The position numbers and the translations under genes are program-made. DNA of 39,914 nt from Chitinispirillaceae bacterium. GTDB lineage: Bacteria; Fibrobacterota; Chitinivibrionia; Chitinivibrionales; Chitinispirillaceae. The DNA is taken from assembly GCA_035382965.1 (NCBI GenBank), contig DAOTAZ010000001.1:1-39914 (forward strand). Reading direction: 5' to 3'. The notes under the pieces are model-generated. The model was not told where the DNA came from and searched no databases. It worked only from the letters and a program-made list of their open reading frames with translations. Numbering within the stretch: position 1 is the first letter of the stretch; each line of letters begins with the position of its first letter. This document shows positions 1 to 39,914 of this stretch, piece by piece.

Positions 1-330
1 TACTGCAATTGGTTCATCCTGTTGATCATTTCCAGTCTGAACCTGATCCTGAACTTCTATATTGACCGTCTCTTCCACATTGACCGCCTCTTCTACAGGG
101 GGCTTCGGAAGACGATCCCTGATCTCTTTCAGCAAACGGATAATAACATCATTCTGTCTGATAAGTTTCTCGCTCAGATTTAAAGATTCCCTCTTGAATC
201 TGTCGGTACGCCGCCTTGGGTGCTGAGAGGAGAATCCGCTGTTAGAATTACCATTGTATGAGGAATTACCGTAACTATTGTAATTGGGATTAGAATTATA
301 ATTGTGATTTTTCTCGTATTTAGGCATCAT
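1..330 (-). CDS. Hypothetical Asn/Ser-rich protein, partial (C-terminus beyond left edge)
   Basis: Hand translation of the minus strand from ATGATG at 330 stays open to position 1: MMPKYEKNHNYNSNPNYNSYGNSSYNGNSNSGFSSQHPRRRTDRFKRESLNLSEKLIRQNDVIIRLLKEIRDRLPKPP... An AGGA-type RBS lies about 5 nt upstream. It is absent from the ORF track, probably because no stop lies in the window. I recognise no family. Confidence 0.4.
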   Translation of the reverse strand, partial: MMPKYEKNHNYNSNPNYNSYGNSSYNGNSNSGFSSQHPRRRTDRFKRESLNLSEKLIRQNDVIIRLLKEIRDRLPKPPVEEAVNVEETVNIEVQDQVQTGNDQQDEPIAV

Positions 331-669
331 AGGTTTCCTGTTTAATTGATTGGACATAATACGTGATGATTCATCACTACTCATGAAGGTAACTCCTTTC
401 TTCACTTATGAAGATATGCTGGATTGAAGGGAATAATATCCTCGTGTTTTTTTTGGCCTGGACTCTTGATGGTCCTGAAGAGATGTGTGATGTATGAATT
501 TTCTCTAAGTATATAATCTTGTAGATGGATGAGACAAGGGGTTTTAAAAGCCAGGTGAAAGGAAGCAATAGCGGTAATGTATTGTAAAAGCCATCGTGGA
601 CTTTGGATTTCAGATCAAAACATACAGGCAACAGAAATCATTTCCCTGGTTAATTAAGGGAATCATCTT

Positions 670-1605
670 TTAATCACAACAATCAAGGAACATTTTTGCC
701 CTGTAAAATTTCCTCAGACTGGTAAATGCGTCATCTGCCGGAATCTCAATTGCATCGGTCTGATGTGTAAACCAGGTTATCTGACGCTTGGCATATCGGC
801 GGGTGTTTCTCTTTATCTGTTCAACGGCATCATCTAAACTGTATTCTCCCCTCTCTACACCGAAGAGTTCCTTATACCCGACACACTGCAAGCCCGGGGA
901 ATTCTGCCCGTAACCGCATTCCATCAATCTGAGAAACTCGTTGTAGAGTCCCTTTCCCACCATCTCCTCAACCCTGCGGTTAATCCTGTCATAAAGCATT
1001 TCCCGGTCGACAACCAGCTTCGCAGTGATAAACTCCACCCCTTCCGGAGCTCTCCTCTCTCTCATTCCTGAGATTTTTTCCCCTGACTGATAAAACACAA
1101 TCAATGCCCTGACTATTCTCTGCAAATCGTTTGGATGAAGTTTCAAGGCGGTTTCAGGATCCTTTTCCATCAGTTCCGCATGCAGTGCTGCACTTCCCTC
1201 TTTCCTTCCCCTTTCCATCAACTCATCTCTGAGTCCGGGATCAGAATCCACCTGCACCCCAAGCCCCTCACTGAGACTTCTGAAGTACATTCCAGTCCCG
1301 CCGCAGACAAGCACCGTCTTCGAATTCCCGGCCAGATCTCTAATGATTTTCAAAGAATCTTCAGCAAACCTGAAAGCAGAGTATCTTTCCGACGGTTCAA
1401 TTATATCGACAAGCCAGTGTTTTACCGCCCGGAGCTGATCTGTTGTCGGCTTGGCGGTCCCGATGTCCATAAATCTGTATATCTGGCGGGAATCACAGGA
1501 AAGTATCTCCCACCCAAACTCCAGAGCCAGCTTTATGGCTATATCGGTTTTTCCTGACGCGGTAGGACCCAGAAGCACAGGAACTCTGATTAGGTTTTTC
1601 TTCAC
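670..1605 (-). CDS. miaA: tRNA dimethylallyltransferase (tRNA isopentenyltransferase)
   Basis: 311 aa. P-loop GPTASGKT followed by SCDSRQIYRFMDIGTAKP, the classic MiaA N-terminal signature. Length is typical. Confidence 0.93.
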   Translation of the reverse strand: MKKNLIRVPVLLGPTASGKTDIAIKLALEFGWEILSCDSRQIYRFMDIGTAKPTTDQLRAVKHWLVDIIEPSERYSAFRFAEDSLKIIRDLAGNSKTVLVCGGTGMYFRSLSEGLGVQVDSDPGLRDELMERGRKEGSAALHAELMEKDPETALKLHPNDLQRIVRALIVFYQSGEKISGMRERRAPEGVEFITAKLVVDREMLYDRINRRVEEMVGKGLYNEFLRLMECGYGQNSPGLQCVGYKELFGVERGEYSLDDAVEQIKRNTRRYAKRQITWFTHQTDAIEIPADDAFTSLRKFYRAKMFLDCCD

Positions 1606-1695
1606 TCTGATATTACCTTGATTTAAACCTGAGAAAAAGGCTATTTTCCACTATTCTATTACCCCGTCGGAGTACCCATTTAAAGAATTGACCCA

Positions 1696-2826
1696 ATGCG
1701 ATTTCGAATTATCTTCTCCATATTTATTACCACACTGGTGTTTCTTGCTATACTCCTCGGAATACGTTTCGGATATCTGGAAAAAGTAATTGAATTCAGT
1801 AAACTGCCAAAGCAGGAAAATAAAAAAGTAGCAGTCTCAAAGCCGGTTAAAAACAACACATCACTGGATTCTGTTCTGAATCAGTGCTTTACTTCCCTCG
1901 AAATTCCGGAAAACCATTACAAAAGACGCTTTTCCCTGGAAGACTCCACTCTGATGATCAATATCCAGGTTCCCCGTGGAAAGCCGATGGAATGGATCGT
2001 ATGGTTCATCACATCATCAGTTACCCCAACCGGGTACAGGGTCGATGACTGTTTCTATTATTCTGAGCAGAAAGGCTGCCGGCTCAACTTTTCCAGTCCA
2101 AAACCGGATAAACCCAAACTCATCATAAATATGAAATATTCTACCGCCTTCTTCAGCCAAACAGCCAGTATGGCTATTCTGATCGAGGATTTCGGTTTCT
2201 CCGCTGATGAAACCAGTGTCGGTTTTCTCTCCTTCCCTGAACCGCTCACTGTTGCTTTATCGAGCACCAAAAAGCTCTCCACATGGACAGCCCAGATAGC
2301 CAATGAGTATCACAAAGAGATCATTCTGATGATTCCCATGGAGCCTCTTCCAAGATCGTCTAAATACGCCAGTTCTGCAATAATGGTGCATTACCCTGAG
2401 GAAAAGATTCACTCCATACTGAATACAGCAATTGAATCGGTTCCCCATTTCGCCGGTTTCTGCAATTACTACGGAGAAAGAGTGCTTGAGGATTCCCGTG
2501 TCATGCAGATTATCTTAAGCGAGGTCTCAAAACACAAATCCTACTTTGTAATGACCCCGGGCAACCGCAAATCAGTTGCAGGATCAATTGCCGCTAAGAT
2601 GAATGTACCTTTCAGAGAAGTTGATTTCACCATCAACTCAAAGCTTTCCACAAACGCCATTCAGGATACATTGAGCCACTTTGCAACCATAGCACAGAAA
2701 AGAGGGCAGGTTCTCATAAAAGGAACCGCTTCCGCCTCCCTGATTACTGCGCTGAAAAACGCTCTACCCGCACTCAAACAGAACGGAATCAGACTGATTT
2801 ACGTTTCAGAGACTCTTAAACCATAA
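1696..2826 (+). CDS. Membrane-anchored divergent polysaccharide deacetylase family protein (YibQ-like)
   Basis: 376 aa with an N-terminal TM helix (IIFSIFITTLVFLAILLGI). Motifs MAILIEDFGFS, PLTVALSS and EIILMIPMEP resemble the YibQ/divergent polysaccharide deacetylase pattern (IIDDxG ... HxPMEP). Recalled from memory, not searched. Confidence 0.6.
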   Translation: MRFRIIFSIFITTLVFLAILLGIRFGYLEKVIEFSKLPKQENKKVAVSKPVKNNTSLDSVLNQCFTSLEIPENHYKRRFSLEDSTLMINIQVPRGKPMEWIVWFITSSVTPTGYRVDDCFYYSEQKGCRLNFSSPKPDKPKLIINMKYSTAFFSQTASMAILIEDFGFSADETSVGFLSFPEPLTVALSSTKKLSTWTAQIANEYHKEIILMIPMEPLPRSSKYASSAIMVHYPEEKIHSILNTAIESVPHFAGFCNYYGERVLEDSRVMQIILSEVSKHKSYFVMTPGNRKSVAGSIAAKMNVPFREVDFTINSKLSTNAIQDTLSHFATIAQKRGQVLIKGTASASLITALKNALPALKQNGIRLIYVSETLKP

Positions 2827-3035
2827 TCTTCTTGATTTGCCACCTATGTGGGTAATTTCTCTGACTTAACTCTGTAAAAATCACCTCCTGTGTGACATTA
2901 ATGAAGACCATAATTAACCTGATTAAATGATTCTCTTGATTTTTACCAGAAAAAGATTTTTATTGATCTAAGCGAATTATCTGCGCAGAAAGAGCAATAC
3001 ATCAGATAAAAAAATGAATTTTCATAAAGGAGAGC

Positions 3036-3749
3036 ATGATGGCGACCTTAGGGGTTAATGTAGATCATATAGCAACGATTCGTCAGGCCAGAGGCGGGAA
3101 AGATCCCGACCCTGTTCAGGCTGCCGTTCTCTGCGAGCTTGCGGGAGCTTCAGGAATCACAGCCCATCTTCGTGAAGACCGTCGTCATATCCAGGACAGA
3201 GATATCTATCTGCTTAAGCAGACCATCTCGACACGTCTCAACATGGAGATGGCACCTACATCGGAAATGATTAAAATTGCGGTAGATGTACTTCCTTATA
3301 TGGTCACCCTCGTCCCGGAAAAACGTGAGGAACGCACAACTGAGGGAGGTCTGAATGTTCGCGAACGGGAAAGAGAACTTTCAAAGGCAGTCGAAACATT
3401 TAAAAACAACAATATTCTGGTAAGTCTTTTCATCGATCCGGATCTCAATGAGATCAAAGCAGCAAAAAGAACCGGAGCCACCCACATTGAGCTCCATACA
3501 GGTTTTTACTCAAATGCCTCCTCCGCCCAGGCTGTTGCCGAGGAACTGGGAAAACTCAAAGATGCAGCCATGGCGGCAAACAAACTCGGATTGCATGTCA
3601 ATGCAGGGCACGGCTTGAATTATCAGAATGTAACACCTGTAGCAGAGATCAGTTACATGGAGGAGTTGAATATCGGCCATGCAATCGTCGCCCGTTCATC
3701 ACTGGTCGGTCTTGAAGCTGCTGTCAGAGACATGATCGCACTGATCTGA
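3036..3749 (+). CDS. pdxJ: Pyridoxine 5'-phosphate synthase
   Basis: 237 aa. LGVNVDHIATIRQARGG...DP and HLREDRRHI motifs are typical of PdxJ. RBS AAAGGAGAG lies upstream. The tandem ATG at 3039 is an alternative start. Confidence 0.93.
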   Translation: MMATLGVNVDHIATIRQARGGKDPDPVQAAVLCELAGASGITAHLREDRRHIQDRDIYLLKQTISTRLNMEMAPTSEMIKIAVDVLPYMVTLVPEKREERTTEGGLNVRERERELSKAVETFKNNNILVSLFIDPDLNEIKAAKRTGATHIELHTGFYSNASSAQAVAEELGKLKDAAMAANKLGLHVNAGHGLNYQNVTPVAEISYMEELNIGHAIVARSSLVGLEAAVRDMIALI

Positions 3750-3775
3750 CAAATTTAAATTGCCATGCAGTTCCC

Positions 3776-3815
3776 GGGTCGGAATTGGAATCAATATAAA
3801 TACCAATGTCGACCC
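3776..3815. terminator. Intergenic hairpin between convergent pdxJ and treY (possible bidirectional terminator)
   Basis: Hand-paired: GGGTCGG/aATTGG (3776-3788) with CCAAT/gTCGACCC (3803-3815), about 12 bp including one G:U and one mismatch, with a 14-nt AT-rich loop. No clear U-tract on either side. Confidence 0.25.
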
Positions 3816-3859
3816 AGCAAAACAAATGTGACCCTGCATGCGGCGTATCTGAATCAATA

Positions 3860-6652
3860 CTACCGGCATTTTCCAATCAGTAAAGCCGCAGGAAACGATT
3901 CGAAAAGCTCCCCGGCATTTATCCCGTGTTCAAATGTTAATTCCCTCCCGGTTATCTCTTCTTTACAAGTGAATACATTCTGAGGTATCTCTACATAAGT
4001 GTCCTTCCAGACCCTCGTTCCAAGCGGCAATTCATCGGGAGAGATTACAGAAACAAGAAATCTGGGAACCGCAACAATCATCCGTTCCTCACCCCATTCT
4101 CTTGTAAATGCTATGATACTTCTTTTGAATACTCCTCCTGTTTTAAGAGGCTTGTAGCATCCGGACTGAAAAAGTTCTTTGTTCTTCTTTCTCGCCTCGA
4201 GGCATCTGTAAATGAGAAACATCTTTACCCTTCCCTCAGTGCGTTCCATCAGGAGATCCCTGAGAAAACCGCTGTTTATCCCGGACTGTTTCAACTGTCT
4301 GAGAATATCAGCCCTTTTAAGAAAATCGACCTCACGTCTGTTGTCAGGGTCCACGAGGCTGAGATCAAACAGTTCGGTTCCCTGGTAAAAGTCAGGAAGT
4401 CCGGGAGAGGCGATTTTCAGAAGACACTGGGAGATGGAATTGAAGATACCGTAAGAAGAGATTTTCTGCTGAAACCGGATGAACTCATCAATGAATTGAC
4501 CGGATATATCCCTGTCGAGAGCCTTATCTATAAAGTCGGAAAGTGCTTTTTCATACTCGAAATGGGGATCAACCCAGCCTGTATGCTCCTTGGCCTCCTT
4601 TACAGCCTTAAGCATGTACTGGCTGATCCGTTTTGTGTATTGCTGATAATCCTCAGAGGGATTGAAAGTGCCTATAAGGGTCTGATAAAAAAGGTACTCA
4701 TCATTTGGATCTGGCATCTGCCTGCCATTGTATACTGTTTTCCACCTGTTATTGAGCTTGCTGCATTTTTTCAGGAATTTTTCCCATTCACGGGGCATTT
4801 CAGAGAGCACATTTATCCTTGCCCTCACATCTTCCCCCCTTTTGGTATCATGGGTTGATGTAGTATTCATGGTATTTGGCCATGATTTAAACCGCGAGGA
4901 GCAGAAGGAGTGGAATGCAGCAGCCCTGATGCCGAAGATATGCGGCCAGCTTCCCACTTCGTTAAGAGAACAGAGCCGGTTATAAATGTAAAGTACAGTA
5001 TCCTCAAACCCTTTTGCCATCAATGGACCGGTAAACTGCTGAAATCTCATGAGCACATTGGTCCATTCCTGTTTCTCCTGTTCAGATGCTGATTCCTCGT
5101 ACTGAAGCAGAAGGAAGCGCTCTATGAATGCGAACTCTCTTGCAAGGCCCGGCTCAAGAGCTTTTGCTGCGGAAATTGCGTATTGAAGATGATCACGGTC
5201 AATTCTGCTGAACGATCTGCTGTTAATATAGGAGCGGTAAACAGGAAAGCAGGAAAGCAGCTCTACAAGCGCTCTTCTCAGACCGTAAAGAGTTATATCG
5301 GTGCCTCTGCGGTCTCTTCCGCTTACCTTTTTAATCAGCAGCGCCAGATTATCGATATCACCTGCCATGTGTTTGCTTATAATAAGCCTTTTCTTTTCCG
5401 TTAATAGACTTTTGAAATCCAGTTTTTTACCTGTAAATGCACTGTAGATCTGCTCAAAGACCTTTCCGTTTCTGCGGTAGCAGAAAAGATTATTGACATA
5501 GTTGCAGAAATCATATCCGGTAGTACCCTGAATCGGCCATACATTCGGAAGTGGTTCCTGGAAGCCGAGAATCTTTTCCACAATTATGTAGCTCTCCGGC
5601 GCACCCTTTCTGAGCCGTTCAAGATAGAGATGAGGATCATAGAGACCATCGATATGATCCACTCTGATACCATTTATCTTTCCCTGGTTTATCATCTCGA
5701 AAATAAACTCGTGGGTATCACGGAAAACCTGCTCGTCTTCGACTCTCAGTGAGATCAGGTCATTTACAGTAAAGAATCTTCTGTAATTCAGTTCCTCTGT
5801 TGCCACTTTCCAGAATGAGAGCTTGAAAACCTGCTCCGCATGCAGAGCATCGAGAAGGGAAAATGTCTCCGGTTTGCCGGGAATTCCGTTTATCTCCCTT
5901 ATCGATTCATCGATAAATGCCTGAATGGCACTCTCTGTAGTGTAGAGTTCCCACAGTATAGCCTTGGTGAATTTCACCTGCGTTCTGCGGGCTTCCATCT
6001 GATGTGCGGCAGGAAGGTTTTTGATTGAGTAAAGTACCCCCAGAAGTTTCAGAAACCCCGGATTGGATACTCCCTGTTCTGTTTTCAACCTGTCAAGATT
6101 GCGATCCAGTATTAAAGCATAAGTCTCGATTCGCAGAGGAAAGAAATGGGAATAATACCTGATTGCAAAGCCATTCTGATCGTACGTTAATTTAATCTCA
6201 CCTCTCTCAAGGCATTCCCCGTAGATATCTCCAAGAATCGGCGCCAGAAGCCTTCCCCGCAGGGACTCATAGGGATGATTCCAGTCGATATCGAAATAAT
6301 GAAGCGGAAGAAAAGCTGGACCGTTCTCAAACAGGTCCATCAGCAGTTTATTACCGCTGTCAAAAGCCATGTGGTTAGGCACTATATCCTGTATCCAGCC
6401 CATCCCGGCCCTGGCTACCTGCTCTGTGAGCTGATTAAAATCATCCCTGTCTCCTATCTCATTGTTGAGAAATCTTGGATCGGCAATATCGTAGCCATGC
6501 ATGCTTCCTTTCCTGGCTTTGAATATCGGAGATGCATAGATGTGGGAGATTCCAAGCTCCTTCAGATATGGAATTACAGCCATTGCATCCTTAAACGTAA
6601 AAGAAGGACTGAACTGGAGTCTGTATGTCGAAAGAGGAATTTCCATCTGCAC
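3860..6652 (-). CDS. treY: Malto-oligosyltrehalose synthase (GH13)
   Basis: 930 aa. The N-terminus STYRLQFSPSFTFKDAMAVIPYLKELGISHIYASPIFKARKGSMHGYDI matches the TreY signature, and GIRVDHIDGL is the GH13 catalytic region. Length is typical. Confidence 0.9.
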   Translation of the reverse strand: MQMEIPLSTYRLQFSPSFTFKDAMAVIPYLKELGISHIYASPIFKARKGSMHGYDIADPRFLNNEIGDRDDFNQLTEQVARAGMGWIQDIVPNHMAFDSGNKLLMDLFENGPAFLPLHYFDIDWNHPYESLRGRLLAPILGDIYGECLERGEIKLTYDQNGFAIRYYSHFFPLRIETYALILDRNLDRLKTEQGVSNPGFLKLLGVLYSIKNLPAAHQMEARRTQVKFTKAILWELYTTESAIQAFIDESIREINGIPGKPETFSLLDALHAEQVFKLSFWKVATEELNYRRFFTVNDLISLRVEDEQVFRDTHEFIFEMINQGKINGIRVDHIDGLYDPHLYLERLRKGAPESYIIVEKILGFQEPLPNVWPIQGTTGYDFCNYVNNLFCYRRNGKVFEQIYSAFTGKKLDFKSLLTEKKRLIISKHMAGDIDNLALLIKKVSGRDRRGTDITLYGLRRALVELLSCFPVYRSYINSRSFSRIDRDHLQYAISAAKALEPGLAREFAFIERFLLLQYEESASEQEKQEWTNVLMRFQQFTGPLMAKGFEDTVLYIYNRLCSLNEVGSWPHIFGIRAAAFHSFCSSRFKSWPNTMNTTSTHDTKRGEDVRARINVLSEMPREWEKFLKKCSKLNNRWKTVYNGRQMPDPNDEYLFYQTLIGTFNPSEDYQQYTKRISQYMLKAVKEAKEHTGWVDPHFEYEKALSDFIDKALDRDISGQFIDEFIRFQQKISSYGIFNSISQCLLKIASPGLPDFYQGTELFDLSLVDPDNRREVDFLKRADILRQLKQSGINSGFLRDLLMERTEGRVKMFLIYRCLEARKKNKELFQSGCYKPLKTGGVFKRSIIAFTREWGEERMIVAVPRFLVSVISPDELPLGTRVWKDTYVEIPQNVFTCKEEITGRELTFEHGINAGELFESFPAALLIGKCR

Positions 6653-6830
6653 ATTTCCCGCAGGAAGGTATTTTTTTGATCAATTTGCAAATAATATGCC
6701 GCACTAAAAAAGCCATCACCTGGTTTATCTCACCGCATTTGCAGATGGAATTCCGTTTGCAAAAAAAAAGACAAATCCAGCAATATTGGATTATCCCTGA
6801 CGAATTCTGCTCACACTACAACTCATTAAA

Positions 6831-8249
6831 ATGGCAGAAAATACAGAACTGATAGTAAAGCCGGCACAAACAAGCACTGTCGGATCGATTCCCCCCAAAA
6901 AGCCACTGCTTTCAAAACTTGGTGGTATCGAAGTAGGTTGCGAAAAGACCAGAAGCGCGCTTCTTTTCAGCCTCTGGGACGGGGTATTCTCAAATGGCAT
7001 GCTGGCTCTTACCGAGACATTCTCTGTTGCAGCCGCTGTATATCTCAAGACTCCTGCAGTGCTGATCTCGCTGCTTGGCAGCCTTCCGCTTCTGCTCAGT
7101 TCCATTGGTCAGTTTCTGCTGCCTTTTTTCATCGATTTATCCAAAGGACGAAAGAGGTATGTGATAAAAGGAACAACATACCAGAGCATTTTTCTCCTTC
7201 TTCTCGCCAGCACAGGATGGCTTCCGGAAAAACTGCGCCCCTGGTCTTTTCTGATACTTTTTTCCCTTTATGGATTCAGCGGCAATGTCATCTCAGGCCT
7301 CTGGATCGCCTGGATAGGTGACCTTGTAAAACCAACTGTAAGGGGAAGACATTTTGCCTGGCGCAACAGAATCTTCTCCACCACTCAGCTTCTGTGTGCA
7401 CTCTGCGCCGGACTCATCCTCCGGCATTTTACTACTGATAATGCGCCATGGCTGCTCTTTGCGGCTGTTTTTTTCACAGCAAGCATCTTTCGTCTGATGT
7501 CAACTCAGATGATGATTCTTCAGCACGAGCCCGGCGACCGCAAAAAATCTCCCCTTACACTCCCCTTTTCCGTGATAAGAAAAAACCATCAGTTTTTATT
7601 CTACAGCGTCTCTGCAGCACTTATGCAGGGTACAGTAGCCATAGCCGGACCGTTTTTTAATGTATGGTATGTCCGGGATCTAAAGATGAATTATTTCTCA
7701 CTTTCTGCCATCACCGCCTCCATGGTGCTTGGAACAATTCTCTCCCTGCCCTTGTGGGGAAAACTGGCCGATTCTATAGGTAACAGGAGAACCCTTTTTA
7801 TTACCGCTTTTCTGGTAACCATAGTCCCAATCCCCTTTATATTCTCCTCAGTAAGCTGGCACATCTGGCTGTTTAATGTCTTCACAGGGGTGGCCTGGAG
7901 CGGGTACAATCTCTGCAATTTCAATTATCAGCTCTCCGCCGCAGGCACCGAAAACCCGGAACAGAAGATCTCTTTTTCTGTGGCAATCACCGGTTTCTCC
8001 GTCTTCTTCTTCAGCCTCCTGGGTGGTTTTCTATCTACCCGGCTTCCAGTACTGTTTGGATGGCAGTTGCATACTTTATTCCTTGTTTCGACAATTCTAA
8101 GGCTAGCTGTATATCTGCTTATGTTCCTTAGGTTTCCGGCAATTGAGCTGGAAAATGTCAAATCACTGGATCTGTTCTTCCAGATTCCCGGTTACAGATC
8201 AGGTATGGGCCTTCTTAGAAATGCTTTCAGAATATTCAGGAGTAAATAA
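6831..8249 (+). CDS. MFS-type transporter, substrate unknown
   Basis: 472 aa with roughly 12 hydrophobic segments in two halves. A basic loop GDLVKPTVRGRHFAWRNR lies after the early TM segments, resembling MFS motif A. Confidence 0.65.
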   Translation: MAENTELIVKPAQTSTVGSIPPKKPLLSKLGGIEVGCEKTRSALLFSLWDGVFSNGMLALTETFSVAAAVYLKTPAVLISLLGSLPLLLSSIGQFLLPFFIDLSKGRKRYVIKGTTYQSIFLLLLASTGWLPEKLRPWSFLILFSLYGFSGNVISGLWIAWIGDLVKPTVRGRHFAWRNRIFSTTQLLCALCAGLILRHFTTDNAPWLLFAAVFFTASIFRLMSTQMMILQHEPGDRKKSPLTLPFSVIRKNHQFLFYSVSAALMQGTVAIAGPFFNVWYVRDLKMNYFSLSAITASMVLGTILSLPLWGKLADSIGNRRTLFITAFLVTIVPIPFIFSSVSWHIWLFNVFTGVAWSGYNLCNFNYQLSAAGTENPEQKISFSVAITGFSVFFFSLLGGFLSTRLPVLFGWQLHTLFLVSTILRLAVYLLMFLRFPAIELENVKSLDLFFQIPGYRSGMGLLRNAFRIFRSK

Positions 8250-8337
8250 TATGTTGATTGCCCGACAAAAGCCATTTCAGTTATTTTTAAATGATTCTTA
8301 ATCACCTGAGTTTAATTTTTCCTAAAAAGGTTTTATT

Positions 8338-9474
8338 GTGCGGATTCTCATTTCAATTACAATTCTCCTTCTAAGTACGATTTCTTCACATTCAGAAGAA
8401 AAGCTGATACTTCAGTTTTTTGGCTCAAATACCTGCGGTGAGTGCCTTGAGATCAAAGAAGTGCTCCTTTTTCCTGCTCAAAAGCAGTTCGAAGACAAGC
8501 TTCAAATAAACTTCTACAATACCGATATCGACTCCACCATCAACCAGTTAATCAGGTTAGAAAAAATCTATGGTGTAAAAAACAGTTCAGCCCAGATGCT
8601 TTTCTTTCCTGACACTTTCCTCTCCGGCTCCGATGATATCATGAAGTACGGGCTATCTATGATTAAAAGCAGGATCGAGGAGAACCGAACAGGTACCGGT
8701 CCGTCGATTGAAATGGATGGAGAACCCACAGACGCCCTCAGGAACAAAGTGATGGACTGGGGCTTTTTTATGGGCAGTCTTGTTGCAGGTCTTACCGATG
8801 GAATAAATCCCTGTGCCATTGCAACTATGATATTCCTTATCTCTTTTCTGGCGACTCGCAAAAAGTCCAGACGAGAGGTCCTCATAATCGGCTTGGCATA
8901 CACAGCAACCGTTTTCTTCACTTATCTTGCCATGGGATTGGGCCTGAAAGGAATCCTCGAGCATATCCGCGCCTATCACCAGATATCTATGACAATCCGC
9001 TGGGGAGCATTTGGATTTGCGCTTATTGTCGCAGCACTGAGTTTCAGAGATGCATATGTATACCACAAAACCAGGCGTTCAGAAAAGATAAGTCTTCAGT
9101 TGCCAAAATCGGTAAAACTGCAGATCCATAAGGTTATATCAGGAAGCCTCAGCGGGAAAGGCATTATTATCGGTTCAATTATTGCCGGATTCCTCGTCAC
9201 CCTGCTTGAGGCAATCTGCACAGGGCAAATGTATCTGCCCTACATCGTGGCTATGACACAGAGAGATTCTCTCCGCATTACAGGTTATCTCTATCTGATT
9301 TTTTATAACTTCCTGTTTGTACTACCACTGCTTATTGTAATGGTGCTTGCTTTTTTCGGTCTGAAATGGAACGACCTCGCAAAAAGCACCGGCAAACACA
9401 TGGTAGCACTTAAAGTCACTCTGGGATTGGTGATGGTCGGACTGGCACTGTACCTGGCAAGCGGGATTCTGTAA
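8338..9474 (+). CDS. Thioredoxin-like CxxC domain fused to a DsbD/CcdA-like thiol-disulfide transmembrane domain
   Basis: 378 aa. GTG start behind AAAGG and a signal peptide MRILISITILLLSTISS. A soluble domain carries CGEC, then a polytopic region has Cys in TM helices (GINPCAIATMIFL and LEAICTGQMYLP), as in the DsbD/CcdA electron-transfer core. Confidence 0.5.
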   Translation: MRILISITILLLSTISSHSEEKLILQFFGSNTCGECLEIKEVLLFPAQKQFEDKLQINFYNTDIDSTINQLIRLEKIYGVKNSSAQMLFFPDTFLSGSDDIMKYGLSMIKSRIEENRTGTGPSIEMDGEPTDALRNKVMDWGFFMGSLVAGLTDGINPCAIATMIFLISFLATRKKSRREVLIIGLAYTATVFFTYLAMGLGLKGILEHIRAYHQISMTIRWGAFGFALIVAALSFRDAYVYHKTRRSEKISLQLPKSVKLQIHKVISGSLSGKGIIIGSIIAGFLVTLLEAICTGQMYLPYIVAMTQRDSLRITGYLYLIFYNFLFVLPLLIVMVLAFFGLKWNDLAKSTGKHMVALKVTLGLVMVGLALYLASGIL

Positions 9475-9498
9475 AGCAGTGTAAAGAAAAACACTGCT
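9475..9498. terminator. Hairpin filling the 23-nt gap between convergent genes
   Basis: Perfect 8-bp inverted repeat AGCAGTGT (9475-9482) / ACACTGCT (9491-9498) with an 8-nt loop. It starts right after the TAA at 9472-9474 and touches the opposite TAA (9498-9500). No U-tract. Confidence 0.3.
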
Positions 9499-12400
9499 TA
9501 TTTCTCCCTTGACATCGATTCTCTTTTCGCCCTAACAGTCTCTATCTGTTCTCTGACTCTTCTTATCTCTTCGTCAAGTTCGGTACTTCTGAGACGCAGT
9601 TTCTGAATCTCCATACGTTCCTTTTTAATCTCTGAACTCAGCGTAGTTTCCTTATCCTGATACTCTTTTATGGCCTTCATCAGTTCACCATGATTTTTAT
9701 ACTTGTAAACATAGTCGGGAAAAGATTTCTCTTCTTTCGACTCTTCCTTCTGTGCTCCCTGCAGTTCTGTTTTGCCTGTTTGTTTTTCAGGAACGGGTTT
9801 TTCTTTCTTTTCACCGGAAACGCTTCTTGCGGCCGCACGAGGCAACTTTACAGTAGATTTATACTTCTGAGTAGTATCGATCATCGCCGTAAAAACTATG
9901 GCAATCCCCTTATTCACAGAATCGGTGGCTGTTGCCTCCACACATATAACATTGTCACCGCCCTTTACAAGAGAACTGACTTCAGAAAGGCTGTCGATAC
10001 GCTGCAATCCTCCATCACCTGCCGAATCACTTATAGCAAGCGTTCCATTGATAAACAGGCGATATTTCACTCCTGCAGCAAGATACAACGCGGCTCTTTG
10101 CGGCATTCCGTTCAGGAAGACATTTTTCCAGAAGTAAACATTATTCCAGTCCTTATTTCCCCAGATCACCGGTACCTTCTCCTTCATACCGGGAATCGAA
10201 ACCTGTCCGGTCTTCAGAGCCTGAGACCAGCCATCCTGCGGCGGATCAAATCCATTCCACTTTTCCACACTGTCTGCCCTGGTTATCCACTCCACACCGC
10301 TCCGGAACACCTCTTTTTGGAAAAATGACGCTCCGTATTTTCCAGGACTCAGCCTGGCGAGGCTCTCAAGAATCTTTCCATGCCACCTGTTGTTCTGAAG
10401 TTTCCTTCCGCGAATGTTCTTCAGCGCGTCTTCGTATGCAAAGATGGCGTTGTCCTGAAGTTCAAAGACTATATCTTCAAGTTGAAACAGCAGATCTTCC
10501 CTTTCATCTTCACTCATCTTGTCTGAAACATTTCCGGCATTCTTTAAAATCTCAACTGAAAGGCTGTCATATCCGCTGCCCAGGAGATAATTGACATACA
10601 CATAATCGTCCTGACAATTTACTGTAGAAGTATCGCTGAGCTTAAGGGAATCGATCTGATCGAGCACGTATTCATAATACTTCACTGCATCAGCCTTAAG
10701 CGGTGCGAGAGTTTCAATAATCTGCTTCAGATACTGATAGTAATGCAGTGGTTTTCCCTTGATCTCCTTTGGTACAGGGGCATTCTGCATGGCAGCAATT
10801 GCTTTCAGCAGGTACTGCCCTGAGGTCCTGAAACTCTCAGTAAGTCTCCTGTTTGCCCTCTGCACCCACTGACGCTGGTCGGAACCGAGAGAATCGAAAT
10901 TTATCGAGATCTCAATAGCCTTTTTGTAGGGCACAAAGGATTTCTGTAAAAGCTGAGATGCTGCGGTATAAATCTCTTTTTCCAGAAGTGCACCCTTTAT
11001 GGGATCAATTTTGGGACGCTCCTGCTTCTCCCAGGCATCAGAAAGCTCCTCATAGAGCATCCCTACCCTGCATGCAGCCTCAAACATCCTCTCACTCTGG
11101 TAATGCAACACTCTTTGATATGCCTTTGCAGCCTCTGCAAGCAGATCAGATTTCTCTTTCAGTGAATTCTTTAGCTGGCTTTCAGGTAACTGAAATTTGA
11201 TCTGCAGAAACTGCTCCCTTTTCAGATTACCCAGATAATAAGCGGCTTCAGCCGCATAGAAATTGTTTGTCTCCAGTCCCTCCTGGGCAAAACGGACATT
11301 CTGCTGTTCAACCTGCTGGAATCCAAGAATTGCGTTTTCGATATCTTTCTGTTCATAGCTGCATTTTGCAATCATAAACAGAGCTTCGATTGCTTTTACA
11401 CTCCTGGGGAACCGTCTGACAAAATTTCTGTAAAGTGTGACAGCCTTTTCATACATGGCTGCTTTAGCATAAAATGCCGCCGATCTGAGCAGTATCGCCT
11501 CAACATCCTTTTCTTCGGGGTAAAGAGAAGAGTACCTCTCATTTACCTCGGCCATTTTGTCAAGTTTTCCCAGTTTTTCATAACAGAAACCCAGATTAAA
11601 CAGTGCATCTTTGGCTTTGTCAGATTCCGGGTAGTTTGCCACTATCATCTCGTAAGATTCAGCCGCTCTGTTGTATCTGTTTGCCTTCTCGTAGTCACTG
11701 GCCGCATTGAAAAGAGCTGCAGGAGCAAGCTTTGAATAAGGATACTTCTTCACCAGTTCGCCATAGCTGTTGCATGCATCTGCCCAGTTCTCATTCTTTT
11801 CAAACGCCTCTGCGGCGTTGAAAAGTACCGCGTCCCCATACTCGCTTCCGGGATACTTCTGCTCGATGGAAAGAAATGCTGCAGCAGCATTCTGGAAATT
11901 TCCCTCCGTAAACAGTTTCCTGGCATTGAGGAACTCGGCCTGAAGCAGAAGTTTATAGGATGTTTCCCGCTGAACCCTGTCACCGGATTCTTTCCAGACT
12001 CTCTGGAAAGCCTTGATTGCACCCGGCCAGTTTTCCTCTCCGAAATAGCACTGTCCTGAAAGCAGAAGCGCTTCATAGTATTGAGCGTTCTGAGGACCAA
12101 GTTTCAGGATACGGTCGTAAACCTCAATCGCTTTTGGGTAGATTTGTCTGTTGAAATAAACAGCCCCCATACTGAGGAGAACTTTACCAAGTGATAAGCC
12201 GTTTGGAAAAAGCTCAGCGTAATTGTTTACAGATTCCAACACTTTCAAACCGGCAAAATCAACACTTCCCTTCTGTACCAGAGAATCGGGCGGGAGAAGT
12301 GCCTGGGCGATTCCAATCGCGTTAAGGGCCGCCATTTCCCGTCTATAGGAGTCGATAGAGGTTTTTCTGCTGAAGTTTATATACTGATTGTATGCTCCGG

Positions 12401-15296
12401 GCTTATCCAGAAGTTTTGTATCCAGTATAACCGCCAGATTCCACTGAGCCTCTGCTGCATTTGGATGTTCAGGGTACAGTTCAACCAGTTTGCGGTAGTT
12501 CTCAGCCGCTTTTTCATAACCGGCACTGTTCCTGCTCTCTTCTGCTTCTCTGTAACTGGCATCAGCTACAAACAAGCCAATAGATATCGCCATGGAATCA
12601 ACTGTAGCTACAAGCTGGCTGTCTCTGGAACTAAAAGCTTTCTGCCATTCCCCTCCTTTACTGTATAAATCGTAGAACTGCTGTCTGATAAGATTCGCGG
12701 AATCAGGCGTTCCCTGGCTCTCGAAAAGTTTTATCAGATTCACATTGACCTCAGGGGCCAGACGGCAGAACGGGTATTCCTCAAGAAGCCTTTTGTAAAC
12801 ACTGATAGCAGCTTTAAAGTCCAGATCCTCTTCCCGAAGCTCCCCGATTCTCTTTAAAACCAGAGCCGAATAATCTGTATTTCCCACAAGCTTTAGAAAT
12901 TTAATAGCGTCTTCAACATTTCTCCCTTCATCAAAACTGATTGCGATATAATCGACAGCTTCACCTCTCAGAAGAGGGTTCACCACCTGCTTCTCCTCCA
13001 TTTTTGAGGGATCAAAGTCAAGATCTGCCTCCTCAATCAGGTATTTGAAAACCGCTATCGCCTCATCATAGTTGTCAAGCATGTAATAACACCATCCCAG
13101 ATGATACAGTGCCTGGATAAACTGTGGATGATCCCGGTAAAAAAGCACCTTCCGGAAAGCATCCATGGCCAGGTTATATCCCCTCCCGCTGTCAACTCTG
13201 GGGTGGTCAAAATAGTAACGCCCGATATTCATGTTGGCTTCAACGAAATACTCCCCTTCAGGATACTTCTGCACCAGTTCCTTGAGAGTAGCAATAGCCT
13301 CTTCCTCCATACCCTGTTTCTGCTGTGCCATTGCCTTGTAAAACATGGCATCATCTGTCATTTCACCTCTTGGATACAGAGTGATTATCCGGTCGTAAAG
13401 TTCAATGGTTTTTTCAAGCCTGTATTCAGGAAAAACAGCGCTGTCTCCCCCGCTTGCCATCTTCTTTTCATATTCTCTCAACGCAACCTCAAAGTCATCA
13501 TTAGCCTGATCATAATAAAGCTCAGCAAGCCTGAAAAGTATCTGAGGGTTATAACGGTTTCTCGGATACACCTCAATCATCGTTTCTATGTGACTGATTA
13601 ACCTTTCCCTGTCATCCTTTATCCCTGCTTCCAGCCGGCCGATATCCTGTTCATTAACCTGCTTGTCTCCCTGTTTTACAGCCTCTTCCCTGCCTGTGCC
13701 AGTACTTTTCCTAACCTTTGAAACCTCCTGGGCAAGCTTTTTCAACTCTTCTTTTTTGTCAAGATATTTCAGGAAAGCCCAGTCTACAAATCTCGCCTGC
13801 ATCTCCTCATCTGCTTTTCTGTCGAGGGAATCGTTTTCAAAGCAGTCCTCAAGAACCACATAGTATTCCTGTTCTGTGTCGGTCTTCTCCTGTTCAACTG
13901 CTTTAATGACTGCAGCAATACTGTCAATTACTTTTAATGTAGAACTGTCAGAGGGAGTATTTCTGAGTGACTGAGAGAGGATTTCAAGCTCCTTTGTCCC
14001 GGTCCGTAAAGAGTTTTCCAACCTTGCAATTCTCTCCTTCAATAGAACCAGATACCGCCTTTCAGCCAGATTTGGAACCTTCTTTCCATCACCCTTTTCA
14101 TCTGTTCTTAAAGGATCTATCTGATCGAGCAGCGCATCAAATTTTTTCTGAAGATTTTTTATCTTATCGATATTACCCCTAGCCAGTATCAGCGATTTTT
14201 CATCCTGGTTTTTAATGGCATCATATTCGATAATCTGCCAGTTTTTGGCCATATCTGTAAGCCTGTCAATCTCTTCAAATACTTCAAACTTCAACCTGGC
14301 ATCGAGTATCTGCCTGTGAATCAGGTTGCTTACCTGGCTGGCAGCTTTCTGATTGCCAAGTCCGGTGTAAGCCTGCTCGAGAATAGAGGCCATTTCGAAG
14401 TAATACGGACTGTTTTTATTGCCGCTGAGAAATCTTCGGGCAATATCACGCGCATCCTGATACTGCTTTATTTCCAGCAAGGATCTTGCAATTTTAACCA
14501 GAGATAACTGGTATCGTCTGGAGTCTCTGGAAATCGTACGGTAATAATCAAGTGCTGCTTTTGCATTTCCCTGTTGATAATAGATATCACCGATCAGAAT
14601 TGCAGCCTCAGAACTTAAATCCGGATTCTTCGACTTATGCCTGACCTCCTCAAGCACTACCTGAGCCTTCTGAAGCTGATTCTGCCTTATGTAGCAAAGC
14701 GCTGTGATAAATCCTGCATTCAATGCATGTCTGTAGTTTTTTGGTATCCTTGACAACAGGTCAAGTGATTCTTCGTAATTCTGATGTCTGTAATGGAGAA
14801 CCCCCGATATGTAAAGAGCAGCATTCAACAGAGGATGCTTGCTGTAAGTCTCCTGAAAAACTGTCAGTATACTGTCTGCGGTCTCGATTTCGCTGCTGCC
14901 TGCAGCATATTCCATCAGCCGGTATAAAGCCGGAGCGGCCTTATCATTTGACGGGAAATACTGAAGGACAAACCTGTACTGTTCCCTGGCTTTTTTGTGC
15001 ATCCCAAGCTGCCTGTAACATTCGGCAAGTGCAAGTGAAACCAGATCCAGTTGGCCGTCAGGAAGATTGAGATTTCTTATTTTCTCCAGCAGTTCAGAGG
15101 CATATCTGAACTGACCGGAGTTATATTTCTCAAGCGCATTCTGCATTTCAGCCGGAAGAACGATCTCAGAGGGATCCAAATAGAGGATCTCCTTTTCGAA
15201 TGCATTCTCAAGAATCCATTCCGGATCGTAATCGGAAGCGAATAAACCGCTTGCGATTGCAAACACTGTAATGATTATCAGTCTTATTTGCAGCAT
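9498..15296 (-). CDS. Giant secreted TPR-repeat protein (~1932 aa) with C-terminal beta-sandwich-like domain and coiled coil
   Basis: The ORF track gives 9498..15353. I prefer the internal ATG at 15296 because MLQIRLIIITVFAIASGLFA/SD is a clean Sec signal peptide and this start overlaps the upstream stop by 13 nt. There are many BamD/YbgF-style TPR units (YKRLLEEYPFCRLAPE, YRKLVELYPEHPNAAEAQWNLA, LVKKYPYSKLAPAALFNAA, IVANYPESDKAKDALFNLGFCY, FVRRFPRSVKAIEALFMIAKCSY). Confidence 0.85.
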   Translation of the reverse strand: MLQIRLIIITVFAIASGLFASDYDPEWILENAFEKEILYLDPSEIVLPAEMQNALEKYNSGQFRYASELLEKIRNLNLPDGQLDLVSLALAECYRQLGMHKKAREQYRFVLQYFPSNDKAAPALYRLMEYAAGSSEIETADSILTVFQETYSKHPLLNAALYISGVLHYRHQNYEESLDLLSRIPKNYRHALNAGFITALCYIRQNQLQKAQVVLEEVRHKSKNPDLSSEAAILIGDIYYQQGNAKAALDYYRTISRDSRRYQLSLVKIARSLLEIKQYQDARDIARRFLSGNKNSPYYFEMASILEQAYTGLGNQKAASQVSNLIHRQILDARLKFEVFEEIDRLTDMAKNWQIIEYDAIKNQDEKSLILARGNIDKIKNLQKKFDALLDQIDPLRTDEKGDGKKVPNLAERRYLVLLKERIARLENSLRTGTKELEILSQSLRNTPSDSSTLKVIDSIAAVIKAVEQEKTDTEQEYYVVLEDCFENDSLDRKADEEMQARFVDWAFLKYLDKKEELKKLAQEVSKVRKSTGTGREEAVKQGDKQVNEQDIGRLEAGIKDDRERLISHIETMIEVYPRNRYNPQILFRLAELYYDQANDDFEVALREYEKKMASGGDSAVFPEYRLEKTIELYDRIITLYPRGEMTDDAMFYKAMAQQKQGMEEEAIATLKELVQKYPEGEYFVEANMNIGRYYFDHPRVDSGRGYNLAMDAFRKVLFYRDHPQFIQALYHLGWCYYMLDNYDEAIAVFKYLIEEADLDFDPSKMEEKQVVNPLLRGEAVDYIAISFDEGRNVEDAIKFLKLVGNTDYSALVLKRIGELREEDLDFKAAISVYKRLLEEYPFCRLAPEVNVNLIKLFESQGTPDSANLIRQQFYDLYSKGGEWQKAFSSRDSQLVATVDSMAISIGLFVADASYREAEESRNSAGYEKAAENYRKLVELYPEHPNAAEAQWNLAVILDTKLLDKPGAYNQYINFSRKTSIDSYRREMAALNAIGIAQALLPPDSLVQKGSVDFAGLKVLESVNNYAELFPNGLSLGKVLLSMGAVYFNRQIYPKAIEVYDRILKLGPQNAQYYEALLLSGQCYFGEENWPGAIKAFQRVWKESGDRVQRETSYKLLLQAEFLNARKLFTEGNFQNAAAAFLSIEQKYPGSEYGDAVLFNAAEAFEKNENWADACNSYGELVKKYPYSKLAPAALFNAASDYEKANRYNRAAESYEMIVANYPESDKAKDALFNLGFCYEKLGKLDKMAEVNERYSSLYPEEKDVEAILLRSAAFYAKAAMYEKAVTLYRNFVRRFPRSVKAIEALFMIAKCSYEQKDIENAILGFQQVEQQNVRFAQEGLETNNFYAAEAAYYLGNLKREQFLQIKFQLPESQLKNSLKEKSDLLAEAAKAYQRVLHYQSERMFEAACRVGMLYEELSDAWEKQERPKIDPIKGALLEKEIYTAASQLLQKSFVPYKKAIEISINFDSLGSDQRQWVQRANRRLTESFRTSGQYLLKAIAAMQNAPVPKEIKGKPLHYYQYLKQIIETLAPLKADAVKYYEYVLDQIDSLKLSDTSTVNCQDDYVYVNYLLGSGYDSLSVEILKNAGNVSDKMSEDEREDLLFQLEDIVFELQDNAIFAYEDALKNIRGRKLQNNRWHGKILESLARLSPGKYGASFFQKEVFRSGVEWITRADSVEKWNGFDPPQDGWSQALKTGQVSIPGMKEKVPVIWGNKDWNNVYFWKNVFLNGMPQRAALYLAAGVKYRLFINGTLAISDSAGDGGLQRIDSLSEVSSLVKGGDNVICVEATATDSVNKGIAIVFTAMIDTTQKYKSTVKLPRAAARSVSGEKKEKPVPEKQTGKTELQGAQKEESKEEKSFPDYVYKYKNHGELMKAIKEYQDKETTLSSEIKKERMEIQKLRLRSTELDEEIRRVREQIETVRAKRESMSREK

Positions 15297-18200
15297 CGAA
15301 AACCCGTCTCGTCTGATCTCGATCCCACTGTGCCTGATGACCGGGATTTGCATTGAGCGTCAATTCCATACCTGAATGAGCCGCCCATCATCTGTGGATA
15401 ACCGTCATCTCTGTCTTCCACCCATTCCCATACATTGCCAATCATGTCATTAATGCCGAATTGATTGCATTGCCTGAAATGCCCTGAGTTCCAGACCCTC
15501 TTGCCTTCTGTGGGGCATTTTCCTGGATCATACACCTGGCCGTAAGGATACATCCGCTCCTGAGCCCCCTGACATGCATCCATCCACTCCCGTGATGTAC
15601 AAAGCCTCTTTCCTGCATCTATACAACTCATCTTTGCTTCGACCCAGGAGACATTGGTCAGAGGCTCTCTTCCCTTTATGTTTGGATATTCATATCTGTC
15701 GATGCAAAAGTTCTTCCCATCGCTTCCTGTTATGGAAACCATATCCTGAGGACACCTCTCACGGATATTGACTGTACGCGAAAAAGATGCAACCCTTTTG
15801 TTTTCATCCATTACTTCCAGAACCACTTTGCGCTTTCCGGGATTTTCACAATTGAAAGCAGTTTTTCTGATCCCGGAGAATTCTGTATCGAATTTCCCAT
15901 CACCGTCAAAATCCCATCTGAAAAGAAGCTTCTCAGGGGGACTCTCTTTGTCTATTGTCAACGATGCGTCAAGATACGCAGTGGTTCCGGTGAAAAGCGT
16001 TTCTGGTTCTAAGGTGAACATAGGTGACGGGGGCAGGTCTATTCTGTAAATGAAAGTGTCCACTTCCCCCTTGAATCCCGAGGCATCGACTACAAACGCC
16101 AGGATAGTGTCAGATTCCATCAGAGTCAATGGTTTCTGGAACACAGGAGACTTGATTGTAGGAGTTTTACCATGGCGCTCGAAATAGATTGTGGACTGAT
16201 CAAATGCATTCAGCGTTACAGACAGTATTCTGTCGTAGAGACGTTCAGGACCTGCCGGAACATTGGGTACAGCCCTGGGACTGAAGATATCCATAATAGA
16301 GACGGCACTCTGGTTTCCGGCAGCATCCTCAGCATAAAAAGCAAATCTCAGGTCATTCCTTCGATGGAATATCAACCTGTCACTTGATTTTAAGAACTTA
16401 TTGCCGGCCGTTCTGGCAGTCTGGCTTGCCATCGGATTCGTCCCATCGACAGTGTAATAAATGGTGGCGTTTTCACTGCACTGGAGAAATACAATTACAG
16501 AATCGTTGAGACCTTTTTTCAGGTTGACATTGACACGCGGAGGAGTCCAGTCCAGCACATACTCATTTCTCTTCACAGGGCTTCTGACCCCCTCCTCCGA
16601 TTCAAGATAGTATTCGAAACTGTGGTGTCCCTCCCTGCTCAGCACAATTTCTTTTCCGGAACTCTTGAAAACCGTATCCGGAAGGATACGCCAGTAAACA
16701 GTGCCGGCAGTATTGGTGGAGAATGTGATCCTCAACTTCTGGTTGTAAACGCCCCCATCCGGAGAAGCAGAAATCATGGGGTTTTTAAGCTCGTTCATGA
16801 TCCCGACAGAACCGGCATTTCCTGCTGAATCAACAGCCAGATATTTAAGTACCTGCCCGCTTGTCATGCTTATCGGTGATGAGTATACAGGAGATGATTT
16901 GGTGGGATCGGCACCGCCGATCTGATAGTAAATGGTTGCGGGTTCGTTTGCAGAAAGACTTACCCTGAATGATCCCTCCTCTATGCTGCCCTCAATCTGG
17001 ATTCTGACAACAGGAGGACGTGTATCGATATAGTAATCGGCAGCAAATTCTTCAGAAACATTCCCTGCCTCATCTATTCCAATGTAGCGCAGAACTGTAT
17101 GCCCCTCTTTTGAGATTACCACTCCATTGCTTGTGTAAAGCATTGAATTCTCAGATACAGGTGTATTGTCGAGAGTATACAGTATCTTTGCTTCTTCATT
17201 GGTGGTGAGATATACGGTCTGTGCACTGTTGAAACGGCCCCCAGGATTGGAAATCTGAATCTTCGGCGCCATCAGATCATAGGTATGGCTCCATTGCGAT
17301 ATTTCCGACACACTCCCCGCTTCGTCCCAGGCACGTGCCCTGATCGTAACTTTTCCCCGGTGCTTAAGAACTATCGGCGAGGAATAAACCTCACTTTTAA
17401 TATCCGGATCACCCCTGTTGCGGGTAAAGCGAATCACCGATTTCTCTCTGGATGTCATGAAAAGCGTATCGGTATTGTGCCCCTGTGCCACTCGAAAGTG
17501 AAGCTTCGGCGGGATAGTATCGATTGCATACTGATTCTGGTAGACAGCAGTCTCGGTTCCAAGAGAACTCTTCCCGTAATACCTTAAAATAGAAAGGCCG
17601 TGGGGCAGAGAAATTGGCTCTTCAAACTTTTTAAACCATTTAGGAGGTGCCAGTGGATCCAAGGTGTAGTACACAGAAGCGCCAGGAGGGAAATCGAAGG
17701 AAACCTCAACAATTCTGTTGTACACACCTCCCCGGGGATTTACCACAATATCAATAGATGATGTGTCGACTGTGTACCTGAGAAATCCAGAAATCGTCCT
17801 GTTTCCCGAACTGTCAACAGCAACCAGATAACCCTCAAAACTGCTTTTCACTGTAAAGGAATCCGGGAAAAGAATTGGTGTACTGTCCTTTTCCGATTTC
17901 TGGTAAAAGAACCTGCACGGCTCGTTACTGCTGATCTTTACTTTAACAGGGCCGGGATAGTTTCCAGGCTGAGGATCAATACTCAGTGATGGTGCCCTGG
18001 AATCAAGGACAAAGATGGCGGAATCAAGCTTTGACCTGTTGCCAAAATCATCTTCACCGTAAAAGTATACACTGTATGTTCCATCTTCCGTTATTGCAAC
18101 AGGCCTCAAATACTGCTTCATTTCATCCGGACCGTTTTGAGAGATCCAAAGTGTGGCGCTCTCATTTGAGGTAAGCGTTATATAGAAGACCGAAGAATGC

Positions 18201-18343
18201 CACTTCTGCTGAGGCTCAATCTTTATCACAGGGGCTATTGTATCAAGCCATAACGGAACAGCATCTTCCTTTGCATACGATGGATGCGGAAGAAGAAACA
18301 GAACGGTTCCTGTGATAAGGGATATAAATTTACTTACGGGCAC
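15284..18343 (-). CDS. Secreted protein with tandem Ig-like (chitobiase C-terminal-like) repeats, a PKD domain and a C-terminal FGE-sulfatase (SUMF1)-like domain
   Basis: 1019 aa with a GTG start and signal peptide MPVSKFISLITGTVLFLLPHPSYA/KE. Repeats of ~80 aa recur with the Y-Y/T-x-D/G...P...S..Y..PI pattern (VYYTLDPLAPP, ILYTLDNTPVS, IYYQIGGADPTKSSPVYSSPISM, IYYTVDGTNPMAS, IYFERHGKTPTIKSPVFQKPLTL). The PKD signature is FRWDFDGDGKFD. The FGE-family signature is IGNVWEWVED...GGSF...ETGFRCCK. Confidence 0.85.
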   Translation of the reverse strand: MPVSKFISLITGTVLFLLPHPSYAKEDAVPLWLDTIAPVIKIEPQQKWHSSVFYITLTSNESATLWISQNGPDEMKQYLRPVAITEDGTYSVYFYGEDDFGNRSKLDSAIFVLDSRAPSLSIDPQPGNYPGPVKVKISSNEPCRFFYQKSEKDSTPILFPDSFTVKSSFEGYLVAVDSSGNRTISGFLRYTVDTSSIDIVVNPRGGVYNRIVEVSFDFPPGASVYYTLDPLAPPKWFKKFEEPISLPHGLSILRYYGKSSLGTETAVYQNQYAIDTIPPKLHFRVAQGHNTDTLFMTSREKSVIRFTRNRGDPDIKSEVYSSPIVLKHRGKVTIRARAWDEAGSVSEISQWSHTYDLMAPKIQISNPGGRFNSAQTVYLTTNEEAKILYTLDNTPVSENSMLYTSNGVVISKEGHTVLRYIGIDEAGNVSEEFAADYYIDTRPPVVRIQIEGSIEEGSFRVSLSANEPATIYYQIGGADPTKSSPVYSSPISMTSGQVLKYLAVDSAGNAGSVGIMNELKNPMISASPDGGVYNQKLRITFSTNTAGTVYWRILPDTVFKSSGKEIVLSREGHHSFEYYLESEEGVRSPVKRNEYVLDWTPPRVNVNLKKGLNDSVIVFLQCSENATIYYTVDGTNPMASQTARTAGNKFLKSSDRLIFHRRNDLRFAFYAEDAAGNQSAVSIMDIFSPRAVPNVPAGPERLYDRILSVTLNAFDQSTIYFERHGKTPTIKSPVFQKPLTLMESDTILAFVVDASGFKGEVDTFIYRIDLPPSPMFTLEPETLFTGTTAYLDASLTIDKESPPEKLLFRWDFDGDGKFDTEFSGIRKTAFNCENPGKRKVVLEVMDENKRVASFSRTVNIRERCPQDMVSITGSDGKNFCIDRYEYPNIKGREPLTNVSWVEAKMSCIDAGKRLCTSREWMDACQGAQERMYPYGQVYDPGKCPTEGKRVWNSGHFRQCNQFGINDMIGNVWEWVEDRDDGYPQMMGGSFRYGIDAQCKSRSSGTVGSRSDETGFRCCK

Positions 18344-20438
18344 TGCTTATCTTTCCCTCTATAGTCTTTCTGAGTTTCTTATCAACTGTTCTGGCCAGCG
18401 CTTTTTCCCAGTGTTCAACAGCGAGATCCTTGAACCCTCTGTACCGCATATAAATATCTCCAATGATATGATCCGGTTCAGGGTTTTCGGGATTTTTCTG
18501 GCTGGCTATTTTCAGTGCATAGATTGCATCTTCGTAGTTTTGTGCTCCCTTATTTACTATAAGATCGTACATGCACATTCCTGTGCCCAGATATCCCTCC
18601 GGGTAATCAGGAAAATCCCTGATAAGGAACTGGTATTTCATTACCGCAACTTCGTACCATCCAAGCTTCCTGTATATCCCGGCAAGTCTGGCAGTCATTT
18701 CTTTGTTGCCGGGCAGATGCTCAAGATATGCTTCCATGTGTCTGGCCGCATCCTGGTATCGGTTCTGCGCAAGGAGAATGCGAACAAGGCCGTTTAAAGC
18801 CTCTTCGTGATATGGCGATAGGTCAAGCACCTTTGTGTAACACTGCTCAGCGTTCTCATACTTTCGAATTTTTTCCGCTATAACAGCCTGCTTCAGGAGA
18901 ATATCTATCCTGCCCGGAGCATATGACAGAAGCTCATCGAAATATTCATAGGCTTTCTTCAAATTGCCTTTTAATAAATACGCACCCGCAAGATTGTAAA
19001 TGACAGAAGTATTCTTTGTTCCGTTTTTATAGGCACGCCTGTAAGCAGCGATTGCTTTCTGTGGATTTTTCTCCAGGTAAAAAACATTTCCCGCATTGTT
19101 AAGAGCTGACTGGCTCAGAGATGAGTTGGAAGATGCTTCCATAAAGAGCTTCCGGGCTTCTTCCTTTTTTCCCAGATGATAATAAACCACTCCCAGATTG
19201 ACAAGAATGTCATTTAGCTTCGGGTTTGCCTCACGGGCTTTCTGCAGCAATTGTGCGGCTCTGTCAAACCAGGTTAACTTGAAGTAGGTATGGGCCAGAT
19301 CAACCATTATGGTGGGGTTTTCAGGATCGATGGAGAGTGCGGACTCCAGCACCATCGATGATTCCATCAGGCGACCACTGTTACGATATGCTGCTCCCAG
19401 AGAGGAATAGTAATGAAGATATTCGGGTCTGACCTTTATCAGCCTGTTAAAAAACTCCACTGCCATGGTATATTCACCTGCGGCAAGATAAGCCCTGCCA
19501 AGAGAGAACTCGACACTAAGATCAGACGGTGCAGATGCAACTGCTTTGGTCAGAGATGCAACTGCTCTCTGGGTTTCACCCTGAGAGAGATAGAAATTTC
19601 CGATTGCTTTGAGACCTGCAGCAGTTTTCTCAAGATTTTTCCGATGCTGGGCAACAAATTGTGAAGCTTCAGGTAACAGATCCGAATCCACAAGCGAATT
19701 TGCCGCATCGGCGATAATAAAGGGATCATGAGGTGAAAATTTCACTGCACGTCGATACCACTCTCTTGCATTTATAAAATCTGCGGTCCTCATGCTCAAC
19801 GATGCCATGCGGCACCATGCAGAACCAAATTCAGGCTCGATCTCTACAGCCCTTGAAAAAGCGCTCATCGCTGCATCAAAGTTCTTTCTCATCTCAAAAC
19901 CATACCCGGCAAGATAGGTCTGAAAGGCGGGTGCAGTGATCTTGTTTCTTGCCAGTACTCTTGAAGAGTCCTCCCCGGAAAGATTGATCTTCAATAGAGA
20001 AGCGCACTTTAAAACCAGATCTGGTATGTAAACATGGAAATCTTTCAGCCCGGCAGAAATTCTGGTATCCATTTTCAGCGGTTCGTCTTTGCCTGTAGCC
20101 CAGATTATCCTGGAGCTGAGGAAAACCGAGTCATCTCTGACGAGATAATTGCCGCCAATAAGCACATCCCAGCCCCACCTGTTCCTGTGCGCAGTAATAA
20201 GACTATCGGAGTCTAGCTCGTATCCTGTTGAATCAACCTGAAAAAGATAGAGCGGATCCCATATCTGCAAACCGCTCTTCTGGCCCATTTTATTGAAGAA
20301 TGCTTCAGGGAAAGCAGATCCTATCCAGTCATAAAGCGGTAAATCTGTTTGATTTTTAAATGGAAATACAGCAATGCTCAATTGTGCAGCAGAGGCAAGT
20401 TGGAGAAAAGATAACAGTAGAAGAGCCGTTCGCTTCAT
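18330..20438 (-). CDS. Secreted TPR-repeat protein with N-terminal TolB-N/LpoB-like domain
   Basis: 702 aa with signal peptide MKRTALLLLSFLQLASA/AQ. The IAVFPFKNQTD motif is typical of the small N-terminal domain often fused to TPR arrays. About 12 canonical TPR units follow (AVEIEPEFGSAWCRMASL, LIKVRPEYLHYYSSLGAAY, ALSIDPENPTIMVDLAHTY, AREANPKLNDILVNLGVVYY, VLDLSPYHEEALNGL). Confidence 0.85.
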   Translation of the reverse strand: MKRTALLLLSFLQLASAAQLSIAVFPFKNQTDLPLYDWIGSAFPEAFFNKMGQKSGLQIWDPLYLFQVDSTGYELDSDSLITAHRNRWGWDVLIGGNYLVRDDSVFLSSRIIWATGKDEPLKMDTRISAGLKDFHVYIPDLVLKCASLLKINLSGEDSSRVLARNKITAPAFQTYLAGYGFEMRKNFDAAMSAFSRAVEIEPEFGSAWCRMASLSMRTADFINAREWYRRAVKFSPHDPFIIADAANSLVDSDLLPEASQFVAQHRKNLEKTAAGLKAIGNFYLSQGETQRAVASLTKAVASAPSDLSVEFSLGRAYLAAGEYTMAVEFFNRLIKVRPEYLHYYSSLGAAYRNSGRLMESSMVLESALSIDPENPTIMVDLAHTYFKLTWFDRAAQLLQKAREANPKLNDILVNLGVVYYHLGKKEEARKLFMEASSNSSLSQSALNNAGNVFYLEKNPQKAIAAYRRAYKNGTKNTSVIYNLAGAYLLKGNLKKAYEYFDELLSYAPGRIDILLKQAVIAEKIRKYENAEQCYTKVLDLSPYHEEALNGLVRILLAQNRYQDAARHMEAYLEHLPGNKEMTARLAGIYRKLGWYEVAVMKYQFLIRDFPDYPEGYLGTGMCMYDLIVNKGAQNYEDAIYALKIASQKNPENPEPDHIIGDIYMRYRGFKDLAVEHWEKALARTVDKKLRKTIEGKISSARK

Positions 20439-20631
20439 TTTAAGGATAGGCCCGCCCGCACCTTAATGACCCGATTATTTAAATCAAAAATTATATAAAT
20501 AATATGTAATAATAAGTTAATGACCATCATGTAACAAGGTTTTTCCGGAAAAAAGGCGCTGTTTCAGTTAAGTTACAGTTATTAGATAAAGTAAATTAAT
20601 TACATTCCAGAGAGCTGTTTTGGCAATCAGA

Positions 20632-20660
20632 TTGACCTGTTGACAGTAAAATAGTATTTT
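20632..20660 (+). promoter_or_regulatory. Candidate sigma70-type promoter for rpsT
   Basis: TTGACC (20632-20637), a 17-nt spacer, then TATTTT (20655-20660). It lies about 50 nt upstream of the rpsT ATG. Pattern match only. Confidence 0.25.
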
Positions 20661-20709
20661 TTGTGTTTTGTCCAAGAGATTATACTCACAATTTTAAGGA
20701 GAGATTTTC

Positions 20710-20967
20710 ATGCAGCGACATAAGTCTGTAGAGAAGCGTGCCCGTAAAAACGTAGTAGAGAATCAGATAAATCGTCAGGGACGGTCACGTATTAAAACTG
20801 CTGTTAATAAAGTTTTAAACTCCAAGGACAAGAAAAGCGCCCAGGAGGCCCTGAAAAATGCCGTTTCAGTTCTGGATAAAAGTGTCAAAAGCGGCCTGAT
20901 TCATAAAAATAAAGCAGCTAACAAGAAATCTACTCTTTCCAAAATAGTAAACAAACTGGAAAAATAG
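20710..20967 (+). CDS. rpsT: 30S ribosomal protein S20
   Basis: 85 aa, basic. HKSVEKRARKN at the N-terminus and GLIHKNKAANKKS near the C-terminus are S20 hallmarks. RBS AAGGAGAG lies 6-7 nt upstream. Confidence 0.9.
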   Translation: MQRHKSVEKRARKNVVENQINRQGRSRIKTAVNKVLNSKDKKSAQEALKNAVSVLDKSVKSGLIHKNKAANKKSTLSKIVNKLEK

Positions 20968-20976
20968 CTAAAGCAA

Positions 20977-21005
20977 AGCAGCGCCATCCCAGGAACGGTG
21001 CTGCT
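20977..21005 (+). terminator. Hairpin downstream of rpsT
   Basis: AGCAGCGCC (20977-20985) pairs with GGTGCTGCT (20997-21005): 9 bp with one G:U and an 11-nt loop, starting 10 nt after the TAG. No immediate U-tract. Confidence 0.3.
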
Positions 21006-21112
21006 GCTCTGTTCACCCTGCTTTCGGTTCATTGCTGCAAATAGTAATTTTTATTTTTTGATTTCACGCAGCCTGGTGTGGTGATTATAGTTCAGTAACC
21101 GAGAGAATATCC

Positions 21113-23230
21113 GTGCGCCTTTCTGGTCTAAAATTTCTCTTTTTTTTCTCTTTCATTACAGCAGCAACCGCTTCTCCTCTGAATCTATTCTGGACTGACC
21201 AGATCAATTCAGCTATACAGGAGAGAGATTCATATTTCTCGGCAATGGGGGTCATTTCAGAGAACAGCCGCAGAAGTATCGATGATGAGCAGAGTAAAAT
21301 CAGACTATCCGGCCTTCTGGACTCCTCACCCGCATATAACAATCCCTGGTTCAATCTGTTAAAAGGCATTTCAACTCTTGATACAGTCGGCGGAGTGAAA
21401 GAATACTCTTTTAATCGTGCTCTGTCTCTTGCACAAAAGGACCCCGGAACAACCTGGGTACTTTTTGTGGAGTTTACCAGATATAAGCAGGATGTGTGGG
21501 CAGAAAAAAGTATCATACAGCTTGAGAGGCAACTGTTTGAATCCGGCGCACGCTCCTCACGGATAATCTCCAGCCTGTTGCTCAATTACGGGATTCTTGC
21601 GGAAAAGGAAAAAAACACCGTTAAAGCTCTGAAATATTATGAATGGGCAAAACGGTTTGATCCTCTGGACGGAGCTCCGTATCTTCGCAGTATCCTCCTT
21701 TATTTCCCTTTTTCCTTAAATGGTCTAAAGGAGGAACTCGGTGGTTTTCTCTACACACTCAGGAATTCATGGACTGAGCAAATTGAGTTTTTCAGCACTG
21801 GTTATAACTGGTTCAGATGCGTAATTCTGTTTTTTATACTTTCAGTTTTTATAACACTGATTATAAAGTACTTTCCTTTCTCGCTCCATAATATCGCTGA
21901 TCTCTTCCCTACCAGCGTATCACTAACTCTAAGGACAATCCTTGCTTCTGCATGTGTCATCTCGCTCTCCTCCTTTGGAATCCTGCCTTTCCTGTGGGTA
22001 TCGGCATACCTTATGTGGCACTTTCTTAACATTAAGGAAAGAGTTCTGCTGGCTGTAGCACTCATTTTTCTGATTCTTGCTCCTTTGGATACTTATCTTC
22101 AAAGTATGTTCAGCGAGGCATTGAACCCGGAAAGCAGTGTACAGATGCTCTCGAAAGCGGTAAATGAAGGGTATTCCGATGCACTTTATAAAGAGGTAAT
22201 CCGCAGAAGCAGTGAAAATCCAACAGACTTTCTTTCTCCCCTGAGTGCAGCTATCTATGAAATAAAGAGAAATGATTACTCTTCAGCCAGGCAGAATATT
22301 CAGAATAGTACTGCTTTACGTCAGGACGATCCGGTTGTTCTGATATCTGCCGGAAATCTCTCCTACCTTGAGGGAGACCTGGATAAGGCAAAGACATACT
22401 TTAAAAGGGCTCTCGAGCATGACAAGGGATTTGTGAGTGCCAGATTCAATCTGGCCCAGTGCTATCTTAGAAAAATGGAAACCATCACCGGTACGGAAAT
22501 GCTCAATGACGCCGCAGAGAGAGATCCGACGCGGGTCAATTCTTTTGTCCACAAAAATGACACTTATTTTTCTACAAACTGGCCTGCTTTGCGTCAGGTT
22601 ATGTTCTCAGATTACTCTCCCATTTATTTCTGGACCAGCATTTTCCCCTTCTATACCGGTAGCTGGAGTGATGCAGGGAGTCTCTGGGGAACAAAGTTTC
22701 TCGGATTATCTCCTCTGGTTTCAATCATTGTTTCCGTAATTTTGTTTATTTTCCTTTTCATAATCCACAGCAGAGAAACAAGCCACAGTAAAGTGAGGAG
22801 ATTTTTCGAGTGTAAGTATTGCGGCAGAATAATCTGCCGCAAATGCAAATCGGGCCTGCTATGCAACTCCTGCTTTGAGAAAACCAGGTTTATCAGAAAT
22901 GAGAATAAACTGATAAAAAAGCAGCATACCATCTCCAACAGATTCCGCCTTGCGGCAATGATTAAGAAAGAGATTCTGGAGATTATATTCCCGGGTGCAG
23001 GGAGCATGCTTGATGGGCAGAAGCCTTTCTTTCTTGTCATTATCTTTTTGCTGGTAACAAGTTTTGTGTATGCGTCCTATGCAGCTCTTTTATTCAACAA
23101 TCAGGTTTCATCGGCAATAGTATTCCTGTTGGTCATTCTTTTTGCATATAACTTTTTATTTCTCTACAGTGGGAGTGTGAAAATTGTACGGTTTTTCCGA
23201 GAGTATTTTAAGATGCAAAAATCTGCATAA
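21113..23230 (+). CDS. Polytopic membrane protein with TPR repeats and an embedded Cys-rich zinc-ribbon
   Basis: 705 aa with a GTG start and signal-like N-terminus MRLSGLKFLFFFSFITAATA/SP. TPR-like units are KALKYYEWAKRFDP and GDLDKAKTYFKRALEHDKGFVSARFNLAQCY. Several long hydrophobic segments are present. The Cys cluster is CKYCGRIICRKCKSGLLCNSC. Confidence 0.75.
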   Translation: MRLSGLKFLFFFSFITAATASPLNLFWTDQINSAIQERDSYFSAMGVISENSRRSIDDEQSKIRLSGLLDSSPAYNNPWFNLLKGISTLDTVGGVKEYSFNRALSLAQKDPGTTWVLFVEFTRYKQDVWAEKSIIQLERQLFESGARSSRIISSLLLNYGILAEKEKNTVKALKYYEWAKRFDPLDGAPYLRSILLYFPFSLNGLKEELGGFLYTLRNSWTEQIEFFSTGYNWFRCVILFFILSVFITLIIKYFPFSLHNIADLFPTSVSLTLRTILASACVISLSSFGILPFLWVSAYLMWHFLNIKERVLLAVALIFLILAPLDTYLQSMFSEALNPESSVQMLSKAVNEGYSDALYKEVIRRSSENPTDFLSPLSAAIYEIKRNDYSSARQNIQNSTALRQDDPVVLISAGNLSYLEGDLDKAKTYFKRALEHDKGFVSARFNLAQCYLRKMETITGTEMLNDAAERDPTRVNSFVHKNDTYFSTNWPALRQVMFSDYSPIYFWTSIFPFYTGSWSDAGSLWGTKFLGLSPLVSIIVSVILFIFLFIIHSRETSHSKVRRFFECKYCGRIICRKCKSGLLCNSCFEKTRFIRNENKLIKKQHTISNRFRLAAMIKKEILEIIFPGAGSMLDGQKPFFLVIIFLLVTSFVYASYAALLFNNQVSSAIVFLLVILFAYNFLFLYSGSVKIVRFFREYFKMQKSA

Positions 23231-23242
23231 AAGGAGGAACTG

Positions 23243-24322
23243 TTGGTATTAAGCGGCACCCTGCGGGAGTTTATTCTTGCTGATGTGTTCCAGTTACTCA
23301 CTCAGCAGAAAATCACAGGAAAGCTGATTTTGAATAATGGACGAAGCGAAGGCTTTGTCATTTTTCAAAACGGACTGGTAGTTGCTGCCCAAAAAGATGA
23401 CGAAAAATTTCTCTCTAAACTCTACAATTACCTCATCAGTGTAAAAAAACTCAGTTCTTCAAAAATACGGGCACTTTTTGCAGCATTTGAAGGTGACATC
23501 AGCGGATTAACAAATGAGGTTGCTGCCATGGGCCTCATTCCCAAACATGACCTGAACATGTTTGCAGAATCCACCACGATGGATATCGCCTGCAGCCTTT
23601 TTCTATGGAAAACTGGAACCTACCGTTTTAATTCCATTACCAATGTAGACTCTCTGGTTCCCGCAGAAATCTCCATTCCGGTAGAGAATATAGTAATGGA
23701 AGCGATGAGAAGAGTGGATGAATGGAACAGGATGCTTCAATGCATCTCTGAGCAGTCAATATTTGTCCGGAGCCAGAAGAGTGCAAATGATCTGATGCAG
23801 GAAATCGACCCTCTCTCCGACCCGGACAATTACATTTTGATGCGAATTGACGGTACATCACCTGTCAAGGATCTCTTAAGCAGCCTCTGCCTCAGCGAAT
23901 ACAAAATCTACGAATCATTGTACAATCTCTTACAAAACAAGAGAATTACGGTTCTTTCCGACCGTATTTCCCAATCCGTACAGGCAGCTCTTCACAAGAA
24001 AGAGCGCGAACATTCCACTTCACGATTCTACACACTTTTTTCAATTCTGACAGCTCTGGGAATCATCTTGCTTATACTCTTTATGGCCCTTGTGGTCTTT
24101 AAAAAAGTAATAGTCCCGGATACGGCCACCGATGCCCATCAAAGCAGAATCGAGTTACCCTCTGCATTGGCAAAAGAAAAGGTTTCCATTGCAAAAATCT
24201 ACTACAGAGCCAAATACAGCACGGAACCACAGAGTTCGGAAGAACTGAAGGAATTCAGATTATTATCAGACAGGGATTTATCCCATTATCTGATCAATTC
24301 AGATTCTGAACAGAAAAAGTGA
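23243..24322 (+). CDS. DUF4388 (PATAN-like) domain protein with C-terminal transmembrane anchor
   Basis: 359 aa. TTG start 5 nt after a perfect AAGGAGG and 12 nt after the upstream stop. The N-terminus LSGTLREFILADVFQLLTQQKITGKLILNNGRSEGFVIFQNGLVVAAQ fits the DUF4388 consensus as I recall it. The TM helix is FYTLFSILTALGIILLILFMALVVF. Confidence 0.8.
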   Translation: MVLSGTLREFILADVFQLLTQQKITGKLILNNGRSEGFVIFQNGLVVAAQKDDEKFLSKLYNYLISVKKLSSSKIRALFAAFEGDISGLTNEVAAMGLIPKHDLNMFAESTTMDIACSLFLWKTGTYRFNSITNVDSLVPAEISIPVENIVMEAMRRVDEWNRMLQCISEQSIFVRSQKSANDLMQEIDPLSDPDNYILMRIDGTSPVKDLLSSLCLSEYKIYESLYNLLQNKRITVLSDRISQSVQAALHKKEREHSTSRFYTLFSILTALGIILLILFMALVVFKKVIVPDTATDAHQSRIELPSALAKEKVSIAKIYYRAKYSTEPQSSEELKEFRLLSDRDLSHYLINSDSEQKK

Positions 24323-24380
24323 AATCTTGCATGGAAAATTGTTATACTTAATTATATTAATTGCAAGGTAAAGCTCCTTC

Positions 24381-24409
24381 TTGCAAAAACTCAATATCAG
24401 AACTATATT
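24381..24409 (+). promoter_or_regulatory. Candidate sigma70-type promoter for mglA-mglB
   Basis: TTGCAA (24381-24386), an exact 17-nt spacer, then TATATT (24404-24409). It lies about 65 nt upstream of the mglA ATG, inside a 153-nt gap. Confidence 0.35.
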
Positions 24410-24475
24410 AATTCTGGTAAAGAGGAATCTCCTACCGGAGCAATTTGGCCATTGATTTAAACAGAAGGACAATTC

Positions 24476-26194
24476 ATGGCATCAATTAATTATGCGGCTA
24501 GGGAAATCAGTGTAAAAGTCGTGTATTATGGCCCTGGTTTGAGTGGTAAAACTACCAATCTACAAGTCATACACAAAAAAGTCCCCCCTGAGTTCAAGAG
24601 CGACATGGTCTCTCTGGCTACGGAAACAGATCGTACCCTGTTTTTTGATTTCCTGCCTCTGGACCTTGGGAAAATCAAAGGCTTTGCCACAAAATTCCAG
24701 CTCTATACCGTACCAGGGCAGGTTTACTACAATGCTACCCGTAAACTGGTTCTCCGCGGTGTTGACGGAGTAGTGTTTGTGGCTGATTCATCTCCGGATA
24801 AGATTCAGGAAAACCTGGAGAGCTTTCAGAACCTCGAAGACAACCTGGCAGAATACGGATATAAGCGTGAGAACATTCCAATACTCATCCAGTATAATAA
24901 AAGGGATCTCCCGAATGCTCTTCCTGTTGAAGAACTGCAGAAGCTCATAAATAAATACAACCTTCCATGGAATGAGGCTGTAGCCAACAAGGGAATAGGT
25001 GTTTTCGACTCCCTTAAGTTAATCGGAAAAATCGTTATAGACTATCTCAATAAAAAGTACTCTCGTCAGTCACCCCGTTCTGCAGCGCCTCAGGCCCCAT
25101 CGCCTCAACAGGCAAATCCCGGCCCTGCGCCAAGGCAATTTGCTCAGTCGCAGCAGTTCGGACAAGTCAATGCAGGGTTCAGCCAGCCGCAGATGCCCAG
25201 ACCTGCGCAGCCAAGAGCACCACAGCAGGCACCAAGGCAATACCCCGGTGTTTCACAGCAAATGCCACCAAAGCAGACACCACAATTTCCGCGGATGCCG
25301 CAGCAACCCAATATGCAGAATCCATCTCAGAGTCGGCAGCAGATGATCAATCGTCCTTTTACTCCTCCGGTTACAAATACACCGCCGAAGAGTTCTGCCG
25401 CCGACGATCACTATATTGACACTTTTGAACCAGCACCTCAGAATAATCCCGTCCCGCCTCAGGCCAGTGCCGATTCCGGTTATTACAACTATGGCAACAT
25501 CCAGTTGCAGGAAATGGACGAACCACAATTTGAGGCTCAGAATCTTAAAGATCAAAATCAGGATCCCTCATTTTATTCTCAGAATCAACAGGCGGGTTTT
25601 TCCGGAGCGGAGCCTGCTCAGGGACAATTTGAAGTCAGTGACAAAACCGATCTGGATCTGGAAATAGAAAAGTACCAGCGTGAGATAGAGGAAAAACAGC
25701 GCCGTATGCGCCAGTCAAAGCAATCTCCGCAGAATCATCAGTACCAGGCACCACAGCAGCAGTATCAGCAGCCTGCTCAGTACCAGCAGTTCCAGCAACC
25801 CGGGCAACAATTTCAGCAGAGACAGCAGTTTCAGCCGCCTCAGCAACAGTACAATCAGCAGGCACAGCAGTTTCAGCAGCCTTCTGCCCCCAGGCAGAAC
25901 ATGCAAAATCCAGCTTTCGGTGGAACACAGCAGCAACAGCCTTTTGCTCCATCTCAGAGTGCTGATGAAAACGATTACGATGTTTACAATCTGGAAGTTT
26001 CATCATATCCTGAGCAGAACCAGACACCTGCAAGGCAGGCCCCGGTACAATCTGATGATGGGGATGAGGATATGTTTTTTACATCGGTAGATACTGATCG
26101 TCAGAAAAAACCGATGAGGAAACCAATCAATCCCCGCACAAAGCAGCAGAAGGGTTTCCTTTCAAAATTCTTTAATAACAGGGATACTCTCTGA
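24476..26194 (+). CDS. mglA: MglA-family Ras-like small GTPase fused to a long Gln/Pro-rich C-terminal extension
   Basis: Residues 1-195 are nearly collinear with M. xanthus MglA as I recall it: INYAAREISVKVVYYGPGLSGKTTNL, TETDRTLFFDFLP (Arg at position 53 by direct count), LYTVPGQVYY (Gln at 82), GVDGVVFVADS, QYNKRDLPNA. Residues ~197-572 are low-complexity Q/P-rich and in the same frame with no stop. Confidence 0.9.
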   Translation: MASINYAAREISVKVVYYGPGLSGKTTNLQVIHKKVPPEFKSDMVSLATETDRTLFFDFLPLDLGKIKGFATKFQLYTVPGQVYYNATRKLVLRGVDGVVFVADSSPDKIQENLESFQNLEDNLAEYGYKRENIPILIQYNKRDLPNALPVEELQKLINKYNLPWNEAVANKGIGVFDSLKLIGKIVIDYLNKKYSRQSPRSAAPQAPSPQQANPGPAPRQFAQSQQFGQVNAGFSQPQMPRPAQPRAPQQAPRQYPGVSQQMPPKQTPQFPRMPQQPNMQNPSQSRQQMINRPFTPPVTNTPPKSSAADDHYIDTFEPAPQNNPVPPQASADSGYYNYGNIQLQEMDEPQFEAQNLKDQNQDPSFYSQNQQAGFSGAEPAQGQFEVSDKTDLDLEIEKYQREIEEKQRRMRQSKQSPQNHQYQAPQQQYQQPAQYQQFQQPGQQFQQRQQFQPPQQQYNQQAQQFQQPSAPRQNMQNPAFGGTQQQQPFAPSQSADENDYDVYNLEVSSYPEQNQTPARQAPVQSDDGDEDMFFTSVDTDRQKKPMRKPINPRTKQQKGFLSKFFNNRDTL

Positions 26195-26928
26195 TGAAGG
26201 ATATGATTCTTTTCCCTGAGGATATTGACCAGTTAAATGCAGTGTTATCGCAACTGGTCCTCAAGGCCAACCTTTTACTCGCTGTTCTGATCAACAAAGA
26301 CGGACGGTTACTCACAAGTCAGGGAAGCCTTGAAATCGTAGACACGGTCTCCATGGCAGCACTGGTGGCAGGAAACTCTGCTTCTACTCTGGCAATCGCC
26401 AATCTCATGGGAGAGACCGAGTTTTCAACAATGTATCATCAGGGAAAAGAGAAGCACATCTATATCGCTGTCGTTGACGAAAATACTTTTCTTGCTCTGG
26501 TATTTGATGATCGTACCAATATTGACAGAGTTAAAGTGTTCGCGCGGCAGTTCGACAGACAACTTAAACAATCTCTTGAGCAAGTCTACAACAAAACAGA
26601 AGATCAGATCGATCTTGATCTGGGTATGGGTTATGATCCGATGTCGCAGCAGCAATCCTACCCGGAGACTTTTATGAGTGATCAGGCGTTTTCTGAGCCT
26701 CAGCAAAACCCGATTGCTTTTCCGGAAAGCAGCCCCCCGGTTCAAAACTTCGTTCCTCCTGAACAAATGGCTCCCATGCCCCAGCCATCAGAATATAAAC
26801 AAGCTTCTGATGAAGAGGTTTTTTATATTGAATCGATGCAGAAGAAAAAGATGGCTGAGTCTAACGATACCAACCGTCTGTATCTGAAGAATAAAATCAG
26901 AGAGACAAAAATTAAAAAAGATAAATAA
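26194..26928 (+). CDS. mglB: MglB-like Roadblock/LC7 domain protein (predicted MglA GAP) with P/Q-rich C-terminal extension
   Basis: 244 aa. The ATG overlaps the mglA TGA by 1 nt (TGATG). Residues ~10-135 (LNAVLSQLVLKANLLLAVLINKDGRLLTSQG...ALVAGNSASTLAIANLMGETEF...IYIAVVDENTFLALVFDDRTN) align with M. xanthus MglB from memory. Confidence 0.85.
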   Translation: MKDMILFPEDIDQLNAVLSQLVLKANLLLAVLINKDGRLLTSQGSLEIVDTVSMAALVAGNSASTLAIANLMGETEFSTMYHQGKEKHIYIAVVDENTFLALVFDDRTNIDRVKVFARQFDRQLKQSLEQVYNKTEDQIDLDLGMGYDPMSQQQSYPETFMSDQAFSEPQQNPIAFPESSPPVQNFVPPEQMAPMPQPSEYKQASDEEVFYIESMQKKKMAESNDTNRLYLKNKIRETKIKKDK

Positions 26929-26929
26929 C

Positions 26930-27202
26930 TTACCAACCTGCCACTGTCTTTACAACTAGCATCAAAATCAGGATAAGAAGCACAAAGCCGGTTATTGTTT
27001 GCCAGGAAAGGACTGTTTTCCCGGATCCAAATTCTCTTTCTTTAATCTCCTGATATGTGTCATCCTCATCAGGCAGATCGATTCCATCTAAATACCTTTC
27101 CGGTGACCATCCGGTATTTTCATCAGAACCGCAATGGGGACATGCTTTGGCTTTAAGAGAAATTTCACCACCACAATATGGACAATTTACACTTTGATTC
27201 AT
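26930..27202 (-). CDS. Small zinc-ribbon protein with C-terminal TM helix
   Basis: 90 aa. CPYCGG...CPHCG is a four-Cys zinc ribbon. An acidic linker follows, then the TM helix ITGFVLLILILMLVV. Confidence 0.6.
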   Translation of the reverse strand: MNQSVNCPYCGGEISLKAKACPHCGSDENTGWSPERYLDGIDLPDEDDTYQEIKEREFGSGKTVLSWQTITGFVLLILILMLVVKTVAGW

Positions 27203-27326
27203 GATATCCTCTTATTAAAATAATTAAGACCCGTCACCGGTATTATTTTCTTCATGGTTACCCTGGGGTAACTCCGTGATTTGAATTATTAAATCACGAG
27301 GTCACCACTAAAAAAAAAGAACTATT

Positions 27327-28178
27327 ATGATATTAGCACCAACTTTATTGAACATTTTTCTGGGGCCGGTCTTTCTGGGAGGAATGGCATCACTGCTGTT
27401 TGGATACCAGAAGCATTCCAGCAGGAAACCGGGGCTACTGTTCCATTCCATACTGGATAAACCCCAATGGAATATGTCTCAGTATTCCACAGAACGGTTC
27501 AGATCTCTTCTTGCTGAATTGAAAAAAAACTCTCTTTCAACAGTATCCCTGAAACAATTCAGTTGTCCCGGGGATAAACCCGGCGAAGTCTTATTGACAT
27601 TTGATGATGGATTCGAGAACATATACCATAATGCGATTCTGGCACTTGAAGATTACGGATTCAAGGCAAGCATTTTCTGTGTTGCAGGATTTGTCGGGAA
27701 GGATTCCACCTGGGATGTCTACAGAAGCAGCAGGCAGTTAACAAAATCACAGATCTCAGAAATCTCCTCCCTGGGTCACGAAATTGGCAGCCACACACTG
27801 ACACATGCCAATCTCCCCTATCTCAGCAGCAGCAATCTGGAAAAGGAACTGAAGGAATCGAAGCAGAGACTTGAGGACATTACAGGAAGAGCTGTTACAA
27901 GTATTTCTTTTCCTTACGGGAGCTGCACCCGTCGTGTATGGGATAAAGTCAAGGAAACAGGATATACTCAGGCAGCGCTTTACAGAGACACTTCTTTTTC
28001 GGATCCGGATCTTTACTCTGTTTATGGTGTCTACAGGTTTGATAGGGTCAATGATGTCATGGAGAGGCTGTCAAAAAAAGGGTTTTGTGCTTCAGCGGCA
28101 CGAGCCAGGATGATGTCGCATTTTTCCAAAGGATCCCCGGTCTGGAAATTCAGAGAAGACTATATTACCGTTCTGTAA
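27327..28178 (+). CDS. Polysaccharide deacetylase (NodB homology domain, CE4)
   Basis: 283 aa with an N-terminal TM segment. LLTFDDGFENIYHNA (TFDDG motif), HEIGSHTLTHANL (His motif) and SFPYGS are NodB-domain motifs. Confidence 0.8.
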   Translation: MILAPTLLNIFLGPVFLGGMASLLFGYQKHSSRKPGLLFHSILDKPQWNMSQYSTERFRSLLAELKKNSLSTVSLKQFSCPGDKPGEVLLTFDDGFENIYHNAILALEDYGFKASIFCVAGFVGKDSTWDVYRSSRQLTKSQISEISSLGHEIGSHTLTHANLPYLSSSNLEKELKESKQRLEDITGRAVTSISFPYGSCTRRVWDKVKETGYTQAALYRDTSFSDPDLYSVYGVYRFDRVNDVMERLSKKGFCASAARARMMSHFSKGSPVWKFREDYITVL

Positions 28179-28239
28179 ACTTCCATTTCTCCACCATTGT
28201 TGTTTTTAAAGGAAACTGTAATTATTTTGTTCTAAGATT

Positions 28240-29307
28240 ATGGGAAACAGATTTTTTACAATACAACAGATACTGGATGAGACGGATGGCAGAGCCGGAA
28301 TGACGGTCAGGTATACCGGAACTGGTGCCATGCTGTTCTCCGAATTCGGAGCGCGGCTTCTGGGGCTTTTTCCAGACAAATCCGGTCTCAACCTGCTCTG
28401 GCTTGCACACGACCTGAGAGAAAAAATCGACAACCGCAGTTGGCTTACCGGTGGGGAAAGATTGTGGATCGCTCCTCAAAGAGATTATTTCTTTGAAAAC
28501 CCCCGTGATTTCGAGGGTTTCAGAGTCTCGCCGGAAATAGATCCCGGAGTATATAAACAAAACGGGGATCTTCATTATGAAAACATCTTCTCTCTGCTTG
28601 ATTACATGAGAAACCGGATATACGCGGAAAGCCTGGCAAGCAGGCGTTTTCAGCCAATCGATGACCCGTATTGCAGCGGTCTGCCATATGCTGGTGTAAA
28701 GATTACCGATCACCTGTCGATCTCAAGCCCGGGCCTCGACCTCTGTCCCTGGTCAGTATCGATGGTCAATTCTTGCGGCCCGGGAAACCCTGGTACTGCA
28801 CTTTTTCCGGTCAGAAACAACCCCTCACTTCTCAGCTACTTTGATCCCGTTCCACCGGACAGAGTATCACTGGGAAACGGCTACGCCCGCTTCCTTCTTG
28901 ATTCCAGAATGCATCTGAAACTGGCAATAAATCCGGAAAACATTGTCTGGGAGAACCCTGCCAAGATCCTCTATGTTTCTCCTTTCCCGGACCGTCCCGA
29001 ATGGTTCTGCGTTATCAAGAGAAGCGATGATCTCCCCAGAAATCAGGATGAGTGTGTCGATATATCCATGAGCAATCCCACAGGACCCAAGGGAGCAATC
29101 CAGGTATACAACAATCTTTCCGAAGATCACGAGAGACTCTGCTACGGGGAGATTGAACTGCAGTTAACAAAAGGCAGATCAGTTGACGGGAGGACCATCA
29201 GCACTGCTACTCATGAACTGCTCGGTTACAGCGGAACCAGAGATGAAATACTGGATCTGGCCGGCAAGGTGTTAGGTATCGACTGCAAACCCGAAATTTA
29301 CTGCTGA
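28240..29307 (+). CDS. Hypothetical protein (possibly beta-sandwich, mutarotase-like)
   Basis: 355-aa ORF with protein-like composition. The motif WLTGGERLWIAPQ vaguely recalls mutarotase-like DUF families, unverified. No clear SD; internal Met at codons 21 and 31 are alternative starts. Confidence 0.55.
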   Translation: MGNRFFTIQQILDETDGRAGMTVRYTGTGAMLFSEFGARLLGLFPDKSGLNLLWLAHDLREKIDNRSWLTGGERLWIAPQRDYFFENPRDFEGFRVSPEIDPGVYKQNGDLHYENIFSLLDYMRNRIYAESLASRRFQPIDDPYCSGLPYAGVKITDHLSISSPGLDLCPWSVSMVNSCGPGNPGTALFPVRNNPSLLSYFDPVPPDRVSLGNGYARFLLDSRMHLKLAINPENIVWENPAKILYVSPFPDRPEWFCVIKRSDDLPRNQDECVDISMSNPTGPKGAIQVYNNLSEDHERLCYGEIELQLTKGRSVDGRTISTATHELLGYSGTRDEILDLAGKVLGIDCKPEIYC

Positions 29308-29513
29308 TCAGATTCCGGAATAATATCCACAGCAAAGGGTCCCCTGGAAGTCCTTACAAGCCGGAATTTAACCAGTTGCCCCTCATTTACAATCCGGTAA
29401 CCGGTCTTTCTGATCTCTCTGTAGGAAAAACGGATAACTCCCGGCTCACAGTCCGACTCAATAAACCCGCAGCCAACTATATCATTAAAGAAGCGTACTC
29501 TTCCGTTCTGCAT
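29298..29513 (-). CDS. Divergent cold-shock-domain (CspA-like) protein
   Basis: 71 aa. GRVRFFNDIVGCGFIE (RNP1-like) ... IRFSY (RNP2-like) ... GYRIVNEGQLVKFRL follows the order and spacing of a CSD. It starts 8 nt after the mtnA stop. Confidence 0.6.
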   Translation of the reverse strand: MQNGRVRFFNDIVGCGFIESDCEPGVIRFSYREIRKTGYRIVNEGQLVKFRLVRTSRGPFAVDIIPESDQQ

Positions 29514-29521
29514 ACCAGCTC

Positions 29522-30580
29522 TCAGCCCTTTTTTCCGAGTACTTCTGCCAGATTCCTTTCGTAAGGAGGAGTGATTACCCCTTTGTCAGTGATAAAAGCA
29601 CTGATCAGATGAGACGGAGTAACATCAAAAGCGGGGTTATACACTTTTACGCCTGAAGGAGCGGTCTGCTTTCCAAATCCACAGGTTACCTCTTCCGGAC
29701 CCCGTTCCTCGATAGGGATCTCTTTCCCTGTATGGAGCGAGAGATCAAAAGTGGAAAAAGGAGCTGCGACATAAAAAGGTATTCCATGAGCCCTTGCCAG
29801 AAGAGCGACACCATAGGTACCAATTTTGTTGGCGGTATCACCGTTACTGGTAATCCTGTCTGCCCCCACAATCACCGCGTCAATTCTCCCTCCAGCCATC
29901 ACCGATGCAGCCATGTTATCACAGATCAGTGTAACAGGAATTCCGGCCTGTGACAGCTCAAAAGCGGTGATTCTGGCCCCCTGAAGCAGTGGACGGGTTT
30001 CATCTGCATAGACATTGAATATTATTCCCTGCTCTGCTCCAACATAAACAGGAGCGAGTGCGGTTCCATATTCTGCCGTGGCCAGTCCTCCTGCATTGCA
30101 GTGCGTTAGAATCGTTTTTTTCCCTTTCAATAACTCCAACCCGGCCTCACCTATCGCCCGCCCGGTTCTCCTGTCTTCTTCAAGAATCTCAATTGCCTCA
30201 TCTAATATTTTTTCTTTTGTTTCCTTTATTGAGGCACCATTCTCGATGCTCTGTACTCCTGTACGATTAATTCTCTCCAGAGCCCAGAAGAGGTTTACTG
30301 CAGTGGGTCTGGAACCAGCGAGGTATGTAGCTTTACTGTTTAGATTTTCGATGAACTCCTGAGATGATCCGCTTTCAGGAAAACCCCTTATGCCGAGGTA
30401 GATACCAAAAGCCGCTGCAATGCCAATGGCAGGTGCTCCTCTGACCTTAAGCACCTTAATCGCATCATACATGCTTTCAATAGTGTCTATTGTTTCGTAA
30501 TGTAACTCAAGAGGCAGTTTTGTCTGATCTACAATGACTACAGAGTTTTCCTTCCACTCTATAGTTTTAATCCGCGGCAT
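29522..30580 (-). CDS. mtnA: S-methyl-5-thioribose-1-phosphate isomerase
   Basis: I prefer the ATG at 30580 (MPRIKTIEWKENSVVIVDQTKLP) over the track start at 30664, because GGAGG lies 7-8 nt upstream and this is the usual MtnA N-terminus. VRGAPAIGIAAAFG and ADRITSNGDTANKIGTY are eIF2B-related family motifs. Confidence 0.88.
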   Translation of the reverse strand: MPRIKTIEWKENSVVIVDQTKLPLELHYETIDTIESMYDAIKVLKVRGAPAIGIAAAFGIYLGIRGFPESGSSQEFIENLNSKATYLAGSRPTAVNLFWALERINRTGVQSIENGASIKETKEKILDEAIEILEEDRRTGRAIGEAGLELLKGKKTILTHCNAGGLATAEYGTALAPVYVGAEQGIIFNVYADETRPLLQGARITAFELSQAGIPVTLICDNMAASVMAGGRIDAVIVGADRITSNGDTANKIGTYGVALLARAHGIPFYVAAPFSTFDLSLHTGKEIPIEERGPEEVTCGFGKQTAPSGVKVYNPAFDVTPSHLISAFITDKGVITPPYERNLAEVLGKKG

Positions 30581-30740
30581 TTTTTTAATCCTCCCGGAGA
30601 AGAGTAATCTAAGTTTATAATCTCTGAGTGACTTCAGGATTATTACATTGGAATCCTTAATCACCTCTGATGCGTGAACTGTCTTCTGATGCTATCCAGA
30701 GAGGAATTCGAAAAAACACCAGAAATAATCCTCACAGCAA

Positions 30741-30796
30741 TAAAAAAAACTCACTTCAGGACTGTTTATACCTACAGCTCATTCTGAAGTGAGTTG
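30741..30796 (-). terminator. Rho-independent terminator downstream of the EF-G paralogue
   Basis: Hand-paired: 30748-30761 with 30782-30795 (14 bp, one G:U), plus an inner 4-bp helix CTGT/ACAG. On the minus strand it is followed by a run of 8 U (A-run 30742-30749). It begins 18 nt after the stop at 30814. Confidence 0.65.
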
Positions 30797-30813
30797 GTTT
30801 TTACGGAACTCGA

Positions 30814-32901
30814 TTAATCGGAAGATTCCTCTTCCTTCTTGTGGGCCTCAATAATCTTTTTCGCCAGTTCAGCAGGAACAGGCTCATAATGAGAAAATGT
30901 CTTTGTATAAAACCCTCTTCCCTGGGTAAGTGATCTCAGGGTTGTAGAGTAATTCTGAACCTCAGCTTCCGGGACTTTAGCGGTAATAGTCTGATTCTTA
31001 CCACTTGGACTCATTCCTCCGATTTTCCCCCGGCGTGAAGACAGATCTCCCATGATATCACCTGTATACTCTTCAGGAACTGTGACTTTCAGTTCCACAA
31101 CAGGTTCAAGAAGTATAGGCGATGCCATTTCAAAGGCTTTCTTAAAGACTTCGCGGCCGGCAATCTGGAAAGCTATATCCTTTGAGTCCACAGGATGTGT
31201 TTTTCCGTCAACCAGAGAGACTCTTACATCCACAATCGGATATCCGGCTATAATACCCTCTTCAAGCTTTGCGTGTATACCCTTATCGACACTGGGACGC
31301 AAAGGTTGATCAATAACTCCACCGACAATTTTGTCGACAAATTCGTAACCGCCACCACGAGGAAGAGGTTCCAGATCTATAAATACACGTGCGTACTGTC
31401 CTGCTCCACCCGACTGTTTCTTATGCGTATACTCGACATATTTTGCAGACTTGGTAATGGTTTCTCTGTAAGAGATTTTGGGTTGTTTTTTATCCACTTC
31501 CACTTTAAAACGATTTTTCAGGTTTTCCAGAATAACATCAATCTGAATATCGCCCATCGCAGAAAGGATAGATTGACGAATGTCCGGATGGAATTTATAG
31601 GTAAAGCTGATGTCTTCCTCACGAAGTTTATTGAGTCCTACCGCTATCTTATCTTCATCACCCTTCTGCTTGGCTGATATCGCTACACTGACAAGTGGTT
31701 CCGGAAGGTCAATAGGAGGAAATTTGAACTTCACACTCTTATCCACCAGGGAATCATTGGTATGAGTGTCTTTTAATTTCAGGAGTCCGCCGATATCCCC
31801 GGCGACAATCTCTGTTGCATCGGTGCGTTCCTTCCCTTTCAGGTAGTACATGTTACCGATACGCTCAGACATGCCTTTGGCGGTATTCAACACATCAGAG
31901 CCTGTTGTAAGTTTTCCGGAGAAAACCCTTGTAACGTTGATCTCGCCAAGATGCTCCTCAGAGATAGTCTTGAAGACAAACGCTGCAAGGGGTCCAGATT
32001 CCTGGCAGGGTATGGTTTTGGTTTCCCCGTTCTCGATAACCTCAACCTCTTTGCGGCTTTCTGCCGAGGGGCACAGATTTACAATTTTAGTAAGCAGTTG
32101 ATCGATTCCGATATTCAGAAGAGCACTTCCGACAAGAAGCGGATGAACACTTCCGGAGGCAATTCCTTTTGCCAGACCAGCTCTCAGTTCATCATCCGTC
32201 AATTCCCCTGCCTCAAAATACTTGTTCATGAGATCTTCATCTGTTTCAGCAACTGACTCCATCAGTGACTGCCTCAGAGAATCGACAGTGTCTTTCATAT
32301 CAGCAGGAATTTCGATTTTATTTCCGATGCCATTTCCATCACGGGTATATTCATAAGCTTCCCTGGCAACCAGGTCAACTACACCCTTAAAAGCAGCTCC
32401 GGCGGAGATTGGAATAACCAGAGGGGCGACACCTGTTCCGTAGGCTGATTTGACTGCATCCAGAGTTTTCTGGAAATTGGCGTTTTCCTTGTCCATTCCG
32501 TTTACAAAAAATATTCTCGGAAGCCCGGAATCATCGACATACGAAGAAACCAGTTCGGTACCGACCTGTATTGCATCAACCGCATCAACAAGGATGATAG
32601 CTGTTTCCACAACTCTGAGAGCGGCTTTTGCATCACTGAGGAAATCCAGGAATCCTGGAGTGTCAAGGAAATTAATCTTGGTGTCTTTCCATTCGCAGAA
32701 CCCCACATGCATCGAAATGGTCATTTTGCGTTCTTTTTCGTCGCTCCTGCTGTCAAAGATACTACTGCCATTATCGACTTTGCCCAGTTTGGAGGTAGAT
32801 TTGGAGGTGAAACAGGCAGCCTCCAGGAGGCTTGTTTTTCCTACACCACCATGAGAGAGAAGACAGACATTTCGAATCGATCCGGCCTGATATTTTTTCA
32901 T
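30814..32901 (-). CDS. Elongation factor G paralogue (EF-G2-like) with atypical G motifs
   Basis: 695 aa with EF-G length and domain order. Domain IV tip GKTHPVDSKDIAFQIAG is present, but G1 is SHGGVGKTS, G3 is DTPGFLDF and G4 is NGMD. RBS GGAGGA lies upstream. The gene is not in an rpsL-rpsG-fusA-tuf context. Confidence 0.85.
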   Translation of the reverse strand: MKKYQAGSIRNVCLLSHGGVGKTSLLEAACFTSKSTSKLGKVDNGSSIFDSRSDEKERKMTISMHVGFCEWKDTKINFLDTPGFLDFLSDAKAALRVVETAIILVDAVDAIQVGTELVSSYVDDSGLPRIFFVNGMDKENANFQKTLDAVKSAYGTGVAPLVIPISAGAAFKGVVDLVAREAYEYTRDGNGIGNKIEIPADMKDTVDSLRQSLMESVAETDEDLMNKYFEAGELTDDELRAGLAKGIASGSVHPLLVGSALLNIGIDQLLTKIVNLCPSAESRKEVEVIENGETKTIPCQESGPLAAFVFKTISEEHLGEINVTRVFSGKLTTGSDVLNTAKGMSERIGNMYYLKGKERTDATEIVAGDIGGLLKLKDTHTNDSLVDKSVKFKFPPIDLPEPLVSVAISAKQKGDEDKIAVGLNKLREEDISFTYKFHPDIRQSILSAMGDIQIDVILENLKNRFKVEVDKKQPKISYRETITKSAKYVEYTHKKQSGGAGQYARVFIDLEPLPRGGGYEFVDKIVGGVIDQPLRPSVDKGIHAKLEEGIIAGYPIVDVRVSLVDGKTHPVDSKDIAFQIAGREVFKKAFEMASPILLEPVVELKVTVPEEYTGDIMGDLSSRRGKIGGMSPSGKNQTITAKVPEAEVQNYSTTLRSLTQGRGFYTKTFSHYEPVPAELAKKIIEAHKKEEESSD

Positions 32902-33003
32902 GTATCCTCCATAGAAGTTCTGCTATTTAATTCAGAAAACCTGGAAAAAAACTGATTTTAAGCCGTATTTGCAGAGGGATCTCTGAAAAAGGCAAGATTT
33001 ATT

Positions 33004-33032
33004 AATATATAAATACGCCATTACCTGTGCAA
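33004..33032 (-). promoter_or_regulatory. Candidate sigma70-type promoter for the EF-G paralogue
   Basis: On the minus strand: TTGCAC (33032-33027), an exact 17-nt spacer, then TATATT (33009-33004). It lies about 100 nt upstream of the ATG at 32901. Pattern match only. Confidence 0.3.
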
Positions 33033-33112
33033 GAAGTCACATCTTTATTTTAAACGCTCAAGTCAGGTGACGCTTGTTGCAGTTTTGCCAGGAGGGTTTT
33101 CCCGGAGTATTT

Positions 33113-33154
33113 AAACAAAAAACCCCTGAAATTGTTTCTAAACAAATTCAGAGG
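33113..33154 (-). terminator. Rho-independent (structurally bidirectional) terminator after tRNA-Ala
   Basis: Hairpin 33123-33154 (about 13 bp, two mismatches). It is flanked by an A-run on its left (U-run on the minus strand) and TTTTTT (33155-33160) on its right. It starts 11 nt past the tRNA 3' end. Confidence 0.55.
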
Positions 33155-33164
33155 TTTTTTGTTA

Positions 33165-33237
33165 TGGAGCTGGACGGGTTCGAACCGACGACCCTCAGAC
33201 TGCCAGCCTGATGCTCTCCCAACTGAGCTACAGCCCC
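33165..33237 (-). tRNA. tRNA-Ala (anticodon GGC)
   Basis: Reverse complement GGGGCTGTAGCTCAGTTGGGAGAGCATCAGGCTGGCAGTCTGAGGGTCGTCGGTTCGAACCCGTCCAGCTCCA folds by hand. It has a 7-bp acceptor stem with the G3:U70 alanine identity pair, a GCTC/GAGC D stem, anticodon loop CTGGCAG and T loop TTCGAAC (one U:U in the T stem). The discriminator is A and CCA is not encoded. Confidence 0.92.
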
Positions 33238-33296
33238 TAAAGTTTATTAAAAATACAATCCTCTAAAGTAGGAGTCAAGCAATGACAGGCTTGTCC

Positions 33297-35009
33297 TTAC
33301 TTCCCCTCCCGCTTCATGATTTTTGCCCACTCATCCTTAAGAGTGACGGTGCGGTTAAAAACCGGTGAGCCTGGCCTGGAATCCGGGTCAACACAGAAAT
33401 ATCCGACACGCTCAAACTGAAAGCGTTCTCCGGGCTTTGCCTCTGAGAGTGATTGCTCCACCTTGCAGGAATTCAGAATTTTCAGGGAATCGGGATTGAG
33501 ATTGAGCATGAAATTACCCTCAGGCGCATCATCAGGGTCCTCTTTGCTGAACAGTTTTTCATAAAGCCTAATCTCTGCATCAACAGCATGTGCCTCTGAG
33601 ACCCAGTGAAGAGTAGCCTTCGGAGAACGTCCGTCAGGTGCAGCCCCTCCGCGTGTAGCAGGATCGTAGGTACAACGAAGTTCTACAATCTCCCCTGTGG
33701 CAGGATCTTTCACCACTTCCTTACAAGTGATAAAGTAGGCATACCTCAGTCTGACCTCACGGCCCGGAGCAAGCCTGAAGAATTTTTTCGGCGGTTCCTC
33801 CATAAAATCACCACGCTCAATATAAAGAATCTTTGAGAATGGAACTTTCCTTGTTCCCATCGATGGATCTTCAGGGTTGTTTACAGCATCGAGGAATTCC
33901 ACCTGTCCTTCGGGGTAATTCTCAATCACTACCTTCAGCGGTTCAAGGACCGCCATGACCCTGAGTGCTCTTTTATTTAGATCCTCTCTCAGGCAGTGTT
34001 CAAGAAGAGCATAATCGACAATACTGTCACGCTTAGCGACTCCGATACGCTCACAGAAGTTTCTTATCGACTCCGGAGTAAACCCTCTTCTGCGTAAACC
34101 CGAGAGTGTTGGCATCCTGGGATCATCCCAGCCGCTCACCACTTCATCCTTTACTAACTGCAGAAGCTTCCGTTTGCTCATTACAGTGTATGTAAGGTTG
34201 AGTCTGGCGAATTCGATCTGCCTGGGGTGATGAATCTTGAGCTGATCGAGAAACCAGTCGTAAAGCGGACGATGGCCTTCGTATTCAAGAGAACAGAGTG
34301 AGTGAGTGACTTTTTCTATTGAGTCCTCGAGGCCGTGAGCCCAGTCGTACATGGGATAGATAACCCATTTTGTCCCTGTACGGGGATGCGGAGCTTTCTT
34401 AATGCGATACATTACCGGATCGCGCATGTTGATATTGGGATGAGCCATATCGATTTTAGCCCTCAATACCTTCTCCCCCTCATCAAACTCCCCTCTGGCC
34501 ATGCGCTCGAAAAGATCGAGGTTTTCCTCAACAGTCCTGTTTCGATATGGGCTCTCTTTTCCCGGTTCTGTCAGGGTACCTCTGTACTGACGAATCTCCT
34601 CTGCGTTGAGATCATCTACATAGGCCTTTCCATCCTTTATCAACTGTATAGCCCAGTTGTACATCTGTTCGAAATATTCAGAGGCAAAATAGATTCTCTC
34701 TCCCCAGTCAAAGCCAAGCCAGCGCACATCATTTTCTATGGCATCGATATACTCCTGCTCCTCTTTTGCAGGATTAGTGTCGTCGAATCTGAGATGGCAC
34801 TCGCCATTGAACTCCTCAGCCATTCCGAAATCGATGCAGATTGCCTTTGCATGCCCGATGTGTAAATACCCGTTTGGCTCAGGAGGAAAGCGGGTCACTA
34901 CTCTCTCCCACTTGCCTGCACTCAGTTCCTCTTTAATAATTTCCCTGATAAAATTAGCCGTCTGTGCAGGAGGCTGTACATTTGATCCATTGCTTATAGA
35001 ATTATCCAT
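33297..35009 (-). CDS. glnS: Glutaminyl-tRNA synthetase
   Basis: I prefer the ATG at 35009 (MDNSISNG...; 570 aa), which overlaps the gltX stop by 8 nt. [17 protein letters not shown] (HIGH) and TVMSKRKL (KMSKS) motifs are present, and the GlnRS-type C-terminal anticodon-binding region has typical length. Confidence 0.92.
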
Positions 35010-36492
35010 TTTCCTTTTCCACCTGTGCTGTTGTTTTGCTGATAAATTCGATTGCACGTTCTATTCTTCGTAAAACAGTTTCCTTGCCAAGTGTCTGCAT
35101 CAGTTCAAACAGACCGGGGCCGAAGCTGACTCCGCTGACCGCAAGCCGTGTGGGATGAATCAGTTTTCCGGAAGAGATACCCGATTTTTCGGCAAGGTCT
35201 CTGTAGAGAGTCTCGAGTTTCTCATGTGAAAAGTTATCCTGAACCGAAAGAGCAGATTTGATCTGAATTAAGTTTTGCAAAGAATCCGGAGTAAAGGTCT
35301 TTCTGGCCGCTTTTTCCTCATAGGATTCCGGGTCTTTGAAGAAATAGGATGAATTATCAATGAGTTCTGTAATGCGTTTTGATCTTCCCTTGAGCAGATC
35401 AATTATTTGAAGCAGCCATGGATCATCGGAGGTCTTTTCTGATGATAGATACCCCCTCTCTTTCCATACAGGGAGTACTTCTTCTGCAAGAGAACGTGAA
35501 TCTCTCTCGGCCATGTAAAGCCCGTTCATCCATTCCAGCTTTTTCTCATCCAGTACCGAGGCTTTCGGCGAAACCTGTTCAAGGGAGAAGGCCTTGATAA
35601 GTTCCTCCCGGCTCATTTTTTCCCGATCATCACCCGGGGCCCATCCAAGGAATGCCAGGAAATTAAACAAAGCCTCAGGAAGGTACCCGGCGTTTTTATA
35701 ATCCATAACAGAGGCAGCACCTTTTCTCTTGGAGAGCTTGCCACCATCGGGGGAAAGGATAACCGGAAGATGGGCAAAAACAGGCGCTTCCCACCCGAAG
35801 GCTTCATAGAGCAGGACATGGCGGGGTGTTGATGCAATCCACTCATCACCGCGAAGTACATGTGAGATCGCCATGAGGTGATCATCAACCACATTTGCCA
35901 TGTGATAGGTAGGATAACCATCGGATTTTATCAGTACCAGATCGTCAAGGACATCACTGCTGTACTCGATTTTACCTCTGATACCATCTTCGAAAGCGAC
36001 TGTTCTTCCGGAGGGGATTTTAAAACGGATCACATACGGTGTACCGGCATCGAGGAGTTTCTTCTCCTCTTCCGGAGAAAGATTACGGCATTTACGGTCA
36101 TAGCCGGCGTTCTGCTTTGTCTTCTCCTGCTCGGCTCTCAACTGCGAGAGTCTCTCAGGAGTACAGAAACAGCGGTAAGCGTGTCCGCTGTCCAGAAGTA
36201 TCTGAGCATGTTTTCTGTAGATATCAAGTCTCTGAGATTGAATATAAGGGCCGTATTCTCCCGGAGCCTCAGGTCCCTCATCCCACTGAAGTCCCAGCCA
36301 TCTGAGACTCTCATATATCTCCTTGAGGGCATCTGCCACAAAACGACTTCTATCGGTGTCTTCGATTCTCAGGATGAAAGTACCACCATGATGACGGGCA
36401 AAAAGGTAGTTAAACAGGGCACTTCTGGCTCCACCTACATGGAGGTAGCCAGTGGGTGAAGGAGCAAAACGGACTCGTACCGGTTTATTCAT
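35002..36492 (-). CDS. gltX: Glutamyl-tRNA synthetase
   Basis: [25 protein letters not shown] (HIGH-type) and GGKLSKRKG (KMSKS) motifs. The track start at 36498 is a TTG; the ATG at 36492 (MNKPVRVRF) is 10 nt after AAGGA. Either is possible. Confidence 0.92.
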
Positions 36493-36697
36493 TTTCAAAT
36501 GTTCCTTTCAGGTTCAGGAGTCTAAAAATACGTTTTTATTTGTTATTTCGGGACTTTTTTATGAAATGTGTGTTTAAGTGATGCAGGACCCGTCTGTACA
36601 TTTCCAGATGGAACGGATTTTGAAGCAATGTTAAACAGAGCAAGGAGCCCGCGTTAAGGAAAGAGAGTTTCGGCATGTAAAGGTGTGCGGAGGCAAT

Positions 36698-38473
36698 ATG
36701 AGACTGTTTTGGAAATTCCTCAATTTCAGACTTACCGGCAGATTCTCCACTGAAAAGAGCAACAACGATAAGCAAAACGTATCAGAGGTTAACAGAGAAA
36801 CTCTGCCTGACGGATCAGAGCCGGTGTCAATAGGTTCGGGAACAATCTCCGGGCTTATTGAACAGAATGAGACAGATATTCTTTATGAGATCAGCAATAA
36901 GCAACTGGGGTTCAGACGCACACTGAAACTTCTGAAGCCGGGCAATACAAAAGAGAACCAGAAAAGATTTGTGAACCGTTTCGCAGTCGCGGCTCAACTC
37001 ACTCATCCAAATATCACCACGGTACACAACCTTGGGAAATGGAACGGTCTGGACTTTGTGGAAACGGAAAGAGTTTCCGGGTTCAGTGCGGAAAAGTTGA
37101 TCAGTAATAATACTCCCCTCCCTCCGGCAGTGTGTACCGCAGCGGGAATACTGATATGTAAATTTCTTGAATACATCCACGGAGCCTGTATAGTTATAGA
37201 AAACCGGGAATTCAGAGGATTTCTCCACCTTGATCTTAAAACTGGAAGCCTGATTTTTTCCAATTCCGGAGTGCTGAAAGTCAGTGGCCCGGGGAAAGTA
37301 ATACCAATTCAGTTAGCAAGGTCCGGGAAGTTCGAGGCTGAGGAGATTTCTCCTTATTACAGCGCTCCTGAGGTCATGACAGGTGAAACAACACCGGATG
37401 AAAGGTCGGATCTTTTCTCCCTCGGCTGTATTCTCTATGAGCTTGCATCCGGAAAAAAAGCAGTTCAAGCCCCAGAGCAGAGCAAGGAGCAACTGCGCAT
37501 CGGAAAGGCTATCAGTGGTCTTCCGGCCGGGTATACCATATTAGTAAAGAAATGTCTCTCTTTTAGAAAGGAAGACAGACCTACAGACGCGGAAACCGTG
37601 AGAGAGGAACTTGAGGAGATCCACTCCAGGATCACAAGCCTCTCACCTGAGAATACAATTTCTCAATTTATCAATCAGCGCAAAATGAACGAACCGGCAA
37701 TGTTTCCAGAATCCATCAAGGGTACCGGAAAACCCTCGAAGTGCATAAGTGGAAGCATGGTAGCGGTATCCGCCTGCATTCTGCTGCTTGCCGCATCACA
37801 GGAGGTCAGAGATGCCTCAAAGAGATTTGGAAGATCTCTGCAAATAGTATCATTAGTCGAGTATATCCTGAAAACCGGAAAGTCTGCAACCAGTTTACCA
37901 TCAGTACTATTCTCCGGAAACCGGAAAAAACAGACGGATAAAATATCACCTGTTCAGCAGGTACACTCCAGACCTGCAGAAGTTTATACTCCACAGACAA
38001 GCAAAGCATCATTTACCGGCCTCACTGAAACAAACAAGGCAGAAAAAAACAGCCCTCCGCAGACAAAAGATGCACTGATGACGCCCTGGCAAACCATTGG
38101 AAAAGATACAGGCAGCTATTCTGATCCCGGTATTGAAATCAACGATGGAGAGCACTATCTTAACAAGGCATGGCAGCTTTACGGAAAGCAGGACTATACC
38201 GGAGTTCTGGATAACCTTAACAAAGCAGACTCACTCCCTTCCAAACACATAGAAGCTACATACCTCTCCAGAAACATTCAGCACCTGAGAGCGAAAACTC
38301 TTACTGCCGTTTTCCGCAATACCCCATCTCAGGCAAACCTGACCGCTGCTTTAAATTCCTGGGAGGAGCTATTGCTGAAGAACAGCACAAATCCAGACAG
38401 CAGCATTTACAAAGAGGCTGAGAAGGAGAAGATGAATCTTAAAACCGAAGCTTCCTGGAGAGGAATTGAGTAG
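36698..38473 (+). CDS. Membrane-spanning Ser/Thr protein kinase-like protein, predicted pseudokinase
   Basis: ATG at 36698 lies behind GGAGG; the track start at 36683 is GTG. Hanks-type order: IGSGTISG, TLKLLK, LTHPNI, HLDLKTGS, VSG in place of DFG, YYSAPE, DLFSLG, EDRP. A TM segment (VAVSACILLLAA) and a ~220-aa C-terminal region follow. Confidence 0.7.
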   Translation: MRLFWKFLNFRLTGRFSTEKSNNDKQNVSEVNRETLPDGSEPVSIGSGTISGLIEQNETDILYEISNKQLGFRRTLKLLKPGNTKENQKRFVNRFAVAAQLTHPNITTVHNLGKWNGLDFVETERVSGFSAEKLISNNTPLPPAVCTAAGILICKFLEYIHGACIVIENREFRGFLHLDLKTGSLIFSNSGVLKVSGPGKVIPIQLARSGKFEAEEISPYYSAPEVMTGETTPDERSDLFSLGCILYELASGKKAVQAPEQSKEQLRIGKAISGLPAGYTILVKKCLSFRKEDRPTDAETVREELEEIHSRITSLSPENTISQFINQRKMNEPAMFPESIKGTGKPSKCISGSMVAVSACILLLAASQEVRDASKRFGRSLQIVSLVEYILKTGKSATSLPSVLFSGNRKKQTDKISPVQQVHSRPAEVYTPQTSKASFTGLTETNKAEKNSPPQTKDALMTPWQTIGKDTGSYSDPGIEINDGEHYLNKAWQLYGKQDYTGVLDNLNKADSLPSKHIEATYLSRNIQHLRAKTLTAVFRNTPSQANLTAALNSWEELLLKNSTNPDSSIYKEAEKEKMNLKTEASWRGIE

Positions 38474-38489
38474 AAATACCCTCAACAGG

Positions 38490-39914
38490 TCATGCCTTCT
38501 TCTTTACAGGTGGAACATAGCTTTTCAGCATCAAAGAAAGAGTTACAACAGTTACCGAACTGAATGCCATAGCAAGGGCAGCCAGTTCGGGACGAAATGT
38601 TATCTTCCAGACCGGATACAGAGCACCGGCAGCCAGTGGAATCAGAGCGGCATTGTATGCAAAAGCCCAGAAAAGATTCAATTTTATTCTTGAAAGCAGT
38701 TTACGTCCTAATTGAATCGCAGCTACAACATCAACAGGATCACTCTTTACAAGCACAATCTCGCCGCTCTCAAGCGCTATGTCGGTTCCGCTCCCTATGG
38801 CTATCCCTATATCCGCCTGCGCCAATGCAGGAGCATCATTGATACCATCACCGACAAAAGCCACAGATTTGTTGCTCTCCTGCAGTTTCTTTACCTCTGA
38901 TGCCTTATCTCCAGGAAGAACCTCTGCCAGGACATTCTTTATTCCAAGTTTCTCAGCAACTGAGATGGCAGTCCTGCGATTATCACCCGTCATCATTACC
39001 ACCTCCAGCCCCATATTTTCAAGCTCCCTGACAGCCTTCGCAGATGTTTCCTTGGGCGGATCAGCTATTGCCAATACTCCTCTTAACTGTTTCTCCTCAG
39101 CAACCAGCACAACAGTCTTTCCTTCCGCCTCCAAAGGAGTAATTTTTCGCTCCAGAGAATCAAATTCTACTCCGTTCTCCTGCATCAGTTTCCGGTTTCC
39201 AATCAATACGGTTTTACTGTCCAGGGATGCACTGACGCCTTTACCCTCGAGTGTGTTAAACCTGGTAACACTCCTTATTTCAAGTCCTCTTTCCGATGTC
39301 TTTTCTACTATCGCGTCAGCTAAAGGATGCTGAGACCCTTTCTCCACAGATGCAGCCATGGAAAGCAACACATCATCGGTACAGTTTACGCCTGATACGT
39401 CGGTCACTTCCGGTTTTCCTCTGGTCAGTGTTCCGGTTTTATCAAATACAACTGTGGTGATTTTCTGAGCGTTTTCAAGCGCTCCGCCATTTTTTACCAG
39501 TATGCCAAGTTCTGCACCTCTTCCAATGCCGACAGTTACCGCTGTCGGAGAAGCAAGCCCCAGGGCACAGGGACATGCTATCACCAGAATGGCTATGAGA
39601 GTTGTAAGGGCAAAAAGCAGAGTACTTCCAATTACAAAATACCAGATAGAAAATGTAACCAGTGCGACAACAAGAATAAATGGTATAAAATAGCCCACTA
39701 CTTTATCTGCTATCTGCTGGATCGGTGGTTTAGATCCCTGCGCATCCCTGACAAGTTTTATTATCTGGGAAAGAACTGTATCACTCCCCACCCTTTCGGC
39801 TCTGAAATTCAGCACTCCATGCTGGTTGATGGTGCCGCCAACCAGGGGGTCACCCTCTTTTTTCGCCACTGAAATTGGCTCACCGCTTATCATCGATTCG
39901 TCAACCCTGCTCTC
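38490..39914 (-). CDS. copA: Copper-translocating P1B-type ATPase, partial (N-terminus beyond right edge)
   Basis: The frame stays open to the window end (ESRVDESMISGEP...). Motifs: CPCALGLASP, DKTGTLT, GDGINDAP. Cu(I)-type TM signatures are AFAYNAALIP (YN) and AMAFSSVTVV (MxxSS). Confidence 0.88.
   Translation of the reverse strand, partial: ESRVDESMISGEPISVAKKEGDPLVGGTINQHGVLNFRAERVGSDTVLSQIIKLVRDAQGSKPPIQQIADKVVGYFIPFILVVALVTFSIWYFVIGSTLLFALTTLIAILVIACPCALGLASPTAVTVGIGRGAELGILVKNGGALENAQKITTVVFDKTGTLTRGKPEVTDVSGVNCTDDVLLSMAASVEKGSQHPLADAIVEKTSERGLEIRSVTRFNTLEGKGVSASLDSKTVLIGNRKLMQENGVEFDSLERKITPLEAEGKTVVLVAEEKQLRGVLAIADPPKETSAKAVRELENMGLEVVMMTGDNRRTAISVAEKLGIKNVLAEVLPGDKASEVKKLQESNKSVAFVGDGINDAPALAQADIGIAIGSGTDIALESGEIVLVKSDPVDVVAAIQLGRKLLSRIKLNLFWAFAYNAALIPLAAGALYPVWKITFRPELAALAMAFSSVTVVTLSLMLKSYVPPVKKKA

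Follow-up and report, generated by a model that had tools for sequence, protein, structure and literature searches.

Organization of the mglA locus

The window, by which we denote the whole 39,914-nt stretch of Chitinispirillaceae (Fibrobacterota) DNA that was analysed, contains a single unbroken open reading frame (24476..26194, + strand) encoding a 572-residue protein with an unusual architecture, comprising an N-terminal MglA G domain (aa 1-196; 24476..25063, +; assigned from matches to MglA structures in the PDB and to Pfam Arf/Ras) and a long C-terminal extension. The extension spans aa 197-572 (nt 25064-26191) and is in frame with the G domain, exactly the run-on of about 376 residues that a preliminary description of this DNA had claimed. 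The stop codon of mglA overlaps by 1 nt (TGATG) with the start of mglB (26194..26928, +; Pfam Robl_LC7, NCBIfam MglB), the 244-residue product of which consists of a Roadblock/LC7 domain and a Q/P-rich extension of its own, ending ...RLYLKNKIRETKIKKDK. Upstream lie a gene for a PATAN/DUF4388 protein with one predicted transmembrane (TM) helix at aa 268-286 (23243..24322, +; PF14332 E 6e-22, TM scan, synteny) and one for a TPR protein, in which about six membrane segments are predicted and which carries a Cys-rich, zinc-ribbon-like stretch (21113..23230, +; Pfam TPR, TM scan, synteny). On the opposite strand, mglB is followed by a gene for a small protein that has a zinc ribbon and, at its C-terminus, a TM helix (26930..27202, -; Pfam, TM scan), a frequent downstream neighbour also found in loci L001 and L089 and on the P0197 contig. 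The gene order rpsT, TPR-membrane protein, PATAN-TM protein, mglA, mglB is conserved, with the TPR gene heading the module; the linkage of PATAN to MglA/MglB was known already (PMC4316618). A connection to the Glt/Agl gliding machinery via nearby large TPR proteins was also considered and rejected, as these gave generic TPR matches far under the curated cut-offs (e.g. 57 bits for the GltE profile, with a cut-off of 225).

The mglA DNA was 100% identical across the eight contigs compared, which derive from independent samples, and samples from JGI, ENA, Logan and NCBI yielded 18 contigs encoding the identical protein. As far as independent assemblies allow, this excludes a misassembly or frameshift around position 25060. 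The probability of 376 codons staying open by chance was p ~1.5e-8, and within the 90% cluster a 4-aa indel at aa 440-443 preserves the frame. The preliminary description had further raised the question of whether orthologues carry the tail as a separate ORF; it was found in frame with MglA in 186 of 200 homologues. A DNA slippage array was ruled out, as the tandem repeats found in the extension by TRF reached at most 2.2 copies of a 9-mer.

The G domain is that of a canonical MglA

Residues 1-193 match, over their full length, MglA from Myxococcus xanthus (PDB 6h17/5ymx/6hjh; E ~2e-76), and also the Thermus thermophilus enzyme (PDB 3t12). The P-loop GPGLSGKT, R53, T78, Q82 and N141-K-R-D144 are invariant in 106 homologues, as are the surrounding motifs T51-D-R53-T and Y77-T78-V-P-G-Q82, and identity within the G domain is approximately 90% in this set; R53, Q82 and NKRD are thus all intact, as initially read from the sequence. 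The protein carries the hallmarks of MglA group 1: a GxxxxGK[ST] P-loop, an NKxD motif, similarity to characterised MglA, the intrinsic Arg finger R53, the catalytic Gln Q82 and T78 in place of the G3 Asp (diagnostic residues as defined in PMC3000849 and PMC4316618). An mglB gene was found nearby, as in every locus examined. A TM scan of the MglA protein gave no TM segment. In the full-length AlphaFold2 (AF2) model, aa 1-94 of the G domain were of low confidence despite close solved homologues, which is probably a shallow-alignment effect. Database entries of these proteins are often mislabelled as 'signal recognition particle receptor subunit beta' or 'hypothetical protein'.

The M. xanthus and T. 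thermophilus enzymes share these G domain residues and the adjoining mglB gene, but consist of the G domain alone with 195-197 residues (PMC4316618), the protein from the window being longer by 376 residues. The gene order also differs, with mglA preceding mglB in the window and an mglBA operon in M. xanthus (PMC3000849).

Extended MglA proteins are found throughout the Fibrobacterota

The combination of a G domain and an extension was common to approximately 200 MglA homologues from Fibrobacterota, with lengths of 292-754 residues, and nine of nine loci in Fibrobacterota genomes encode an MglA of 292-719 residues. In contrast, Myxococcota, Acidobacteriota and Gemmatimonadota have tailless MglA proteins of 191-211 residues, as seen in about 65 sequences. 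As judged from these sequences, the C-terminally extended MglA is a phylum-wide trait of the Fibrobacterota. Long MglA homologues have been classified previously as 'Group 2', including the 313-residue MglA from Fibrobacter succinogenes (Fremgen et al. 2010, PMC3000849); this entry falls within the Fibrobacterota, and its extension was left unanalysed there. The present data go beyond that classification in that the extension is predicted to be disordered, is found phylum-wide, gives lengths of up to more than 700 residues, and has a MinD-like end. Its phylum-wide occurrence, the further short conserved motifs described below and the extended neighbouring MglB were not part of the preliminary description. 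Other long MglA paralogues (L049, L060 and L074) end differently.

The extension is predicted to be largely disordered

Glutamine and proline make up 22.6% and 13.6% of the extension, respectively, bearing out its original characterization as dominated by these two residues. Apart from one helix, the extension is predicted to be disordered rather than a folded domain, with AF2 pLDDT values mostly below 50 outside aa 392-414 and of approximately 56-60 at the tail. Its intervening regions have the features of disordered linkers, being of low complexity, predicted as unfolded, and unconserved in length and sequence between conserved flanks; the linker length ranges from 83 to 510 residues across homologues and is about 335 residues in the window protein. 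Linker 1 (aa 197-388; 25064..25639, +; alignment, AF2) is P/Q-rich and predicted to be disordered (pLDDT <50), varies in length and sequence with only 5-30% column identity and many gaps, and is where within-species substitutions cluster. Embedded in it is a first conserved island (aa 334-348; 25475..25519, +; alignment blocks) with the consensus [DE][YF][YF][DN]YG[SN][IV]NLEP[MI], in which Y339 is conserved in at least 90%.

Linker 1 is followed by a conserved, amphipathic and charged helix (aa 389-414, KTDLDLEIEKYQREIEEKQRRMRQSK; 25640..25717, +; alignment, AF2), with 91% identity among homologues, no within-species substitutions, and invariant L393, D394, E396, I397, E398, Y400, E403, I404 and Q408. 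AF2 predicted a helix at aa 392-414 with pLDDT 91-94, and the charged helix noted earlier at about 25649-25720 had thus been placed correctly. The helix is missing in proteins from the class Fibrobacteria and in L003-type proteins, and a PDB sequence search with it gave nothing significant, the best match being the end of lamin coil 2B (E 0.49). Linker 2 (aa 415-532; 25718..26071, +; alignment, gap fraction, indel) holds a lineage-specific Q-rich expansion at approximately aa 419-490 (25730-25945, +; gap fraction 0.5-0.98 over aa 421-490) and a further conserved island, YDVY (island 3; aa 501-504; 25976-25987, +; alignment block). Linkers from the class Fibrobacteria are instead G/P/F-rich. 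In every lineage, the GC content of the extension is 7-17 points higher than that of the G domain. GC bias as the sole driver of linker composition was rejected, since G/P-rich linkers are also found at 49% GC, and it explains the composition only partially.

The C-terminal tail resembles the MinD membrane-targeting sequence

The tail comprises three consecutive motifs. The first (motif a; aa 533-540; 26072..26095, +; tail alignment) is MFFTSVDT, with the consensus [ML][YF]FTSV[DN] and invariant F535 and S537. It is followed by the polybasic stretch DRQKKPMRKPINPRTKQQ (motif b; aa 541-558; 26096..26149, +; alignment), in which P550-x-N552-P553 is invariant, and by a MinD-like short amphipathic segment (motif c; aa 559-572; 26150..26191, +; homologue counts, comparison with MinD), in which F561 is invariant. 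The latter constitutes the final 14 residues of the protein, KGFLSKFFNNRDTL, and is the KGFLSKFF ending reported at 26150-26191 in the preliminary description. KGFLSKFF sits six residues before the C-terminus, and the last 33 residues include 10 K/R and 2 D/E, giving a net charge of approximately +8. The protein thus has a short amphipathic segment with flanking K/R at its C-terminus, as in membrane-targeting sequences (MTS) of the MinD type. The Escherichia coli MinD MTS is KGFLKRLFGG (PMC5471200, PMC3189734), and the motif also resembles the lipid-binding helices of FtsY given in PMC3189734.

Of 200 long MglA homologues, 186 have the hydrophobic C-terminal pattern Phi-Phi-x-x-Phi-Phi, with a mean of 3.2 K/R within the 12 preceding residues, and the other 14 are visibly truncated or frameshifted. 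Among 818 control ORFs, 4.0% had the pattern and 1.5% also had the basic residues upstream. The basic stretch and the hydrophobic pattern are the only features of the extension retained phylum-wide. Terminal variants included KGFLSKFF, KRKGFFAWLFGKR, KKKGFFDGLFKKEK, KKKGFFGRLFGRG and SFFARLLAWLLKWFK; substitutions at the C-terminus keep hydrophobic periodicity and charge but not residue identity, as is expected for a lipid-binding helix. Among the 8-mers of the extension, GFLSKFFN was the one most favourable for an interface. The hydrophobic moment of the terminal segment was 0.48, compared to 0.41-0.55 for the MinD MTS, with a mean hydrophobicity at least equal to that of the MinD MTS and an interfacial free energy that is similar or better. 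When the last 17 residues are shuffled, 28% of the permutations attain a moment as high; the peptide is too short for such a test, and support for a membrane-targeting function comes from the conservation. The resemblance to membrane-targeting helices proposed in the preliminary description thus stands with respect to the conserved motif and its MinD MTS pattern, though not by the moment alone, which was not significant against shuffles. AF2 gave a helix of three residues at the tail.

A word-indexed search with the tail profile retrieved short fragments only, and 56 matches were obtained when 1.84 billion representatives were scanned exhaustively. All matches starting at a canonical MglA N-terminus had an MglA G domain, the remainder were shorter sequences with no recognisable N-terminal domain, and no other domain context for the 40-aa tail was seen among the 56. 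One match from the scan, P0175, was a weak false positive. When the tail profile was searched against PDB sequences, there was no significant match, only chemokine noise.

In Chitinivibrionales, MglB proteins end in ...KGLFSRFFNRSK, TFLKKIFRSSKKKK or AFFKKFFKTSSKKK, and their tails share the YFTS motif with those of MglA. By sequence, these appear to be generic basic amphipathic ends that have arisen independently on the partner protein. MglB in the window's own clade has a basic end with no clear hydrophobic face, and co-tethering of the GAP (GTPase-activating protein) is thus not general.

A putative membrane-tethered switch

Taken together, the conservation pattern suggests that the Fibrobacterota MglA is a canonical Ras-like switch furnished with a long disordered linker and a C-terminal membrane anchor, a reading to which we assign a probability of roughly 60%. 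By homology, the G domain would cycle between GTP and GDP under the control of MglB. The last approximately 10 residues (KGFLSKFF), assisted by the polybasic stretch, may form a short amphipathic helix that lies on the cytoplasmic membrane at its anionic inner face, a step modelled on the MinD MTS from the motif equivalence and the conservation pattern. The linker would act as a flexible leash, for which length and disorder presumably matter more than sequence, and the conserved elements DYYxYG-INLEP, helix 389-414, YDVY, YFTSV and PxNP probably serve in partner docking or in dimerisation. Likely partners would be the multi-pass TPR and single-pass PATAN proteins encoded upstream, given the observed synteny. 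Overall, the switch would be restricted to the membrane surface, comparable to Ras/Rho with their hypervariable region and polybasic anchor.

Several points count against an anchor: the amphipathic segment amounts to only about two helical turns, its moment is matched by many shuffles, the AF2 helix at the tail is short and of low pLDDT, and the MinD MTS binds membranes effectively only in the dimer. Furthermore, F535, S537, P550-x-N552-P553 and a near-invariant G-F are not accounted for by lipid binding, and these tail invariants point to a specific protein partner.

Known systems resemble this architecture in part. The MinD MTS likewise forms the extreme C-terminus, follows basic residues and shows the pattern K-G-Phi-Phi-x-(K/R)-Phi-F. 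It is however carried by a ParA/MinD ATPase, whereas the motif described here is a candidate anchor on a Ras-like GTPase, has hundreds of disordered residues between itself and the folded domain, and is preceded by an additional polybasic PxNP stretch. FtsZ consists of a GTPase core, a disordered C-terminal linker and a conserved C-terminal peptide that binds FtsA or ZipA, and thus similarly combines a globular GTPase with a variable linker and a short terminal peptide for attachment; its fold is tubulin-like rather than Ras-like, and its peptide binds FtsA/ZipA rather than lipid. Eukaryotic Ras/Rho proteins have a hypervariable region, a polybasic stretch and a lipid anchor, while Arf/Sar1 use an amphipathic helix. 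The proposed holding of MglA at the membrane by a flexible basic and hydrophobic C-terminal region would parallel that of Ras/Rho, with the differences that MglA has no CAAX box or lipidation signal, that its hydrophobic element would be a peptide helix and that its linker exceeds theirs in length 10-50 times. In Arf/Sar1 the helix is N-terminal and GTP-coupled, in contrast to the C-terminal segment of MglA (ARF1 is included in PMC3189734).

Alternative explanations

A somewhat unlikely alternative is that the C-terminal peptide serves mainly in protein docking, comparable to the FtsZ peptide behind its disordered linker. The extension would then be a hub where short linear motifs bring MglA to a receptor, e.g. 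the upstream TPR or PATAN membrane protein, with lipid binding minor or absent. The invariant tail residues F535, S537, P550, N552, P553 and F561 and the other conserved islands would fit such a role, as would the restriction of the exact 40-aa tail to MglA in the exhaustive scan, the YFTS that MglA and MglB tails have in common in Chitinivibrionales, the conserved synteny of the TPR and PATAN genes, and the presence of TPR and PATAN proteins among the MglA-linked candidates in M. xanthus (PMC11580455). However, YFTS/PxNP is lost or swapped in several sublineages (P0188-P0230, L005-L009) in which the basic Phi-Phi-x-x-Phi-Phi end persists, and this end accepts a complete swap for other amphipathic sequences, which would be unusual in a specific docking peptide. 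The docking and lipid-anchor readings are compatible and not mutually exclusive.

A more speculative and rather improbable combination is that a GTPase of the Ras/Rho type, held at the membrane by a hypervariable disordered region with a polybasic and hydrophobic end, evolved independently in the Fibrobacterota and that its linker, with evenly spaced aromatics, also forms a condensate at the membrane. The linkers concerned would be the Q/P/F/Y-rich one in the window protein and those with GGFG/PFG repeats in Fibrobacteria. In Chitinivibrionales the GAP would be held at the membrane as well, and a site of polarity or of envelope machinery would be marked jointly by the condensate and the TPR and PATAN proteins. 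If true, this would amount to receptor-independent, condensate-based localisation of a bacterial polarity switch.

That the low-complexity region acts in a prion-like or phase-separating manner, with self-association of MglA into a condensate (e.g. a polar or membrane-associated hub) as its main function, is more doubtful still. By the classical criterion, a region counts as Q/N-rich when 80 consecutive residues include 30 or more Q/N. The window protein exceeds this with 41 of 80 at aa 416-495, in line with the prion-like character claimed in the preliminary description, but the best windows of 13 other homologues hold 13-34, most of them fewer than 30. The Q-rich core is a lineage-specific insertion, gapped in 50-98% of homologues, and the proline content of 13-26% speaks against amyloid; the prion-like claim thus stands for the Q/N content of this protein, and not for conservation or low proline. 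Aromatic residues account for 8.8% of its linker, with a spacing more even than that of 96.5% of shuffles, and several linkers from the class Fibrobacteria, with GGFG/PFG repeats, are evenly spaced too (p 0.000-0.04). MglA may accordingly self-associate via evenly spaced aromatics. However, about half of the tested homologues lack even aromatic spacing, and the L003 clade keeps the anchor despite an 83-residue linker with 1% aromatics, leaving the prion/condensate idea weakly supported.

Finally, an artefact, in which mglA was frameshifted or misassembled into a fusion with a downstream ORF or the extension is untranslated low-complexity DNA, is rejected as exceedingly improbable: some homologues are indeed split or garbled (P0047, P0117 and P0118, and likewise P0076 of 551 residues, which shares one contig with the fragment P0121), but eight independent samples with identical DNA, 18 contigs with the protein, the frame-keeping indels, the chance of ~1e-8 for open reading and a conserved tail in frame behind linkers of very different lengths in 186 of 200 homologues all stand against it.

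Implications for MglA biology

MglA from Myxococcus is the model bacterial Ras-like polarity switch, a soluble protein consisting of the G domain alone and placed by polar receptors such as RomR/RomX. If the proposed anchor is real, the Fibrobacterota would represent a second mode of localising a bacterial small GTPase, in which MglA brings its own leash and membrane anchor, converging on the way in which Ras, Rho and Arf are kept at membranes in eukaryotes; MglB, the GAP, has a similar anchor-like end in one clade. The homologues further provide a natural series of linkers, from 83 to 510 residues and from Q/P-rich to G/P/F-rich, in which tether length can be set against composition and motifs, and the TPR and PATAN membrane proteins emerge as candidate partners of the Fibrobacterota MglA GTPase module.

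The mglA gene and its extension

The mglA ORF (24476..26194, + strand) encodes 572 aa without interruption, with a Shine-Dalgarno-like GAAGGA upstream of its ATG, and its stop codon shares one base (TGATG) with the start of mglB (26194..26928, +), identified by family models as encoding an MglB-type Roadblock/LC7 protein. Crystal structures of M. xanthus MglA (6h17, 5ymx and 6hjh) cover residues 1–193 end to end (E about 2e-76), and the T. thermophilus MglA structure 3t12 aligns likewise; the P-loop, R53, T78, Q82 and NKRD are all present and invariant in homologues. Many homologues are labelled "signal recognition particle receptor subunit beta" by JGI, and "hypothetical protein" or "ADP-ribosylation factor-like protein" by NCBI; the G domain is clearly that of MglA.

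From residue 197 (nt 25064) the frame continues for 376 aa with 22.6% Q and 13.6% P, KGFLSKFF starting at nt 26150. This in-frame Q/P-rich extension, its coordinates and its charged helix DLDLEIEKYQREIEEKQRRMRQSK (residues 392–415) had been placed correctly in the preliminary description, and the concern raised there that the fusion might be an artefact can be dismissed, as 18 contigs (JGI, ENA, Logan and NCBI) encode precisely this protein, the DNA is identical across all 1719 nt in the eight copies read, and the chance probability of a 376-codon open frame is about 1.5e-8. No substantial tandem repeat was found in the extension DNA. Within the 90% cluster of this MglA, the G domain differs by 3 substitutions and the linkers by about 22 substitutions and one 4-aa indel, in frame; the variants compared had no differences in the helix (389–414) or the tail (533–572).

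Distribution of long MglA proteins

The same layout was found by homology search in more than 110 proteins of 440–670 aa; those with a named source come from Fibrobacter sp. and from Chitinispirillaceae and Chitinivibrionales MAGs. When homologue lengths were surveyed using one genome per species, as the preliminary description had proposed, MglA was 292–719 aa at all nine Fibrobacterota loci, compared to 191–211 aa for about 65 proteins from Myxococcota, Acidobacteriota, Gemmatimonadota and others. As a variant of a known GTPase family, this MglA is real, reproducible and phylum-wide. Longer MglA homologues were already noted in 2010 (PMC3000849), and a 2014 survey of prokaryotic small GTPases placed those of Fibrobacteres in MglA group 1 with the function of the extension unmentioned (PMC4316618). 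No account of an MglA with a membrane anchor or a disordered tail turned up in a literature search; earlier mention of the extension was limited to an uncharacterised "C-terminal domain".

A few long MglA-like paralogues occur at loci from other phyla (L049, 364 aa; L060, >464 aa; L074, 403 aa; ORFs starting at 6001), with the N-termini MALFNY, MVFFNY and MVLFNY, respectively. Their extensions are acidic or P/A-rich, and their C-termini look beta-strand-like (e.g. ...VTVRIKITIEKG, ...RVRLNLRLVLNLKRD), unlike those of Fibrobacterota. Long tails in the MglA family are therefore not exclusive to Fibrobacterota. Loci L121 and L134, with an MglA 5' of the MglB match, represent a long-MglA sublineage with an acidic-then-amphipathic end, ...AIFEFEEELFASLKGKK(P), rather than the KGFLSKFF type.

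Conserved islands within the extension

The G domain is approximately 90% identical among 106 full-length homologues. In the extension, gap-rich low-complexity stretches (5–30% identity) alternate with four conserved islands: [DE][YF][YF][DN]YG[SN][IV]NLEP (aa 334–348); the helix island KTDLDLEIEKYQREIEEKQRR (aa 389–411), with 91% identity and nine invariant residues; YDVY (aa 501–504); and a 40-aa tail, [ML][YF]FTSV[DN]..DRQKKPxKRPVNP....QKGFLSKFFNKDxP. In an AlphaFold2 model based on this alignment, the only confident helix of the extension spans residues 392–414 (pLDDT 91–94); elsewhere pLDDT is mostly below 50, reaching just about 56–60 in the tail. It is also below 50 for aa 1–94 (window 24476–24757), the first half of the G domain, despite unmistakable solved MglA homologues, which is likely due to the near-invariant, shallow alignment and makes the model unfit for use on the G domain. 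The likeness of the helix KTDLDLEIEKYQREIEEKQRR (window 25640–25717) to lamin A at the end of coil 2B, a conserved part of intermediate filaments, is weak and not significant (E 0.49); at most it hints at a possible coiled-coil or dimerisation element.

The terminal peptide

When 1.84 billion representative proteins were scanned exhaustively with a tail profile, 56 matches were obtained, each at the extreme C-terminus. Every match with a canonical MglA N-terminus has an MglA G domain, and the remainder are shorter and lack any other recognisable N-terminal domain. Among divergent Fibrobacterota proteins, YFTS and PxNP are present in some and absent from others, and basic residues followed by Phi-Phi-x-x-Phi-Phi (Phi, hydrophobic) near the C-terminus are retained throughout (e.g. 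KGFLSKFF, KRKGFFAWLFGKR, KKKGFFDGLFKKEK, KKKGFFGRLFGRG, KKPGLFGRMFGKS, SFFARLLAWLLKWFK). The hydrophobic pattern lies within the last 22 residues of 186 out of 200 long homologues, the other 14 being visibly truncated or frameshifted; its background in 818 unrelated ORFs of the same loci is 4.0%, or 1.5% if upstream basic residues are required.

The membrane-targeting sequence of E. coli MinD, KGFLKRLFGG (PMC5471200, PMC3189734), has the same pattern, and its hydrophobic moment and mean hydrophobicity match those of the window tail. GFLSKFFN is the most interface-favourable 8-mer of the extension (Wimley-White scale), and the last 33 residues contain 10 K/R versus 2 D/E. The MinD-type membrane tail suggested earlier holds as a conserved pattern. 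Its hydrophobic moment, reached by 28% of shuffles, is not significant by itself, so the argument for an anchor draws on conservation and the kinds of substitution tolerated. We put the probability that the terminal peptide is a lipid-binding membrane anchor at roughly 0.6. The main rival, a protein-docking motif, is compatible with an anchor, and docking is probably the role of the YFTS/PxNP part of the tail.

Composition of the linkers

The Q-richest stretch (about 419–490) is missing in most homologues, and the Q-rich linker is limited to the window's lineage. Linkers in class Fibrobacteria are 345–510 aa and G/P/F-rich with GGFGSxPQQ and PFG repeats, and that of the L003 clade is 83 aa of P/A/S. 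Common to all is 13–26% P, long linkers also having 6–9% aromatic residues, and the GC content of the extension always exceeds that of the G domain by 7–17 points. This variable composition with high P fits a flexible tether with a drifting sequence. A condensate or prion-like role, as proposed earlier, with self-association that might be of the sticker-and-spacer type, is possible but poorly supported. The aromatic residues of the window protein are spaced more regularly than random (p about 0.03), as are those of four of five Fibrobacteria-class proteins; most other homologues do not show this, and the Q-richness is confined to one lineage. In the Fibrobacteria-class MglA of L005–L009 (ORF starts 6001, 6001, 6001, 1334 and 1865), the PFG/SPFG repeats recall FG repeats; a conserved motif particular to these proteins, IPV[AS]PF[VL]E[GT]F, lies in mid-linker, and the charged helix is absent.

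Gene neighbourhood and MglB tails

Gene order is kept in both classes: rpsT, a TPR protein of about 700 aa predicted to have six membrane segments, a PATAN/DUF4388 protein (one predicted TM), mglA, mglB, often a zinc-ribbon-TM gene, and polysaccharide deacetylase. Genome context has previously linked PATAN with MglA/MglB (PMC4316618). Three large upstream minus-strand genes, head to tail with overlapping ends, encode a 1951-aa TPR protein with YbgF/BamD-like repeats (9498–15353), a protein of 1019 aa that combines five CHB_HEX_C/Fn3_assoc repeats with an FGE-sulfatase-like domain (15284–18343), and a 702-aa TPR protein (18330–20438); their matches are limited to generic models, and Glt membership was rejected. 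A 355-aa ORF (28240–29307, +) has no Pfam or NCBIfam match, and a 351-aa gene without a Pfam match occupies the same position at locus L089; it appears to be a conserved gene of unassigned family beside the polysaccharide deacetylase. Further downstream are two tandem class-I Glu/Gln-type tRNA synthetase genes (33297–35057 and 35002–36498, both −; listed ORFs sharing 56 nt), followed on the opposite strand by a Ser/Thr protein kinase gene (36683–38473).

In MglA/MglB pairs surveyed at 80 metagenome loci, MglB of class Fibrobacteria is 161–163 aa without a tail, that of the window's clade is 196–272 aa and carries a Q/P-rich extension whose end is DTNYLYLKNKIRETVKRKKEE, and that of the Chitinivibrionales clade is 288–320 aa, ending EYLYFTSMNYLKNKAKEG..KGLFSRFFNRSK, TFLKKIFRSSKKKK or AFFKKFFKTSSKKK. 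Low-complexity C-terminal extensions of MglB are found in the window (26194–26928), at L090 (8386–9261), L004 and L147–L169, and MglB of the window's clade ends in a basic stretch, YLKNKIRETKIKKDK. The Chitinivibrionales MglB tail combines a YLYFTS motif with a basic, amphipathic C-terminus (KGLFSRFFNRSK, TFLKKIFRSSKKKK) and resembles the MglA tail; GAP and GTPase therefore have the same kind of end there.

A membrane-tethered MglA is the best-supported model. The sequences directly show the architecture, how it is conserved, the synteny and the equivalence of the terminal motif to that of MinD; the tether function, lipid binding and partners are inferred from them. The G domain would sit on a disordered leash bearing docking motifs and ending in a polybasic, MinD-like amphipathic anchor, and the tethered MglA would work with MglB and the two membrane proteins encoded upstream.
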